Source of the DNA: an uncultured Candidatus Marinamargulisbacteria bacterium
GTDB lineage: Bacteria > Margulisbacteria > Riflemargulisbacteria > GWF2-35-9
NCBI GenBank assembly: GCA_903897765.1
Contig: CAIUCY010000169.1
Span: forward strand, 1 to 41,730
Reading direction: 5' to 3'
DNA length: 41,730 nucleotides
This document shows, piece after piece, positions 1 through 41,730 of the stretch; within the stretch, counting starts at the first letter, position 1, and the number at the start of each line of letters is the position of its first letter. The notes under the pieces were generated by a model. That model was not told the origin of the DNA. It did no database searches and saw nothing but the letters and a program-made list of their open reading frames with translations. The position numbers were made by a program, and so were the translations under genes.

Positions 1-600
1 ATTGGAATGTTGAAGGCTATGGAGAATTACGACCCCGACTATAATGCCGAGTTTGCGACGTACGCTATGCCCATGATCGTCGGAGAAATTAAACATTATT
101 TTCGTGATTATGCACGCCTGGTGAAATTGCCCCGTCGTTTGCATGAATTGAATTCTCAGATAAAAAAAGTTGTTTTTGAATGGCATCAACGCGAAGGAAA
201 ATCCCCCACGATCGCTGAAATAGCGGGGGTTGTCGATGCGTCGGAGGATGAGGTCGTTGAGGCAATGGAAGCGGGCGAAGTGACCCGAGCGCTTAGTTTG
301 GACGCGCCCTCGTTTGTGTCAGAACGAAGTGGTGAAGTGGTCACCAACGGGAAAGCATCCCTCATCGATTCGTTGGGTGTCGATCATGTTGAGAATAAAA
401 TGCTCGATCGCGAAGCTATGAAATTTGCGATCGCCAATGTGTTGAATCGACGGGAGCAACGGATCATTTATATGCGCTACTATGACAATTTATCCCAACA
501 AGAGATCGCCCAATACCTAGACCTCAGCCAAATGCATGTTTCGCGACTTCTGACCCATGCGATCAATAAACTCCGAAAGTATATCCTTAAAGAGAATTAA
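1..600 (+). CDS. RNA polymerase sigma factor, SigB/SigF/SigG-type (sigma-70 family group 3), 5' end outside the window
   Basis: Frame 1 is open from nt 1 (IGMLKAMENYDP...). Region 2 is visible as YAMPMIVGEIKHYFRDY. The region 4.2 HTH is visible as LSQQEIAQYLDLSQMHVSRLL. Confidence 0.85.
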   Translation: MGMLKAMENYDPDYNAEFATYAMPMIVGEIKHYFRDYARLVKLPRRLHELNSQIKKVVFEWHQREGKSPTIAEIAGVVDASEDEVVEAMEAGEVTRALSLDAPSFVSERSGEVVTNGKASLIDSLGVDHVENKMLDREAMKFAIANVLNRREQRIIYMRYYDNLSQQEIAQYLDLSQMHVSRLLTHAINKLRKYILKEN

Positions 601-1535
601 GTCACTTCTACGAGGACCATCGTAATATCATCACCAAGGACAGTTTGTCCGGCATAATCCTTGACCTCGTCGATAACTTTTTGGAAAAAATTCTCACCCG
701 ATAGCCATAAGTTGTTGCGAACGATCTCGGTTAATCGTTGAGAGCCGAGCAATTCATCCTGCGCGTTTTTAGCTTCAGATAGTCCATCGGTGTAAAGAAA
801 TATTTTGTCGCCTTTTTCGAGTTGTATGGTTTTCTCCTCGTATTCTGGGCTAGCAAACATCCCCAAAAAAACACCCTCTGTTTCAAGGGGAAGTATTGAA
901 CCCGACTTTCGAAACAATAGGGGGGGGGTATGACCCGCTTTGGAATATGTGAATGTACTGGTTCGGGCATCGATCTCTCCAGCGAAAGCTGTCACAAAGT
1001 TGATCGCGCTTCCTTCGGTATAGTCCAGAAGTCGTTGGTTGGCTTCTTGCATCATGGCGCGGGGGCCGATTTGTTTTGTGAAAAGTTCCTCTAAAGTGCT
1101 TTTGGCCAAGATCATGACCAACGCAGAGGCGACCCCATGTCCAGAGACATCACCTATTGCTACGTGCAACAATTCTTCCTTGGTGCTTTGGAGCCGAATA
1201 ATGCCGGTGCGATCGGAGGCTTGGTCATGGATAAGATGATCGATCTTTTTGCCGAGTATAAAAAAATCGCCCCCTATTTTTTCAGCGGGTTGGCAGAAGC
1301 CAGAGAGTTGAACGTTTCGATGTTGAATTCGATTTGAGGTTAAAAGGCCAGATTGGATGCGCCGAGCCATATCCAGGTCACGAGCATTTTTTAGTTCAGT
1401 CCGATGCGCGGCTTTCTTGATAGCTTCAGCCGTGTCGAGAAGTTGATTATTTGTTCCCTTTTCTTTTTGCCAGAACCAAGCTAATACACTACATCCTACA
1501 ATAAGAATGATGACAAGACTGCTCAAAATGATCAT
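597..1535 (-). CDS. Membrane-anchored PP2C-family serine phosphatase (SpoIIE/RsbU-like)
   Basis: N-terminal TM helix (IILSSLVIILIVGCSVLAWFW). PP2C/SpoIIE motifs present: GGDFF, GDVSGHGVASALVM, LYTDGLSEA, GDDITMV. Convergent with the sigma factor gene, 4-nt overlap. Confidence 0.85.
   Translation of the reverse strand: MIILSSLVIILIVGCSVLAWFWQKEKGTNNQLLDTAEAIKKAAHRTELKNARDLDMARRIQSGLLTSNRIQHRNVQLSGFCQPAEKIGGDFFILGKKIDHLIHDQASDRTGIIRLQSTKEELLHVAIGDVSGHGVASALVMILAKSTLEELFTKQIGPRAMMQEANQRLLDYTEGSAINFVTAFAGEIDARTSTFTYSKAGHTPPLLFRKSGSILPLETEGVFLGMFASPEYEEKTIQLEKGDKIFLYTDGLSEAKNAQDELLGSQRLTEIVRNNLWLSGENFFQKVIDEVKDYAGQTVLGDDITMVLVEVT
920..928 (+). repeat. G9 homopolymer inside the PP2C phosphatase gene (C9 on the coding strand)
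   Basis: Counted directly. It encodes the Pro-Pro of GHTPPLLF and is currently in frame. Confidence 0.9.
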
Positions 1536-1598
1536 GAAAACCCCTCTAGAGCCATCTTATCATGAGAGGATTTGATAATCCTAGACGAATGCGATTTA

Positions 1599-2015
1599 AT
1601 GATGAACATGAAACGTGGGTTTATATTGATCGAGATTATGATCGTGCTGCTTCTGGTGATGGTTTTGTTCCCCGCGATCTATGGGTTTGTTTTTCGTGAA
1701 GTGAACAAAGAAACCCATCAAATGGTTGATTCGGATGAAGGTCAACAGATCCTATTTGTCCAAAACACACTCGAAAGATTGAAGAGGGAAGCATCGCATA
1801 TCAGCGTCGAACCAGATCGACTTGTTTTTACATCGAGTCGAGATGTGACCACTGTTTGGCTGAAGAATAAACAGATCGCTCATGACAATGGTGTTCTGCG
1901 TTACTTGACCATGACGCCAGTGGAGGTGCGGAGCTTTCTTATAACAGCCGAGTCAAGCGAACGGGTGCGTTTGAGTGTTCAGACGCAGCGAAAACAATAT
2001 GAGTGGAGTCTTTAA
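1599..2015 (+). CDS. Prepilin-type N-terminal cleavage/methylation domain protein (pseudopilin-like)
   Basis: N-terminus MMNMKRG/FILIEIMIVLLLV matches the short leader-G/F-x-L-I-E class III signal. The ORF track starts at a TTG (1572); I prefer the first ATG, but the start is uncertain. Confidence 0.6.
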   Translation: MMNMKRGFILIEIMIVLLLVMVLFPAIYGFVFREVNKETHQMVDSDEGQQILFVQNTLERLKREASHISVEPDRLVFTSSRDVTTVWLKNKQIAHDNGVLRYLTMTPVEVRSFLITAESSERVRLSVQTQRKQYEWSL

Positions 2016-2137
2016 AGGGTCACGTTTCTACTGATTTTTTAGCTCGACTATTTTGTCACTAAAAACAGTGCTCCTTACTCTGGTGACTATGTCAGCAGGT
2101 AATACTGTCAGTTGGCCTGCTATGGCATTATGAAACC

Positions 2138-2166
2138 TTGACTTAACTTCGGATTTATATTATAAA
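2138..2166 (+). promoter_or_regulatory. Putative promoter of the AAA+ ATPase gene (would give a leaderless or near-leaderless mRNA)
   Basis: TTGACT (2138-2143), 17-nt spacer, TATAAA (2161-2166). The ATG is at 2175 and there is no Shine-Dalgarno sequence. Confidence 0.45.
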
Positions 2167-2174
2167 TACGAAGT

Positions 2175-3347
2175 ATGGTTCATAGAATATTGAATATGGA
2201 TAGTTTGAAGGGGGGCGGATCAGCCTTTCTCTTTGGCCCACGCGGTGTGGGCAAAACCTATCTATGCCGAGACTATATTCAACAGTTCCCACTCGTCCAT
2301 AAAGTTGAGCTTTTAAATTATGAAGTTTATTCTCGTTATCTGCGCCAACCCGATCTATTTCGGAAAGAAATTGAAAATAAGCTCGTCGAGGAGAAACCTT
2401 TACTTGTCTTAATTGATGAAGTCCAGAAGCTCCCCTCGTTGCTAGATGAGGTGCATTATTTAATCGAGACATATAAAAACAAAGTAAATTTTATTTTGAC
2501 GGGCTCGAGTGCTCGAAAGTTGAAAAGGGGGGGGGCGAATTTATTGGCGGGACGAGCTTGGTCGCTGAAACTTCATCCTCTTACGCATCGAGAAGTGAAG
2601 ATCGATCTTGAGAAAGCGCTCGTGCATGGGACACTACCTGCGATTTATCTTGATGATAAATTTCCCGCTAGAACCTTAAAGGCCTACGTTGAGACGTATT
2701 TAAAAGAAGAAATATTTCAAGAGGCTTTGGTTCGTCGGGTTGAAGGGTTTTCTCGTTTCATCGAAATCGCGGGACAGATGAATAGTGAGCCCGTAAATTT
2801 TACGAAAATTGCCAGAGGATGTGGCGTGAGCGACCACACCGTTCAAGAGTATTATTCTATATTGCTGGATACCTTGTTGGTATTCCGATTGGATCCTTGG
2901 CATCATTCGGTTCGAAAGCAAATCGCACAAGCACCTAAGTTTTATTTCTTCGATTGTGGCGTTCTAAATGCTATACGACGAGAGTTGAATGTTGAGCTGA
3001 ATGTCCAGTCGTATCGCTATGGGAAATTATTTGAGACCTTTATCGTGCAAGAATTAATTCGCCTCAATGATTACCTTGAAACGGATTATCAGTTCCATTA
3101 TTGGCGAACAAACACAGGGCTTGAGGTGGATGTCGTTTTATCGCGGGGTGCTAAAGAACCGGTGATTGCTATTGAAATAAAATCAAATCATTCGCCTATG
3201 GAACAGGATTTGTCCGCTTTGAGGTCTTTTAAATCAGAGAATGAAAACGCAATCTTGGTTTGTTTTAGCAACACGCCGGAGGCCTATTCTTTAGGTGATA
3301 TCATGATTTACCCTTGGCAAGAAGGGATCAAATCCGTTTTAGGCTAG
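2175..3347 (+). CDS. AAA+ ATPase with DUF4143-like C-terminal region (COG1373-type ATP-binding protein)
   Basis: Walker A FGPRGVGKT and Walker B LLVLIDEVQ. Length and C-terminal pattern (FYFFDCGV, YWRT..G.EVD) are typical of the AAA_14/DUF4143 family. Confidence 0.75.
   Translation: MVHRILNMDSLKGGGSAFLFGPRGVGKTYLCRDYIQQFPLVHKVELLNYEVYSRYLRQPDLFRKEIENKLVEEKPLLVLIDEVQKLPSLLDEVHYLIETYKNKVNFILTGSSARKLKRGGANLLAGRAWSLKLHPLTHREVKIDLEKALVHGTLPAIYLDDKFPARTLKAYVETYLKEEIFQEALVRRVEGFSRFIEIAGQMNSEPVNFTKIARGCGVSDHTVQEYYSILLDTLLVFRLDPWHHSVRKQIAQAPKFYFFDCGVLNAIRRELNVELNVQSYRYGKLFETFIVQELIRLNDYLETDYQFHYWRTNTGLEVDVVLSRGAKEPVIAIEIKSNHSPMEQDLSALRSFKSENENAILVCFSNTPEAYSLGDIMIYPWQEGIKSVLG
2527..2535 (+). repeat. 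G9 homopolymer inside the AAA+ ATPase gene
   Basis: Counted directly (aaa agg ggg ggg gcg = KRGGA). Currently in frame. Confidence 0.9.
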
Positions 3348-4617
3348 CATTCATCTCTCGTACGCGTCTAAAAATTTTGACTTGTTGGGATCGAGGGAAG
3401 GTTGAAGGGTTCAGCGCAAAGGCTGACGAGCGGCACATGATCCACGGTTCGTTGTTATAAAGCGGCGTACCCGGAGGGGGATAGAATACAGACGGAGCAA
3501 CAAGGACATCATATTCGTAGAGAAAGGTTAGTGTTTCTTCAATGTCGGTGGCGGTTTGATCCGGAAGACCCAGAATAAAATACACGGTGACATCAAAGCC
3601 GATCGATTTTGCCTCCGTCACAACTCGATCAAAGATCGTATTGTTGGTGCCTCGATGGAGCCGTTCTTGCTCAGACTCTTGGGCGGTTACAAGGGAGAGA
3701 TTCAGATTCCGAAACCCTGCTTGCCACATGAGTTTTAGTAGGGGCTGATCGAGGGTTTCGAGAGCGAGGCCATTCATAGCATACAGTCGAATGTCCTTAA
3801 ACTTTGCGATGATGGCTGTCAGTAAAGCCACAAACCACGCTCGATTGAGGCTTAAATTGTCATCTTCAAAATCAAACACACGTACATTATGTGTGTCATA
3901 CAGTGTTCTCATTTCTGCCATAATACTCTCGATAGTACGCCAACGCATCGATCGACCATACATCGTTGAAACCGTACAAAACGTACAGGCTTTAACGCAG
4001 CCTCTGCTTGCCACAAGGGCGGACATGTTCTGGCGATGCATCTGATAAAGAGTGGGGGTTATCAGGTGATGATCCGGGATGAAAATCTCAAAAGAAAAGG
4101 ACGAGTCTTTTCCCCCCAACATATTTAACAGGGCAGCTTCACCTTCACCCGAGATAATATCGACAAAGGGTAGACCCTGCTTGATCGCTTTGCCAAAAAC
4201 GGTTGCATGATAACCGCCAAGGACGATCTTGGTCGAAGGGAAGGCTTTGTTTATTTTATGGCACAAGGTTTCAACGGTATCGAAATAAGTAGTGAAATTG
4301 GCCGAGATCCCGATGATTGCAGGATCGAATGCTTTGATTCGTTGGAGAATAGCCTCATCGGATAACCCAAAACGATAATAGTGTCCAAAAAGTTTGGACG
4401 GACCGCGTTCGTTCGGGTCGTAGTAGGCTTTCAAATAGTCGAAGGCTTTGGGGTAAGCCAATGTTCGCCGTGTGAGGGGATTCAAACAGTCAAGTATAGA
4501 GACCTCGATGCCCGCTGCCTCAAGTGCCGAAGCCAGATAGATCAAGTTGAGCGGGTACGTCCGAATAGGCGTAATATAAAAATCCTCAATAGGGGGTTGA
4601 ATGAGAAGGACACGCAT
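3328..4617 (-). CDS. B12-binding domain radical SAM protein (class B)
   Basis: The N-terminus (RVLLIQPP...NLIYLASALEAAGIEVSILD) resembles a B12-binding fold. The radical SAM cluster motif is CVKACTFC (CxxxCxxC). The substrate cannot be inferred. Confidence 0.8.
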   Translation of the reverse strand: MRVLLIQPPIEDFYITPIRTYPLNLIYLASALEAAGIEVSILDCLNPLTRRTLAYPKAFDYLKAYYDPNERGPSKLFGHYYRFGLSDEAILQRIKAFDPAIIGISANFTTYFDTVETLCHKINKAFPSTKIVLGGYHATVFGKAIKQGLPFVDIISGEGEAALLNMLGGKDSSFSFEIFIPDHHLITPTLYQMHRQNMSALVASRGCVKACTFCTVSTMYGRSMRWRTIESIMAEMRTLYDTHNVRVFDFEDDNLSLNRAWFVALLTAIIAKFKDIRLYAMNGLALETLDQPLLKLMWQAGFRNLNLSLVTAQESEQERLHRGTNNTIFDRVVTEAKSIGFDVTVYFILGLPDQTATDIEETLTFLYEYDVLVAPSVFYPPPGTPLYNNEPWIMCRSSAFALNPSTFPRSQQVKIFRRVREMNASLKRI

Positions 4618-4746
4618 AGGAGTATTTTAGGTGGGATTTTAGAGGATGTCGAATAGTTGGCAATAGATCCTGTGCAATGGTCTGCGTTTGCGTACGATAA
4701 ATTAATAGTAAGGAGGTACTTGAGATTAAAGTCTCTTTGAATATTA

Positions 4747-6315
4747 ATGATGGTAAATATGCTTAAAATGAAACTAGTTGCATTGAGTCATCCAAGGAAT
4801 GGCTCTTTATATATACAGAATAGGATCAAAACAATGCCTTTTTCAGGAATACCACAAGGGACGTTGTGCCTTTCTGAAGAACATATGATCCTCCTCTTGC
4901 CATTATTGAAATTTGCCATCGATTCGGTTAGTGGCTTGTTCTTCATTGATAGGGGTGCATACCCACAAAAGCATGCCTTGGAACAACTATGTGGTGTCTT
5001 GAAACTTGATAATATTTCGACCTATTCATATAAAGTCGGACAAGGAACGACATTGAGTTTATCTCCAGAGAATGAATTATCACAAACGATTCGACATTTT
5101 ATTGTACAAACAAAAAAAATCATGTCCGAAGGTGAAATTAGCAAAATAGATGCGTTATGTTTGCTTATCGAACAACAAAGGATCCCATTCCTAGAGGATA
5201 TTATGAAGGTGGTCGCTGAATCAAAACTTGAAGACATTAACACAATATTTGGAAGGATAATTCATTCACAAAGAAATAAAGAAAAGTTTGCAGTCTCGAT
5301 CCAACCCTATACATTTTGTATAAAAAGATCTGCCTTTAGCGATAGACTATATCAGCATTTAAGGGAGTTTTTTCCATCGATGGAATTAAATACTGAGAAT
5401 CTATCTGAATTTAGCAACTGTTTCCATCAATTCATTCGTGATTATGTTACTCAACAAGCTAATAGTTTTGAATTTCAAAATAGGGATGAAATTCGAGAAT
5501 TGATCCAGACATTGGGGGTCGATTTAGGAAATATTGTTTATGTTGATGAGAATATCGGTACAGGGAATACCTATGCCAAGGCACTGTTGTTTCATAAACT
5601 CATGAGTACAGGTGACTTTTGGTATATGACAGTCACGGGGAATAAGATAGGAAAAGTTCCATCAAACTATATTGTTTTGAGTAAGGAAATTAACGTTGCT
5701 GAAGATGTGCCTGAAATGTTTGATTGCTATTATGAGGGCTTTCAGCGGATAACGTATAAAGAAGCCTTGGCTCATCGTCTTTCTCTTTCCGGATTATGGC
5801 ATTCTGAACAGTCCTATAATCTGTTGTGCGAACAACTCGATCGTTTGCCTCAGGAAAAATTGCGGCCTATCTTTCAGACGGTTGACAGGCACTTAACCCT
5901 CCGAAAAATGCAGTTTTCGGATTTGATTGCTCGGGAAATAATCCTCTATTGTATTAATCCCACACCCATAAATTCTTTAATGATCCTCTCTATTGGGCAC
6001 AATTACCTGCTAAATTTTCTTAGACCATTCAATGAGGATAAAGCGTTTGCTGAGTTAAGACAATATTACGCTCCTGCCGCTTTGTTTCATGAGGTGAAAA
6101 TATTTGAGCATCTTCTCAAAGAGCACAAACATTTTCTTGAGAAAATTGAATCGTCTTCAGAAATAATAAGAAACATGCGTCCATCAATTTTAACTTTTTT
6201 GAAAGATTCAAATCTTGGTTCCCCAGTATTGAGCCAATCTCAAGGATATGTTGATATTTTAAACGAATTTTATCGTCAGATCGATTCGAAAAGTATTTTG
6301 TATGATGGGTTTTGA
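4747..6315 (+). CDS. Hypothetical protein (522 aa), no recognisable domain
   Basis: Long uninterrupted ORF in a visibly AT-rich stretch. No motif recognised. Start uncertain (alternative Met at about 4834). Confidence 0.6.
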   Translation: MMVNMLKMKLVALSHPRNGSLYIQNRIKTMPFSGIPQGTLCLSEEHMILLLPLLKFAIDSVSGLFFIDRGAYPQKHALEQLCGVLKLDNISTYSYKVGQGTTLSLSPENELSQTIRHFIVQTKKIMSEGEISKIDALCLLIEQQRIPFLEDIMKVVAESKLEDINTIFGRIIHSQRNKEKFAVSIQPYTFCIKRSAFSDRLYQHLREFFPSMELNTENLSEFSNCFHQFIRDYVTQQANSFEFQNRDEIRELIQTLGVDLGNIVYVDENIGTGNTYAKALLFHKLMSTGDFWYMTVTGNKIGKVPSNYIVLSKEINVAEDVPEMFDCYYEGFQRITYKEALAHRLSLSGLWHSEQSYNLLCEQLDRLPQEKLRPIFQTVDRHLTLRKMQFSDLIAREIILYCINPTPINSLMILSIGHNYLLNFLRPFNEDKAFAELRQYYAPAALFHEVKIFEHLLKEHKHFLEKIESSSEIIRNMRPSILTFLKDSNLGSPVLSQSQGYVDILNEFYRQIDSKSILYDGF

Positions 6316-6330
6316 ATAATACTAAGCGAA

Positions 6331-7224
6331 CTAACCCAAGCGCTCTATGCCCAGATAAGCTTGATTGGCTCTTGCATCTGCGAAAGCGTAATTTTGAGGA
6401 ACGGGTCGAATCGTCGCCACTTTTTCCCCGTCATTGGCTTGTTGGAGAAGGTTTTCCATGGTGGAGTAAGCACTGCGGAGCTCTGGGCTTTGGACGGAGG
6501 CTTTTTGATTCGTTTCAATATTAGCGGCTAGTTCGGCGAGGTATTCCATGAAACCAACCTCGAAACCCTCGCGTCCACTACGAGCCTCGTTCAGTTTTGA
6601 GGCAGCGTACTCGCTTGGGAATTGTGACTGTCGACCGGACGCCACGGCCTTGACGTATTGCTGATAAAGCCTCTCCATCTGTTGGCCGTAAGCACTGGTT
6701 CTATTTTCGCTCCACGCAGGGAAGAGCTTTTGGATCGTGAAGGCGTGAAAACTCTCGTGAGCGATAGTGTGAGCAGTCTGTTCGCCCCTCATATCGGCTC
6801 GAACATCATCTTTATCCAGATTAATGTGTCCTGGGTTAGAGGGCTGATACCACCCAAGTTTGCCACCAATGCCATCAGAAGGTATCACGTTGCATCCAAT
6901 AACAGAACTACGCTGATCCTTCGGAAGCTGATCCAATACCTTCAAGGCTGAAGCTTGATCGGTATTATTTGATGATTTTGGGGCGATGGGAGGTGCAAAT
7001 AATGGGGAGGTGTTCTGTTCTGGCTCAATCAAAACCCCTTGGGGCATGATAATGATAGTAAAGGGTTGGCCATAGTTGCCATATTTTTCGAGCAGATCGC
7101 GTATCAGCGTCAATATCTGTATCGCTTCGATCATTCTGCTTAATTCACGGTTCTGACTGGGGGTGAGATCGTTCGCAGGATTAATGGGTGGATATCCGAT
7201 TGATGGTCCTATTGCTGGTGGCAT
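6331..7224 (-). CDS. Hypothetical protein with HEXXH zincin motif (putative metallopeptidase)
   Basis: HTIAHESFHAF is encoded at 6745-6759 (minus strand). No signal peptide or TM helix seen. Pro-rich polar N-terminus. Confidence 0.6.
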   Translation of the reverse strand: MPPAIGPSIGYPPINPANDLTPSQNRELSRMIEAIQILTLIRDLLEKYGNYGQPFTIIIMPQGVLIEPEQNTSPLFAPPIAPKSSNNTDQASALKVLDQLPKDQRSSVIGCNVIPSDGIGGKLGWYQPSNPGHINLDKDDVRADMRGEQTAHTIAHESFHAFTIQKLFPAWSENRTSAYGQQMERLYQQYVKAVASGRQSQFPSEYAASKLNEARSGREGFEVGFMEYLAELAANIETNQKASVQSPELRSAYSTMENLLQQANDGEKVATIRPVPQNYAFADARANQAYLGIERLG

Positions 7225-7394
7225 AAATTCCCTCCCGTTTTGAACGATTTGTTTTGGAGTACATAAATATATCGTACAAAAAAATGCAATGATTCACTTT
7301 TTTTGTGTTTCGCAAAAATTGATGAAATTTTCTGAAAACCTGAACGAAAGATTATTATTGATGGAATTTTTTTAACTAAGATAGAGGTGGTAAA

Positions 7395-7823
7395 GTGAGA
7401 TATAAGCTCATTTCAGATAATACTCCGAGAAGACGAGGTCTCGAGCGTTTATTGTTTCGATGGAAACATACAACTGTAGATGAAACGGTACGTCAATGTA
7501 AGAATGAGTTTGGTGTTGAGTTTAGTAAGAGATTTATTAAGTCGCTAAAAGGCTTTTCATATGAACTGTTTACTCATGTTGACTTTGTATTGTTTGCAAA
7601 AAGAAGCAGAGACCCCATTCATTTTATTTATAGTCTACCGTCCCTATATCCTGATAAAACTCAAGAGTTGAGAATATTTGGAAAGATTGACCGAAAATTT
7701 GGCGTTTTTCGTTTATTGGGTAAACCCGATAATCAAGACGAGTCCGATTTATATACTGTTAAGAAAGAAAGAAATTCAGCTCTTTATTTATTTAATCTGA
7801 TCCGAAGACAGCACAAGAAATGA
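7395..7823 (+). CDS. Hypothetical basic protein (142 aa)
   Basis: GTG start preceded by GAGGTGG. AT-rich. No recognisable domain. Confidence 0.5.
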   Translation: MRYKLISDNTPRRRGLERLLFRWKHTTVDETVRQCKNEFGVEFSKRFIKSLKGFSYELFTHVDFVLFAKRSRDPIHFIYSLPSLYPDKTQELRIFGKIDRKFGVFRLLGKPDNQDESDLYTVKKERNSALYLFNLIRRQHKK

Positions 7824-7851
7824 TTTTATTTTAAGACCTATTAAAGAAATA

Positions 7852-8757
7852 TTACGTCGGTTGATTCAACGGAAACCCCAGCTCCTCGCGCTTAGCGAGA
7901 TAGAGTGCCGCGCATTTTTTGGCCAGATGGCGAATGCGAGCAATATAATGGGTGCGCTCGGTGACGCTAATGGCGCCGCGGGCATCAAGCAGATTGAAGG
8001 TATGCGAACACTTTAAACAATAGTCGTAACCGGGTAAAACAAGATCCTTTTCAAGGCAATTTTTAGACTCATTCTCATACAACCCAAAGAGTTGTTGAAG
8101 CATGTCGACATTAGCCACCTCAAAATTATAGGTGCTTTGTTCTTTTTCGTTTTGCATATAAATATCACCATAACGTATATCCCCGACCCATTTGACATCA
8201 AAGACCGAATCGACGCCTTGAATGAACATGGCGAGTCGTTCTATACCATAGGTGATCTCAACCGAGATCGGGCTGAGGTCAAGGCCGCCACATTGCTGAA
8301 AATAGGTGAATTGGGTGACTTCCATTCCATCGAGCCAAACTTCCCAACCCACACCTGCTGCACCCAGTGTAGGGGATTCCCAGTTGTCCTCGACAAAACG
8401 TAAGTCATGATCGGCCACTTTAACACCAATAGCCTCAAGGCTCTGGCGATAAAGCTCCTGCACATTAAGCGGAGAGGGCTTTAATATCACCTGAAATTGA
8501 AAATAATGCTGGAGTCGATTAGGATTCTCGCCATATCGACCATCGGTAGGTCGTCGAGAGGGTTCAACATAGGCCACATTAAAGGGTTCGGGGCCAAGGA
8601 CACGGAGGAAGGTTGCGGGGTTCATCGTGCCAGCACCCTTTTCGATATCGTAAGGTTGCTGGATAATGCAGTTTTGCTTAGCCCAGAAGTTTTGCAGCGT
8701 GAGAATGATGTCTTGGAAGGTTTGGTCGTTATTCATCATGCCGGCATTATGCCACAT
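7852..8757 (-). CDS. glyQ: Glycine--tRNA ligase alpha subunit
   Basis: Strong full-length resemblance to GlyQ ([53 protein letters not shown]). The true start may be the Met-Met at 8739. Confidence 0.95.
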
Positions 8758-8794
8758 TTCCCCAAAAGCCGGCTAGTCCAATAGATATTGCGCA

Positions 8795-8803
8795 TGCTAT
8801 AAT
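8795..8803 (+). promoter_or_regulatory. Putative extended -10 promoter element of the rpsF-ssb-ssb-rpsR-rplI operon
   Basis: TGCTATAAT (TGn plus a perfect TATAAT), 55 nt upstream of the rpsF ATG. The -35 is weak. Confidence 0.5.
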
Positions 8804-8858
8804 CCGACTCGGTCTGTCAATGGCCTCACTATTTATTACACAATGTAAGGAGTTTTTT

Positions 8859-9179
8859 ATGAAATACGAATTGATCATTATCCTGAAACCAGAAAGCCAA
8901 GAGGAGAAGGTCGACGAGGTCGTCAAGCGTTACGAAACCTTCATCACCGAGAATAAAGCGGCTTTCGTGGGTGTCGAAAAATGGGGTCGTCGTCCGCTGA
9001 TGTCGGCGCTTCGTCGTGCCAATCACCAAGGTGAGGGTTATTATGTCCTCATTAATTTTGATGATGAGAATAAGATCATCGAGAAACTCAATTATAAACT
9101 CAAAATTGACGAAGATATTCTTCGGAGCATGGTTGCTCGCGCCGTAACGACCAAACGTTACGAGGAGAAAGAGTCCTAG
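8859..9179 (+). CDS. rpsF: 30S ribosomal protein S6
   Basis: MKYELIIILKP... N-terminus. AAGGAG sits 6 nt upstream of the ATG at 8859. rpsF-ssb-rpsR-rplI synteny. Confidence 0.9.
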   Translation: MKYELIIILKPESQEEKVDEVVKRYETFITENKAAFVGVEKWGRRPLMSALRRANHQGEGYYVLINFDDENKIIEKLNYKLKIDEDILRSMVARAVTTKRYEEKES

Positions 9180-9183
9180 CTCT

Positions 9184-9567
9184 ATGTCTGCTGTGAATAA
9201 GATCGTGATGATCGGTAATCTGACGACAGATCCTGAGGTTCGTGTTACCACCGAAGGAACGTCCATGACCCGCTTTACGATGTTGATCCAACGAGGCGGG
9301 GTTAATCAGGATAAATCAGACCTTATCCCTGTTGTATGTTGGGGGAAATTAGCGGAACAAGCTAATGACACCTTTCATAAGGGTATGATGGTTGTGGTCG
9401 AGGGACGGATACAAAATCGTTCCTTTGATGACAAAGACGGTCAAAAGGTCTACACCACCGAAGTTATCGCCAATTATGCACGGTTATTAGACGGAAGTGC
9501 CGTGTCTAGTGTCGATAAAGCGGTCGATGAGGCTGAGCCGTATGTCGAAGACGATATTCCGTTTTAG
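9184..9567 (+). CDS. ssb: Single-stranded DNA-binding protein, paralog 1
   Basis: OB-fold pattern (NKIVMIGNLTTDPEVR..., VVCWGKLAE, VVVEGRIQNRSF.DKDG) and acidic C-terminal tip EDDIPF. Confidence 0.9.
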   Translation: MSAVNKIVMIGNLTTDPEVRVTTEGTSMTRFTMLIQRGGVNQDKSDLIPVVCWGKLAEQANDTFHKGMMVVVEGRIQNRSFDDKDGQKVYTTEVIANYARLLDGSAVSSVDKAVDEAEPYVEDDIPF

Positions 9568-9580
9568 GAGAACATGACGA

Positions 9581-9949
9581 ATGTATAATAAAGTATTTTT
9601 AATCGGTAACTTAGCTCGCGACCCCGAAATGCGCTATACAACGGCGGGCATCCCTGTTACCAAGTTCTCCGTTGCCGTGAATCGCCGCGGTGGCAAAGAT
9701 GAAGTGGATTTTTTTAATATTGTCGCTTGGCGTAAGTTAGCCGAGATTTGTGGCGAGTATTTAAGCAAAGGCAAAAAGGTGTCGATCGAAGGTCGTTTAG
9801 AGATCGATACTTATGAAAAAGATGGGAAGCCACGCATCTGGGCGCAAATTATCGCCGATGATGTGCAGATCCTTTCCCGCAAAGACGAAGAGACTAGATC
9901 CGAAGAGCCGTCAAGCAATGTGACGAGCGAAGAAGATGTTCCCTTTTAG
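9581..9949 (+). CDS. ssb: Single-stranded DNA-binding protein, paralog 2
   Basis: OB-fold pattern (NKVFLIGNLARDPEMRYT, IVAWRKLAE, SIEGRLEIDTYEKDG) and acidic C-terminal tip EEDVPF. Confidence 0.9.
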   Translation: MYNKVFLIGNLARDPEMRYTTAGIPVTKFSVAVNRRGGKDEVDFFNIVAWRKLAEICGEYLSKGKKVSIEGRLEIDTYEKDGKPRIWAQIIADDVQILSRKDEETRSEEPSSNVTSEEDVPF

Positions 9950-9992
9950 ATAGAATTTTAGATAGAAAAGATTGGTAAGGAGGACGAGTTAA

Positions 9993-10262
9993 ATGGCAAT
10001 GAAACAACGTGAAAATGCATCCAGTAATAATATGAGACCTGTAAAGTTCCGCAAAGTGAAGAAGCGCCCTTGTTCGCTTTGTACGGCTCGGGTTGAGGAA
10101 CTCGACTACAAAGAGGTCAATACTTTAAAGCGTTATATTACCGAGCGTGGAAAGATAGGGCCTCGTCGTGCGACAGGCTTATGTCCTATTCATCAACGAG
10201 CCGTGGCTCATGCGATCAAACGTGCTCGTGAAGTGGCTCTCGTGCCGCATGTTTTGGATTAA
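9993..10262 (+). CDS. rpsR: 30S ribosomal protein S18
   Basis: DYKEVNTLKRYITERGKIGPRRATGLC..HQRAVAHAIKRAR is the canonical S18 core. Confidence 0.9.
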   Translation: MAMKQRENASSNNMRPVKFRKVKKRPCSLCTARVEELDYKEVNTLKRYITERGKIGPRRATGLCPIHQRAVAHAIKRAREVALVPHVLD

Positions 10263-10276
10263 GGGAGGCTATTTTA

Positions 10277-10792
10277 ATGAAAGTTATACTACTTGAAGAT
10301 GATACAAAGTTAGGGGATAAAGGCTCGGTCGTTGAGGTTGCAAAAGGGTTTGCCCAAAACTTCTTGATCCCTTTCAAAAAGGCTGTTATTGCAACAAAAG
10401 GCAATATCTCGGTAATGACCAACGCTCTTAATATGACGAAGAAAAAAGTCGCGAAAGAGCAAAAATCCCATCAAGACCTTGCGGATAAACTCAGCGGTTT
10501 ATCCCTTGATTTTACTCACAAAGCAGGTGCGACTGGGCATCTTTATGGCACCATTACAACCGAGCAAATTGTTGAGTATATCAAAGAGAAGTCGGGCGTT
10601 GAGATTTCGAAGAAAAAAGTCATTTTAAGCACCCATATCAAAATGGCAGGCACGTATTCGGCCAAGATCAAATTATATTCGGGTGTCGATGTGACACTAC
10701 CCATCGTGGTTACCGCGGTCAGTGATGAAGAGATCGGCTCTAAAGAAGGCCGTCCACGTATACGAACAGCTCGTCACGCAACCAAGTTCTAA
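10277..10792 (+). CDS. rplI: 50S ribosomal protein L9, with a basic C-terminal extension of about 20 aa
   Basis: MKVILLEDDTKLGDKGSVVEVAKGFAQNFLIP matches the L9 N-terminal domain. At 171 aa it is longer than the usual 150 aa or so. Confidence 0.9.
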   Translation: MKVILLEDDTKLGDKGSVVEVAKGFAQNFLIPFKKAVIATKGNISVMTNALNMTKKKVAKEQKSHQDLADKLSGLSLDFTHKAGATGHLYGTITTEQIVEYIKEKSGVEISKKKVILSTHIKMAGTYSAKIKLYSGVDVTLPIVVTAVSDEEIGSKEGRPRIRTARHATKF

Positions 10793-10912
10793 GATCAAGT
10801 CGCATTCGGCATTATAATGTCGTTGCCTTCGTTGCGCGCCCCTCGATGTACTGGGAGTACACCTGCGGGGCTTGCTCCTAGGCGCCTAGTGCTAATACCG
10901 TTTGCTGCCTTG
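10782..10912. repeat. Conserved structured intergenic element, copy 1 (rplI-uvrC spacer)
   Basis: 10811-10912 aligns without gaps to 21005-21106 (about 70 of 102 identical by hand). The central hairpin TGTAC-TGGGA-GTACA carries two compensatory pairs relative to copy 2. A CCAAGTT motif lies upstream in both copies. Confidence 0.6.
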
Positions 10913-10941
10913 ATAAACGTAGTTCCAAAGGGTGCTAGTAA

Positions 10942-12552
10942 ATGGTAACTCCCCCTCTGAATCTTTCCGAGATCCCATCTTCGCCAGGAATTTATCTCAT
11001 GAAGAATGAGGCCGGCGAGGTGCTTTATGTTGGTAAAGCCAAGAATCTTCGTAAGCGGGTGATCCAATATTTTAAACCCACATCGCCCCTCGCTCCCAAA
11101 ATAGCCGTATTGGTCGAACAGATCGCGCATATCGACTATGTGGTGGTTCAAAATGAAGTCGAGGCCTTGGTTCTAGAAAATCAGTTCATCAAATCCCATG
11201 ATCCCAAATACAATACGCGTCTCAAAGACAGCAAAACCTATCCCTATCTAAAGATCGACTTAAGCGAACCCTTCCCAAGACTCATTCAGACACGCATACG
11301 GAAAGTAGATAAGGCCCTGTATTTTGGCCCTTTCGTGTCAGGTTATTTATTGTCCGAGTTAATGAGCGTGATCCGTGATCATTTCCACTTGAGGCGATGT
11401 AAAAAGATCCCCAAGCGAAACATCCCTTGTCTTTTTTATCATATGGGTCGATGTTCAGCGCCCTGTATTGATAAGATTACGGTAGAGGACTATCAAGTTT
11501 GGATCAAAGAGATCGCCATGCTTTTAGAAGGGCGCTATGGCAAGCTCATCGCCTCCGTGCATGAGCAAATGAGTCGAGCGAGTGATGCGTTGAACTTTGA
11601 AAAAGCGGCTCAGTTTCGTGAGCAATTAAAAGCTGTTGAGCAGCTTCGAGATAAGCAACGGGTCGAATCCCTGACCCGAGATGACAATCTTGATGTATTT
11701 TTGGTGATGATGTTTGATGACTATGTGATCTTGCAAGTATTTCGTGTAGTAGAGGGCTGTTTAGTGCAAAATTTCAGTTTTGACATGGAGACCGCCAGTA
11801 TTGAGGAGAAAGGGGATGTTTTGGCCATGGGGGTCATGCAGTTCTATCATGAGCAGTCCGATGTTCCATCACGAGTCATTGTTGATCATGAGCCAGAGGG
11901 TCTTCGGGGATGGCTTGCCGAAAGAAATATGAAATTATCTCTAGCCTCATCGAGTTCTGCCGAAGGAAATTTAATGGATATGCTTCGTCAAAATGCGTTC
12001 CATGTCATGAAGCGAAAACTCATAACCAAAGAGGGGCTCTCTTACGATCAAGTCTCAAAAAAATTAGCTGACGACCTTGGCTTATCGAAGAGACCTCGAC
12101 GTATTATCGGTATCGATATCTCTCATTTAGGCGGAACGCAAATTGTGGCGTCCTGTGTTAGTTTTATGGATGGGATCCCCGATAAAGAAGAATATCGAAA
12201 GTTTAATATCAAAACGGTGGCCTATAATGACGATTATGCCTCGATCGCCGAAGTGGTTACCCGAGTCGCAAAACGGTTTATCCCTAAGCATAGTCCCGAT
12301 CTAATATTGATCGATGGAGGGCTTGGCCAACTTCACGCGGCGATGGAGGCACTCCGTCAATTAGAGGTAAAAGAGCTTGATATTTTATCGCTCGCAAAAA
12401 AAGAAGAAATTGTTTATTTGCCGACCCGCCCGAATGGGGTAAAATTAGACCATCAACATTCGGGGCTAAAAATCCTGCAGCAAGTTCGGGATGAAGCTCA
12501 CCGATTTGCCGTACAATTTCAGCGCCATAAAAGGAAAGCGATCTTTAAATGA
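10942..12552 (+). CDS. uvrC: Excinuclease ABC subunit C, lacking the C-terminal (HhH)2 domain
   Basis: GIY-YIG (PGIYLMKNEAGEVLYVGKAKNLRKRV), Cys cluster (RRCKK...CLFYHMGRCSAPC), UVR domain (LNFEKAAQFREQL) and RNase H-like endonuclease domain. The protein ends right after RDEAHRFAVQFQRHKRK. Confidence 0.9.
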   Translation: MVTPPLNLSEIPSSPGIYLMKNEAGEVLYVGKAKNLRKRVIQYFKPTSPLAPKIAVLVEQIAHIDYVVVQNEVEALVLENQFIKSHDPKYNTRLKDSKTYPYLKIDLSEPFPRLIQTRIRKVDKALYFGPFVSGYLLSELMSVIRDHFHLRRCKKIPKRNIPCLFYHMGRCSAPCIDKITVEDYQVWIKEIAMLLEGRYGKLIASVHEQMSRASDALNFEKAAQFREQLKAVEQLRDKQRVESLTRDDNLDVFLVMMFDDYVILQVFRVVEGCLVQNFSFDMETASIEEKGDVLAMGVMQFYHEQSDVPSRVIVDHEPEGLRGWLAERNMKLSLASSSSAEGNLMDMLRQNAFHVMKRKLITKEGLSYDQVSKKLADDLGLSKRPRRIIGIDISHLGGTQIVASCVSFMDGIPDKEEYRKFNIKTVAYNDDYASIAEVVTRVAKRFIPKHSPDLILIDGGLGQLHAAMEALRQLEVKELDILSLAKKEEIVYLPTRPNGVKLDHQHSGLKILQQVRDEAHRFAVQFQRHKRKAIFK

Positions 12553-13676
12553 AGCGGATCTTATTATTGTTAAGTTTTATTATGCTCGTAACCTTCGCAA
12601 CTGACCCTAATGATGAGGTCGCTAAAAAAACGCGCGAATTAGAAGCCCTCAATCAACGGATACTCCAACACCGCGATGTGATCGGCCGTACTGAGCGACA
12701 GGCACGGGATGTCGCGCGTACGATCACCAAGATCGAAAGTGAGTTGGTTCGACAAAATCAACTTCACGAGAAAGTGAGCGGCCAGATCGACCACACCAAA
12801 GGCGAGATCGGCAAAGTTGAGCTGGATATCTTTAACGAACGAAAAAAATTCGAGATCGCCCAAGCGAGTTTGACTTACAAGGTCGACCAATTCCATCGTT
12901 TAGGGGAAACCAACTTTATTGAGATCCTTTTTAACTCGGATGAATTTACCGATCACCTCAATGAGCTCTATTTCTTTGAATCTATGATCACGACGAATGT
13001 GGTGTTTTTAAATGATGTGCGAGAGAAAAAAACACAATTAACCCATCAAGAAAATAAATTAAGTGGTTTGCTTGGCAATCTCAAAACTCAAGAGCATCAA
13101 ATTGTTGTCATCAAAACGGTCATCAATGAGAATAAAAAAACGAAGGAAAAATTATTCCAAGAGCTCATGGCGCAAAAAGCGGAATACGAAAAACAACTGA
13201 GTCAACTTGAACGAGACTCGGCTCAGATCCAAGAAATGATCGTACGATTGCAAAAACAAGGGGGACGTACACAATGGATAGGGGACGGCCGCTTTATTTG
13301 GCCCGTTATTGGGAAAATAACGTCAGATTTCGGGAAACGAATGCACCCTATTTTTAAAGTCGAGGCCTTCCATACAGGGCTCGATATCGCTGCGCCGACC
13401 GGGCGTCCGGTTTTCGCCGCCGCAGATGGGGTTGTCTTGTATTCCGGCAATTGGGGAGGCTATGGGAAGACCGTTGTGATCGATCATGGGGCTGGATTCA
13501 CAACCATTTATGGCCACTTATCGGCATTCTATGTGAAACGCTCGGCACAGATCACGAAAGGTCAAATTATCGCTCTTGTTGGAAGTACAGGGTGGGCGAC
13601 AGGCCCCCATCTGCATTTTGAGATTCGCAAAGGTGGAAATGCAATAGATCCTCTTATCTACTTGCCAAAACAATAA
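12549..13676 (+). CDS. M23 family metallopeptidase with N-terminal coiled coil (EnvC-like murein hydrolase activator)
   Basis: Signal/TM segment, then a long coiled coil. The M23 motifs are HTGLDIAAP and GPHLHFEIR. ATGA overlap with uvrC. Confidence 0.85.
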   Translation: MKRILLLLSFIMLVTFATDPNDEVAKKTRELEALNQRILQHRDVIGRTERQARDVARTITKIESELVRQNQLHEKVSGQIDHTKGEIGKVELDIFNERKKFEIAQASLTYKVDQFHRLGETNFIEILFNSDEFTDHLNELYFFESMITTNVVFLNDVREKKTQLTHQENKLSGLLGNLKTQEHQIVVIKTVINENKKTKEKLFQELMAQKAEYEKQLSQLERDSAQIQEMIVRLQKQGGRTQWIGDGRFIWPVIGKITSDFGKRMHPIFKVEAFHTGLDIAAPTGRPVFAAADGVVLYSGNWGGYGKTVVIDHGAGFTTIYGHLSAFYVKRSAQITKGQIIALVGSTGWATGPHLHFEIRKGGNAIDPLIYLPKQ

Positions 13677-13684
13677 AAGTCGCT

Positions 13685-14845
13685 ATGATACACCTGATGA
13701 AAAAATATTTGCGCATTCCCCTCGTCTTACTCCTCCTTGTTGGTGTTAGTTATCCTGTTAATTGGAAACTTCAGACACTTCAGGTGTTTGACATTATTCA
13801 GGGTAATTATGTTCAGGATAATATTTCCGAAAAAACCTTAACCTATGGTGCGATCAAGGGCATGCTCGAGTCGTTGAATGATCCCTACTCTCGGTTTCTA
13901 GAACCTGATAAATATACTGAAATGAAGTCAAGCCTAGCGGGCAATTTCTTTGGTATTGGCATCCATATTGGGATGAAGAATAATAAATTAACCGTGATCA
14001 CACCCATTAGTGGCACCCCAGCGGATAAGGCCGGCATTCGAGCAATGGATAGCATTGTCTCCATTAATACGGTTACAACCGAAAAAATGTCGCTCGAAGA
14101 AGCCGTTTCGTTGATCCGCGGCCCCGAAGGAAGCAAAGTCACGTTATGGATCAAACGAGAGTCTGTTGAGACGCCATTCGCGGTGAGCATTGTTCGTGCC
14201 AAGATCGATATCAAGAGCATTGAAGACGCGAAGATCCTTGCTGATGATGTGGGTTATCTTCGACTTAATAGTTTTGAAAGCAAAGAAGCTACAAAGGAAA
14301 TGGCGACGGAGATCAAGGCTCTTAAGAAAAAGGGCGCAAAGCACCTTATCATTGATGTCAGGAACAATGGAGGCGGTTTGCTTTCTAATGCTCAAGGGAT
14401 AGCCAGTTTGTTAATTGATGAAGGTGTCGTCGTCTATACCGTAGATCGTAGTGGGAATAAATTGAGCTTACCGGTTACCCCTGGAAAGAAAATTTTTGAT
14501 GGTTCCGTTGTCATTCTGATAAATGGTTCATCCGCTTCGGCTTCTGAAATTTTGGCGGGTGCGGTTCGAGATAATCATCGTGGCAAATTGGTCGGAACCC
14601 ATTCCTTTGGAAAAGCTTCGGTTCAAAATATTATTCCCATGTCAGATGGTTCCGCTATTTTGTTAACTATTGCAAAGTATTTAACCCCGAACGGAAGCAA
14701 TATCCATACCGTTGGCATCCCGCCGGATGTGCTTGTCGATATTCCGTCTTCAGATATTGAGGCGATCCAAAAAGGAACCTTCACCTATTCGATGGATAAA
14801 GATCCGCAAATCCTGAAAGCGATACAAGTCGTTAAATCATTGTAA
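13685..14845 (+). CDS. S41 family C-terminal processing peptidase
   Basis: Signal peptide, PDZ segment (GTPADKAGIRAMDSIVSIN), catalytic region (IIDVRNNGGGLL, LINGSSASASEILAGA). Confidence 0.9.
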   Translation: MIHLMKKYLRIPLVLLLLVGVSYPVNWKLQTLQVFDIIQGNYVQDNISEKTLTYGAIKGMLESLNDPYSRFLEPDKYTEMKSSLAGNFFGIGIHIGMKNNKLTVITPISGTPADKAGIRAMDSIVSINTVTTEKMSLEEAVSLIRGPEGSKVTLWIKRESVETPFAVSIVRAKIDIKSIEDAKILADDVGYLRLNSFESKEATKEMATEIKALKKKGAKHLIIDVRNNGGGLLSNAQGIASLLIDEGVVVYTVDRSGNKLSLPVTPGKKIFDGSVVILINGSSASASEILAGAVRDNHRGKLVGTHSFGKASVQNIIPMSDGSAILLTIAKYLTPNGSNIHTVGIPPDVLVDIPSSDIEAIQKGTFTYSMDKDPQILKAIQVVKSL

Positions 14846-14867
14846 TCTCCCCTAAGGTTCTGCATTT

Positions 14868-15752
14868 ATGAAACGTTTTATTGGCACGATCATTGCCATC
14901 ATCGCTGCATTGATCATGGTAAATCTAGTGTTGATGTTTGTTCACTGGGTTACTCTTGAAAAAACGGCTGAAGAATTCCTTGAGCCGACCCCGATCGATA
15001 TCGACCTTTTACCGACATCCCCAAAATCACATTCAAAGCCCTATAGATATCCTTCCGCCAAGGTGGCCATCGTTATTGATGATCTAGGGGTGAAAACCCC
15101 GCAATATCTGATATTAATGGATATCCCGTTCAAGTTGAATCTGGCTATCATTCCAGGATTAAAGAATAGCAAAAGTCTTGTAAAGGAATTAGCCTTAATG
15201 GATCGTTATGAATTGCTACTCCATATGCCAATGGAACCATTTCCCCACCGAGGAGATCAAGAAAGTCAGGGGCCTAGTCGGATAAAAACTTATCCATTTT
15301 ATATTGATAGGCATAGCAAAGCTTCGTCCATTTCATTGGTGTTAGATGAGGCAATGGATCAATTGAATGGCTGGGGTTTCATTAAAGGTCTAAATAATCA
15401 TATGGGTTCATATGTGACGTCGAGTCCAAATATGATGGTCCCTATAATAGACTGGACACGATCGCATCAACTCTTCTTTTTAGATAGTCTGACCAGTCGA
15501 ACGACAGTCGCCTACGAAATGGCTCGACGTCAGCATATCCCCGCTTATCATAATGAGATGTTCTTGGATGGGATCGATGAGCCTGACGTGATCCGTGAAC
15601 GGCTAAGAAAGGCGGTAGCGAGGTCGCGTTCGGAGGGACAAGTGGTTGTGATCGGGCATATCACCCGAAAATATACACTGCCGGTGTTAAAAGAAATGAT
15701 GCCCCAATTCGCTGATCATGGCGTGAGTTTCGTTTGGTTGTCGGAGTTATAG
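14868..15752 (+). CDS. Divergent polysaccharide deacetylase family protein (YibQ-like)
   Basis: N-terminal TM helix plus VAIVIDDLG and NHMGS motifs. The envC-ctp-yibQ-type neighbourhood supports the call. Confidence 0.75.
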   Translation: MKRFIGTIIAIIAALIMVNLVLMFVHWVTLEKTAEEFLEPTPIDIDLLPTSPKSHSKPYRYPSAKVAIVIDDLGVKTPQYLILMDIPFKLNLAIIPGLKNSKSLVKELALMDRYELLLHMPMEPFPHRGDQESQGPSRIKTYPFYIDRHSKASSISLVLDEAMDQLNGWGFIKGLNNHMGSYVTSSPNMMVPIIDWTRSHQLFFLDSLTSRTTVAYEMARRQHIPAYHNEMFLDGIDEPDVIRERLRKAVARSRSEGQVVVIGHITRKYTLPVLKEMMPQFADHGVSFVWLSEL

Positions 15753-15760
15753 ATTTCCTC

Positions 15761-15788
15761 TTGAAAAATATTTTAGCAGTGTCATAAT
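15761..15788 (+). promoter_or_regulatory. Putative sigma-70-type promoter of clpB
   Basis: TTGAAA (15761-15766), 16-nt spacer, CATAAT (15783-15788), about 35 nt upstream of the clpB ATG. Confidence 0.55.
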
Positions 15789-15799
15789 TAGACTGCTAA
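15773..15799 (+). promoter_or_regulatory. CIRCE-like inverted repeat (putative HrcA operator) overlapping the clpB promoter
   Basis: TTAGCAGTG-N9-GACTGCTAA compared with the CIRCE consensus TTAGCACTC-N9-GAGTGCTAA (15 of 18 arm positions). It is 27 nt with 9-9-9 geometry. Confidence 0.65.
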
Positions 15800-15823
15800 A
15801 ATTTATGTTAAGGGGTGGTTGTA

Positions 15824-18397
15824 ATGCTCAATCTCAATAAATTTACCATTAAAGCTCAAGAGGCTGTCCAAGCAGCTTTTCAGTTAGCTCAGGATCGTGA
15901 TCATCAAGAGGTCACGCCTATTCATTTATTATCTGCCATGCTTGATGTCGAGGACAGCTTGGCCGCGTCGTTGCTTGCTCAGATCGGGGCAAGAATGGAT
16001 GTCATAACAGATGAGGTTGCAAGGTTACTAAAAAATTATGCCAAAGTCGAAGGGGTTGCCCAGCAATATGTCCACAATGATCTAGGGCTTGTCATCAAAC
16101 AGGCACAAAAAGAAGCAGACCGACTGAAGGACGACTACGTGACGAATGAACATTTATTGCTCGCTATGGTCGATGTTGCCGGCGATGCCAAGCAGGTTCT
16201 AAATGACGCGGGTGTCACAAAAGACTCACTATTAAAGGTGTTTAAACAAGTACGTGGGGATGAGCGGGTGACCGATCCCAATCAAGAAGACAGCTTTCAG
16301 GCGATCAAAAAATATTGCAAAGACCTTAATGAACTTGCTCGTAATGGCAAATTAGACCCTGTGATCGGCCGAGATGATGAAATCCGTCGTATCATTCAGG
16401 TGTTGTCTCGACGAACGAAGAACAACCCTGTTCTTATTGGTGAACCCGGAGTCGGCAAAACGGCTGTGGTCGAGGGGCTTGCGTTGCGTATCGTCAACGG
16501 CGATGTCCCCAGTGTTTTGAAGAATATGCGCATCGAAGCGCTCGATATGGGGGCGTTGATCGCGGGTGCAAAATATCGAGGTGAATTTGAAGATCGGTTG
16601 AAAGCACTTATCAAGGAGATCGAGAAATCAGAAGGATCGGTTATCCTCTTTATTGACGAACTGCATACCATTGTCGGGGCTGGGGCAGCGGAAGGCTCAA
16701 TGGACGCCTCTAATATGTTGAAGCCGGCTCTGGCAAGAGGTTTGTTGAGGTCTATCGGTGCTACCACTCTTGATGAATATCGGAAATATATCGAAAAAGA
16801 TGCGGCGCTTGAACGTCGCTTTCAACCCGTGTTCATCTCTGAGCCGAATGTCGAGGATACGATCGCTATTTTGCGAGGACTTAAGGAAAAGTACGAGATC
16901 CATCATGGTATACGCATAAAAGATGCCGCGATCGTCGCGGCGGCTCAATTATCAAATCGCTACATTGCGGATCGATTTTTGCCAGACAAAGCCATTGACC
17001 TGATAGATGAGGCTGCCTCACGACTTCGGATCGAGGTCGATAGTATGCCACAAGAGATCGACGAATTGGAACGTCGCAGCGTACAACTCGAAATAGAACG
17101 ACAAGCCTTGAAACGGGAGACTGACCCCAAAAGCAAAGAACGACTTGAAAAGATCATCAAAGACCAAGCCGAGGTCGATGAACAGAAAAGCAAACTGAAG
17201 TCACATTGGATGCAAGAAAAAGCCATGATCGAATCGGTCAGTGATATTAAAAAGAAGATCGAAGAAGCCACGAGTCGGGCGCAGCGTGAAGAGCGGTTGG
17301 GTAATTTAGAGGCTGTGTCCAAGATTCGATACGGAGAGATCGTCGAACTGCAAAACAAGCTTAATGATGCTCAAACAAAAATCGGCCAAATCCAAGATGG
17401 AACAAGGATGTTAAAGGAAGAGGTCGATGAGGATGATATTGCACAGATCGTCTCGAAATGGACAGGGATACCCGTAACCAAGATGTTGGGCAGCGAAATG
17501 CAAAAATTACTCCACCTCGAAGCCGACCTTCATGAACGGGTGATCGGTCAAAATGAAGCGATCGAGGCTGTCTCAAATGCTGTTCGTCGTTCTCGGTCAG
17601 GTATATCCGACCCGAATCGTCCGATCGGATCATTTATTTTCTTAGGCCCAACAGGGGTTGGAAAGACCGAATTAGCCAAAGCTTTAGCGGCGCATCTCTT
17701 TGATAAAGATGCTATGGTCAGAATAGATATGAGTGAGTATATGGAAAAACATACGGTGGCACGTTTGCTTGGTGCCCCCCCCGGATACGTCGGGTATGAC
17801 GAGGGCGGACAATTGACCGAGGCGGTGCGTCGTCGTCCTTACGCAGTGATCTTGTTCGATGAGATAGAAAAGGCGCATCCTGATGTCTTTAATGTGCTGT
17901 TACAGATCCTTGATGATGGACGTTTGACCGATGGCCAAGGACGCAACGTAGACTTTAAGAATACGGTGGTCATTATGACGTCCAATATTGGAAGTGACTT
18001 GATCCTTCAGGCCGACTCGGTGGACGAAGTTAAAGAGGAAGTGCTAGACCGAATGAAACAGCATTTTCGACCCGAGTTCCTTAATCGTGTGGATGAAATG
18101 ATCGTTTTTGGACGACTCACGATAGAAGAATTGCGTCAGATCGTCTCAATACAACTTCATATATTGGCCACCCGTTTACAAGCGCGTGACATCAATTTGA
18201 CGTTAACGGACGCACTGAAAGATCATTTAGCCAAAGTGGGATTTGACCCGATCTTTGGGGCAAGACCGCTAAAACGGGCCGTGACACGCCTTGTCCAAGA
18301 CCCCTTGGCGACCCAGATCCTTTCGGGTGCAATTGGACATGGGAGTCATGTTATGGTTGATTATGAAGGTGAAGCGGTCGTTTTTCGTGTACAATAG
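15824..18397 (+). CDS. clpB: ATP-dependent chaperone ClpB
   Basis: [15 protein letters not shown]-terminus. Two AAA modules ([16 protein letters not shown]), a long middle coiled coil, [10 protein letters not shown] prefer the ATG at 15824 (AAGGGG upstream) over the GTG at 15815. Confidence 0.95.
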
Positions 18398-18405
18398 ACG
18401 ACAGG

Positions 18406-19461
18406 ATGATAAAACAATTTGATCGGTTTTTGGGGTGGTTGGTCTTGAGTCTGTTCTTTAGGAAGGCCTCTAGACAATGCCCTGTTTGCTCGGATATTAG
18501 AAGAGTGTTATTTTTGCGTTTAGGAGCTATTGGGGATACTACGCTTCTATTGCCGACCCTTCTAGGGGTTCTCGATAATCAGCCTAGCATCGAGCTACAC
18601 GTTATTGTTTGGTCATCCAATATTTCTGTTTATAACTTGATCCATTCGCCACGATTGTTTCTACATAATCTCGGGAGTTATCGTTCCCTGTTGGGACTAT
18701 GGAATCTATTCAAGTTTTCTATTAAAGAACGAGGTCATTTTGATGTTGTTTTTGATATGGAACAATTCGCAAACTTGTTTGCAATTGTTGGACTAATATT
18801 ACGACCCCGTTGTTTGATCGGATTTGATGTGAAGGGGCAAAGTCGAAAAGAGTATTATGGTAAAACAGTTCTCTACGACTCAAATATTCATGAGTCATTA
18901 AACTTTTTATCGATGGTCCATGCCGTTTTTCCCGAAGCTCGGATGTTTCACGATCCTCCAAAACGGGAGCTCAACCCGGCCGATTTTATTGCCATACATC
19001 CTGGGTCGAAGTGGCCACAAAAACGTTGGCCTATGGAGCGTTTTGTTGGGATTTTTAAGAAAATTCACCTTCAATATCCGTTGATAAAGATACGTCTTTA
19101 CATGGGGCCGGATGAACTTTTATCAGAAGAGACAATTCCTGACTATGTTGAGCGATCTATACAGACTCCTTTAGAAAGAGTTTTTGACGAATTAAGCCAA
19201 TGTCGACTTATGATCTCAAATGATAATGGAATTATGCATGTCGCCGGATGGATGGGTATTCCCGTCATAGGTATTTTTGGAATGTCCGATCCCATCCAAT
19301 GGCATGCGCTTGGAAATGAGAATAATGCATTAAGCCCATCACTTGATTGTGCACCATGTAATAAATTGGGGCAGATGAGGAAATGTAATGACTTTAAATG
19401 TTTAAAAAACATTTCGATTGATGATGTTATGCGGAAAGTGGTTGGGATTCTAGGCGATTAA
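18406..19461 (+). CDS. Glycosyltransferase family 9 (heptosyltransferase-like)
   Basis: LGAIGDT near the N-terminus. IAIHPGSKWPQKRWPMERF and NDNGIMHVAGWMGIPVIGIFG are typical GT9 signatures. Confidence 0.8.
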   Translation: MIKQFDRFLGWLVLSLFFRKASRQCPVCSDIRRVLFLRLGAIGDTTLLLPTLLGVLDNQPSIELHVIVWSSNISVYNLIHSPRLFLHNLGSYRSLLGLWNLFKFSIKERGHFDVVFDMEQFANLFAIVGLILRPRCLIGFDVKGQSRKEYYGKTVLYDSNIHESLNFLSMVHAVFPEARMFHDPPKRELNPADFIAIHPGSKWPQKRWPMERFVGIFKKIHLQYPLIKIRLYMGPDELLSEETIPDYVERSIQTPLERVFDELSQCRLMISNDNGIMHVAGWMGIPVIGIFGMSDPIQWHALGNENNALSPSLDCAPCNKLGQMRKCNDFKCLKNISIDDVMRKVVGILGD

Positions 19462-20538
19462 CTACTTAGCATGAACTTTATTGCTCCAAGCGATATGCTC
19501 TGCTGCGGTCAGAGAGAAGTGGTGCCCCCCATCCCCTTTGGCCACGAAGTACAGATACGATGATGTAGCAGGATGAAGGGCAGCTCGAATAGAATCGAGT
19601 CCGGGATTGCTGATCGGTGTAGGGGGTAATCCGCTATGCTTGTAAGTGTTGTAAGAACTAATGATCTCTAGGTCTTTAAAGAATAACGATTCTTTATGAG
19701 GAAGCCCTGCTAATTCTCTGGCGTATTGGACCGTGGGGTCGCTTCCCATTGCCATTTTTTTATTGATTCGATTGAGATAAACGGAGGCTATTAGAGGTCG
19801 TTCGGTGGCAACTTTGGCTTCATTTTCAACAATGGAGGCAATCTTCAAGGCTTGATAAAAGGGGACTCCCTTGGTTTTCTCGGTGATAAGAATACGCTGA
19901 TATCGTAAACCTCGACGAGTTTTTTTTGCTCGTTTCTCCCAATGTTTTTGGGTGGGTAAAGTTTTTATATATTGCTCGTATAGGGGAAGCGCTTTATTGG
20001 CAAAGTTGGTCAGAATAAGCTGGACAAGCTCAGGGATTGAGGTGTAATACTCGACGTGGTAAGTGTCGGGGTAGAGAAGACCTTCAAGTTTTGACACCTC
20101 TATAAAGGCAGACAAACTGGGGATCTTTTCAAGGATAGGTCGAAACAAGGTTGGATCGGAACAGAACTCAATAAACGAGTCGGGGGTGATCATCCCTTTT
20201 TCGGATAAGAGCGCATCGATCTGTATCGTATTGAATCCTTCGGGAATGGTGAGTTTTTCATAGGTAAGCCGAGTGGGGTCTTGAAGTTGTTGAAGGAGAG
20301 AGGCGTTATTGGCCGGCAAGGATAAACGGATCAATCCGGAGTAAAAACGAGGGTGAGCCCCCGACAATTTCAGCCGGATACGAAACAGCCACGAGCTATG
20401 AATGACCTGAGCTTTCTTAAGCGCATTAGCGACACCCGCCACGCCAGCTCCCCGTGGGATAAGAACCGTACGGTCTTCGCTGAAAGAGACGCTGAGCAGA
20501 AGCATAACGAATAATCCCCATAAAAAAATTCTCCTCAA
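19462..20538 (-). CDS. mltG: Endolytic murein transglycosylase MltG (YceG family)
   Basis: N-terminal TM helix, ASIVENEA catalytic Glu region, YNTYKHSGLPPTPISNPG. Synteny with ruvX and alaS. Confidence 0.9.
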   Translation of the reverse strand: MRRIFLWGLFVMLLLSVSFSEDRTVLIPRGAGVAGVANALKKAQVIHSSWLFRIRLKLSGAHPRFYSGLIRLSLPANNASLLQQLQDPTRLTYEKLTIPEGFNTIQIDALLSEKGMITPDSFIEFCSDPTLFRPILEKIPSLSAFIEVSKLEGLLYPDTYHVEYYTSIPELVQLILTNFANKALPLYEQYIKTLPTQKHWEKRAKKTRRGLRYQRILITEKTKGVPFYQALKIASIVENEAKVATERPLIASVYLNRINKKMAMGSDPTVQYARELAGLPHKESLFFKDLEIISSYNTYKHSGLPPTPISNPGLDSIRAALHPATSSYLYFVAKGDGGHHFSLTAAEHIAWSNKVHAK

Positions 20539-20987
20539 GATAACCCTTCCGTAAACCCCCTCTTTTCTAAAGAGGGGGCAGGGGGAGATTTCTGTCCATC
20601 TAAATACCCCTGCAAAATAACTGTCGCTTCTGCGCTATCTTTGATAGGGCGGCTTTTTCGTGTGTTTAGACCTGCTGCTATAAATTGTTTACTAACCAAG
20701 CTACTGGTAAGCCGTTCATCGACCCACTCTATAGGAATATCAATCTGACCCTCAAGTTCTTGCCGAAAGGCACGAACGTCAGCTGTCATTTGTGTATCGA
20801 TCCCTTTCATGTTACGAGGAAGTCCCATCACGATGAGCCGGTACGTTTTTTCGGAAAGCTGAGCTATGATCTGGGCTATCGCCGTTTGTCGAGGTAAATT
20901 GGCCACAGGAAAGGCCATCGTTTCAGAGGGGTCGGAGTGGCTGAGGCCAACAGTTTTGCTGCCATAGTCGATCCCCAGAATCGTCAT
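20535..20987 (-). CDS. ruvX: Putative pre-16S rRNA nuclease / Holliday junction resolvase-like RuvX (YqgF)
   Basis: ILGIDYGSKTVGLSHSD N-terminus and DERLTS motif. 4-nt overlap with mltG. Confidence 0.9.
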   Translation of the reverse strand: MTILGIDYGSKTVGLSHSDPSETMAFPVANLPRQTAIAQIIAQLSEKTYRLIVMGLPRNMKGIDTQMTADVRAFRQELEGQIDIPIEWVDERLTSSLVSKQFIAAGLNTRKSRPIKDSAEATVILQGYLDGQKSPPAPSLEKRGFTEGLS

Positions 20988-20988
20988 G

Positions 20989-21106
20989 CCAAGTTGTTCT
21001 CGAAAATATAACGTCGTTGTCTGCGTCTTTCGCTCCTCGACTTACTAATAGTAAGCCTGTGGGGCTCAATCCTTGTCGCCTCGTTCTCTTCCCGAGTATT
21101 TCCTTG
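20989..21106. repeat. Conserved structured intergenic element, copy 2 (alaS-ruvX spacer)
   Basis: Homologous to 10782-10912 in the same plus-strand orientation. The hairpin CTTAC-TAATA-GTAAG sits at the same offset (37 nt from the core start). Confidence 0.6.
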
Positions 21107-21143
21107 GCAACTATTGCTTGAATAGTTTATGAGCATAAAGGTG

Positions 21144-23486
21144 TTAAGTGCTTCCGAGAATTTTAGGGATTGAATCAGATATCATCGAAATATTTTCAGG
21201 AGTGCTTTCAGTTAGAATGTTCGCGGTGTATTTATCTCCCCAAACCTTCGCATTTATATTCCCCTGCAAACGTTTTGCAAGTTCAGTCGCTGAAATTTTA
21301 TTTTCTTCAACAAAAATTCGGGGAACCGAAACGGTAATGGAAAATTGGACACCATATACACCAGAGCTTGTTGTTATACTGTTTGTTTGAGTGGATGCTG
21401 CATAATTAAATTGCCTGAGATCATTAGGCGTAGTAACAATGTCCTTCGAAATTTCATGACTAAAGTGAAAGAAGGGGATTCCCGAGGAACTCGTCATTTT
21501 GTTGTCCGGATTTGATAATCTTTTTGCCTCATTAATCATTTCTTTTTCATGGTTTGCAAAAAGCTCTTTTTCAAGTCTTTTTATTTCGGCTTGAAAGGTG
21601 CTCATTTTATCCGGGATCTCAGCGGGGCTAATTTTATAAGTATTAGCGATCTGAGCGGTGAGTTGTTTCAGTTCTTGAGCTTTCTGAAGGGCACCAAGGC
21701 CGGTTACGGCTTCGATGCGTCGCACCCCACTGCTAATGGCTGCCTCAGATAAAATAATCAGACTTCCGATGTCTCCCGTTCGATGGACATGCGAACCGCC
21801 GCAAAGCTCGGTTGAGCAATCGCCCATTTTCACCACCCGAACGACATTTTCATATTTCTCAGTAAAAAGCGCCATCGCCCCTTCGGCTATTGCTTCATCA
21901 TAGGCTTTCTCTGAAATATCAACGGCAACATTTTGAAGGATATATTGATTCACTAGTGTTTCGACTGTCGGGATCTGTTCGGTCGTAAGGGCCTTGGGGT
22001 GAGTAAAATCAAAACGGAGACGATCAGGCGAGACCAATGAACCCGATTGGGTCACATGTTTCCCCAGGATGTTACGTAAAGCTGCTTGAAGCAAGTGCGT
22101 CCCACTATGATTTCGCGCCATGGCCAGACGCTCTTCTTCATTACTCGCAATAATCGCTTCGCCACCCTTACCTTTATCATGGGCCTGCCCTGAGCTTGTC
22201 GAGGGGTTATAAAACGTAGCGGCTTGTCGGGCGCGGTCGCGTTGTTGCTCCATATGTTGCTCAAACCCAAGGGTGTCAACTGTCGCGTTTTCTTCGGAGG
22301 CGATCTCAAGTGTTAATTCAAGAGGAAACCCGAAGGTATCAAAAAGTTTGAACGCATCGGCACCAGATATTGTTTTCCCATTTTTAAGGATGTCTTGAAG
22401 AAGCGATAATCCAAGTCCAAGGGTTCGGCTAAAGTTAGCTTCCTCAGAACGAAGAACGTCGAGGATCATGGCTTTATTTTCAATAAGCTCGGTGTAAAAA
22501 GGGCCATACTCATCGATGACGATACGGGCCATTTTTTCGACGAAGGGTTCATTGATGCCGAGCAATTTACCATGTCGTATAGCTCGCCGAATGATCTTTT
22601 TAAGAATATACCCCCGACCATCATTGCTAGGATATATCCCATCGCCGATCATGAACACCATGGCTCGACTATGGTCGGCAATGACATGTCGAGAATGAGT
22701 GCTTCCTGTGACGGTTGAAAGGGTATCTAAGGTTTTAAGTATCGGTGTGAACAGATCGGTTTCAAAGTTGTTGCGAACACCTTGGACAACTGCAGAAATT
22801 CGCTCTAGCCCCATGCCGGTGTCGATATTCCGTTTAGGAAGGGGGGTGAGGGTGCCTGCTTCGTCGCGAGAGTACTGCATAAAGACGAGGTTCCAAATTT
22901 CCACATAGCGATTGCAGTCACAACCCGGTAGGCAGTTTGCTTCTTTGCAGGCAGGGTCTTTTCCGTAGTCGTAATAGATCTCAGAGCAAGGCCCACATGG
23001 CCCCGTGGGTCCTGCTGCCCAAAAGTTATCCGCTTCACCCAGTCGAACCATATGATCTTTAGCGACCCCCGCCTTTTCAGTCCAAAGCGTGTAAGCGTCG
23101 TCATCATCAAAAAAAACCGAAACAAAAAGCTTTTCTTTGGCTATGCCTAATTCTTGGGTGAGGAATGTCCATGCGAACTTGATCGCCCCTTCTTTAAAAT
23201 AATCGCCGAACGAAAAATTGCCCAGCATTTCAAAAAAAGTGTGATGTCGAGGGGTACGTCCGACATTGTCGATATCATTGGTACGAATACATTTTTGAGC
23301 GGACGTTGCTCGTTTGAAGGGTGGAGTTTTTTCTCCGAGAAAATAGGGTTTGAACGGTAACATCCCTGCAATGGTTAAAAGAACGGTTTTATCCTCAGGG
23401 ATCAGCGAGGCACTAGGTCGAACCTGATGCTGATTCCCTTGGAAGTATTCCAGAAATCGACTGCGTATCTGAGCGGACGGGATCAT
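21144..23486 (-). CDS. alaS: Alanine--tRNA ligase (780 aa, short and divergent C-terminal domain)
   Basis: Canonical class II core (FFEMLGNFSFGDYFK) and editing domain (HSGTHLL, CGGSHV). The C-terminal 150 aa or so lack the usual Gly-rich C-Ala/DHHA1 motif. Confidence 0.95.
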   Translation of the reverse strand: MIPSAQIRSRFLEYFQGNQHQVRPSASLIPEDKTVLLTIAGMLPFKPYFLGEKTPPFKRATSAQKCIRTNDIDNVGRTPRHHTFFEMLGNFSFGDYFKEGAIKFAWTFLTQELGIAKEKLFVSVFFDDDDAYTLWTEKAGVAKDHMVRLGEADNFWAAGPTGPCGPCSEIYYDYGKDPACKEANCLPGCDCNRYVEIWNLVFMQYSRDEAGTLTPLPKRNIDTGMGLERISAVVQGVRNNFETDLFTPILKTLDTLSTVTGSTHSRHVIADHSRAMVFMIGDGIYPSNDGRGYILKKIIRRAIRHGKLLGINEPFVEKMARIVIDEYGPFYTELIENKAMILDVLRSEEANFSRTLGLGLSLLQDILKNGKTISGADAFKLFDTFGFPLELTLEIASEENATVDTLGFEQHMEQQRDRARQAATFYNPSTSSGQAHDKGKGGEAIIASNEEERLAMARNHSGTHLLQAALRNILGKHVTQSGSLVSPDRLRFDFTHPKALTTEQIPTVETLVNQYILQNVAVDISEKAYDEAIAEGAMALFTEKYENVVRVVKMGDCSTELCGGSHVHRTGDIGSLIILSEAAISSGVRRIEAVTGLGALQKAQELKQLTAQIANTYKISPAEIPDKMSTFQAEIKRLEKELFANHEKEMINEAKRLSNPDNKMTSSSGIPFFHFSHEISKDIVTTPNDLRQFNYAASTQTNSITTSSGVYGVQFSITVSVPRIFVEENKISATELAKRLQGNINAKVWGDKYTANILTESTPENISMISDSIPKILGST

Positions 23487-23689
23487 TCCTTATCTTTTGG
23501 CTTAATAAAGGATTTAGGAATGGACTTTAATAACGAAAACCAAAACTTTATATCGGATATATTCTCAACTAACCCTGACAGTGATTTCACCATCCCCAGT
23601 GTTCTCCAAACGAGGGCGATCAATAACAGGAAAAAGAGAATAAGCAAACCATCAATAACCATAGTCAGGATCTGGATCGCTAGCGCCAT
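23483..23689 (-). CDS. Small membrane protein (DUF948-like)
   Basis: 68 aa with one hydrophobic helix. Translationally coupled to alaS (ATGA overlap) and adjacent to the YtxH-like gene. Confidence 0.5.
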   Translation of the reverse strand: MALAIQILTMVIDGLLILFFLLLIALVWRTLGMVKSLSGLVENISDIKFWFSLLKSIPKSFIKPKDKE

Positions 23690-23691
23690 AA

Positions 23692-24000
23692 TTATTCAGC
23701 CGCCTCAGTTTTCTCTGTTTTTTCCGATTTTTCTTCGCAGTCACCCTCGCAACATTTGGTGCTTTTTACCTTTTTAGCAACCGAATCGACTATCTCTTCA
23801 ACCGTATCTTTAGCTTTTTCAGCCATCACTTTAGCTTTCTCTGTGGTCTCTTTAATTTTTACTTCGGAATCCTTGAGAACCTTTTTGACATCTTCACGGG
23901 TTTCTTTGCCTGTTTTGGGTGCGAACAATAGCCCTGCAATACCGCCAATGATCGCTCCGAGAACAAGTCCTAAACCGCTACCATGTTTCTTGTCGCTCAT
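23692..24000 (-). CDS. YtxH domain-containing protein
   Basis: GLVLGAIIGGIAGLLFAPKTGKETREDVKK is the YtxH signature. Lys/Glu-rich helical tail. Confidence 0.75.
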   Translation of the reverse strand: MSDKKHGSGLGLVLGAIIGGIAGLLFAPKTGKETREDVKKVLKDSEVKIKETTEKAKVMAEKAKDTVEEIVDSVAKKVKSTKCCEGDCEEKSEKTEKTEAAE

Positions 24001-24074
24001 GATGAACCCCTTTCAAAAAACTTTATAAGCCTTGGGCTTTAATGGTGAAATTGTATGCTTCGGCGGAAGCAAAG

Positions 24075-24605
24075 TCAATTATGAAATGATGATGAAGAAA
24101 TTCCCTTTACCCGATACCGAATAACCGTTTTTTGGTTTTTGACATCGGGCATAGTGAGATATTCTTCTTCGTGGTCATCGACTATGTCATAGCCCTGCTC
24201 TTGGATGAAATGATGAAGTTTCGTAATAGTGGGGCCTTCTTCCGAGTAGGGGCCAAGGTGCAAGATCTCAGCTGCCGCGCCACCCGTCAACGTCGTCAGT
24301 TTTACTCGGATATCAGGATCTTTTTGGATAATGTCCGCGTCAGTGACATAGTCAGGGACAACAACGAACCAATGAGCCGTCCATTGGTCTTTGGGTTTTA
24401 AATGGGCGTCTGGCCAGAAGGCTGATAATTTGCCAATAGGCATAACCATGCCTTTGGGTTTATATACCTTCATCTTCGCATAATAAGCCGCGCCATAAAG
24501 GGCTTTCATATAAGGTTCCATGATGACGTTGGGATCCCCGATGGACGTCACACATAATACTTTTCTGTCAGGAAGTTGGGTTAATTGGGGGGCAAAGGCT
24601 TTCAT
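24075..24605 (-). CDS. GyrI-like small-molecule-binding domain protein
   Basis: Pattern LPDRKVLCVTSIGDP..., LTGGAAAEILHLGPY, HEEEYLTMPDVKNQKTVIRYRVK resembles GyrI-like/SOUL-fold proteins. The ORF is open up to 24773, but the homologous part begins at MKAF (24605). Start uncertain. Confidence 0.6.
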   Translation of the reverse strand: MKAFAPQLTQLPDRKVLCVTSIGDPNVIMEPYMKALYGAAYYAKMKVYKPKGMVMPIGKLSAFWPDAHLKPKDQWTAHWFVVVPDYVTDADIIQKDPDIRVKLTTLTGGAAAEILHLGPYSEEGPTITKLHHFIQEQGYDIVDDHEEEYLTMPDVKNQKTVIRYRVKGISSSSFHN

Positions 24606-24631
24606 GTCACATATTATATTCCCTTCATTAA

Positions 24632-25312
24632 ATGCGCTACAATACCCCCATGATCCTTTACCATGCGCTCTGGCAGATCCTAACGTGGGGTAGGGAGGCA
24701 TTATTTGCCTTACTGCGACCCCGATATTGGCGTTTGTTTTTGGCGTTCCAGTTCGAGTACTTTTTGCATTCATCCTATTACTATGTGGACAAAAATCCCG
24801 AAGAAAATGATGTCTTTGGGTATACCCCCTTTTTTACGGCGGCTCAAATATTGAGGAAGATCCAACGCTGGCAGGGGCGATCTTTACTGGGTGAGCGGTT
24901 GCTCGATCTGGGTAGCGGGGATGGCCGCTTTCTGCTAACAGGGGTGGCAGGGTTTGGGTTGGTAGGGCTGGGGATGGAGCAAAACGAACGACTCGTCGCG
25001 AAAAGCCAAGCGATCACCCATTATTTGCAGATCAAGGCCGAGTTTTTTGATGATGATTTTATGAAAGGGTCGTGGATCGGCTATGAGGTCATTTTTGTCG
25101 CATGGACGACCTTTACGCCCTCGAGAGTAAAGGCGATCACCGACAAGGCCGTCGAGGAGATGGTGCCTGGGTCTTGGCTAGTCACGCTTTCAGAGCCGGC
25201 GCAGTACGAGGGGCTGACGGTCATTGATTCGTTTTCGGCTTGGTTCTCATGGGGCATGAGTCGGGTTTACCTGCATCGACGCTATTGTTGTGAATTGCAA
25301 TCAGATATATAG
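24632..25312 (+). CDS. Class I SAM-dependent methyltransferase
   Basis: Motif I is LLDLGSGDGRFLL. The 3' end (last 25 codons or so) forms the left part of repeat copy A. Confidence 0.7.
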   Translation: MRYNTPMILYHALWQILTWGREALFALLRPRYWRLFLAFQFEYFLHSSYYYVDKNPEENDVFGYTPFFTAAQILRKIQRWQGRSLLGERLLDLGSGDGRFLLTGVAGFGLVGLGMEQNERLVAKSQAITHYLQIKAEFFDDDFMKGSWIGYEVIFVAWTTFTPSRVKAITDKAVEEMVPGSWLVTLSEPAQYEGLTVIDSFSAWFSWGMSRVYLHRRYCCELQSDI

Positions 25313-25326
25313 CTATATTTACCATG
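25232..25326 (+). repeat. att-like repeat, copy A (full length; 3' end of the methyltransferase gene plus spacer plus the hicB ATG)
   Basis: 82 of 94 ungapped positions are identical to copy D by hand alignment (25233-25326 vs 29399-29492). Contains the palindrome CTCATG-GGG-CATGAG at 25246-25260. Confidence 0.85.
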
Positions 25327-25506
25327 ACGCAGACTTATTCGGTGCTAATTGAACGTGATGAGGATGGCTTATTTGTGGCCAAGGTGCCCGATATTCCCGG
25401 ATGTTTTTCTCAAGCTTCAAATCTTAACGATTTGATCCCTCGTATTCGAGAGGCGATAGAACTGTGTTGCCATCATGATATCGAAGTATTCCTGAAGAAT
25501 ATTTAA
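25324..25506 (+). CDS. hicB: HicB-family antitoxin-like protein (UPF0150 N-terminal domain only, probably truncated)
   Basis: YSVLIERDEDGLFVAKVPDIPGCFSQASNLNDLIPRIREAIELC matches the HicB/UPF0150 fold signature. No hicA partner is visible. Confidence 0.7.
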   Translation: MTQTYSVLIERDEDGLFVAKVPDIPGCFSQASNLNDLIPRIREAIELCCHHDIEVFLKNI

Positions 25507-25510
25507 ATCA

Positions 25511-25548
25511 TTTTCGGTATGGTTCTCCTGTGGCCTGAGCCGAGTTTA
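25511..25548 (+). repeat. att-like repeat, copy B (left 38 nt only, diverged)
   Basis: TTTTCGGTATGGTTCTCCTGTGGCCTGAGCCGAGTTTA vs copy A TTTTCGGCTTGGTTCTCATGGGGCATGAGTCGGGTTTA (31 of 38 identical). Starts 5 nt after the hicB stop. Confidence 0.7.
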
Positions 25549-25615
25549 ATCAGTTGATTACAACGTTTACTTTGTCTTACGTTGTGGTATGCTTTTACAT
25601 AAGTGGAGGTGTATT

Positions 25616-25849
25616 ATGAAAAATCATAGCATCACGGTTCGTATTAATGAGACCAATTACAGTCAACTTAAAAACTTAGCGGAGTCAATGGAGCGGTCAA
25701 AGTCTTTTATAATGGAAGATGCCTTAATAAACTATATGGAAGTTAATGCGTGGCAAATTAATCACATAAAGAAAGCTTTGGCGGAGGCGGACGATCCAAA
25801 CACTCCAAGATATACACAGGAAGAAATAGAACGGGACGCTTTAGCTTAA
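25616..25849 (+). CDS. parD: Ribbon-helix-helix antitoxin (ParD/CopG family)
   Basis: MKNHSITVRINETNYSQLKNLAE is an RHH N-terminus. GGAGG lies 6 nt upstream of the ATG. Immediately followed by the parE-like gene. Confidence 0.75.
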   Translation: MKNHSITVRINETNYSQLKNLAESMERSKSFIMEDALINYMEVNAWQINHIKKALAEADDPNTPRYTQEEIERDALA

Positions 25850-25851
25850 TC

Positions 25852-26160
25852 ATGAATATCATATGGCTTAGGTCGGCGAGAGAAGACCTCTTGGCTATTA
25901 AAAGCTTCATCGAAAAAGAAAGTAATATTGAGAACGCTAGGGGGGTATCTCTTAAAATCTCCAAAGCGGCGATGTTGCTACAAGATAGCCCCGGTGCTGG
26001 ACGTCCTGGTCGCGTCAAAAGAACACGAGAGCTTGTCGTGCCCAGTATTCCTTATATCATTGCTTACCGTGTTGTGGGCTCAAGCCTCGAGGTCCTCAGC
26101 ATTTTTCATCAGGCCAGAAAGTGGCCGAATTTGTTTAAAGAAAAGGGGCAGGGGGCATGA
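25852..26160 (+). CDS. parE: Type II toxin, ParE/RelE family
   Basis: WLRSAREDLLAIKSFI..., GRPGRVKRTRELVV..PYIIAYRV....LEVLSIFHQARKWP is a typical ParE pattern. The stop codon lies inside repeat copy C. Confidence 0.8.
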   Translation: MNIIWLRSAREDLLAIKSFIEKESNIENARGVSLKISKAAMLLQDSPGAGRPGRVKRTRELVVPSIPYIIAYRVVGSSLEVLSIFHQARKWPNLFKEKGQGA

Positions 26161-26198
26161 GCAGGGTTTGCGATCATCGGCGTAATTGTCGTTAATTC
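26152..26198 (+). repeat. att-like repeat, copy C (central and right part, diverged)
   Basis: GGGGCATGAGCAGGGTTTGCGATCATCGGCGTAATTGTCGTTAATTC aligns with copy D GGGGCATGAGCAGGGGTTTCGTGCATCGACGCTATTGTCGTGAATTC. Overlaps the parE stop codon. Confidence 0.7.
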
Positions 26199-26202
26199 AA
26201 GT

Positions 26203-27534
26203 CTATGGTTTGTTTGTAAAGCCTAAAAAGGTTCCCTGCTTCGCTTCACTAATGGCTTTTTTGAGAATTTTATGTTCTGCTGAATCAACTTGTACATATT
26301 CTTTGAACCATTCCAATATTTGAAGAATATCACTATTAAAAATAGTGTTGAGTTGGTTAATAAATCCAAAGGTGCGGATCTCGGAATATTCCTTTCGTAT
26401 TGCGGTTGTCTCTGATGTTCTCAATCGATCTTGTTTTTCAGTTTCAGCATCAAGAATGGCTTGTGCCACTTGGATTAAAAGTGGGTTGTTCTCATTATTA
26501 CCATCTAGCAGGGAATATCCCTGATTATCACATACTATTGACTTCTCCGTTTGGATTGACTGAATGGTTCTAATAATGGTTTTAACCATTTGCTTTTGGA
26601 TTTGTGTGGACGTCATTTTCACTACATCCATAATTTCTTTAGCGGCTTCGGGGAGATGTTCTTCGGGGATATTTTTAAAAAGTCCCCAAACAACGTCAAA
26701 GGCATCTTTTTGAATAGAGTTGCCATCCTTGGTCAGCATTGCTTCAACGATTCCGCCAATGACAGCAGTTGTTGTTTCTCCTTTTGCGCTAATGGCAGGA
26801 TAATTCCCCTTAATTCGTTGCAAATATTTTGTTAGGACATTAAATATGGGATCTGCTATATCTGAACGTTCGGATGCCGTACAAAATGATAGCATGTTCT
26901 GAGAAAAAGTATAGAAAGATGGGTAGTCTTTGTTTGTATCTGTTGAAGAACCGATGTTATCGAAGGATATTGAGTCTAATGTGTCATTGCGTTCTTCAAC
27001 TGGCGTGGAAAGTAGGGCAATCGTCGCAATGAGGGGAAGGTTTTCTTTTTTTCCAGTAAAATCTTGACGTTCACTAGTAATTAATCCAGTTGCAAAACCT
27101 GGAAAATTGAATTTGGATTTATCCGTAACCGGCATAAATTCCTTTTGCGCCTCAATGGCGGCTTTACATACATCTATTGCGGTTGAAATAGCTGTATCTA
27201 ATGGGGTATTATCTGTTCTAGTTTTTTCAAGAATAACATGGACAGAAGTAGAGACGACCATATCAATGACAGAAGCTAATAAAGGTTTTTTGGGACTGGG
27301 AATATTCACTTCATTTACAATCTTAGCAATCTCAATAAAAACATCTTTATAATATTTTTTTGGATTTTCGAGAAGAATGTTTGCAAAGCCGATGCAAGTT
27401 GGTCTAGCCAAAGCTATACTGTTTTGATCAATCTTGGGGTATCCATCACCAAATTGAACTGCACGAACCTTTATTATTAATGCCTGTAGTATCTTGTCAG
27501 TTTCATCCATACTCAGAATCTTCTTATTCATCAT
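26203..27534 (-). CDS. Hypothetical protein (443 aa), no recognisable domain
   Basis: Long ORF with AGGAGG just upstream (the second ATG at 27531 has better spacing). AT-rich. Sits inside the TA/Abi island and is divergent from abiEi. Confidence 0.65.
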   Translation of the reverse strand: MMNKKILSMDETDKILQALIIKVRAVQFGDGYPKIDQNSIALARPTCIGFANILLENPKKYYKDVFIEIAKIVNEVNIPSPKKPLLASVIDMVVSTSVHVILEKTRTDNTPLDTAISTAIDVCKAAIEAQKEFMPVTDKSKFNFPGFATGLITSERQDFTGKKENLPLIATIALLSTPVEERNDTLDSISFDNIGSSTDTNKDYPSFYTFSQNMLSFCTASERSDIADPIFNVLTKYLQRIKGNYPAISAKGETTTAVIGGIVEAMLTKDGNSIQKDAFDVVWGLFKNIPEEHLPEAAKEIMDVVKMTSTQIQKQMVKTIIRTIQSIQTEKSIVCDNQGYSLLDGNNENNPLLIQVAQAILDAETEKQDRLRTSETTAIRKEYSEIRTFGFINQLNTIFNSDILQILEWFKEYVQVDSAEHKILKKAISEAKQGTFLGFTNKP

Positions 27535-27644
27535 AACCTCCTAGTTTGTTTTGCTACCACGAATTCATCGTCCGCAATTTTCGTAAATCCCACGCAAAAC
27601 CACCCATGGATTCTGTTGCTTTGTTTGCCAAGGACGGTGCCCAT

Positions 27645-27653
27645 GGGGGGGGG
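27645..27653 (+). repeat. G9 homopolymer in the divergent intergenic region between orf443 and abiEi
   Basis: Counted directly (CCCATGGGGGGGGGCTAG). It lies 111 nt from the orf443 start and 116 nt from the abiEi start. Confidence 0.9.
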
Positions 27654-27768
27654 CTAGCTTTATATACGTTCAGCGGTCGAAGTATAGTTGAGTTTTAAAG
27701 TGTATTGCAAAAGTAAATGTTTTTATTTACCATATTAGTGGAAGTTAAAACATGAGAGCAGGAACAAC

Positions 27769-28476
27769 GTGTTAATTCTTGATAATCAATATGAGGTTTT
27801 CTTTTTTGAGTATTTCAAAAAACAGGGATATTCAAAACAGCAAATGTATCAATTTGTAAAACATAACAAATTTAATAAAAAAGCCTATGGTATATATACC
27901 CTTAAAGGTCAGAATCCTGAACCATTAAGTTATATCGAAGCCTATGAAAGGCAATGCAATAAGCGTGTATATGTTGGGGCATTAAGTGCTTTGCGTTTAC
28001 ACGGTGTTTCCCAAAATATTCCATTTAATACGCGTTACCAGATTTATTATAACGAACAACGAATCAATCGGTGGTTGCTCGATCAAAAAGACTATATATG
28101 GACACGAAACAACTTGTTTAATTCGTCTGTTGGAATAACAAAAAAAAACAATCTGAGCCTATCCTCGCCGGAAAGAGCGATCCTAGAAGCGATATCCCTA
28201 TTGCCGAAACAAGGGGATTTTGAAGAGGTTTATCATACACTGCTTCTGCTGCCATCACTGCGGCCCCAACTATTAATGGACTTGATTTGCGAATGTAAGT
28301 CCATCAAAACAAAACGGTTATTTTTATATATGCTCAAACATGTAAATTTTACGTGGAAATCGAAGCTTGATTTATCAAAAGTTGATATTGGGAAAGGCAT
28401 TCGTCAACTATACCCAGAGGGTAAACTTGATCCCGATTATCACCTCTATGTGCCAGAAATTCATGATGAAGTATAG
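27769..28476 (+). CDS. abiEi: AbiEi-family antitoxin (type IV TA / abortive infection)
   Basis: N-terminal wHTH-like segment ending in KKAYGIYTL, and SPERAILEAISLLP, as in AbiEi proteins. Overlaps the abiEii start. GTG start is uncertain. Confidence 0.7.
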   Translation: MLILDNQYEVFFFEYFKKQGYSKQQMYQFVKHNKFNKKAYGIYTLKGQNPEPLSYIEAYERQCNKRVYVGALSALRLHGVSQNIPFNTRYQIYYNEQRINRWLLDQKDYIWTRNNLFNSSVGITKKNNLSLSSPERAILEAISLLPKQGDFEEVYHTLLLLPSLRPQLLMDLICECKSIKTKRLFLYMLKHVNFTWKSKLDLSKVDIGKGIRQLYPEGKLDPDYHLYVPEIHDEV

Positions 28477-29371
28477 CGAGACCTATCAACGCAAAGTATC
28501 CTTGCTCATAGACATATTGTCACTCATCGACTGGGGTTCTGGATTTGCCTTAAAAGGCGGAACGGCAATCAATCTATTCATCAAGAATTTGCCGCGATTA
28601 TCAGTAGATATTGACCTCGCTTTTTTGCCTTTTATTGATCGACAACAAGATTTGATAAAGATTGAGAGCTTGTTTCTCCAACTCGCTAAGCGACTAAAAG
28701 AGGCGGGTCTGTCAGGAATCCCTCATCTTAATAATGGAACAAAAACCATTACGAGCATGTTGGTCAATAATCGATTTGAGCAAATAAATGTCGAAGCTAA
28801 TTTTATTGCAAAAGGTGCCTTGTTGCCGCCTCAATTATTATCATTATGTGCTTCAGCTGAAAGCGAATTTGAAAAACAATCAGAGGTATTGTGTCTCAAT
28901 AAACAAGAAGTCTATGCTGGAAAAATGAATGCGTTTCTTTCTCGGCAGCATCCACGTGATATATTTGACATGATGGAGTATATCAAAGAACAATCTATTG
29001 CGGACATAATGGATGTCGTTATGATTTATATCCTACAGAACAACCGGCCTTTTCATGAATTAATAAATCCTAACGAAATCGATATTTCTGACGCTTATCA
29101 GCACTCCTTTGCAGGTATGACGCGTGAGACTGTTTCCCTAAATAATTTGCTTGAAGCGCGAACAATGATCCTATCACAGTTCAAAAACAATGTTTCTGCA
29201 AAGCATATCGAATTCTTTATCTCCTGTTTGCGCGGTAACCCCCAATGGAATGCATTCAATTTTGAAATTAAAACGCTGCCTGGGGTTGTATGGAGAATGC
29301 TCAATATTGAGAAAATGCCAAGGCATAAAAATGAAGAAGAAATTGAGCTACTGCTTAAACTCGTGCCCTGA
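28463..29371 (+). CDS. abiEii: Nucleotidyltransferase AbiEii/AbiGii-family toxin
   Basis: ALKGGTAINLF...LPRLSVDIDLAF is the AbiEii NTase signature. I prefer the ATG at 28463 (14-nt overlap with abiEi) over the ORF-track start at 28367. Confidence 0.8.
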   Translation: MMKYSETYQRKVSLLIDILSLIDWGSGFALKGGTAINLFIKNLPRLSVDIDLAFLPFIDRQQDLIKIESLFLQLAKRLKEAGLSGIPHLNNGTKTITSMLVNNRFEQINVEANFIAKGALLPPQLLSLCASAESEFEKQSEVLCLNKQEVYAGKMNAFLSRQHPRDIFDMMEYIKEQSIADIMDVVMIYILQNNRPFHELINPNEIDISDAYQHSFAGMTRETVSLNNLLEARTMILSQFKNNVSAKHIEFFISCLRGNPQWNAFNFEIKTLPGVVWRMLNIEKMPRHKNEEEIELLLKLVP

Positions 29372-29398
29372 TTTTGTGGCCGGTTCGTGGATCGACTA

Positions 29399-29492
29399 TT
29401 TCGGCATGGTTCTCATGGGGCATGAGCAGGGGTTTCGTGCATCGACGCTATTGTCGTGAATTCCACTCAGATATATAGTTATATCTACTATG
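29399..29492 (+). repeat. att-like repeat, copy D (full length, non-coding pseudo-copy of the methyltransferase 3' end, ending at the recN ATG)
   Basis: See copy A. Palindrome at 29412-29426. The recN ATG occupies the position that the hicB ATG occupies after copy A. Confidence 0.85.
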
Positions 29493-31079
29493 CTGCATCG
29501 CCTTGATATTGGGAATTATCTCCTCATCGAAAAGACCACGATCCAATTCCAAGAGGGGTTCCATGTTTTGATCGGTGAATCGGGGGCAGGGAAAAGCCTG
29601 ATCGTTAACATCTTGTGTCTTCCGTTTGCCAAAAGTGTGGGGCCTGAGGTGATCGGCCGATGGGGTGCCGAGGCCGCTATTCATGTTGAGTTCGATGATG
29701 ATCAAGGCGCTCACTATCTCGATATTCGGATCACCAAGTCAAGGACTAACTTTGTCCTCGATGACGAGGCCATTTTGCCCAAAGTCTTGAGAGACTATTG
29801 GAAAACGATTTTCGATGTACATTCTCAAAACGATTTTGACCTGCTTCGTGGAGACCAGTTGAGGGTTCTCGATCGCTTTATGACCAACGATGAAGCCATG
29901 GTCAAAGTCGCTTACGATGAGGCATTCGAGTCGTTTCGAAGTTTAGATGAGAAGATATCAGACCTAAAAAAGAAGATACTTAACACCATGGAACGTGAGT
30001 ATTATGGTTTCCAACTAAAAGAGCTTATGGGCGCCGCTTTAGTCTTGGGGGAGGATGATGACTGTTTGGCTAGGCTTCGTTTAGGTCGCGATCATGAGAA
30101 GTTCCAAACCAAAATAGATGCTGTGAAAGTAAAGATGGACGATCTTTCAGATGCGATCACCGCGGCTGAGATGGCATGGGATAGCCTTAAAAGGATGGAC
30201 GAAGATCTAGGTGGCGCGGACTATTTTAAGATGATGATCCAAGCCTCATCTGACGCAACATGGGATTTAGCCAAGCGTTATGATTCGGTCGAGATCCCCG
30301 ATGCGCGTGAGCTTGCGATCATCGAAGCTCGATTAGAGTTCCTAGACGACCTCAAGCGAAAATATAAACGTTTGTTGCCGGAGTTGATACAGTATCGAGA
30401 TGAGCTTTCTCTTCAACTTAATCGGCAAGAAGAATATGAATTCGATCTCCATACTCTCGTTGTCGAGAAAACCCAAAAAGAAGCGAACCTACTTTCGATC
30501 GCAATAAAACTGACAGATGTGCGCCAGTCTGTTGCCAAACGTTTAGTGAGTCAACTTCAACAATATATGGCAGGGTTAAAATTGCCTAAGGCGGAGTTTG
30601 TCCCTTCGTTTCAAACAAAAGACAGACCCGATGCGTCTGGGCTTGATCGTTTTGAGTTTTTGGTTCGAGTAAATGTTGGAAGTGCTTTCCATGCCATTAC
30701 ACGTTTGTCGGGGGGTGAAACCTCGCGTATTATGCTTGCGATCAAAGCGGCCTTGATGGATGCCTCGGCGATACGGACCTATTGTTTTGATGAAATTGAT
30801 GTTGGGGTGAGTGGTGATGTGGCAACACGTATGGCCGAATTGATGGCTAAAATATCCAAAAAGAGACAGGTCATCGCGGTGACACATCTTCCTATGGTAG
30901 CGGCTTTAGCCGATCATCTCTACAGTGTCGAAAAGTCCTTTACGGACTCACAGACCTCCTCTTCTGTTCGTATGATCCGCTTGGCTTCAGACCGAGAAAA
31001 TGTTTTGGGACGACTGTTGTCTGATCAGCCCAATGAGGCGACTACAGAGTTTGTTCGATCCCTAAAAGATCACGCCTGA
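29490..31079 (+). CDS. recN: DNA repair protein RecN
   Basis: MLHRLDIGNYLLIEK..., Walker A GESGAGKS, long coiled coil, signature LSGGETSRIMLA, Walker B YCFDEIDVG. Confidence 0.9.
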   Translation: MLHRLDIGNYLLIEKTTIQFQEGFHVLIGESGAGKSLIVNILCLPFAKSVGPEVIGRWGAEAAIHVEFDDDQGAHYLDIRITKSRTNFVLDDEAILPKVLRDYWKTIFDVHSQNDFDLLRGDQLRVLDRFMTNDEAMVKVAYDEAFESFRSLDEKISDLKKKILNTMEREYYGFQLKELMGAALVLGEDDDCLARLRLGRDHEKFQTKIDAVKVKMDDLSDAITAAEMAWDSLKRMDEDLGGADYFKMMIQASSDATWDLAKRYDSVEIPDARELAIIEARLEFLDDLKRKYKRLLPELIQYRDELSLQLNRQEEYEFDLHTLVVEKTQKEANLLSIAIKLTDVRQSVAKRLVSQLQQYMAGLKLPKAEFVPSFQTKDRPDASGLDRFEFLVRVNVGSAFHAITRLSGGETSRIMLAIKAALMDASAIRTYCFDEIDVGVSGDVATRMAELMAKISKKRQVIAVTHLPMVAALADHLYSVEKSFTDSQTSSSVRMIRLASDRENVLGRLLSDQPNEATTEFVRSLKDHA

Positions 31080-31094
31080 TTATTTCAAATTTCA

Positions 31095-31124
31095 TTGACA
31101 TCATCGTTGCCGAATCCCTACAAT
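31095..31124 (+). promoter_or_regulatory. Putative sigma-70-type promoter of the che operon
   Basis: TTGACA (31095-31100), 18-nt spacer, TACAAT (31119-31124), about 30 nt upstream of the cheW ATG. Confidence 0.55.
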
Positions 31125-31156
31125 GAGGGGGTAAAAGGGGAGGAGGGCGTATCGAT

Positions 31157-31660
31157 ATGTCAAACACTTTGGATAAATTACCGGTGGTTCAGAACAATCA
31201 AAATCTAGTCGTATCCGACGAGGAAGTTTTCCAGTTAGTTACTTTTTTTCTGGGTGGCGAAGTTTATGGTATTGATATTTTGGCCGTTCAAGAAATTATT
31301 CGTATGCAAAATATCACGGATGTTCCCCGAACAGCCGATTATGTAGAAGGGGTTATTAACCTTCGAGGTAAAGTGATCCCTATTATTGATCTCCGGAAGC
31401 GTTTTAATCTGGTTGCTTCTGAGGAAACAAAAGACTCCCGCATCATTGTCGTTGAGATCCATCATAAAATTATTGGTATGATCGTGGATGGCGTGTCCAA
31501 AGTGATCCGTCTAAATGCTGATTTAGTTGAACCCCCATCTTTAATTGTCGGCGGGGCCGATTACAATTACATCAAAGGAGTGGGCCGAATAAATGATCAG
31601 CTTGTGATTCTCTTAGATATTGAAAAGATAAACGACGTCCCAGCGATGGTCGTGGTTTAG
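31157..31660 (+). CDS. cheW: Chemotaxis coupling protein CheW
   Basis: FFLGGEVYGIDILAVQEI...GVINLRGKVIPIIDLRKRF is the CheW domain signature. Confidence 0.9.
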   Translation: MSNTLDKLPVVQNNQNLVVSDEEVFQLVTFFLGGEVYGIDILAVQEIIRMQNITDVPRTADYVEGVINLRGKVIPIIDLRKRFNLVASEETKDSRIIVVEIHHKIIGMIVDGVSKVIRLNADLVEPPSLIVGGADYNYIKGVGRINDQLVILLDIEKINDVPAMVVV

Positions 31661-31680
31661 TCGGGTAGGATAACCTTTTC

Positions 31681-33825
31681 GTGGCTATTGAAATAGATCT
31701 TCAAGATTTTATCGATGAGGCAGAGGATCAAATTAGGGTTCTCAATGATGGATTGCTTGCACTTGAAAAAGATGAAAACAATGAAGAGATCATCAATGAG
31801 GTATTCCGTGCGGCTCACACCCTCAAGGGCGGGTCAGGGCTGGTTGGCTTTTCAAAACTAACAGAACTAACCCATCATCTCGAAAGTATTTTCGACCTTA
31901 TTCGAGACAAAAAACTTGCACTGACATCGATGCATCTGGACGTGATGTTCGAAGTCCTCGATGTGATCATGGAACTAATGGGTGAAATCGATAGTGATCA
32001 ATTTACAACCGATATCGAACCTGTTTCCAAAAAGCTAAAAGCGATTTTGGATGCTCAAAAAAATGCAGGATCACCCCCCATCGTGTCCGTTAAAAAGTCT
32101 GAGCCAGCTAAGATCGAGACAAAACCTTTTGACCTTTCGGATGGGGCCGCCGAGTTCATCGGTCGTGATTTGACGGCTGAAGAGGCTGGAAATCTCAGTA
32201 AGATGCTGTCGGAGCGAGATCCGATATATGAGATATTTATTCGTATTAGCCAAGATTGTGATGTCGTTTCGCTGTTTATGTTTATGATCTTTAATAAAAT
32301 CAATGAGCTCGGGGAACTCGTGCTGTCAAATCCACCCGAAGAAGAACTTCAAAATAATGATGATTTTAAAGAAGTTCGAATTTTATTTTCGTCCATTGTT
32401 TTGATCGACGATATTCGCAAAGAACTTCAAATGCCCGAGGTTGAGATATTGTTGATCGAACCCTTTCAACCTGAGACGCCAGAAACCCTTTTGGAAAAAT
32501 TATTTAAGGAAGATCCTGTCGAGGCTATATTGTCGGATTTTGTCATAAAAGAAGAACCTAAAGATATTGAAGATCCAGCCCCAACAAAGTCGGCTCTTGT
32601 CGTCAAAGAAGATTCATCCGGCAGCAAAAGTGGCTCAACAACCCTTCGCGTGGATAGTGTTAAGATCGATGTCTTGCTTGAACTAGCGGGAGAGTTGGTT
32701 ATTAATAAAACGCGTTTTGTTCAAGTTCAACAAGATCTTGAAAAGATCTTAGGAAAAAATGTGAAAACAAGTGATCTCAAAGAAACCGTCACGCAATTGA
32801 TGCGTATCTCGAACGAACTCCAAGAAAGTATAATGCAATTAAGGATGGTCGCTGTTGATCAAGTGTTCAGCCGCTTCCCCCGTGTTGTTAGAGATATCGC
32901 CAATAAACTCGACAAAGGGATCGATTTAATTGTCGAAGGAAAAGATACCGAATTGGACAAAAGTGTTGTTGAAGAAATCGGGGATCCCTTAATGCATCTG
33001 GTTCGAAACTCGGTTGACCATGGGATCGAGTCAAAGGCAGAACGAAAGCGAAAAGGGAAATCCGAAACAGGAACGGTTTATCTTCGGGCCTTTCATCAAG
33101 GGTCAAGTATTGTTCTTGAAGTCCAAGATGATGGCAAAGGGCTCGATATCCCTGTCATCAAATCCAAGGCGGTTCAGAAAAATATTATTACTGAAGCCGA
33201 GGCCGCCTCTATGTCAGATAAAGAAGCAGCTAACCTTGTTTTTGCGCCGGGATTTTCAACGGCTGAATCTGTTTCAGATCTATCGGGTCGAGGTGTCGGG
33301 ATGGATGTGGTTAAGAAAAATGTTGAACGACTCAATGGGGTAGTAGAGATCGTTTCTGAGAAAGATGTTGGGAGTACGTTTACGATCAAACTACCGCTGA
33401 CCCTCGCGATAATCAGTGCCATGCTTGTTCGAACATCTCGAAATATTTATGCGATACCGCTTGTCAATGTTATCGAGGTCGTCGAGGTCTCCAAAAAAGA
33501 CATTGTCCATATTGCTAAAAAAGAAGCGATCAGTATTCGGAATGAAACGATCAATATACTTCGGCTAGATGAAGTTCTTCAAATTGGAAATACGAATCGC
33601 GAACTAGAAACCTTTCAAGTCGTTATTGTTATGGCCGTTGGAGAGCGTATTGGGTTTGGGGTTGATAGTCTTATCGGAGAGCAAGATCTCGTGATCAAAT
33701 CGCTCGATAGTCATTTAGTGGAGTGCCCTGGAATCGCGGGGGCATCTATATTAGGTGATGCAAGCCTTGCACTTATTGTTGATGTATCGACATTAGTAGA
33801 AAAGGTGATAGCAGGTATCTATTAA
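31681..33825 (+). CDS. cheA: Chemotaxis histidine kinase CheA
   Basis: Hpt (FRAAHTLKGGSG), dimerisation domain, HATPase (HLVRNSVDHGIE, DDGKGLD, GRGVGMDVV) and a C-terminal CheW-like domain. GTG start. Confidence 0.9.
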   Translation: MAIEIDLQDFIDEAEDQIRVLNDGLLALEKDENNEEIINEVFRAAHTLKGGSGLVGFSKLTELTHHLESIFDLIRDKKLALTSMHLDVMFEVLDVIMELMGEIDSDQFTTDIEPVSKKLKAILDAQKNAGSPPIVSVKKSEPAKIETKPFDLSDGAAEFIGRDLTAEEAGNLSKMLSERDPIYEIFIRISQDCDVVSLFMFMIFNKINELGELVLSNPPEEELQNNDDFKEVRILFSSIVLIDDIRKELQMPEVEILLIEPFQPETPETLLEKLFKEDPVEAILSDFVIKEEPKDIEDPAPTKSALVVKEDSSGSKSGSTTLRVDSVKIDVLLELAGELVINKTRFVQVQQDLEKILGKNVKTSDLKETVTQLMRISNELQESIMQLRMVAVDQVFSRFPRVVRDIANKLDKGIDLIVEGKDTELDKSVVEEIGDPLMHLVRNSVDHGIESKAERKRKGKSETGTVYLRAFHQGSSIVLEVQDDGKGLDIPVIKSKAVQKNIITEAEAASMSDKEAANLVFAPGFSTAESVSDLSGRGVGMDVVKKNVERLNGVVEIVSEKDVGSTFTIKLPLTLAIISAMLVRTSRNIYAIPLVNVIEVVEVSKKDIVHIAKKEAISIRNETINILRLDEVLQIGNTNRELETFQVVIVMAVGERIGFGVDSLIGEQDLVIKSLDSHLVECPGIAGASILGDASLALIVDVSTLVEKVIAGIY

Positions 33826-34958
33826 TGAGAGGTATTCGAGTTCTATGTATTGATGATTCGATGTTTATTCGATCCTTATTATCTAAACTCTTTGTTTCTG
33901 ACCTCGATATTGAAGAAGTAAAAACAGCGAATGATGGGGCATCAGCATTTTTATTGCTGGCTAACTGGCATCCCGATATTATTACGCTTGATGTTGAAAT
34001 GCCTCGAATGAATGGCCTAGAGGTGCTTAAGATCATCAAAGAACGATGGGATATCCCCGTCGTTATGTTGAGCTCACTGACGAGGACGGGTGCCGACATT
34101 ACAATCAAAGCCCTTGAAGTGGGTGCTGTCGATTGGGTCCAGAAACCCGAAAACGTGTTTGAAGAGGCTGCGTTTGAGACGATGACTCAAGAGCTTGTAA
34201 ATAAGATAAAAACGATCGCGCAAATGATAAAGACGCGCAAATCACCTGAATCCACTCAATCCACTCAATCAAAGAAGCCGTTACTAAAAGAGACAGGCCC
34301 TGATCGCGATTATATTACGAATGAACATTTTAAACGTCTCGTTATGGAATCAAAGTGGGAGCCAAAGGGAACCACAAAGCTGGGGTATTATTTAATTGCT
34401 ATCGGGATATCAACGGGTGGACCGAGTGCGCTAAATCAAGTCATCCCTCACCTACAGAAGGATATGAATGCGGCGATGATCATTGTTCAGCATATGCCGG
34501 CTACCTTTACAAAAGTATTTGCCGAACGACTGAATTCTTTTTCTCTGGTAACGGTTAAAGAGGCGCAAGACGGGGACACGATCACCAAGGGGGTTGTTTA
34601 TATCGTTCCGGGGGATAAGCATATTCGCCTAGTCGAAACGGGCTCGACAACCTTAAAAATAAAGCTTGATCATTACCCGAAGATCGGCGGATTTCGCCCA
34701 AGCGCAGAATCCTTGTTTTATTTTACCGCCGAAACCTGTAAAGAGAAGTCGGTAGGGATCATTATGACGGGTATGGGGTCTGATGGATCGGACAATATTT
34801 CCATGATCAAAAAATACTCTGGGAAAACGATCGCTCAAGATGAGGCATCTTGTGTTATTTTTGGTATGCCCCATGTTGCAATACAAAAAGGGAATGTTGA
34901 TTTCGTGGTCCCGCTTAACAAAATCGTTGATAAAATCAATGAATTTATTATAAGATAG
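33825..34958 (+). CDS. cheB: Chemotaxis response regulator protein-glutamate methylesterase CheB
   Basis: REC domain (VLCIDDS...ITLDVEMPRMNG), long linker, methylesterase domain (IAIGISTGGP, IVQHMP, GMGSDG). 1-nt TAATG overlap with cheA. Confidence 0.9.
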   Translation: MRGIRVLCIDDSMFIRSLLSKLFVSDLDIEEVKTANDGASAFLLLANWHPDIITLDVEMPRMNGLEVLKIIKERWDIPVVMLSSLTRTGADITIKALEVGAVDWVQKPENVFEEAAFETMTQELVNKIKTIAQMIKTRKSPESTQSTQSKKPLLKETGPDRDYITNEHFKRLVMESKWEPKGTTKLGYYLIAIGISTGGPSALNQVIPHLQKDMNAAMIIVQHMPATFTKVFAERLNSFSLVTVKEAQDGDTITKGVVYIVPGDKHIRLVETGSTTLKIKLDHYPKIGGFRPSAESLFYFTAETCKEKSVGIIMTGMGSDGSDNISMIKKYSGKTIAQDEASCVIFGMPHVAIQKGNVDFVVPLNKIVDKINEFIIR

Positions 34959-34984
34959 AACAAGCGACGAAAGAGAGGGGCTTT

Positions 34985-35413
34985 GTGATCATCAATACTA
35001 ATGCTGAGAAGATGTTGATTGGGACCAAACCAGACGGTTCCCCAGTTAAAGTATTTATTGTTGATGACTCCGCCTTTATGGTGAAGACGATTCAACGTAT
35101 GCTCGAGGGATTCGGGTGCGAGGTTATGGGTTCTGCCAGTAACGGAGAAGAAGCGATTCAACTCGTGGGGGCAGTCGCGACACAAGTGGACTTAATAACG
35201 CTTGATATTTCTATGCCTAAAAAAGATGGTCTTACGGCTTTGCCTGAATTGATCAAACTTAATCCTAGGCTTAAAGTCATCATGGTTAGTGCTTTGGGTG
35301 ACAAGGAAAAGGTTAAGCAAGCCATTGTTTCGGGTGCTAAGCATTTTATCGTTAAACCCTTTAAACAAGAAAAGGTGTTTGATATTGTTCGTTGGGTTAT
35401 GCAAAATAACTGA
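34985..35413 (+). CDS. cheY: Chemotaxis response regulator CheY
   Basis: Single REC domain (VFIVDDSAFM, ITLDISMPKKDG, VIMVSALG, FIVKPF). The start (GTG, or a downstream Met) is uncertain. Confidence 0.85.
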   Translation: MIINTNAEKMLIGTKPDGSPVKVFIVDDSAFMVKTIQRMLEGFGCEVMGSASNGEEAIQLVGAVATQVDLITLDISMPKKDGLTALPELIKLNPRLKVIMVSALGDKEKVKQAIVSGAKHFIVKPFKQEKVFDIVRWVMQNN

Positions 35414-35431
35414 TCGGAGGATTAGTAGATT

Positions 35432-35902
35432 ATGGATGTTGAGTATATAAATCCGTTTTTAGTGTCGATAAGTAACGTTCTGCGTGAGATTATTCCTGAA
35501 ATTCAAATACAAAGAGGTCAGATCGTTAAACGAAACGCACCTATGGTATCCCTTGGATGCGCCTCTCTTATTAGTATTATGGGTACGGTGGAAGGTCGGG
35601 TTGTTTTTGATATGTCGAAAGAAACCGCGATTAAGATCGCTAGTGCAATGAATGGTGAAGTGTTTTCAAGTTTTGATTTTATGGTTAGCTCAACGATCAA
35701 TGAATTGTCCAATATGATCTGTGGGGGAGCGATTACGATACTTAATAATATGGGAAAGGTCATGGACATCTCTGCTCCAACGATTTTTACGGGCAAAGAC
35801 CTTGAACTCTACGACTCAAGTTTACTAAAAGAGGCGGTTATTGTTCCGGTTAATACAAGTCTTGGAGATATATTCATTAACGTTTCCATTCGTGAAAACT
35901 AA
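35432..35902 (+). CDS. cheX: CheX/CheC-family CheY-P phosphatase
   Basis: About 155 aa, N-terminus VEYINPFLVSISNVL, internal INELSNMICG. Located directly after cheY. Confidence 0.75.
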   Translation: MDVEYINPFLVSISNVLREIIPEIQIQRGQIVKRNAPMVSLGCASLISIMGTVEGRVVFDMSKETAIKIASAMNGEVFSSFDFMVSSTINELSNMICGGAITILNNMGKVMDISAPTIFTGKDLELYDSSLLKEAVIVPVNTSLGDIFINVSIREN

Positions 35903-35907
35903 ATGCT

Positions 35908-36582
35908 ATGACTGGATTTCGGCATTGGTGTATGTGGGGAGCAGTCCTTGTTACACTTAGTGTCGGAGCCGTTAACCTTGAAGAGAATCACTTTTTCACT
36001 AAACCGAACAAGATATTTTATGTCTATGTTGTTAATCGTGAGTTGATCCAAAATGAGGGTGTGTATCATCAAGAACCTACCAATATAAATCTCGCGCTTG
36101 AGCTTTATCGTCAATTTGAGAGACGTCTTCAGAAAAAAGGATGCTCAGTAAAACCAATATTAGTTGAGACTTCGAACATTACTTTCAATGAAGCGGATAT
36201 TATCCTCGTTATTCGATCAACCTTTATTTCCTCCTTAAGAGGATATTACCCGTTGCAAAAGAACGGGAATTTTAAAGATGTTGAACTTGATCTCGAATTA
36301 TTTATTCCAAAGGTCTTTGGCACAAAGCCAGTCGCTGATTATTATATTCGTCAAACGTTGCCTCGTACGTTAATGACTGAAAAATCGGTGACAAAAGAGT
36401 TCGCCGGCAGATTAAGCCGACTTTATATTTGGCAGAGTAATGAGCGTTTATTGAACTATTTAAATGGGGACATAGATGAAAGATCGTTTATTCTTGGGCG
36501 TTTAATCCTACATCCGGATGATGAAGTTGCCAGAAAACTCCTTGAATTGTCAGCTCCTTCTCTCCCCCACAATCGTCACTAA
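35908..36582 (+). CDS. Hypothetical exported protein (224 aa)
   Basis: Hydrophobic N-terminus (WGAVLVTLSVGAV). No recognisable domain. Confidence 0.55.
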   Translation: MTGFRHWCMWGAVLVTLSVGAVNLEENHFFTKPNKIFYVYVVNRELIQNEGVYHQEPTNINLALELYRQFERRLQKKGCSVKPILVETSNITFNEADIILVIRSTFISSLRGYYPLQKNGNFKDVELDLELFIPKVFGTKPVADYYIRQTLPRTLMTEKSVTKEFAGRLSRLYIWQSNERLLNYLNGDIDERSFILGRLILHPDDEVARKLLELSAPSLPHNRH

Positions 36583-37739
36583 TGCTTTATGATCGGCTTT
36601 ACTTTGAAGATCAGGAGCAACGATGCTTAGCCCCCTACGCGATAAATTCTAAGGGGTCTGGCGGACGTCGATACCCCGAAGATATGGATCCATTTCGGAC
36701 GGCGTTTCAGCGTGATCGTGACCGTATCGTTCATTCAAAGGCCTTTCGACGTCTAAAACACAAAACGCAGGTCTTTGTTATATTCGAAGGGGATCATTTT
36801 AGAACCCGTCTAACTCATACTCTTGAGGTGACGCAAATTGCTCGACATATGGGGCGAATGATGGGGCTTAATGAAGATCTGATCGAGACCATTGCTTTAG
36901 CGCATGATTTAGGTCATACCCCCTTTGGGCATGCTGGTGAGGACGTTTTAAATGAACTGCTATTAGATATCGGAGGCTTTGAGCACAATGAACAAAGCAA
37001 GCGTGTCGTTGAGTTGCTTGAGAATAAATATCCTAATTTCCCTGGATTAAATCTCAGTATCGAGGTATTGGAAGGTTTAATGAAGCACCATACACCCTTT
37101 GACCACGACGACAAGGTTACAGCAGATGAGATCATCTTCCCTACCCTAGAGGCGCAAGTCGTTAATCTGGCTGATCAATTGGCGTATGTTAGTCACGATC
37201 TAGACGATGGGATCGCTTCGGGAATATTAAATATGGACGAACTGGTAACCCATGTTGATTTGTGGCGTGAGGCCCAATTGTTCACCGATAGGGTCAATAC
37301 AAACCTTAACCCCGCGCAAACACGGTTTAGCAATGTGCGTTACCTTATTAATAAAATGGTTAATGAGGGGGTTGCGTTTTCCGAGATGACTCGAATACAA
37401 CAAGGTGTTGAAGTGCTTGACGATGTATATTCCTGTCGGGATCGAATTGTGGGGTTCTCTCCAGAACTTGAATTGAAAATTACGAAACTTCAACTCTTTT
37501 TAAATGAACGGTTCTATCAAAATTATCGAGTATTGAAAATGACGATTCACGGCAAACAGTTGATCAAAGATCTCTATTGTACATTTCTAAAAAATGTTGA
37601 ACTCCTCCCAATTCACGAGTATGAGAAGGTGTTGTCTGGCGAAGAACCCCGCCGGATAGTGGCAGACTATATCGCTTTAATGACAGATAATTATGTTGCA
37701 AATGAGCATCGTCGTCTTGTCGAGGCTAAGGCTTTTTAA
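36582..37739 (+). CDS. dgt: dGTPase-like HD-domain triphosphohydrolase
   Basis: FQRDRDRIVHSKAFRRLKHKTQVF, RTRLTHTLEV, ALAHDLGHTPFGH and VSHDLDD are the Dgt-family signatures. Confidence 0.85.
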   Translation: MLYDRLYFEDQEQRCLAPYAINSKGSGGRRYPEDMDPFRTAFQRDRDRIVHSKAFRRLKHKTQVFVIFEGDHFRTRLTHTLEVTQIARHMGRMMGLNEDLIETIALAHDLGHTPFGHAGEDVLNELLLDIGGFEHNEQSKRVVELLENKYPNFPGLNLSIEVLEGLMKHHTPFDHDDKVTADEIIFPTLEAQVVNLADQLAYVSHDLDDGIASGILNMDELVTHVDLWREAQLFTDRVNTNLNPAQTRFSNVRYLINKMVNEGVAFSEMTRIQQGVEVLDDVYSCRDRIVGFSPELELKITKLQLFLNERFYQNYRVLKMTIHGKQLIKDLYCTFLKNVELLPIHEYEKVLSGEEPRRIVADYIALMTDNYVANEHRRLVEAKAF

Positions 37740-38808
37740 TCGAAGCTTTATATTCTGCGGCCAAAGCCAAGGCACTTGCGAGAATATCATTGATATCTTT
37801 TTTAAGTTGATCATGGGTAGATAAGGCGGTGGGTTGCTGAGCCTGACTAACGAGACCTTTTTGTTGAAAGCCTTGATAGATGAGATCCTTCTCTCTTTTT
37901 TTAAGCCCGTCAATATTGTTAAGATCATTTCGTGAAAACGCGAGATGTTCTTCTAAAGACCGTTTGTATAGATCACCTGAACGTTCAAGAAAGTATGCAA
38001 AACAAAGGGTGCTTATTTTTATAGATAATACGCCTAGTTTTTTAAATTGGTCTTTCGATAAAGGGCCGCCATTATTACTTTGACTTAGATTTTCAAAAAA
38101 TCGTTGCCCTAGGGATTCTTTTTTTCTTAGTTTTAATAAAGTATCGAGTGGACAGTTAGCGATCATGGCCTCATCCGTGACGAGAAGTAATGGGATTAAT
38201 AATTGGTCAGATTCTTGCGAACTTTCGGATGCGAGACGTTTTAAAAAGGACATTTTTTTGGCAGCCCCTAAGGAATCAATGCTTCCGAAGCGAAAGGTGA
38301 ATTCGAGCGTAGCAATTTGAACATAGGGTAAAAGGGCATCAATGACGTTGTCCGACATGGTGTCAGTGGTTCGATAAAGTTTCACGAGAAACTCGGACTG
38401 TTTTCCTTTGTCCAATTTTTTAAAAGAATTGAAATTCCCGCTTAGAGTTTCTTGACAGAGCCAAATATATTCATTGGCACTAAATTGGTTTAAATATATT
38501 TGATCTTCAATTTGACCTTGGAGTTTATCGTCTTCTGTTTTGTCGGGGGATGATATCTTCGATCCTTTTTCAACTTCATGTGTCTTTTGCTTGATCATTG
38601 TTTTATCGCCGATGTCGAGTTTTATTTTTTGATCGATGTTGTTTTCATCGTCGTTTGTTCTTCCCGTACGAACAGACTCAAAATCGGTCTTTTTAGCATA
38701 GATCTTTGAGGCAAGATTTGCGATCGCGAGATTATCAGCAAAACCAACCTCAACAGAGATGGGCGAATAGACAGTATTATCAGACAATGAACGGGTAGTG
38801 GTTTCCAT
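37726..38808 (-). CDS. Hypothetical protein (360 aa)
   Basis: Long ORF with AAGGA 5 nt upstream of the ATG, 8 nt downstream of the preceding gene. No recognisable domain. Convergent 14-nt overlap with dgt. Confidence 0.6.
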   Translation of the reverse strand: METTTRSLSDNTVYSPISVEVGFADNLAIANLASKIYAKKTDFESVRTGRTNDDENNIDQKIKLDIGDKTMIKQKTHEVEKGSKISSPDKTEDDKLQGQIEDQIYLNQFSANEYIWLCQETLSGNFNSFKKLDKGKQSEFLVKLYRTTDTMSDNVIDALLPYVQIATLEFTFRFGSIDSLGAAKKMSFLKRLASESSQESDQLLIPLLLVTDEAMIANCPLDTLLKLRKKESLGQRFFENLSQSNNGGPLSKDQFKKLGVLSIKISTLCFAYFLERSGDLYKRSLEEHLAFSRNDLNNIDGLKKREKDLIYQGFQQKGLVSQAQQPTALSTHDQLKKDINDILASALALAAEYKASIKKP

Positions 38809-38816
38809 GATTTCCT

Positions 38817-39836
38817 TTACAACGAAGTTTGGTGTGTTCTTATTACGTTATCTTCAAGCTGAAGTTTTTGAAGATCAGTAAGGGAATTAATGATCGTTAG
38901 TTCTCCTGTTAATTTCTCAACGGCAATGACTCGGTTTATTTTCGAAAAAACAGGGTGAAGACCATTGTAAACATTGAGTCCGTCTTCACTGGCCTGTTTA
39001 AGAATGTTCTGTGTATTGCTAATGGTATTGAGTTGGTTGTTGCTTAGTGTGGGATAAAAGGTCTCTCTGACGCTCTGGACATCTTGCCAACCCAGCATTT
39101 TTAAGGTTTCTTCACCATTTACACATCCGGTGTCCTCATCATAAGAAACGATCTCAGGTACAAATTTTTGTGCAAAGCACTTTTGATCACGAAGAAATTT
39201 TAAAGATGACCGTAAATTAAGGCTAAATAATTTTTGCTGTTGAGCAATATTATCGGTATTTCCTGGGGGAGAAGAATCTTCGGTATCTTGAACATCATCT
39301 GTTTTGAGGGTTGAAATAACTTCAATCTCAAGTTCATCCGTTTTATCCGAGCCAAGAACTATTTTCTTTAAGGTTTTAGTGTTGAGTTGTGCCTGAATGG
39401 TTGAAGCCGCCTCGACGGTGATGATGCCGTCTTCAGAGGCAGTTAACTCTTCTAATAGAGCTGCTTTAACGTTTTGTGATTGTTTGTCGAGTTTTTTTAT
39501 TCCTCCATCGGGCTGAATGATGCTGCTAATGACCTCTCCTTCAACGTAAGGGATCGCTTTATTTTGATTGACCTGATTTGTGAGGGTGTTTTGTTGAACG
39601 GTTTTAAAATTAGTCTGGGTCTGGCTCAGTTCCTCTGTAAAGATCCGGTCACTTACAACAGCTTGGTCAAGATCACTCGGTTCGGTTTCTGGGGTTTGTG
39701 CGGCTGTTTTAAATTGAGCCGTAAATGTTTTTTGAGCGGAAGGTTTTTCTGTTGCTTGTTGAAGCGATAAGCCATTATCAACGGCGTCTTGGTTGAGCCC
39801 ACTTCCGATGCCTTGTATGTTATTGCTAATATCCAT
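38817..39836 (-). CDS. Hypothetical polar protein (339 aa), Ser/Thr/Asn/Gln-rich N-terminal half
   Basis: I prefer the ATG at 39836 (GGGGGA 5 nt upstream; MDISNNIQGIGSG...) over the TTG at 39866. No signal peptide, no recognisable domain. Confidence 0.6.
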   Translation of the reverse strand: MDISNNIQGIGSGLNQDAVDNGLSLQQATEKPSAQKTFTAQFKTAAQTPETEPSDLDQAVVSDRIFTEELSQTQTNFKTVQQNTLTNQVNQNKAIPYVEGEVISSIIQPDGGIKKLDKQSQNVKAALLEELTASEDGIITVEAASTIQAQLNTKTLKKIVLGSDKTDELEIEVISTLKTDDVQDTEDSSPPGNTDNIAQQQKLFSLNLRSSLKFLRDQKCFAQKFVPEIVSYDEDTGCVNGEETLKMLGWQDVQSVRETFYPTLSNNQLNTISNTQNILKQASEDGLNVYNGLHPVFSKINRVIAVEKLTGELTIINSLTDLQKLQLEDNVIRTHQTSL

Positions 39837-39878
39837 TTCTATCCCCCGTACTCTATATATCGACAAAAATCCTTAAAA

Positions 39879-39902
39879 GTATTCATGAAAATATTTGAAT
39901 AC
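39879..39902. promoter_or_regulatory. Perfect 7-bp inverted repeat in a divergent promoter region (candidate operator)
   Basis: GTATTCA-N10-TGAATAC, lying between the divergent starts at 39836 (-) and 39962 (+). Confidence 0.4.
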
Positions 39903-39961
39903 ATATAAAAATGAAATTATGTCGATACTAAGTGTGGAAGTCAAAATGGGGGGCGTTAATC

Positions 39962-40741
39962 ATGACCGATATAAATCTTAATGTATCAGCAAGTAATGGA
40001 GTTAGTAATATCTCGCAAGTCGGGGATCAAAACAGTGCCCAACTATCAAGTGTCTTACTTTCAAATACCGATGCGACAACAAGTAGCTATGATAGTTCGG
40101 TGACGAGTGATACGTCTGTCGCTACGGATGTAACGCAAAATACGTCGTCTACTCAATCTACTTCAACATCAACGCCGGTTACATATAGTGAGGCGAAGGC
40201 CAGTGTATTGGCTCAAATTGACTCGATCAAGGGCCTAGATCTTGAGGCAGATATCGCTCCGGATATTGCTGGCAAGGCAGCAACCGCAACTTCTGCTGCT
40301 GTTCCCGCCTCGAGATCAGCTTCAAATCAGGCTGCACAGACAGCACTTGAGGCCAGAAATGCTTCGCGAACAGCGTATAATCAGGAATTGACCGCTCTTA
40401 AATCAACCTTTACATCTGAGTTCGAAGGACTTGATTCGAGTAAGACAACAAGCGCATATAATAAGGCGCTTACGAAAATTAATGGGGATGCAACCACGAC
40501 CCCGCCTATTTTGTCACAAGCCCAACGACTAGACAACTTGGCCTCAAAATATAGTACGTCCTCTATTGCCGGGGACGTTTCGACATCTTGTAATAATGCG
40601 AAAACTACGTTGAGTAAAGATAATTCGGCCATATCAACCTATGAAAACAAGGCACTGGTTAAGGCCATGATCAAAAGTATATTGATCGGTGAGTTTAAGA
40701 AGGATTTAGAAAATTTGGGAAGCACGGATTATAAAGTATAA
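39962..40741 (+). CDS. Hypothetical Ser/Thr-rich protein (259 aa)
   Basis: I prefer the ATG at 39962 (GGGGGG 8 nt upstream; MTDINLNVSASNG...). Low-complexity S/T region followed by a helical-looking region. Confidence 0.55.
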   Translation: MTDINLNVSASNGVSNISQVGDQNSAQLSSVLLSNTDATTSSYDSSVTSDTSVATDVTQNTSSTQSTSTSTPVTYSEAKASVLAQIDSIKGLDLEADIAPDIAGKAATATSAAVPASRSASNQAAQTALEARNASRTAYNQELTALKSTFTSEFEGLDSSKTTSAYNKALTKINGDATTTPPILSQAQRLDNLASKYSTSSIAGDVSTSCNNAKTTLSKDNSAISTYENKALVKAMIKSILIGEFKKDLENLGSTDYKV

Positions 40742-40761
40742 ACAAAGGGGGCTGAGATAAA

Positions 40762-41730
40762 ATGGGTGATCAAATCAATGCGGTAAGTGGAATTAATGTT
40801 AGTGCAGGGGCAACCTCAACCAGTAATTCATCACATAGTGTTATGGAGGCAGCTGGAGACTCAGCCCTTTCGGCTAGTTATGGTTCTGACTCTAGTTCCA
40901 GTACTAGTTCGATTGATTCGGTATGGTCCAGTACGTTTGAAAAACAAAGTGAAGCTATTTCGGATAGTGATGATAAAACAAAAGCGATCAATGCAGCCGT
41001 CAATCAAAATTCCTTGACGCTTCAAGCTTATACAACGTTGACTTCTGATAATCCCGATCTGTCAAAGCTTAGTGATTCGCAATCCCCGACCGTAGGGGCT
41101 TCGACGATCAATAGTTCGGGCCAGCGAGAAACCAAGAATGTTGAGACCTTTATCAATGTGGATGCAGGGACAAGTTATGTGACCGCCCATGCTTCCGAAA
41201 TATTTGGGGCTGGCGTTGATGTGAATAGCCTTTCTGCCACGGAGAAGGCCCAAAAGATATCCGATTATGTGACCAAAAATGCCACGTATGTTGCCGACTC
41301 AACTCCAAATTGGTCAACCTTTAGTCAGTTCACAGGAAGCGGATTAAAAGGGGATTGTGAAGATATCGCCAACTTCACAGCTAGTTTGATGCGTGGGGCT
41401 GGACTAACATCTGATCAGGTTAAGGTGGGTGTTGATGCAGGGGCAGCAGGCTCGGTGGGTCACGTTGAGGTCATCCTCAATCTTGATGGGAAGAATGCTT
41501 CGGTATTGGACATTTCGGCCCAGACAGAGAGTCACACTACAGCGAATATAAATAATTTACAAAGCCTTTCTTCGAAGGAATCAACCAATCCCTTTGAGGT
41601 TGTCTATTCAGATAAAGGGGGTGTCAAAGCGGATGGCTCACATGTTTTTGACAATGGAGTAACCGATACAACCGCAGTGGCTACAACGTCAGCAACGACA
41701 ACAACCACCACCACAAAAGAGATCAAAGAC
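40762..41730 (+). CDS. Hypothetical protein with transglutaminase-like cysteine protease core, 3' end outside the window
   Basis: I translated codon by codon from the ATG at 40762 (AGGGGG upstream) and found no stop up to nt 41730. It is absent from the ORF track because it is open-ended. The core is KGDCEDIANFTASLMRGAGL (Cys codon 41356-41358), GHVEV (His 41461-41463) and VLDIS (Asp 41509-41511), followed by a poly-Thr linker. Confidence 0.7.
   Translation, partial: MGDQINAVSGINVSAGATSTSNSSHSVMEAAGDSALSASYGSDSSSSTSSIDSVWSSTFEKQSEAISDSDDKTKAINAAVNQNSLTLQAYTTLTSDNPDLSKLSDSQSPTVGASTINSSGQRETKNVETFINVDAGTSYVTAHASEIFGAGVDVNSLSATEKAQKISDYVTKNATYVADSTPNWSTFSQFTGSGLKGDCEDIANFTASLMRGAGLTSDQVKVGVDAGAAGSVGHVEVILNLDGKNASVLDISAQTESHTTANINNLQSLSSKESTNPFEVVYSDKGGVKADGSHVFDNGVTDTTAVATTSATTTTTTTKEIKD

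Follow-up and report, generated by a model that had tools for sequence, protein, structure and literature searches.

The spacers between rplI and uvrC and between alaS and ruvX very probably hold diverged, decayed copies of a miniature non-coding palindromic transposable element, in other words a MITE-like hairpin repeat. Both lie in the window, by which we mean the whole 41,730-nucleotide stretch of DNA that was analysed, from a 2.16-Mb Marinamargulisbacteria metagenome-assembled genome (MAG; here G000) that is 82% complete. The two copies have several of the features by which a MITE is recognised: they are shorter than 300 bp and non-coding, they carry terminal inverted repeats, they belong to a dispersed family, and the family shows presence/absence polymorphism. 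A MITE- or REP-like repeat was one of the options raised in an earlier note on this DNA, and it gains support from the multi-copy and patchy distribution of the family, from two empty sites in a sister species, and from related subfamilies that have terminal inverted repeats and target duplications.

The course of events that we propose is as follows. The element would have inserted into TNA or stop-codon-proximal sites in very short operon spacers, moved by a DDE transposase that was supplied in trans and is no longer detectable in this assembly. The compensatory base changes seen between copies would then probably reflect selection on propagating lineages for the ability to fold back, and not a host function of these particular copies.

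Two copies of a hairpin element in the window

The features on which the analysis rests are listed here, with coordinates in the window unless a contig is named. R1 is a covariance model that was built on the copies themselves, and R2 is a broader model.

10793-10915, plus strand: copy a of the hairpin element, full-length (R1 125.7 bits, R2 93.7 bits)
10795-10802, plus strand: left terminal arm of copy a, TCAAGTCG, with its partner CCTTGA at 10908-10913
~10820 to 10889, plus strand: conserved core of copy a (CGTTG ... GGCGCCTAG)
10838-10842/10867-10871: outer pairing of copy a, GCCCC/GGGGC
10847-10861, plus strand: apical hairpin of copy a, TGTAC-TGGGA-GTACA, inside the conserved core
20987-21109, plus strand: copy b of the hairpin element, full-length (R1 134 bits, R2 103.4 bits)
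20989-20996, plus strand: left terminal arm of copy b, CCAAGTTG, with its partner CCTTGG at 21102-21107
21032-21036/21061-21065: outer pairing of copy b, GCTCC/GGGGC
21041-21055, plus strand: apical hairpin of copy b, CTTAC-TAATA-GTAAG
21110-21143: stretch of 34 nt between copy b and the alaS stop codon
C34:16915-17036: copy between an M23 peptidase gene and a LEA_2 gene
C221:1056-1178: copy between a bactofilin gene and an rsmI-like gene

The stop codon of rplI (TAA, 10790-10792) precedes copy a and the start of uvrC (10942) follows it, both genes being co-oriented with the element. Copy b is antisense to its two neighbours and has the start of ruvX (complement 20985-20987) on one side and the stop of alaS (21144-21146) on the other. 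Pfam domains identify the products of the neighbouring genes as L9, UvrC, RuvX and AlaRS. That the two spacers are homologous, as the earlier note had claimed, was confirmed by a blastn comparison within the genome (E 3.8e-12 over 117 nt). Aligned without gaps, 10811-10912 and 21005-21106, for which about 70 identities had been counted by hand, agree at exactly 70 of 102 positions; among 200,000 random ungapped window pairs, the mean was 26 identities (sd 4.5) and the maximum 48. This alignment stands, although the boundaries proposed with it do not, and the true extents are those given for copies a and b in the list above.

A CCAAGTT motif had also been placed upstream of both copies. In copy b the motif is part of the element, being its terminal arm CCAAGTTG, and this arm is similar to the TACCAAGTYG terminal repeat of a subfamily abundant in Desulfobacterota. 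The CCAAGTT assigned to the other copy, in contrast, is coding sequence inside rplI and is found in the sister species as well; the real counterpart in copy a is TCAAGTCG. The trinucleotide TAA stands at both ends of copy a (10790-10792 and 10914-16), and may be a 3-bp target duplication.

Some further features of the window were recorded in passing. UvrC (10942-12552) has 536 aa and appears to lack the C-terminal (HhH)2 domain, as residue 524 is the end of its last Pfam domain; the protein is 89% identical to the UvrC of MAG LJ_bin-3332. A small unrelated palindrome, CCCCCTCTTTTCTAAAGAGGGGG, occupies positions 20557-20579, inside or just past the 3' end of ruvX, and is present in at least seven copies in G000 and at least nine in the sister-species genome. 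The 150-aa open reading frame of ruvX extends beyond the end of its RuvX Pfam domain (residue 130), so its tail may run through the CCCCCTCTTTTCTAAAGAGGGGG repeat. Between 25233 and 29497 there are three to four copies of a direct repeat of 55-99 nt (86% identical over 99 nt), which we see in this window only.

Copies and insertion sites in the host genome and its relatives

Searches with blastn, nhmmer and covariance models established that the window pair is not private. Using nhmmer and R1 we found four strong, full-length copies on three contigs of G000, and R2 added one further weak candidate. All four occupy short spacers of co-directional genes, 0-27 nt ahead of the next start codon, with two copies co-oriented with the genes and two antisense. 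Among relatives the distribution is multi-copy and patchy: R1 has matches in 5 of 60 relatives (6 of 61 with G000), at 1 to 25 copies each, and R2 in 17 of 146 genomes sampled from the phylum (G000 counted), at 1 to at least 24 copies each. No element was found between rplI and uvrC when other genera of the family were examined. A blastn search for annotated relatives on plasmids gave no match, and in the literature we found no description of this hairpin element family.

The most direct evidence of insertion comes from G001, the genome of a congeneric sister species, which was compared at all four G000 sites. At the alaS-ruvX junction G001 has a 2-nt spacer, and at the bactofilin-rsmI junction its genes overlap as TTGA. 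Both sites are thus precisely empty, and the G000 copies there are therefore insertions, which have split gene pairs that formerly overlapped or abutted. At both insertion boundaries, the downstream gene starts with ATG in G000 (20985-20987 of the window for ruvX; L006:1042-1044 for rsmI), while in G001 both ruvX and rsmI start with TTG and overlap or abut the upstream stop codon. The empty site in G001 also lacks the 34 nt that separate copy b from the alaS stop, a stretch for which no homology is recognisable. A target duplication is unreadable at copy b and at the copies on contigs C221 and C34, and the TAA..TAA at copy a is suggestive of one.

The other two sites are filled in both species. 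In the rplI-uvrC spacer, the G001 element belongs to a different subfamily, with arms that match copies in the genome G004, and is flanked by TAG..TAG, where copy a of G000 is flanked by TAA..TAA. Judged from these sequences, the most economical reading is of two independent hits on the rplI stop codon. The C34 copy does have an orthologue in G001, which is identical at 121 of 122 positions, and over its first ~100 nt the adjacent M23 gene is ~97% identical between the two genomes, against 70-85% for the surroundings. Across the whole block (C34:16800-17040, locus L010:1385-1625), the C34 copy and the M23 start differ from G001 at ~4 positions. Such conservation could be due to constraint in place or to a short or recent recombination tract.

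This block bears on the possibility that some copies are now exapted host elements, which might act as a cis signal for mRNA processing or stability, as a translational insulator, or as translation signals. Exaptation of this kind would be compatible with a MITE origin, but we consider it unlikely on balance. In its favour, all four G000 copies sit just ahead of start codons in tight operon spacers, and the C34 copy and first ~100 nt of the M23 gene stay nearly unchanged amid surroundings of 70-85% identity. Further, the terminal arm of the C34 copy reads TAAGGCGAGCAAC-ATG on the reverse strand, resembling a Shine-Dalgarno sequence, and in G004 too the M23 gene is preceded by an element with this antisense orientation. 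The G004 element, however, has the arms of the subfamily proper to G004, and between it and the M23 gene there is the promoter-like sequence TTGTAA..TATAAT, so the arrangement of the 5'-UTR is different. No element was found upstream of the M23 gene in G002 or G003. An RNA structure joining the C34 copy to the conserved M23 start was considered and rejected, since the fold of this leader is unremarkable (z-score -0.85). The conserved block itself could be the short recombination tract mentioned above, and the window copies are without a same-subfamily orthologue, hence no constraint is measurable on them. The M23 site may be either a recurrent target or a place where the arms have been homogenised within each genome.

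For the MITE-like origin that we favour, then, the position of the copies inside operon spacers has another consequence: they are presumably co-transcribed with the flanking genes, and would form a large RNA hairpin in the transcript.

Fold of the element and tests for RNA, promoter and coding functions

The whole element of ~120 nt (about 123 nt) is one long imperfect hairpin or rod, and RNAalifold gave a single nested rod for the four host-genome copies. It has three layers, namely terminal stems that vary by subfamily, variable middle stems, and an apical core of ~80 nt that is conserved in sequence. The core is laid out as ACTTCGTTG - stem - CCTCGAYGTAY - loop - RTACRCCTGCGG - stem' - CGCCTYGT, its centre CCTCGAYGTAY-loop-RTACRCCTGCGG being bordered by CGTTG and GCCTYG, and the loop ranges from 4 to 8 nt among members.

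The apical hairpins and outer pairings described in the earlier note exist in copies a and b at equal offset, and the compensatory changes reported for them proved genuine. In 30 copies from relatives, the 32 pairs of model R1 are formed in 91.5% of cells, compared to 33-47% when partners are slid by 1-3 columns, and the terminal helices are paired in 91-92% of cells. Changes on both sides are seen in 28 of the 32 pairs, and none of 500 shuffles reached the covariation score. The apical stem covaries in the family (UA/CG, AU/GC, CG/UA). As the 30-copy alignment had been fitted to the R1 model, the test was repeated with a plain MAFFT alignment of 24 diverse copies, from which RNAalifold recovered an identical rod with double changes in 19 of 23 pairs.

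A covarying fold is also what a family of small RNA genes with their own promoters would show, and this alternative can further point to three fixed U.G/G.U positions on one strand of the core and to the TATAAT in copy a. We nonetheless regard it as very improbable. Of the -10-like boxes that had been reported at the start of each copy, the TATAAT is indeed present in copy a, but neither TATAAT nor TATAAC is conserved in the family, and a scan of the two window copies found no promoter or terminator consensus in either; an internal sigma-70 promoter was rejected on these grounds. Rfam gave no match at the gathering threshold, none at E<=1 for six loci, and none at E<=10 for the element alone. 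Copies occur in both orientations, and some genomes hold hundreds to ~1000 of them with terminal repeats and target duplications, which also counts against it. Wobble pairs do not rescue the idea of a strand-specific RNA. Total counts of G.U versus A.C are 84 versus 16 and 208 versus 46, but the excess stems from the three fixed core positions, outside which the counts are 24 versus 16 and 44 versus 46. Balance of this sort in the variable stems is as expected for a DNA palindrome.

Orientation relative to genes has no bias among ~92 copies (24 co-oriented versus 15 antisense), and the gaps holding these copies are convergent in 18 cases versus divergent in 6. Many copies begin 0-10 nt past a stop codon, which fits TNA or YTAR targets. 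A small protein gene was likewise considered. One plus-strand frame is open in all four G000 copies, and open frames exceed those in shuffles (42 versus 27 and 168 versus 97), although the excess can be compositional. Indels in loop and stem shift the frame between members; therefore no peptide is conserved, and this candidate was rejected.

Equally improbable, in our assessment, is that the copies are palindromes of the REP/REPIN type, moved as folded single strands by a RAYT (a Y1 HUH transposase). A long hairpin with conserved structure and variable sequence would suit such a system, as would conservation of the apex and not the ends, if the enzyme reads structure. The expected enzyme is not associated with the element: Y1_Tnp (PF01797) is absent from G000, G001, G004, G011 and G016 and gives one weak match in G059, so it is found in 1 of 6 element-bearing Margulisbacteria genomes (weakly) versus 26 of 55 without the element. 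In addition, relatives of the element have DDE-type terminal repeats and 3-4-bp target duplications, and no doublet of short REPs is seen.

Finally, the idea that a DNA-binding regulator of DNA-repair genes (uvrC, ruvX, recN) has a common operator here can be set aside with near certainty, because although the window copies do adjoin uvrC and ruvX, the ruvX copy is missing in the sister species and a loop of 4-8 nt with covarying stems fits a hairpin and not a double-stranded DNA operator. The DNA-repair connection suggested earlier was dropped because the remaining two G000 copies flank unrelated genes (M23 peptidase/LEA_2 and bactofilin/rsmI), and the uvrC/ruvX neighbourhood is a coincidence.

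The apical core in other phyla and comparison with known systems

The conserved core extends far beyond the Margulisbacteria. With one genome per species, the exact pattern of the core centre was matched by at least 120 stretches, versus ~20 expected by chance according to our own estimate. The matches are in Desulfobacterota (including Syntrophales), Acidobacteriota, Planctomycetota, Myxococcota and Nitrospirota, and also in Spirochaetota, Actinomycetota, Bacillota, Gammaproteobacteria, Betaproteobacteria, Auribacterota and others, so that the core recurs in at least 10 phyla. R1 was run on 80 loci and matched most of them over its full length. Of 106 matches, 45 and 51 have the two asymmetric flank motifs on the correct side, against 7 and 0 with the motifs on the wrong side. 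As these motifs are outside the search pattern and yet lie on the correct side, the cross-phylum homology is real. Copy numbers can be high: a Bryobacterales chromosome of 6 Mb has ~1000 copies, counted from 977 terminal repeats in forward and 995 in reverse orientation, two Desulfobacterota MAGs have ~130 and ~60, and a Pirellulaceae MAG has at least 39.

In these other phyla, the core stands at the apex of MITEs that have unrelated terminal repeats and target duplications; in related subfamilies the terminal repeats are 15-20 nt long. In Pirellulaceae and Bryobacterales, the region matching R1 is the interior of a 176-190-nt MITE with terminal repeats CCCGAATTATTCATGAGC and CCTGCATTTCTCACCAC and, in both groups, 4-bp YTAR duplications. 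A second chassis is represented by the subfamily nearest to the window copies (TACCAAGTYG...CRACTTGGTA), which in a Desulfobacterota genome with ~130 copies has TNA on both flanks, the triplet being identical in 8 of 20 copies. In a third chassis, the ends are GAGCCAATTGCAA and the duplications are 4-bp TATY. The core can also be exchanged within one genome. In a 400-kb sample of the Bryobacterales genome G061 (L264-L283, 3.0-3.4 Mb), 42 of 64 MITEs contain the core, while the remaining 22 have a GGCCGTGATTCGTG-rich module in place of the 5' half of the core, and intermediates that retain the core 3' half alone break at the apical loop. From these mosaic copies, the core behaves as an exchangeable module on different chassis. 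Separately, an IS1380-family copy was noticed in G061 inside a MITE, at the internal CTAG of that MITE.

A source of transposase is visible in part of this range. The Bryobacterales and Pirellulaceae genomes both hold several intact IS1380-family transposase genes (PF13701), and the ends of these IS1380-family elements match the local MITE ends over ~20 nt; the core is absent from them. An origin of the core as the fused ends of a parent IS was therefore rejected, given that IS1380-family elements share just these ~20-nt terminal repeats with the MITE. Nearer to the window, PF13701 was not found in G000, G004 or G059, no autonomous element with matching ends was found in G000 or in G004 (which has 23-25 copies), and no autonomous partner for the TACCAAGT subfamily was found in G151. 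Since the host MAG is incomplete and insertion sequences are often unassembled, a missing transposase is weak evidence of absence. On contig C34 of G000, 0.8 kb from the C34 copy, there is a 385-aa open reading frame (L005:2918-4075) that by eye resembles a transposase of the IS256/Mutator type; no link between it and the element ends was seen.

Because the core is not derived from the ends of a parent IS, ordinary MITE biology leaves its sequence conservation across phyla unexplained. MITE interiors are expected to drift, and here one hairpin core keeps its sequence and asymmetry over at least 10 phyla and occurs together with terminal repeats and target duplications of at least three unrelated kinds. 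We tentatively raise the idea, without expecting it to be correct as a whole, that the ~80-nt apical core is a selected and horizontally spreading structured module, which would act as folded single-stranded DNA or RNA and would travel on unrelated MITE chassis of many phyla or insert at their apex, with some copies (e.g. the one upstream of the M23 gene) co-opted by the host. As to what it might do, our preferred guess is a portable fold-back module from which any chassis gains, either in transposition or in being tolerated. Should the core have such an effect, it would serve bacterial MITEs as a portable accessory module; should it work as RNA, it would rank as a very widespread motif that was not found in Rfam 15. 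A covariance model of the core would in addition flag a frequent source of contig breaks, and of false calls of a 'novel sRNA' or 'riboswitch', in MAGs.

Several known systems share some of these properties. Among them are the Correia elements of Neisseria (CREE/NEMIS) and the ERIC/IRU elements of Enterobacteriaceae, which are non-coding, imperfect intergenic palindromes of 100-160 bp that are co-transcribed and form long RNA hairpins. Each of these families is confined to one genus or family of bacteria and is defined by its ends. Our element is a scattered intergenic palindrome of similar size, also with a terminal-repeat architecture, but its ends vary by subfamily while the ~80-nt apical core is common to at least 10 phyla, and we see no sequence similarity to either family.

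MITEs mobilised by IS1380-family elements, and the IS5-type YTAR target, have a parallel among the relatives, as those of Bryobacterales and Pirellulaceae carry ~20-nt IS1380 ends and 4-bp YTAR duplications. The copies in G000 differ in that the genome is without PF13701, their termini are CAAGTYG...CCTTG, and TNA flanks the abundant subfamily to which they are related; nor is the element interior a deletion derivative of an IS. The REPIN/RAYT systems are similar in having long hairpin repeats in which pairing is maintained, and are different in that here neither a RAYT association nor a REP doublet is seen, and terminal repeats with target duplications occur in relatives.

Rickettsia palindromic elements (RPE) are likewise palindromes of ~100-150 bp with few stop codons, but our four copies are intergenic, and their indels shift the frame and leave no conserved peptide. 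The attC sites of integrons, lastly, are imperfect palindromes of similar length in which structure is conserved above sequence. The element described here differs from attC in that its copies are dispersed on both strands and form no cassette arrays, and it is organised the other way round: attC has conserved ends (R boxes) and a variable centre, whereas this element has variable ends and a conserved centre.

Follow-up and report, generated by a model that had tools for sequence, protein, structure and literature searches.

The window (the whole 41.7-kb stretch of DNA that was analysed) contains an AT-rich insert that lies between two core genes and is crossed by copies of one repeat. The left gene (24632–25312, forward strand) encodes a conserved methyltransferase-like protein of 226 aa that contains the motif LLDLGSGDG, and is referred to here as the target gene. 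Its orthologues are syntenic in relatives (L142/L143, L144 and L151), placed after alaS, a small ORF and YtxH, and it is a core gene outside the island. The methyltransferase label of the original prediction has to be held loosely, the only Pfam and NCBIfam matches being sub-threshold (E 0.04–0.16) over the region of this motif. On the right, a recN-like SMC-family ATPase gene (29490–31079, forward strand) matches Pfam SMC_N and has homologues named RecN by their sources; the recN–cheW–cheA synteny is found in all relatives, and recN is a core gene that forms the right border of the hotspot. The GC content of the insert (25313–29398) is 0.386, versus 0.454 in the left flank and 0.421 in the right flank, and the composition of the island is foreign.

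The AT-rich insert is split into blocks as had been proposed, and the array reads copy A, hicB-like gene, copy B, parDE, copy C, orf443 plus abiEi/abiEii, copy D and recN. Cassette 1 (25324–25506, forward strand) encodes a 60-aa HicB-like protein (Pfam HicB_lk_antitox, E=6.9e-10, profile positions 1–47 of 123); the hicB label covers the N-terminal domain only, and the hicA partner is absent. Cassette 2 comprises an RHH, RelB/ParD-like antitoxin (25616–25849, forward strand; Pfam RHH_1, E=3.4e-4; 77 aa in public-assembly gene calls) with its own GGAGG ribosome-binding site, whose NCBIfam RelB-like match (E=1.4e-7) falls under the curated cutoff, and a ParE toxin (25852–26160, forward strand; Pfam ParE_toxin, E=4.9e-15), whose stop codon (TGA, 26158–26160) is indeed supplied by copy C. 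Cassette 3a is the orphan gene orf443 (26203–27534, reverse strand), predicted to be all-helical; it had no match in Pfam, NCBIfam or PADLOC, searches against 5.8 billion and 1.84 billion proteins returned essentially self matches only, and its AlphaFold2 model (pLDDT 52) is too low in confidence to interpret. Cassette 3b encodes an AbiEi antitoxin/transcriptional regulator (27769–28476, forward strand; Pfam AbiEi_3, E=4.5e-28; PADLOC, E=1.7e-50) and an AbiEii nucleotidyltransferase toxin (28427–29371, forward strand, a 314-aa gene call; Pfam AbiEii, E=1.7e-24; PADLOC, E=4.6e-84). No integrase, recombinase or transposase was found in the 41.7 kb, in agreement with the original prediction for recombinases, or on the related contigs examined, and no tRNA or tmRNA was found in the window.

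Four copies of one segment of about 95 nt, all on the forward strand, lie between the target gene and recN, and a repeat search of the window recovered every one that had been predicted. Copy A (25233–25331), the attL-like copy, comprises the final 26 codons of the target gene in their functional form, the stop codon (TAG, 25310–25312), a spacer of 11 nt (not 12, as first counted) and the hicB ATG. Copy D (29399–29497), the attR-like copy, is a displaced pseudo 3´ end with a stop at the equal relative position, followed by the recN ATG. The distance from the hicB ATG (25324) to the recN ATG (29490) is exactly 4,166 nt, equal to the repeat offset, which bears out the claim that both start codons are placed alike. 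A and D are 86% identical over 99 nt in the repeat search (82 of 94 positions by blastn), and their longest perfect identity is 20 nt. Copy B (25511–25548) holds the left and central parts, with 81% identity at 25512–25547 to the left 36 nt of A and D, and copy C (26149–26203) holds the central and right parts, with 73–80% identity over 55 nt. Both partial copies are significant, since an nhmmer profile built from three full-length copies only (A and D of the window and the copy of a sister species) recovered B at E=9.7e-7 and C at E=3.6e-7. The mutual distances of these three full-length copies are equal. A profile from all the junction copies gave no further copy above noise in the window, pattern searches gave 0 chance matches in shuffled sequence, and when JGI metagenome contigs were scanned with a 27-nt pattern, this locus alone matched.

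The repeat is not an independent att motif: it is made up of the 3´-terminal coding sequence of the target gene, followed by the spacer and the ATG, and this coding sequence is conserved as protein in distant relatives. The coding origin is directly visible in the other copies. Read in the target-gene frame, B gives FSVWFSCGLSRV, B1 gives FSVWFSCGLSRVNLQAILS and C gives WGMSRVCDHRRNCR, each followed by a stop, while X reads ..CRVYLQRCRD and D reads ..FSWGMSRGFVHRRYCREFHSDI and a stop. All the partial copies translate to target-gene-like C-termini; they are surrogate or displaced ends of the target gene and no free-standing motif.

A rival view takes the repeat for a regulatory or dispersed element (REP- or MITE-like, or a duplicated recN promoter-operator) unrelated to gene arrival, which would account for the promoter-like hexamers and the AT-rich palindrome just 5´ of the ATG in the right part, and for D being far better preserved than B or C. 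However, the repeat belongs to the coding sequence of the upstream gene, the promoter-like part is missing from B and C, the sister-species recN has lost the repeat entirely, and the copies are confined to this locus both in the window and in the JGI scan, so that the dispersed distribution named at the outset as a refutation was not seen. We regard this proposal as very improbable. A dispersed REP element was rejected, with copies at this locus only and no REP-typical hairpin in the repeat. A dif/Xer site was also rejected as the identity of the repeat.

The palindrome CTCATG-GGG-CATGAG is perfect in copy A (25246–25260, where it encodes S-W-G-M-S) and copy D (29412–29426), as originally described, but it is not common to all the copies. 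It is not conserved in B (CTCCTGTGGCCTGAG), in B1 or in the functional copy of the sister species (L142_A, CCTGAG), and copy C has the right arm only. This lack of conservation across copies makes it a poor candidate for a recognition site.

Copy D had been described as a pseudo-copy that had lost the reading frame. The frame is in fact kept over the repeat, which reads ISAWFSWGMSRGFVHRRYCREFHSDI and a stop matching the position in the gene, and the alignment reveals a compensating +1/–1 indel pair (GGGGTTTCGTG vs. GGGTTTAYNTG). Its status as a pseudo-copy stands. An internal target-gene relic (29369–29398, forward strand), reading FVAGSWIDY vs. FMKGSWIGY at 25058–25084, is fused to D across a 149-nt deletion. 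This relic matches target-gene positions 25054–25083 at 24 of 30 nt, a score attained by 0 of 5000 shuffles, with a maximum of 19 for other island 30-mers. The match to an internal part of the gene indicates that D is a longer 3´ target-gene fragment with a 149-nt internal deletion, derived from at least 250 nt of the gene. The right part of D also contains a promoter-like TTGTCG-17-TATAGT (29451–29479, forward strand), a consensus match only. This stretch overlaps the pseudo stop codon and the palindrome AGATATA-N4-TATATCT, and its hexamers recur in L142_A.

Repeat copies are present at both internal boundaries that bear one, and the target gene is kept intact. The junctions join left and right repeat parts, and the unequal extent of these parts gives the junctions a resemblance to hybrid att sites. 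Some are half-sites: A' lacks the left part and B nearly lacks the right part. The overlap of the nhmmer ranges of A, A', B, B1, C, X and D, together with alignments, leaves only about 9 nt common to every junction copy (25261–25269, forward strand; YMGGGTTTA in the cleanest copies), and this segment is a candidate crossover region. Profile searches found no repeat copy at the orf443/abiE boundary. A conserved block spanning the orf443 start and its upstream region (27503–27645) is 84.5% identical to L003 1689–1830 (the same sequence as L142), and in the alignment the sister-species homology stops at about 27645, at a breakpoint without a repeat copy.

Comparison with relatives and a co-occurring strain supported the reading of the locus as a variable insertion hotspot with blocks delimited by the repeat, and cassette differences between strains and species were observed directly. 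The more distant relatives L144 and L151 have NAD kinase between the methyltransferase-like gene and recN, a single repeat copy and no cassettes, and this cassette-free arrangement is the ancestral state. The single copy and the different cassettes had both been anticipated for relatives, but the predicted methyltransferase–recN adjacency was not seen, as NAD kinase intervenes. The sister species (recN 86% identical; L142 and L143) carries other cassettes in this place, HEPN-MNT and a lone BrnA-like gene; repeat copies mark the junctions, and the array also holds copy X and an orf443 5´ stub. Deletions are directly seen in L142, where orf443 is reduced to this stub and the copy beside recN has shrunk to TTTCGGT fused onto the recN ATG. 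The first gene behind a full right part (hicB, HEPN or recN) starts at the same ATG.

Within the species, a co-occurring strain (L001) with flanks 99.96% identical carries an extra unit of 1,534 bp (Fic plus a second hicB), whose ends lie inside repeats and whose left edge falls exactly in the shared 25261–25269 segment. The window type and the Fic type are thus both present in one species. L001 has two copies of the hicB unit (right part, hicB, left part) with identical ends, one after the target gene and the other between Fic and parDE, and the left edge of this 285-nt duplication lies between G and TCGGGTTT. Contigs of the form Fic-hicB-Fic are the expected de Bruijn graph loop product of the 285-nt exact repeat. 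Since the source is a metagenome-assembled contig and skipping that loop in the Fic-type graph would give the window type, a chimeric or collapsed assembly has to be considered. We find it scarcely credible: the same junctions occur in independent ENA, JGI and Logan assemblies, the sister-species array was assembled twice independently (L142 and L143), and copies A to D differ from one another, so that a collapsed repeat could not yield the four-copy structure.

The same polymorphism raises the question of whether homologous recombination alone built the array. Here, a RecA-dependent single crossover (Campbell type) of tail-homologous circular or linear DNA would duplicate the homologous stretch, and unequal crossing-over and deletion would reshuffle the blocks, with no dedicated recombinase or att site. 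The polymorphism is bounded by two 285-nt segments, identical within each strain, which offer ample RecA homology, and deletion between them gives exactly the window arrangement. The source fragment of D (at least 250 nt) exceeds typical att sites, the junction copies vary in extent, and no recombinase was found. However, the common junction segment is very short, A and D share at most 20 nt of perfect identity and the inner copies are only 73–81% identical, making them poor RecA substrates. It would also be unexplained why unrelated cargoes in two species hit the same tail point with the frame restored. This account is a possible one, although we consider it rather unlikely.

The repeated hicB unit of L001 could also point to an active integron-like platform with its recombinase elsewhere, in which small blocks such as this 285-bp unit would excise as circles and reinsert at the tail or at an internal copy, the first cassette being expressed from resident signals. 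The identical ends of the unit, the constant ATG after the full right part and the promoter-like hexamers in that part would fit. Against this, there is neither an attC-type hairpin in the repeat nor an integrase in the window, cassettes can hold two genes and have ribosome-binding sites of their own, one lies on the opposite strand, and half of the site is missing at several junctions. The second hicB unit could equally have come from related elements that integrated in tandem, or from homologous recombination that duplicated it. The integron-like character originally suggested is dropped, as the locus matches an integron in no defining feature, and a mobile platform of this type seems improbable.

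The explanation that we favour, if only by somewhat more than an even judgement, is tandem accretion of small integrative elements at a gene 3´ end, with decay to recombinase-less, CIME-like remnants that kept their addictive or defence cargo. The 3´ end of the conserved methyltransferase-like gene would have been the integration site, and elements whose attP mimicked the gene tail would have recombined with it. Each integration would have renewed the C-terminus and stop codon of the gene on the attL side, today copy A, and moved the earlier tail downstream, leaving it as a direct repeat without function on the attR side. At least three such tandem events could have produced the present array. 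The insertions may have been made by a site-specific recombinase encoded elsewhere or lost since. Deletion decay would then have left att scars and toxin–antitoxin or abortive-infection modules, which are hard to lose or useful, in remnants without their own recombinase, and recombination between copies may still be rearranging the array. The decayed-element reading is supported by the visible decay, namely the 149-nt deletion in D, the orf443 deletion and the reduced recN-side copy in L142. The inner copies are diverged to a degree that suits local duplications under neutral decay no less than a foreign source, and the sole within-species polymorphism is accounted for equally well by RecA-dependent exchange between copies. 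Against accretion stand the absent recombinase, the half-site junctions, the copy-less orf443/abiE boundary and the unconserved palindrome; in addition, no attP-bearing element was found in IMG/VR, no excision product was found, and neither an empty site nor a circular junction could be demonstrated.

Islands of this kind are already known; the present one lacks the responsible enzyme. In ICESt1/CIME at fda (Streptococcus thermophilus) and PAISt at bacA (Streptomyces turgidiscabies), direct repeats likewise correspond to the 3´ end of an intact target gene, and internal copies divide the island into modules gained or lost between strains (PMC5704250, PMC4057263). PAISt has three bacA 3´-end copies, each with an 8-bp palindrome (TTCATGAA), and undergoes modular excision (PMC4057263); a short palindrome within the 3´-end copies is shared by the present locus, where it is perfect in A and D. 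CIMEs and accretion have been described, with decayed elements losing integration genes and keeping att scars (PMC5704250). Unlike those islands, the modules here measure 0.28–3.2 kb rather than tens to hundreds of kb, carry toxin–antitoxin, Abi and Fic cargo only, have no integrase or transfer genes in any variant seen and show half-sites at several junctions. Both the target gene and the host lineage, that of an uncultured freshwater bacterium, are new. Tandem islands at ssrA in Dehalococcoides (PMC3146451) and tycheposon arrays in Prochlorococcus, which leave partial-tRNA remnants behind (bioRxiv 10.1101/2020.12.28.424599), also form hotspots of strain-level variation in which successive same-site integrations push older elements inwards, with degenerate remnants and partial repeats of the target gene left in arrays. 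In contrast to them, a protein gene, at its coding end, serves as the target here instead of an RNA gene, and there is no DsiB-type serine recombinase or tyrosine recombinase module.

Chromosomal integrons and CALINs (integrase-less attC arrays) resemble the locus in their short cassettes, recurring site, prominent toxin–antitoxin modules and a first cassette directly behind resident expression signals. They differ in that the repeat here is linear coding sequence and not an imperfect-palindrome attC folding as single-stranded DNA, and in that intI, attI and Pc are absent, one cassette gene faces the other way and ribosome-binding sites are supplied by the cassettes themselves. Finally, E. coli and Pseudomonas pan-genomes contain integrase-free hotspots of defence and toxin–antitoxin genes between core genes. 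The present island shares with them a variable content of this type between two core genes, with no local mobility genes. Unlike in those hotspots, a recognizable target-gene-end scar is still present on each block, which gives a pointer to the route by which the blocks arrived.

The region from 24.3 to 31.5 kb was read directly and submitted to a repeat analysis, and the four copies of one segment announced by the original prediction proved to be real and statistically solid. Copy A (25233-25331) completes the 226-aa ORF of the methyltransferase-like gene that lies directly upstream of the island (the target gene), and copy D (29399-29497), next to recN, is a displaced pseudo-end with 86% identity to A over 99 nt (82/94 by blastn). 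Copy B (25512-25547) shares 81% identity with the left 36 nt of A and D, and copy C (26149-26203) shares 73–80% identity with the central and right 55 nt. A profile made from three full-length copies only (A and D of the window plus the functional one from a sister species) detected B with E=9.7e-7 and C with E=3.6e-7, so that the reservation that these two might not be significantly similar no longer applies. Copies B1 and A′ of a same-species contig (L001) and the partial copy X of a sister-species contig (L142) were also significant in the profile search. The GC content of the insert is 0.386 versus 0.454 and 0.421 in the flanks, in agreement with the low value first noticed.

Pattern and profile searches revealed no further copies elsewhere in the 41.7-kb window, and a 27-nt pattern retrieved two JGI metagenome contigs only, both of them this same locus. 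A REP/MITE-like dispersed repeat, the kind of generic element considered fatal to the original prediction, was rejected on this restriction to one locus in the window and the JGI contigs and on the lack of a strong hairpin. That the repeat is a dispersed or regulatory sequence is therefore very unlikely.

The repeat corresponds to the coding 3′ end of the target gene plus the short gap before the next start codon (11 nt, not 12 as initially counted). The island is flanked by direct repeats duplicating the 3′ end of the target gene, which is itself intact. The orthologous proteins of two more distant relatives finish with the same conserved peptide as the target gene, AWFSWGMSKVYIHRRQP before the stop in L144 (71% identical) and GLFSWGKTDIYIQRKI before the stop in L151. 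When translated in the frame of the target gene, every partial copy is recognizable as a pseudo C-terminus: FSVWFSCGLSRV in copy B, FSVWFSCGLSRVNLQAILS in copy B1 and WGMSRVCDHRRNCR in copy C, each closed by a stop codon, and CRVYLQRCRD at the end of copy X. Copy D, previously thought to have lost the reading frame, is open and collinear with the C-terminus of the gene, ending in FSWGMSRGFVHRRYCREFHSDI and a stop. Furthermore, the 30 nt upstream of D (29369-29398) match an internal part of the target gene (25054-25083) at 24/30 positions, a score reached by 0 of 5000 shuffles, with other 30-mers of the island scoring 19 or less. The relic is also visible at the protein level (FVAGSWIDY versus FMKGSWIGY). 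This match indicates that D is what is left of a gene fragment that measured at least 250 nt and has an internal deletion of 149 nt; the abrupt beginning at TTTCGG marks where this deletion ends in D. Copies A and D and that of the sister species are all equally distant from one another (27/29 in the left part, 55–57/66 in the right part), so divergence does not separate a foreign attP from an old local duplication.

The host is a bacterium of stratified freshwater-lake metagenomes, and exact-protein look-ups recovered additional contigs of the same species. Over 5 kb of the left flank, contig L001 matches the window at 99.96% identity. It contains an additional 1,534 bp, so that its elements run A, hicB, B1, Fic (366 aa), A′, hicB, B2, parDE, C, orf443. 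Within each strain, the two 285-nt hicB segments do not differ from one another, and both of their edges lie inside the repeat, at G/TCGGGTTT on the left and CCTGTGG/ on the right. The window-type and Fic-type arrangements both recur in many independent assemblies. As the 285-nt repeat exceeds the k-mers of the assemblers, the polymorphism is a putative one. An assembly artefact is an extremely improbable explanation for the four-copy structure of the window. Contigs with the order Fic–hicB–Fic (L146 and a 1,662-bp ENA contig) were discarded as a circular excision product, since an exact 285-nt repeat longer than the k-mer gives the same loop in the assembly graph. RecA-dependent recombination alone would explain the Fic/hicB polymorphism perfectly well, given that the flanking repeats are 285 nt long and identical, and the long gene fragment from which D derives is compatible with it as well.

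Sister-species contigs L142 and L143 (recN 86% identical, target gene around 83% nucleotide identity) have the same flanking synteny and a different array. The target gene with a full copy is followed by HEPN-MNT, which starts at the same ATG position as hicB, then by partial copy X, the upstream region and 5′ stub of orf443, a solitary BrnA-like gene and finally TTTCGGT, to which the recN ATG is joined without a gap. In L142, the bases just behind the MNT stop codon (9345-9362), GAGAATATTCAATCGATT, look like the end of hicB together with the bases next to it, GAAGAATATTTAAATCATT (window 25494-25510); this very short stretch may be a relic of a hicB cassette.

L144 (recN 72%) and L151 (recN 37%) carry the methyltransferase-like gene, a NAD kinase and recN, without cassettes, and their single copy is the 3′ end of the gene itself. 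Content at the site varies both within the species and between sister species; outside that group there are no cassettes. Different cassettes in related genomes had been anticipated and were indeed found, the opposite of a fixed arrangement. Direct adjacency of the methyltransferase gene and recN, also anticipated, was not seen. In the two distant relatives, the NAD kinase gene (ppnK) lies between them (L144 729-1730, L151 9146-10000). This gene is missing from the position (window 25313-29489) in the window and the sister species, and from the whole 41.7-kb window; presumably essential, it must have moved or been replaced in the cassette-bearing lineage. On the other side of the target gene, a GyrI-like gene just upstream (24075-24605, minus strand) also varies: L142 has an unrelated 124-aa ORF in its place, and L151 has no such gene. 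A second, smaller variable spot may therefore exist to the left of the target gene.

Alignment of all the junction copies indicated that each is a combination of left and right portions of the repeat, the extent of which differs from copy to copy. Both are present in A and D. In B and B1 the left part is accompanied by only a little of the right; A′ lacks the left part altogether; C retains 13 nt from the left and 33 nt from the right; and X has pieces of the two. As judged from the profile match ranges, the only stretch common to all of them is about 9 nt (25261-25269, YMGGGTTTA), just after the right arm of the palindrome, and the left edge of the polymorphic Fic/hicB unit coincides with it. 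The junction pattern in this alignment resembles that of hybrid att sites after serial integration, and it points to a crossover near 25261-25269 rather than in the palindrome. The latter was placed in the part common to all copies and proposed as a recombinase-binding site; it is perfect in A and D only, the corresponding region reading CTCCTGTGGCCTGAG in B and GGGGCCTGAG in the functional copy of L142. Being unconserved and without compensatory changes, it is disfavoured as the place of crossover and was dropped as a recognition site.

A common stretch of about 9 nt is a poor fit to RecA-dependent recombination alone, as are inner copies with an identity of only 73–81%, so that this process, despite its success with the Fic/hicB unit, is a rather doubtful explanation for the locus as a whole. 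Not every rearrangement used the repeat, as deduced from the orf443/abiE boundary, where the profile search detected no copy and homology with the sister species stops at about 27645. A fifth degenerate copy suspected by eye between orf443 and abiEi (27637-27690) was abandoned when neither profile detected it even at E<100.

The hicB unit was inserted twice, and a full right part is followed by the same ATG whether the gene is hicB, HEPN or recN; this right part contains promoter-like hexamers (TTGTCG-17-TATAGT, a consensus match only). These features would suit an active integron-like cassette platform with a recombinase acting in trans. The attC sites of integrons are imperfect palindromes (R″-L″...L′-R′) that form hairpins as single-stranded DNA. 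Single-stranded folding of the copies (A and D on both strands, B and C on the top strand) gave only a local 6-bp stem instead of an attC-type fold, with Z-scores of 0.2, -0.02, -2.2, -2.1, -0.7 and -0.2. No intI integrase with adjacent attI and Pc was found, the window having no integrase at all. An integron or CALIN was excluded on these grounds and on the repeat being collinear coding sequence, and with it went the integron analogy of the original prediction; an active cassette platform is accordingly quite unlikely. It is a decidedly speculative idea that an integron-like system lacking attC hairpins would use the tail of the housekeeping gene as its landing pad, with a recombinase encoded elsewhere in the genome moving very small cassettes (down to the 285-bp hicB unit) in and out at a core of about 9 nt. 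There is equally slight reason to expect that each such cassette would bring a surrogate gene tail and would place its first gene at the exact ATG of the downstream core gene, inheriting its expression signals.

The promoter-like hexamers lie within 29451-29488 and 25285-25322 in the window and within 8589-8626 in L142, with the -10 overlapping the TAG stop of the target gene. The right part also holds an AT-rich palindrome (AGATATA-N4-TATATCT), and the ATG follows this region after 10–11 nt without a Shine–Dalgarno sequence. By their sequence, these signals may be a recN promoter/operator or a translational-coupling signal inherited by the first cassette gene.

Searches for a recombination partner were negative. 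No integrase or recombinase was found in the 41.7-kb window, as stated at the outset, or on the related contigs. An 18-nt degenerate pattern gave at least 120 chance matches in the reference-genome collection, with none related to the window by blastn among the matches listed. Five scans of viral contigs (three DNA patterns and the Fic and AbiEii proteins) yielded nothing related: the first produced 15 chance matches, unrelated by blastn, and the other four were empty. These scans provide no evidence for a phage or provirus with a matching attP. Dif-like sites comprise 28 bp, with two 11-bp arms (inner ends ..ATAA and TTAT..) and a 6-bp centre. An element exploiting Xer/dif (IMEX, pdif) was rejected after regular-expression scans of 25200-29520 on both strands showed no dif-like motif in any copy.

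Tandem accretion at the 3′ end of a protein-coding gene is the best-supported account of the locus, and we consider it somewhat probable. Elements with an attP mimicking the gene tail would integrate, swap in a new tail and push the old one downstream. Repeated integrations would stack modules, mobility genes would be lost by later deletions, and addictive or protective cargo (ParDE, AbiE, HEPN-MNT, Fic) would stay. Deletions are seen directly in the 149-nt gap of D, the loss of orf443 in L142 and the collapse of the recN-proximal copy to TTTCGGT-ATG in L142. The core of the original prediction, a hotspot for toxin–antitoxin and Abi modules that arose by recurrent insertion at a single site where a housekeeping gene ends, survives in this form.

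Integrative elements generally have an associated or in-trans site-specific recombinase, and none was detected in the window or on the related contigs. CIMEs (decayed integrative elements with att scars) lack one by definition. Three further features of a CIME are present at the locus: flanking 3′-end repeats, internal att copies (except at the orf443/abiE boundary), and presence or absence of modules in relatives together with an unoccupied site, which in L144 and L151 has the NAD kinase between the two core genes. CIME formation has been described in three steps, namely integration, decay and accretion of another element at the att site left behind (PMC5704250), and the proposed account agrees with this route. 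In PAISt, the 3′ end of bacA occurs three times, with an 8-bp palindrome in every copy, and these copies delimit modules that excise separately (PMC4057263); here, repeated copies of a gene 3′ end likewise delimit modules. The same logic operates at RNA genes in the ssrA islands of Dehalococcoides (PMC3146451) and in tycheposon arrays (bioRxiv 10.1101/2020.12.28.424599). The locus is an example of an already known phenomenon, CIME-like relics of tandem integration, unusual mainly in the small size and cargo-only content of its modules. No new mechanism is revealed, the pattern being that of CIME and accretion biology known in streptococci, Streptomyces, Dehalococcoides and Prochlorococcus.

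Many toxin–antitoxin and defence hotspots lie between core genes without mobility genes, and how their content arrived is usually guessed. Every block described here keeps a readable scar of the target gene tail. This links an islet devoid of an integrase to successive integrations and later decay, in keeping with the notion that modules which are addictive or protective outlast the erosion of mobile elements. The candidate core near 25261-25269 offers a testable site in an uncultured freshwater lineage whose co-occurring strains differ exactly there.

Regarding the cargo, the gene content was largely as claimed, with two qualifications: the "hicB" product is only a 60-aa N-terminal HicB-like domain (profile positions 1–47 of 123), and the "methyltransferase" has sub-threshold matches only, around the LLDLGSGDG motif. 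A HicAB system comprises HicA and a full-length HicB with a DNA-binding domain, and no hicA partner was found for this gene. The parDE pair is predicted to be a type II ParDE operon, with a ParE-fold toxin (ParE_toxin, E=4.9e-15) preceded, across a 2-nt gap, by a small RHH antitoxin (77 aa, matching the RHH_1 and RelB-like models). AbiE is a type IV toxin–antitoxin or abortive infection system. The overlapping genes of the last module have the predicted order of such a system, an AbiEi regulator followed by an AbiEii nucleotidyltransferase (PADLOC, E=1.7e-50 and E=4.6e-84).

Back-to-back with abiEi/abiEii lies orf443 (26203-27534, minus strand), which could be a defence partner. It has no family match and is an orphan in both large protein searches, with only itself and two marginal matches among 1.84 billion representative proteins. 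Its single-sequence AlphaFold2 model is all-helical and, with a pLDDT of 52, not interpretable; on these results it was set aside as a hidden recombinase. A block of about 140 nt covering its start and upstream region (27503-27645; L142 9470-9590) is kept in the sister species with 84.5% identity by blastn, similar to a neighbouring coding gene (83%), although orf443 itself is deleted there. Regarding structured RNA, this block has no Rfam match and unremarkable fold z-scores, and Rfam and tRNA scans of the window were empty.

Three minor observations concern other parts of the window. Relative to window 31130-31226, the JGI contig L140, which belongs to the same strain group, is missing 97 nt (near position 853 of L140), with a short GAGG microhomology at the flanks; this deletion removes the ribosome-binding site, the start codon and approximately the first 23 codons of cheW, and the rest of the contig is 99.6–100% identical to the window. 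Two tandem genes for single-strand-binding proteins (9184-9567 and 9581-9949) are situated between rpsF and rplI. Finally, an AAA_14/DUF4143 ATPase gene (2175-3347) lies amid housekeeping genes.

What the first reader, a model, noticed from the sequence alone, without database searches (positions are those of the whole stretch)
26203..27534. Orphan 443-aa protein inside the TA/Abi island, divergent from abiEi: candidate novel defence or addiction component
This is the largest gene of the repeat-bounded island, and I can recognise no domain or catalytic motif in it. It has no P-loop, no HEPN Rx4-6H, no nuclease or protease signature and no TM segment. It is AT-rich like its neighbours. It shares a 234-nt divergent control region with the abiEi-abiEii operon, and that region contains a G9 tract. 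Genes embedded among toxin-antitoxin and abortive-infection modules are frequently defence-related (guilt by association). That is established as a heuristic, not as proof.
Basis: inference. Interest (0 to 1): 0.6.

Follow-up and report, generated by a model that had tools for sequence, protein, structure and literature searches.

The report
Genus-restricted orphan helical protein in TA hotspot
The 443-codon gene is real, but it is a lineage-restricted, all-helical orphan protein that sits in a recombination hotspot next to interchangeable toxin-antitoxin modules; it is not a partner of AbiE, so a defence role stays an untested guess.

Summary
The ORF at 26203..27534 (-) is real. It has a GGAGG ribosome-binding site, and P(no stop by chance) is about 2e-14.

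An exhaustive search of 1.84 billion representatives found one credible homologue, P0004 (278 aa, 25% identity). It lies at the same chromosomal site in a sister lineage, but divergent from BrnT/BrnA, not AbiE. A third genome of the genus (G001, source of locus L009) keeps only about the first 10 codons of the gene plus the upstream element, again next to BrnTA.

The site lies between an MTase-like gene and recN. In all other genera of the order it holds nadK. In this genus nadK is gone and variable cargo sits there.

The orphan has its own ~95-nt upstream element, as conserved as the housekeeping flanks, while the ORF bodies do not align at DNA level. The 234-nt "shared control region" is therefore a composite of two modules.

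AlphaFold models are poor (pLDDT 45 and 52) and all-helical. Foldseek gives only generic helical-repeat hits.

Verdict: an autonomous, dispensable, allele-swapped accessory gene, probably a non-enzymatic binding protein. A defence role is possible (~25-30%) but unsupported beyond context. The scan also noted the island's repeat structure separately.

The parts
26203..27534 (-). orf443: orphan protein of 443 aa (442 aa from the second ATG at 27531), acidic (pI 5.35), soluble, predicted all-helical. This is allele type A of a two-member family.
   Evidence: single copy in its own genome; homologue P0004
27537..27541 (-). GGAGG ribosome-binding site of orf443, 5 nt upstream of the second ATG
   Evidence: read directly; the same RBS and first 18 nt of the ORF are kept in the L009 stub
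27546..27636 (.). Conserved ~95-nt intergenic element next to the orphan's start. It has a 39-nt three-way invariant core containing an imperfect inverted repeat (AATCC...GGATT). It is probably the orphan's promoter or leader, and it is the homology block around which the flanking modules are exchanged.
   Evidence: no Rfam family; no covariation support with 3 sequences
27645..27653 (.). G9 tract at the junction between the conserved element and the AbiE-side sequence; present only in the window, absent from L008 and L009
27654..27768 (+). Window-specific half of the intergenic region, a presumed abiE promoter/operator with the inverted repeat GTAAAT-N6-ATTTAC at 27713-27730. It is not homologous to the BrnTA-side sequence of L008 or L009.
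   Evidence: that AbiEi autoregulates through promoter inverted repeats is from the literature (PMC7319586), not tested here
27769..29371 (+). abiEi (27769-28476) and abiEii (ORF from 28367; the profile match starts at residue 37, so the real start is probably near the abiEi stop). A complete AbiE pair, and a neighbour of orf443 rather than a partner.
26149..26203 (+). Repeat copy r3 (a degenerate copy of the 3' end of the MTase-like gene), abutting the orphan's stop codon. It corresponds to the native MTase 3' end that abuts P0004 in L008.
29399..29497 (+). Repeat copy r4 (99 nt, 86% identical to r1 at 25233-25331), running into the recN start codon; the right-hand boundary of the island
25233..25331 (+). 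Repeat copy r1 (3' end of the MTase-like gene plus spacer plus ATG); the left-hand boundary of the island
25324..26160 (+). Other cargo to the left of the orphan: a HicB fragment (25324-25506), repeat copy r2 (25512-25547), and an RHH antitoxin (25589-25849) with a ParE toxin (25852-26160) that is convergent with orf443

Best explanation
orf443 is a genuine, genus-restricted accessory gene. It forms its own monocistronic unit together with a conserved ~95-nt upstream element.

The unit sits in a recombination hotspot between an MTase-like gene and recN. Related genera carry nadK at that site. Around the conserved element, the modules on both sides are exchanged independently:
- the orphan body occurs as type A (443 aa), as type B (278 aa, 25% identity), or deleted;
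- the adjacent TA pair is AbiE in one genome and BrnTA in the other two.

The protein is a soluble, acidic, all-helical protein without any catalytic motif. It probably has a solenoid-like architecture. It most likely acts by binding a partner, either a protein or a nucleic acid, rather than by catalysis. It is not a component of AbiE.

Shown:
- the gene is real;
- it is an orphan;
- its homologue occupies the same chromosomal site;
- it assorts independently of AbiE;
- it is dispensable;
- its alleles have been replaced by recombination.

Inferred:
- a binding or scaffold mode of action;
- a conflict-type role (defence, counter-defence or MGE maintenance). I put that at only 25-30%.
For: **Real gene.** It has 443 open codons at 0.069 stops per codon, an RBS, and a homologue with conserved hydrophobic patterning (pairwise E 4e-12).

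**Orphan.** There are no family hits. Among 1.84 billion representatives only P0004 is credible. The two-sequence profile finds nothing more in 5.8 billion clusters or in 146 genomes of the phylum. Plasmids and phages give no match.

**Same site, different partner.**
- L008: MTase-like | P0004(-) | conserved element | BrnT-BrnA | recN-cheW-cheA.
- L009: MTase-like | HEPN-MNT pair | repeat copy | 10-codon type-A stub | conserved element | decapitated BrnT-BrnA | recN.

**Hotspot.** All ten loci from the other genera of the order carry nadK directly after the MTase-like gene, and recN follows it wherever the fetched stretch reaches.

**Allele replacement rather than drift.**
- Flanking proteins are 86-89% identical between the window and L008, against 25% for the orphan.
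- L008 and L009 are 96% identical in RecN, yet carry type B and a type-A stub respectively.
- BLASTN aligns the flanks and 27543-27636 but nothing inside the ORF.

**Dispensable.** The body of the gene is deleted in G001 (source of L009), which is 97% complete.

**Non-enzymatic helical protein.** No catalytic motifs were found. Both AF2 models are all-helical, with 18 and 14 helices. Foldseek's top hits are helical-repeat proteins.

**Foreign composition.** GC3 is 0.31, against 0.39-0.61 in host genes.
Against: - No positive functional evidence of any kind was obtained.
- The AF2 models are of low confidence (pLDDT 45 and 52), and the Foldseek TM-scores of 0.2-0.3 carry no fold information.
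- No internal sequence repeats rise above shuffled controls, so 'solenoid' is only a guess.
- With only two full family members, purifying selection cannot be measured.
- The conserved element is no more conserved than the best quarter of the flanking coding DNA. Selection on it is therefore plausible, not proven.
- The allele type of the L009 stub rests on about 31 nt plus the RBS.
Confidence: 0.5

Rival explanations
1. orf443 is a stand-alone anti-phage or anti-MGE defence protein (or a counter-defence or immunity protein). Its extreme allelic divergence would then reflect negative frequency-dependent selection.
For: It sits in a TA/Abi-rich variable hotspot between core genes. Highly divergent alleles have been swapped between close relatives. 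Its composition is foreign. It is dispensable. These are typical traits of defence-island cargo (established heuristic, own knowledge).
Against: There is no PADLOC hit. It has no nuclease, NTPase, protease, TIR, SIR2 or membrane effector module, whereas most single-gene defence proteins carry an effector domain. The family has only two members in 15 billion proteins, and only guilt by association speaks for the role. No phage-related genes lie nearby.
Confidence: 0.27
2. orf443 is a third component (regulator, chaperone or addiction factor) of the adjacent AbiE system, co-regulated with it through the shared divergent promoter region.
For: It is divergently arranged with abiEi-abiEii, 234 nt apart. 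It has a similar low GC. Both genes lie between repeat copies r3 and r4.
Against: AbiE is a self-sufficient bicistronic system (PMC3985639). The only homologue and the stub both sit next to BrnTA, not AbiE. The intergenic region is a composite, and only the orphan-side half is conserved. The closest AbiEii relative found (52% identity, L030) lies at a contig end and gives no context.
Confidence: 0.05
3. orf443 is a lineage-specific protein with a non-conflict cellular role (for example structural or regulatory) that merely resides in a recombination-prone locus.
For: It is a helical binding-type protein with no toxin or effector features. It is retained as a long intact ORF in two lineages. 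It has its own conserved upstream element.
Against: It is deleted without replacement in G001. Protein identity is 25% between genomes whose core proteins are 86-89% identical. Its composition is foreign. The size differs strongly between alleles, 443 against 278 aa.
Confidence: 0.2
4. orf443 is a functionless or decaying relic of a mobile element, for example the replication initiator of an integrated small plasmid whose origin was the conserved element and whose addiction modules were the TA pairs.
For: It combines TA modules with one large AT-rich orphan gene and an adjacent conserved non-coding block. Direct repeats of 99 nt flank the insert, as a Campbell-type integration would leave. The gene is already deleted in one genome. 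A C-terminal frameshift variant exists in another assembly.
Against: There is no Rep-family or other match in Pfam, NCBIfam or PHROGs, nor in 72,556 plasmids or 50,697 phages. No iteron-like repeats rise above chance in the element (P=0.38). It is predicted all-helical, with no winged-helix strands. A 443-codon ORF intact in 37% GC DNA argues for ongoing selection.
Confidence: 0.1

Closest known systems
Variable cargo genes of defence/TA islands at integration hotspots between core genes
   Same: It lies between two conserved core genes (MTase-like and recN), with different cargo in each related genome. Neighbours are TA and Abi modules. Its composition is foreign, and it shows presence/absence and allele replacement.
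   Different: No recognisable defence domain or PADLOC model matches. No integrase lies on the contig. Exchange appears to pivot on a conserved ~95-nt non-coding block and on copies of the MTase 3' end rather than on a classical att/tRNA site.
AbiE type IV toxin-antitoxin / abortive infection system (AbiEi + AbiEii; PMC3985639)
   Same: It is physically adjacent to, and divergently oriented from, a complete AbiE pair.
   Different: AbiE is bicistronic and self-sufficient. orf443 matches neither component, and its homologue pairs with BrnTA instead.
Alpha-solenoid (ARM/HEAT/TPR-like) binding proteins, including helical antidote proteins such as Wolbachia CinA/CifA
   Same: It is predicted all-helical, with regular 12-20-residue helices and short loops, and has no catalytic motif. 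Foldseek's top hits are helical-repeat proteins, and CinA appears for P0004.
   Different: All matches are non-significant (TM 0.2-0.3; ARM profile E 0.18). There is no detectable internal repeat and model confidence is low. This is a resemblance only, not membership.
Chromosomal integron-like cassette arrays carrying TA modules
   Same: Short cargo modules are separated by copies of one repeat, with newer modules apparently added at the MTase-proximal end and the oldest, most degenerate copy (r3) next to the orphan.
   Different: No intI lies nearby. The repeat is a copy of the 3' end of a host gene rather than an attC hairpin family, and it occurs nowhere else in the genome. The orphan is in the opposite orientation and has its own upstream element.

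Membership tests
AbiE system (as a third component) | Protein matches an AbiEi (wHTH antitoxin) or AbiEii (DUF1814 nucleotidyltransferase) profile | tested here: not met
   Pfam and PADLOC give no AbiE hit for orf443, while its neighbours hit at 1.7e-50 and 4.6e-84
AbiE system (as a third component) | Consistent co-occurrence with abiEi-abiEii in other genomes | tested here: not met
   The only homologue (L008) and the stub (L009) are next to BrnT/BrnA
Known anti-phage defence systems (PADLOC-DB v2) | Match to any of the 5027 defence protein models | tested here: not met
   0 families at E<=1
Type II toxin or antitoxin | Small protein in a two-gene operon with a cognate partner; match to a toxin or antitoxin family | tested here: not met
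   It is 443 aa and monocistronic, convergent with parE and divergent from abiEi; no family match
Alpha-solenoid repeat proteins (ARM/HEAT/TPR) | Tandem helical-hairpin repeats detectable by sequence profile or by a confident structure | tested here: inconclusive
   It is 68% helix with 18 helices, but pLDDT is 45. Foldseek helical-repeat hits have TM 0.2-0.3. Designed ARM proteins score E 0.18. Self-similarity is not above shuffles.
Plasmid replication initiator with adjacent origin | Rep-family profile match, homologues on plasmids, and iterons in the adjacent non-coding DNA | tested here: not met
   No profile hit; no tblastn hit in plasmids or phages; k-mer repetition in the element is not above chance (P=0.38)
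Hotspot (defence/TA island) cargo | Located between conserved core genes whose intervening content differs among related genomes | tested here: met
   The order is MTase-like -> nadK -> recN in the other genera. Three different cargo sets occur in the three genomes of this genus.
Integron gene cassette | attC recombination site with its characteristic imperfect hairpin, and an IntI integrase with attI | not tested
   Repeat-bounded modules exist. No tyrosine recombinase lies on the window's contig; four lie elsewhere in the genome. The attC structure was not modelled.

The most novel reading that the evidence does not exclude
The P0001/P0004 family is a new, effector-less (binding-only) defence or counter-defence protein confined to one Marinamargulisbacteria genus. 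It would be kept as deeply divergent alleles by frequency-dependent selection, and the alleles would be exchanged by homologous recombination that uses the conserved ~95-nt leader and the MTase 3'-end copies as portable homology arms.
Probability: 0.15. Interest if true: 0.6.

Novelty: new variant of a known kind. Interest (0 to 1): 0.3.

Why it matters
As it stands, this is an ordinary case: an ORFan in an accessory patch of an uncultured bacterium, with no handle on its function.

The gene is not an AbiE accessory. It is an independent unit in a hotspot where the TA modules and the orphan's alleles are shuffled around a conserved non-coding pivot.

If the family were shown to act in phage or MGE conflict, it would be a defence protein without any known effector domain. 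The locus would then be a compact example of module exchange by short homology arms, without a resident recombinase.

The by-product may matter more. Both genomes of the genus lack a detectable NAD kinase, at the very site the island now occupies.

Tried and rejected
1. **Family libraries.** Pfam, NCBIfam, PADLOC and PHROGs gave nothing significant for P0001 or P0004.
2. **Sequence searches.**
   - The word-index searches, by single sequence and by profile, gave only a self-hit and P0004.
   - The exhaustive phmmer search added P0003 (E 1e-9). That match comes only from a 22-residue tandem repeat, and P0003 sits on a 1.4-kb contig with no context, so I rejected it as a family member.
3. **PDB sequence search with the profile.** Only designed ARM proteins, at E 0.18.
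4. **Structure.** Two AlphaFold jobs gave pLDDT 45 and 52. Two Foldseek PDB searches gave generic helical-repeat hits at TM 0.2-0.3. A CinA hit at E 0.08 is not significant.
5. **Genome searches.** Six-frame searches of 60 relatives and of 146 genomes of the phylum found nothing.
6. **The conserved element.**
   - No Rfam family and no tRNA or tmRNA.
   - No copies in the metagenome or viral collections.
   - RNAalifold on both strands gave no compensatory pairs with 3 sequences.
   - Iteron or operator repetition is not above chance.
   - A minus-strand uORF (MGGFAWDLRKL...) was rejected as coding: it has 4 non-synonymous changes against 1 synonymous, plus a frameshift in L008 (read).
   - Its conservation was calibrated against the coding flanks. 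It falls in the upper quartile and is not exceptional.
7. **The orphan as the ancestral gap gene.** Rejected, because the gap gene in the other genera is nadK, on the other strand.
8. **The orphan as a nadK substitute.** Rejected, because G001 lacks both.
9. **Context of the nearest AbiEii relative.** It lies at a contig end and is uninformative.

Full report
**Observation.** The ORF at 26203..27534 on the minus strand is real and encodes 443 aa.
- A GGAGG box lies 2 nt from the first ATG and 5 nt from the second, so the second ATG (27531) is the likelier start. An independent gene call in another assembly (P0002) uses it.
- With 0.069 stop codons expected per codon in this composition, 443 open codons have a chance probability of about 2e-14.
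  - Pfam, NCBIfam, PADLOC and PHROGs give nothing significant;
  - there is no Walker A, Rx4-6H, HxH, DxD or CxxC motif;
  - pI is 5.35;
  - the most hydrophobic 19-mer (KD 1.77, residues 84-102) contains Asp and His and is not a convincing TM segment;
  - GC is 0.369 and GC3 0.31, against 0.42-0.51 and 0.39-0.61 in host genes.
- The neighbours are as described: an AbiEi/AbiEii pair, an RHH/ParE pair and a HicB fragment.
- The 234-nt spacer and its G9 run are present.

**How rare the protein is.**
- A word-index search of 5.8 billion clusters returned only a self-hit.
- An exhaustive phmmer search of 1.84 billion representatives returned two further proteins.
- P0003 (E 1e-9) matches only through a 22-residue tandem repeat and sits on a 1.4-kb contig, so I do not count it.
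- P0004 (278 aa) aligns over 179 residues at 25% identity (pairwise E 4e-12). It shares the N-terminus (MNNKLVSM against MNKKILSM) and a well-conserved block, IP..HL.EA...IM...K....QIQ..M..TII.T..SIQ. It is a true homologue.
- A profile of the two sequences finds nothing more: not in the 5.8-billion-cluster collection, not in PDB sequences (best E 0.18, designed armadillo proteins), and not in six-frame searches of 60 relatives and 146 genomes of the phylum.
- Plasmid and phage records have no match.
- The gene is single-copy in its own genome.

**Context in related genomes.** This part changes the interpretation.
- *L008.* P0004 is encoded on a 12-kb contig at the same chromosomal place. The order is MTase-like gene, P0004 on the opposite strand, an intergenic block, BrnT-BrnA, then recN-cheW-cheA.
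- *L009.* Searching for the intergenic block recovered a third locus, from a Candidatus Marinamargulisbacteria MAG that is the same-genus genome G001. Its order is as follows:
  - the MTase-like gene;
  - a HEPN/MNT-type pair;
  - a partial repeat copy;
  - a stub of the orphan, with the same RBS and the same first 18 nt as the window, reading MMNKKIIAMDGLKGTP*;
  - the same intergenic block;
  - a decapitated BrnT fused to BrnA;
  - recN.
- *Combinations.* The three genomes carry type A + AbiE (window), a type-A stub + BrnTA (L009) and type B + BrnTA (L008). The orphan therefore assorts independently of AbiE, and it is dispensable.
- *Literature.* AbiE is described as a self-sufficient bicistronic system (PMC3985639).

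**The locus is a hotspot.**
- In ten loci from the seven other genera of the order, nadK (266-281 aa, GGDGT motif) follows the MTase-like gene on the same strand. In nine of them recN starts about 800 nt after the MTase-like gene, and in the tenth a recN-like ORF follows nadK directly. In this genus nadK is absent from the site.
- The cargo is bounded by copies of the MTase 3' end. The copies are r1 (25233-25331), r2 (25512-25547), r3 (26149-26203) and r4 (29399-29497). The repeat occurs nowhere else in the genome.
- Copy r3 abuts the orphan's stop codon, just as the native MTase 3' end abuts P0004 in L008. The HicB' and RHH-ParE modules were therefore probably added later on the MTase side.
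- No recombinase lies on this contig; four tyrosine recombinases lie elsewhere in the genome.
- The scan's own notes list this repeat structure as a separate finding. I confirmed the repeat copies but did not pursue their mechanism.

**Allele replacement, not drift.**
- Between the window and L008, the flanking proteins are 86-89% identical and the flanking DNA 80-85% identical. The orphans are 25% identical, and BLASTN aligns nothing inside the ORFs.
- L008 and L009 are 96% identical in RecN, yet carry type B and a type-A stub.
- Homology resumes 14-17 nt upstream of the start codons, in a ~95-nt block (window 27546-27636).
- That block is 89% identical (gapped) between the window and L008, and 82% of its aligned positions are invariant across the three genomes. 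It has a 39-nt invariant core holding an imperfect inverted repeat.
- Calibrated against the 4.5 kb of flanking coding alignment, this places the block in the upper quartile of 95-nt windows, where the longest invariant runs are 57 and 35 nt. It is as conserved as good coding sequence, not exceptionally so.
- The block has none of the following:
  - an Rfam match;
  - a tRNA;
  - compensatory base pairs, although only three sequences were available;
  - motif repetition above chance.
- To its right, the window's G9 tract and the remaining 115 nt up to abiEi have no counterpart in L008 or L009.
- The 'shared divergent control region' is therefore a composite: an orphan-side conserved element joined to an AbiE-side promoter region.

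**What the protein may be.**
- AlphaFold with the two-sequence alignment gives low-confidence models: pLDDT 44.9 for P0001 and 51.7 for P0004, reaching 60-73 in the conserved C-terminal block of P0004. Both are entirely helical, with 18 and 14 helices of mostly 9-24 residues.
- Foldseek against the PDB returns only designed or natural helical-repeat proteins at TM 0.2-0.3. The Wolbachia antidote CinA appears for P0004 at E 0.08, which is not significant.
- No internal sequence repeat exceeds shuffled controls.
- The defensible statement is this: it is a soluble, acidic, all-alpha protein with no catalytic signature. It is therefore more likely a binding or scaffold protein than an enzyme.

**Mechanism and rivals.**
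- *Best reading (0.5 as a package).* orf443 is an autonomous, monocistronic accessory gene with its own conserved leader or promoter. It is carried as cargo of a hotspot and acts by binding.
- *Conflict role.* A role in defence, counter-defence or MGE maintenance is suggested only by context and by the allele-swap pattern. I put it at 25-30%.
- *AbiE third component.* Essentially refuted (0.05).
- *Non-conflict lineage-specific role.* About 0.2.
- *Decaying mobile-element relic, for example a plasmid Rep.* About 0.1. Against it are the absence of Rep, plasmid or iteron signals and the intact long ORF.

**Limits.** With two family members, selection cannot be quantified.

**By-product.**
- NadK is not detectable in either genome of the genus (G000 is 82% complete, G001 97%).
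- Four searches failed to find it: a sister-genus NadK protein, PF01513, PF20143, and a seven-sequence NadK profile.
- The same family and profile searches score 1e-29 to 1e-135 in four sister genera. The single PF01513 hit in G000 is a 6-phosphofructokinase.

Noticed in passing
window 25313-29489 (the site) and whole genomes G000 and G001: NAD kinase (nadK) sits between the MTase-like gene and recN in all other genera of the order. It is missing from that site in this genus. It is also undetectable anywhere in G000 (82% complete) or G001 (97% complete), whether searched by protein, by two Pfam families or by a 7-sequence profile. The same family and profile searches score 1e-29 to 1e-135 in sister genera. 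The only PF01513 hit in G000 is a phosphofructokinase. Loss of a near-universal essential enzyme would be remarkable if it is real.
   Followed up: partly
window 27546-27636; L008 9885-9984 (-); L009 1951-2047: This ~95-nt non-coding element, with a 39-nt three-way invariant core (CAAAGCAACAGAATCCATGGGTGGTTTTGCGTGGGATTT on the minus strand), is conserved between genomes whose flanking cargo on both sides is non-homologous. It has no Rfam family, and it occurs only in this genus.
   Followed up: partly
window about 26226-26230: Another assembly of the same population (P0002, sample ERZ1426847) ends ...EAKQEPF* instead of ...EAKQGTFLGFTNKP*. That is consistent with a one-base length difference in a short G run near the 3' end, so the last ~8 residues are unconstrained.
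   Followed up: partly
window 27645-27653: The G9 tract lies exactly at the junction between the conserved orphan-side element and the window-specific AbiE-side sequence. It is absent from L008 and L009. It may be a junction scar or part of the incoming AbiE module rather than a conserved switch.
   Followed up: partly
L009 1084-1798 and 2017-2448: The sister genome carries a HEPN (NTase_sub_bind) / MNT nucleotidyltransferase pair inserted next to the MTase-like gene, and a BrnT reduced to about 20 codons and fused in frame to an intact BrnA. The toxin is lost and the antitoxin kept.
   Followed up: yes
window 29399-29492 versus L009 993-1086: Repeat copy r4, just upstream of recN, is more similar to the sister genome's native MTase 3' end (89%) than the window's own MTase 3' end region is overall (83%). 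This hints at which copy is ancestral.
   Followed up: no
window 24075-24773 (-) and 24632-25312 (+): The GyrI-like ORF and the MTase-like ORF overlap by about 140 nt on opposite strands as listed. The true start of one of them is probably further downstream.
   Followed up: no
window 28367-28476: The longest abiEii ORF overlaps abiEi by 110 nt. The PADLOC and Pfam matches begin at residues 37-46, so the real start is probably one of the Met codons near the abiEi stop.
   Followed up: no

What the first reader, a model, noticed from the sequence alone, without database searches (positions are those of the whole stretch)
37726..41730. Divergent cluster of four orphan polar proteins with secretion-substrate-like N-termini
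Two back-to-back two-gene units (37726-39836 on the minus strand, 39962-41730+ on the plus strand) encode proteins with no domain I can recognise, apart from the last one. Three of them begin with short, similar, uncharged N-termini rich in Ser/Asn/Ile/Gly: MDISNNIQGIGSG, MTDINLNVSASNGVSNIS and MGDQINAVSGINVSAG. They have no hydrophobic signal peptide, and long Ser/Thr/Gln low-complexity regions follow. All three have G-rich Shine-Dalgarno sequences (GGGGGA, GGGGGG, AGGGGG). N-termini of this kind resemble substrates of non-Sec export routes, for example flagellar or type III-type secretion, but this is speculative. The last gene carries a papain-like or transglutaminase-like catalytic core, which would fit an effector or surface-enzyme role. 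The HEXXH protein at 6331-7224 has a similarly polar N-terminus with no signal peptide.
Basis: inference. Interest (0 to 1): 0.6.

Follow-up and report, generated by a model that had tools for sequence, protein, structure and literature searches.

The report
Flagellum-linked regulon of signal-less polar proteins
Four unannotated genes beside a flagellar export operon in an uncultured Margulisbacteria genome belong to a small lineage-specific group of co-regulated acidic proteins with no ordinary secretion signal; they are probably exported through a flagellar-type channel, but this has not been tested.

Summary
**Observation:** confirmed. The four ORFs, their N-termini and their G-rich ribosome-binding sites are as described.

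**Organism:** a Candidatus Margulisbacteria MAG. The window is a whole contig.

**Main results**
- The cluster is conserved in synteny in relatives. It lies between dGTPase and yqeK, followed by flhA-flhF-flhG-fliA.
- P1 and P2 have only 13-14 relatives among 5.8 billion proteins. They occur in two families of one order.
- P4 is a LapG/BTLCP-like Cys-His-Asp protease. It has no signal peptide and carries a strictly C-terminal helical module.
- That module defines a new family. It is found in 12 of 12 genomes of the order and 0 of 134 elsewhere in the phylum, with 56 clusters among 1.84 billion proteins.
- Nearly all family members, and P3-P4, share the promoter GATACAT-N16-GGCGATAT, which has a sigma-28-like -10 box.
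- The N-termini of P2, P3 and P4 are compositional outliers (about the 99.5th percentile for polar residues).
- Type I secretion parts are absent from the order. Two flagellar-type export sets are present.
- FlgM and FliK are encoded elsewhere, so P3 and P2 are not those proteins.

**Verdict:** The support comes from context, co-regulation and composition, not from any direct test. A weak resemblance of the C-terminal module to injectisome needle subunits did not hold up. This is a new variant of a known kind, of moderate interest.

The parts
37726..38808 (-). P1, 360 aa. About 105 N-terminal residues are disordered and polar, followed by an all-alpha solenoid (ARM/HEAT-like) domain. It is the second gene of the leftward operon, starting 8 nt after the P2 stop.
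   Evidence: ORF. AlphaFold2: residues 1-89 have pLDDT below 50 and residues 110-330 have pLDDT 76-91. Foldseek finds only weak armadillo-repeat matches, best E 0.06, probability up to 0.89. There is no Pfam or NCBIfam match. It has 13 relatives among 5.8 billion proteins and is present in 10 of 13 genomes of the class.
38817..39836 (-). P2, 339 aa. The N-terminus MDISNN... is conserved, about 190 residues are low-confidence or disordered, and a conserved alpha/beta domain spans residues 195-326. It is the first gene of the leftward operon and the most widely kept of the four genes.
   Evidence: ORF and start codon. Alignments. AlphaFold2: C-terminal domain pLDDT 75-89. No solved fold matches it; best Foldseek E 0.6. 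It has 14 relatives among 5.8 billion proteins. It is present in 11 of 146 genomes of the phylum, in families f1 and f3 only.
39837..39961 (.). Divergent control region. It holds a perfect inverted repeat, GTATTCA (39879-39885) and TGAATAC (39896-39902). For P3-P4 it holds GAATACAT (39897-39904), a 16-nt spacer and GTCGATAC (39921-39928). For P2-P1 it holds GTCGATAT on the minus strand (39864 down to 39857).
   Evidence: Sequence. Coordinates. Mean column identity is 76% across five distant loci, higher than for the proteins. In a weight-matrix scan of the genome, P3-P4 scores 37.6 bits, the best site. P2-P1 scores 15.4 bits, the weakest of 8 sites.
39962..40741 (+). P3, 259 aa. It is Ser/Thr-rich and acidic, with no Lys or Arg before residue 79. 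It is poorly conserved (131-287 aa in relatives, absent in one). It is the first gene of the rightward operon.
   Evidence: ORF. A word-based search of 5.8 billion proteins finds only itself. Positional orthologs are 15-31% identical. Composition. A canonical FlgM is encoded elsewhere.
40762..41730 (+). P4, N-terminal 323 aa (cut by the contig end). It has a polar N-terminus with no Lys or Arg before residue 61, then a BTLCP/transglutaminase-like cysteine protease core. The triad is Cys199 (41356-41358), His234 (41461-41463) and Asp250 (41509-41511). The C-terminal helical module lies on contig C131:2973-3320 (-).
   Evidence: Transglut_core, 31.3 bits against a cut-off of 23. Orthologs also match Peptidase_C93 at 32.0 bits against a cut-off of 27. 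The profile hits LapG structures 4fgo (E 3.3e-6) and 4u65. Triad positions. C-terminal fragment and its alignment.

Best explanation
The four genes are two divergent operons, P2-P1 and P3-P4. They belong to an order-specific group of co-regulated genes in Margulisbacteria. The products are acidic, lack Sec, Tat and type I signals, and start with long polar segments that lack positive charges.

The proposed mechanism is as follows.
1. A sigma-28-family factor transcribes the group from promoters of the form GATACAT-N16-G[GT]CGATAT. Three such sigma factors are encoded in the genome, and one, fliA, lies four genes downstream in relatives.
2. The proteins are then exported through a flagellar-type type III export gate, using their disordered N-termini as the signal.
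3. The strictly C-terminal helical module shared by P4 and its paralogs acts as a docking or chaperone-binding element.
4. P4 delivers a LapG-like Ca-dependent cysteine protease or transglutaminase activity outside the cytoplasm.

What is shown: gene structure, synteny, phyletic range, the shared promoter, the shared C-terminal module, the protease core, and the absence of a type I system.

What is inferred: which sigma factor acts, export itself, the role of the C-terminal module, and the targets of the protease.
For: **Synteny.** The order dGTPase, P1, P2, P3, P4, yqeK, flhA-flhF-flhG-fliA is kept in loci whose dGTPase is only 61% identical to the window's. The window's own continuation, contig C131, carries the P4 C-terminus, yqeK and flhA.

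**Shared promoter.** It lies upstream of nearly all family members in all genomes of the order. In this genome a weight-matrix scan gives 8 sites above 14 bits, and every one sits just upstream of a ribosome-binding site and an ORF. In five relatives the pattern is found 34 times, against 4 for the reversed control.

**C-terminal module.** It always ends at the protein's last residues. It is present in 12 of 12 genomes of the order and 0 of 134 elsewhere. Large members pair it with a BTLCP domain.

**N-terminal composition.** P2, P3 and P4 are outliers.

**Export machinery.** Two copies each of flhA, flhB, fliP, fliF and fliI are present. No HlyD-type type I membrane fusion protein passes its cut-off in the order, 0 of 12.

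**Precedent.** Campylobacter jejuni exports non-flagellar proteins through its flagellum, and some of these are sigma-28 regulated (PMC9856085).
Against: - No experiment or expression data could be obtained.
- The -35 element, GATACAT, is not the sigma-28 TAAA. The flagellin gene on C12 uses the canonical TAAA-N15-ACCGATAA instead. The group may therefore answer to another sigma factor or to an activator.
- The P2-P1 promoter is a weak match (15.4 bits). In family f3 its -10 box reads CGTAT.
- The housekeeping genes dGTPase and yqeK are equally syntenic, so adjacency alone is weak evidence.
- Flagella occur in 135 of 146 genomes of the phylum, but these genes occur in only 11-12. They are not tied to flagella as such.
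- Canonical FliA also occurs in genomes that lack the family.
- The C-terminal module has no detectable similarity to flagellar axial proteins.
Confidence: 0.4

Rival explanations
1. The proteins are accessory structural or assembly parts of the extra flagellar system of this lineage. Examples would be filament-, cap- or hook-associated proteins, a ruler, or dedicated chaperones. On this reading they are exported, or act at the export gate, but serve the flagellum itself rather than acting as effectors.
For: The cluster is adjacent to flhA-flhF-flhG-fliA in all relatives. That copy of flhA is specific to the class, whereas the phylum-wide arrangement is flhA followed by a minimal sigma factor. 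The -10 box is sigma-28-like. The C-terminal helix could be a chaperone-binding or assembly helix like those of late flagellar substrates (established knowledge: FliS, FlgN and FliT bind C-terminal helices). P3 orthologs in family f3 are small (131-146 aa) and lie just upstream of P4.
Against: FlgM (one copy) and FliK (two copies) are encoded elsewhere, so the obvious missing roles are already filled. No Pfam flagellar family matches any of the four proteins. The module's profile hits no flagellar axial protein even at E below 50. G069 and G058 have the extra flagellar genes but lack P1 and P2, and G069 also lacks the module family. A protease core and multiple paralogs of 83-1059 aa are unlike structural flagellar parts.
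Confidence: 0.2
2. The proteins are not exported at all. They form an intracellular, lineage-specific group of co-regulated, partly disordered proteins, for example regulatory or scaffold proteins of a differentiation or stress programme. The polar N-termini are simply disordered linkers.
For: No secretion signal of any defined class was demonstrated. AlphaFold2 shows long disordered N-terminal regions joined to folded C-terminal domains, an alpha-solenoid in P1. Such architectures are common in cytoplasmic scaffolds. The -35 element is not that of sigma-28. Transglutaminase-like domains also occur in cytoplasmic proteins (Pfam PF01841 is a broad superfamily).
Against: The closest characterised relatives of P4's catalytic domain (LapG, BTLCP) act outside the cytoplasm (established knowledge). 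The N-termini of P2, P3 and P4 lack Lys and Arg over 30-78 residues and rank with flagellar export substrates such as the hook protein in the same tail of the proteome. A strictly C-terminal shared module on proteins of 83-1059 aa is typical of sorting or docking domains. The conserved position beside the export-gate gene also argues against it.
Confidence: 0.25
3. The proteins are exported by a route other than type III. The conserved C-terminal module would be an uncleaved C-terminal secretion signal of the type I kind, or a signal for a system not yet described.
For: The shared element lies at the extreme C-terminus. The proteins are acidic and lack N-terminal signals. BTLCP proteases are classically partnered with type I-secreted adhesins (established knowledge on LapG and LapA). 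One member of the group has an EF-hand Ca-binding motif.
Against: No HlyD-type type I membrane fusion protein passes its cut-off in any of the 12 genomes that carry the family. The only one in the class is in G069, which lacks the family. No type I ABC exporter passes its cut-off. No RTX repeats were seen. The single secretin is not linked to these genes.
Confidence: 0.08

Closest known systems
Flagellar-T3SS-exported, sigma-28-co-regulated non-flagellar proteins of Campylobacter jejuni (Feds, FspA, FlaC, Cia proteins). Other cases, such as YplA of Yersinia enterocolitica, are cited from my own knowledge.
   Same: They are non-flagellar proteins without Sec signals. They are co-expressed with late flagellar genes and leave the cell through the flagellar export gate (PMC9856085). 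Here the genes sit beside flhA-fliA, have a sigma-28-like -10 box and have polar N-termini with no positive charges.
   Different: There is no sequence similarity. Export is untested here. The promoter's -35 element differs from the sigma-28 consensus. The members share a conserved C-terminal module, which the Campylobacter proteins do not. The host lineage has two flagellar gene sets.
LapG / BTLCP (Pfam PF06035, Peptidase_C93; structures 4fgo and 4u65)
   Same: P4 and its orthologs match the family profile and keep the Cys-His-Asp triad, with the His-to-Asp spacing conserved among the P4 orthologs.
   Different: LapG is a periplasmic, Sec-exported enzyme of about 200 aa. It works with LapD and with a type I-secreted adhesin. 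P4 has no signal peptide, has a 150-aa polar N-terminal extension and a C-terminal helical module, and its genome lacks a type I system. The window's own P4 reaches only the broader Transglut_core threshold.
Injectisome needle subunit SctF (Pfam PF09392, T3SS_needle_F)
   Same: The C-terminal 70 aa of P4-type members form a predicted helix-turn-helix with a Pro at the turn. One ortholog aligns to positions 2-69 of the 71-position model. Some family members are needle-sized, 83-112 aa.
   Different: Only 2 of 26 members hit the model, at E 0.0095 and 0.08, far below the cut-off of 29.4 bits. None of 10 small members hits it. Two profile searches of all PDB sequences find no needle protein. No injectisome genes are present.
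Sigma-28 (FliA) class 3 promoters, TAAA-N15-GCCGATAA
   Same: The -10 box G[GT]CGATA[TC] matches 6-7 of 8 consensus positions. It lies 28-41 nt upstream of the start codons.
   Different: The upstream element is GATACAT at a 16-nt spacing, not TAAA at 15 nt. The flagellin gene of the same genome has the canonical form.

Membership tests
BTLCP / Peptidase_C93 (LapG-like) | Profile match above the curated threshold | tested here: met
   The L010 ortholog scores 32.0 bits on PF06035 against a cut-off of 27. The window's P4 passes only Transglut_core, 31.3 bits against 23. The ortholog profile hits LapG structure 4fgo at E 3.3e-6.
BTLCP / Peptidase_C93 (LapG-like) | Cys-His-Asp catalytic triad | tested here: met
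   Cys199, His234 and Asp250 in the window's P4. Cys and His are invariant in the alignment, and Asp lies at His+16 in all orthologs.
BTLCP / Peptidase_C93 (LapG-like) | Sec signal peptide and periplasmic location | tested here: not met
   The N-terminus MGDQINAVSGINVSAG has no hydrophobic core and no Lys or Arg before residue 61. No dedicated predictor was run.
BTLCP / Peptidase_C93 (LapG-like) | Partnership with a type I-secreted adhesin system (LapA, LapD, LapBCE) | tested here: not met
   The type I membrane fusion protein model TIGR01843 passes its cut-off in 0 of 12 genomes of the order. No type I ABC exporter passes its cut-off. LapD was not searched.
Injectisome needle SctF (PF09392) | Profile match above the gathering score | tested here: not met
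   The two hits have E 0.0095 and E 0.08 (the latter 13.6 bits) against a cut-off of 29.4 bits. Only 2 of 26 members hit, and 0 of 10 small members. No needle protein appears in PDB profile searches.
Injectisome needle SctF (PF09392) | Encoded in a genome or locus with injectisome parts (a T3SS-linked secretin and so on) | tested here: not met
   All type III parts found are of flagellar type and in flagellar clusters. The one secretin is not in a T3SS operon.
Flagellar type III late export substrates | Disordered N-terminal export region without a Sec or Tat signal | tested here: met
   The first 36 residues of P2 and the first 89 of P1 have pLDDT below 50. P2, P3 and P4 are compositional outliers.
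Flagellar type III late export substrates | Transcription from a sigma-28 (class 3) promoter | tested here: inconclusive
   The -10 box matches but the -35 element does not. The flagellin gene has the canonical form.
Flagellar type III late export substrates | flhA-dependent export | not testable with these tools
   This needs an experiment.
FlgM anti-sigma-28 (as a reading of P3) | Match to PF04316, and being the genome's FlgM | tested here: not met
   P3 has no Pfam hit. A canonical FlgM is encoded elsewhere in G000 and in four relatives.
FliK hook-length ruler (as a reading of P2) | C-terminal Flg_hook (T3S4) domain, PF02120 | tested here: not met
   P2 has no Pfam hit. Two FliK-type genes lie elsewhere in each genome. 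The fold of P2's C-terminal domain has no PDB match.
Type I secretion substrates | Presence of a cognate ABC exporter, membrane fusion protein and outer-membrane channel | tested here: not met
   as above. The one genome of the class with a true type I pair (G069) lacks the family.

The most novel reading that the evidence does not exclude
The order-specific family with the shared C-terminal helix, including needle-sized members of 83-112 aa and protease-bearing members such as P4, is the cargo or polymerising component of one of the two flagellar-type machines of this lineage. That machine would have been turned towards protein delivery. This would be an origin of a secretion device from a flagellum that is independent of the injectisome, with its own sigma-28-like promoter class.
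Probability: 0.1. Interest if true: 0.85.

Novelty: new variant of a known kind. Interest (0 to 1): 0.55.

Why it matters
Margulisbacteria are an uncultured sister lineage of Cyanobacteria. Their members include symbionts of termite-gut protists (Termititenax) and an intracellular symbiont of the placozoan Trichoplax (10.1101/568287). Almost nothing is known about how they interact with other cells.

If this explanation is right, one order has built a set of 5-10 operons of exported proteins around a duplicated flagellar apparatus. Those proteins include LapG-like proteases. This would add a case outside Proteobacteria of the flagellum serving as a general secretion channel. It would also give a defined promoter and a defined C-terminal module with which to find the cargo in metagenomes.

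Even if export is not confirmed, two things stand. One is a new, sharply delimited protein family. The other is a conserved promoter class with a sigma-28-like -10 box and a different upstream element. Both can be used in annotation.

Tried and rejected
1. **Homology searches on P1, P2 and P3.** Pfam and NCBIfam gave nothing. A word-based search on P3 found only itself.
2. **Profile searches of the PDB.** For P1 and P2 the hits were only chance-level.
3. **Structure prediction.** AlphaFold2 with Foldseek gave no match for P2 and only generic armadillo-repeat similarity for P1.
4. **Needle-subunit homology of the C-terminal module.** Pfam gave two sub-threshold hits out of 26 members, none in 10 small members and none in two PDB profile searches. 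Rejected as a membership claim and kept only as a low-probability lead.
5. **Similarity of the module to flagellar axial proteins.** None, even at E below 50.
6. **P3 as FlgM and P2 as FliK.** Rejected, because canonical genes lie elsewhere.
7. **Type I secretion.** Rejected for lack of a membrane fusion protein or exporter.
8. **A T3SS-linked secretin or injectisome.** The one secretin lies 10-15 kb from a fliF cluster but next to unrelated genes.
9. **Tying the promoter to one sigma factor by phyletic pattern.** This failed. The minimal sigma factor next to the ancestral flhA and the sigma factor in the flgB cluster are both phylum-wide. Canonical FliA is in 22 of 146 genomes, including some without the family.
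10. **G-rich ribosome-binding sites as a special mark.** Rejected as ordinary for this genome.
12. **Earlier notes of this scan.** They held nothing on this locus.

Full report
**What is there**

The window is the whole of contig C169 of a 2.16-Mb, 250-contig, 82%-complete assembly. At its right end lie four ORFs in two divergent pairs.
- P1: 37726-38808 (-), 360 aa.
- P2: 38817-39836 (-), 339 aa.
- P3: 39962-40741 (+), 259 aa.
- P4: 40762-41730 (+), 323 aa, cut by the contig end.

P2 and P1 are 8 nt apart, and P3 and P4 are 20 nt apart, so each pair reads as an operon. P4's missing C-terminus (115 aa) is on the 3.3-kb contig C131, followed by yqeK, an RRM protein and flhA.

**Who and where**

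The neighbouring dGTPase finds its relatives in Candidatus Margulisbacteria MAGs. It is 84% identical to its counterpart in a 'Marinamargulisbacteria' bin. It is 61-62% identical to those in bins labelled Termititenax, Riflemargulisbacteria, Marinamargulisbacteria and GWF2_35_9.

Four of the five loci show the same order: che gene(s), dGTPase, P1(-), P2(-), P3(+), P4(+), yqeK(-), flhA, flhF, flhG, and fliA where the locus reaches it. The fifth locus, the GWF2 bin, keeps only P2.

Upstream in the window are cheA and cheB. The cluster is therefore embedded between chemotaxis genes and a flagellar export operon.

**How orphan they are**

P1, P2 and P3 have no Pfam or NCBIfam match.
- Profile searches of 5.8 billion proteins find 14 relatives for P2 and 13 for P1. 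All are unnamed or hypothetical.
- P3 finds only itself.
- Across 146 genomes of the phylum, P2 is in 11, all in families f1 and f3 of one order.
- P1 is in 10 of 13 genomes of the class.

Flagella, by contrast, are near-universal: FlhA is found in 135 of 146 genomes. The four genes are therefore not core flagellar parts.

**Structure**

AlphaFold2 with the available alignments gives two partly confident models.
- **P2.** The N-terminal 190 residues are low-confidence or disordered. The C-terminal alpha/beta domain (195-326) has pLDDT 75-89. It has no match among solved structures; the best E is 0.6.
- **P1.** About 105 N-terminal residues are disordered. An alpha-solenoid follows, with pLDDT 76-91. 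It shows only weak armadillo-repeat similarity, E 0.06.

**P4**

P4 has a transglutaminase-like core. Its orthologs also pass the BTLCP (Peptidase_C93) threshold. The ortholog profile hits the LapG structures 4fgo and 4u65. The triad Cys199, His234 and Asp250 is intact.

Unlike LapG, P4 has no signal peptide. It has a 150-aa polar N-terminal extension and a conserved C-terminal helical module.

**The C-terminal module defines a family**

A profile of P4 orthologs splits into two kinds of hits.
- The BTLCP-like domain also occurs inside giant ORFs of 2300-4300 aa in every genome of the class.
- The last 45-70 residues recur at the extreme C-terminus of many other proteins.

The consensus of the module is (E/D)SPGxLFLIQQxLQxxKDxIxAxxxxGKxxxDVxxxxxQxF. 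In this genome it is found in four proteins:
- P4;
- a 225-aa protein on contig C168;
- a 158-aa protein on contig C213;
- more weakly, a 114-aa protein on contig C113.

The family is in 12 of 12 genomes of the order and in none of the 134 others in the phylum. An exhaustive profile search of 1.84 billion representative proteins finds only 56. In almost all of them the match ends at the last residues. Nine of the ten large members scanned carry a transglutaminase/BTLCP-like domain. Small members are 83-112 aa. In two relatives the gene at P4's position keeps the module but lacks the protease.

**A shared promoter**

The 125-bp spacer between P2 and P3 is more conserved than the proteins, with 76% mean column identity over five loci. 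It contains three elements.
- A perfect inverted repeat, GTATTCA-N10-TGAATAC.
- For P3, GAATACAT-N16-GTCGATAC.
- For P2, on the other strand, GTCGATAT.

The same architecture, GATACAT-N16-tGGCGATATTA..aGTG, stands upstream of nearly every family member in every genome examined.

A weight matrix built from relatives scores 8 sites above 14 bits in this genome. Each is followed by a ribosome-binding site and an ORF.

| Site | Score (bits) |
|---|---|
| P3-P4 | 37.6 |
| C168, 225-aa family member | 30.6 |
| C213, 158-aa family member | 29.6 |
| C213, 1108-aa protein | 21.8 |
| C113, 114-aa protein | 20.0 |
| C69, 130-aa EF-hand protein | 17.2 |
| C196, 126-aa partial ORF | 15.8 |
| P2-P1 | 15.4 |

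In five relatives a loose pattern is found 34 times, against 4 for the reversed control.

The -10 box resembles the sigma-28 consensus GCCGATAA, but the upstream element does not resemble TAAA. A flagellin gene of the same genome has the canonical TAAA-N15-ACCGATAA. The group is therefore real, but its sigma factor is not identified.

**N-termini**

In a crude set of 1539 genes:
- P2, P3 and P4 are at the 99.5th percentile for polar residues in the first 25 positions.
- Their first Lys/Arg falls at residue 31, 79 and 61.
- The other non-membrane entries in that tail include a hook-protein fragment and other members of the group.

The N-terminus of P2 is conserved among 15 orthologs. A short shared pattern occurs at 0.9% of candidate starts, though I defined that pattern after seeing the data. 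G-run ribosome-binding sites are ordinary in this genome.

**Export routes available**

The genome and four well-assembled relatives each carry two copies of flhA, flhB, fliP, fliF and fliI.
- One set looks ancestral. Its sigma-factor landmarks are widespread in the phylum: a minimal sigma factor next to flhA, and a sigma factor in a cluster that holds flgB/flgC, fliE/fliF and apparent flgH/flgI genes, the latter read from ORF sequences without a family search.
- The flhA-flhF-flhG-fliA copy beside P1-P4 is the extra one, restricted to this class.

No injectisome was found. The one secretin is not in a type III operon. No type I membrane fusion protein or exporter passes its threshold in the order. 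For proteins without Sec signals, a flagellar-type gate is therefore the only export route I could identify.

**What they are not**

- A canonical FlgM and two FliK-type genes lie elsewhere. P3 is therefore not the anti-sigma factor and P2 is not the ruler.
- The module's profile hits no flagellar axial protein.
- The Pfam needle-subunit model (PF09392) is hit by only 2 of 26 members, below threshold. It is hit by none of 10 small members. PDB profile searches find no needle protein. The needle resemblance therefore remains an unconfirmed lead.

**Most likely mechanism**

The four genes most likely belong to a lineage-specific group of proteins that are co-transcribed from a promoter class with a sigma-28-like -10 box. 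These proteins would be exported through a flagellar-type type III gate, with the polar N-terminus as the signal. The C-terminal helix would serve as a docking or chaperone-binding element, and P4 would deliver a LapG-like protease activity.

The closest precedent is the export of non-flagellar, partly sigma-28-regulated proteins through the Campylobacter jejuni flagellum (PMC9856085).

The shown steps are the anatomy, synteny, phyletic range, promoter, module and catalytic core. The inferred steps are the sigma factor, export, the module's role and the protease's targets. I put this explanation at about 0.4. The rivals are:

| Rival | Probability |
|---|---|
| Accessory parts of the extra flagellum | 0.2 |
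| Intracellular group with no export | 0.25 |
| Another export route | 0.08 |

**Novelty**

The kind of system is known: accessory substrates of the flagellar export apparatus. The new elements are the order-restricted family with a shared C-terminal module, its pairing with BTLCP proteases, its own promoter class, and its setting in a lineage with two flagellar gene sets. I rate it a new variant of a known kind, of moderate interest. What limits it is the absence of any direct evidence for export.

Noticed in passing
G000 contigs C11, C131, C33, C70, C94, C221, C47, C79; relatives G058-G069: In the five genomes checked (G000 and four relatives), flhA, flhB, fliP, fliF and fliI are each present twice. 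Two full-length flhA copies are seen throughout the class (G058-G069). Most other genomes of the phylum have one FlhA. The flhA-flhF-flhG-fliA copy appears to be the extra one.
   Followed up: partly
G000:C11:8732-9334 (+); L074:5565-6476 (-): A minimal 200-aa sigma factor (regions 2 and 4 only) lies a few hundred bases downstream of the ancestral flhA. It has orthologs in 135 of 146 genomes of the phylum, usually next to flhA. In family f3 it is fused to an upstream 100-aa ORF.
   Followed up: partly
L073 (G060:C1:44000-63999), 9506-17422 (-): This is a compact second export-gate cluster. In order it holds an unknown 156-aa ORF, a divergent FlgE/F/G-like axial protein (284 aa), two FliN-domain proteins, fliO, fliP, an unknown 289-aa protein with a signal-like N-terminus, fliQ, fliR and flhB.
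   Followed up: partly
G000:C15:23460-30434 (+) and giant ORFs in all 13 genomes of the class: ORFs of 2300-4300 aa contain an internal domain similar to P4's BTLCP core (E down to 1e-42).
   Followed up: no
window 1-600 (+): The first ORF of the window is the C-terminal part of a group-3 sigma factor (regions 2, 3 and 4). It scores 102 bits on the FliA/WhiG model, below the cut-off.
   Followed up: no
Its N-terminus (MPPAIGPSIGYPPINP...) is proline-rich rather than Ser/Asn-rich. Nothing ties it to the cluster.
   Followed up: partly
G000:C69:21340-21732 (+): A 130-aa acidic protein with an EF-hand motif carries the group's promoter (17.2 bits) and a polar N-terminus (ASTISNTVNASNNSS...).
   Followed up: no
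Upstream of family members, e.g. G000:C168:1026-1041 and C213: Members of the group share a near-identical ribosome-binding context, AAAAGGGGGAATT(T/A)A(T/A), directly before the ATG in genomes of different families.
   Followed up: no
G000:C12:7340-7539 (+): The flagellin promoter region has a canonical TAAA-N15-ACCGATAA. About 10 bp further upstream than in the group's promoters, it also has a TCGATACAAT box like the group's upstream element. That box could therefore be an activator site.
   Followed up: no
G000:C221:24554-25501 (-) and the equivalent in four relatives: The only secretin-domain gene (about 315-326 aa) lies 10-15 kb from one fliF-fliI cluster in all five genomes checked, but not in the same operon.
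   Followed up: no
window 35908-36582 (+): A 224-aa ORF with a hydrophobic N-terminus and no family match overlaps the start of the dGTPase gene. It is conserved at that position in the closest relative.
   Followed up: no
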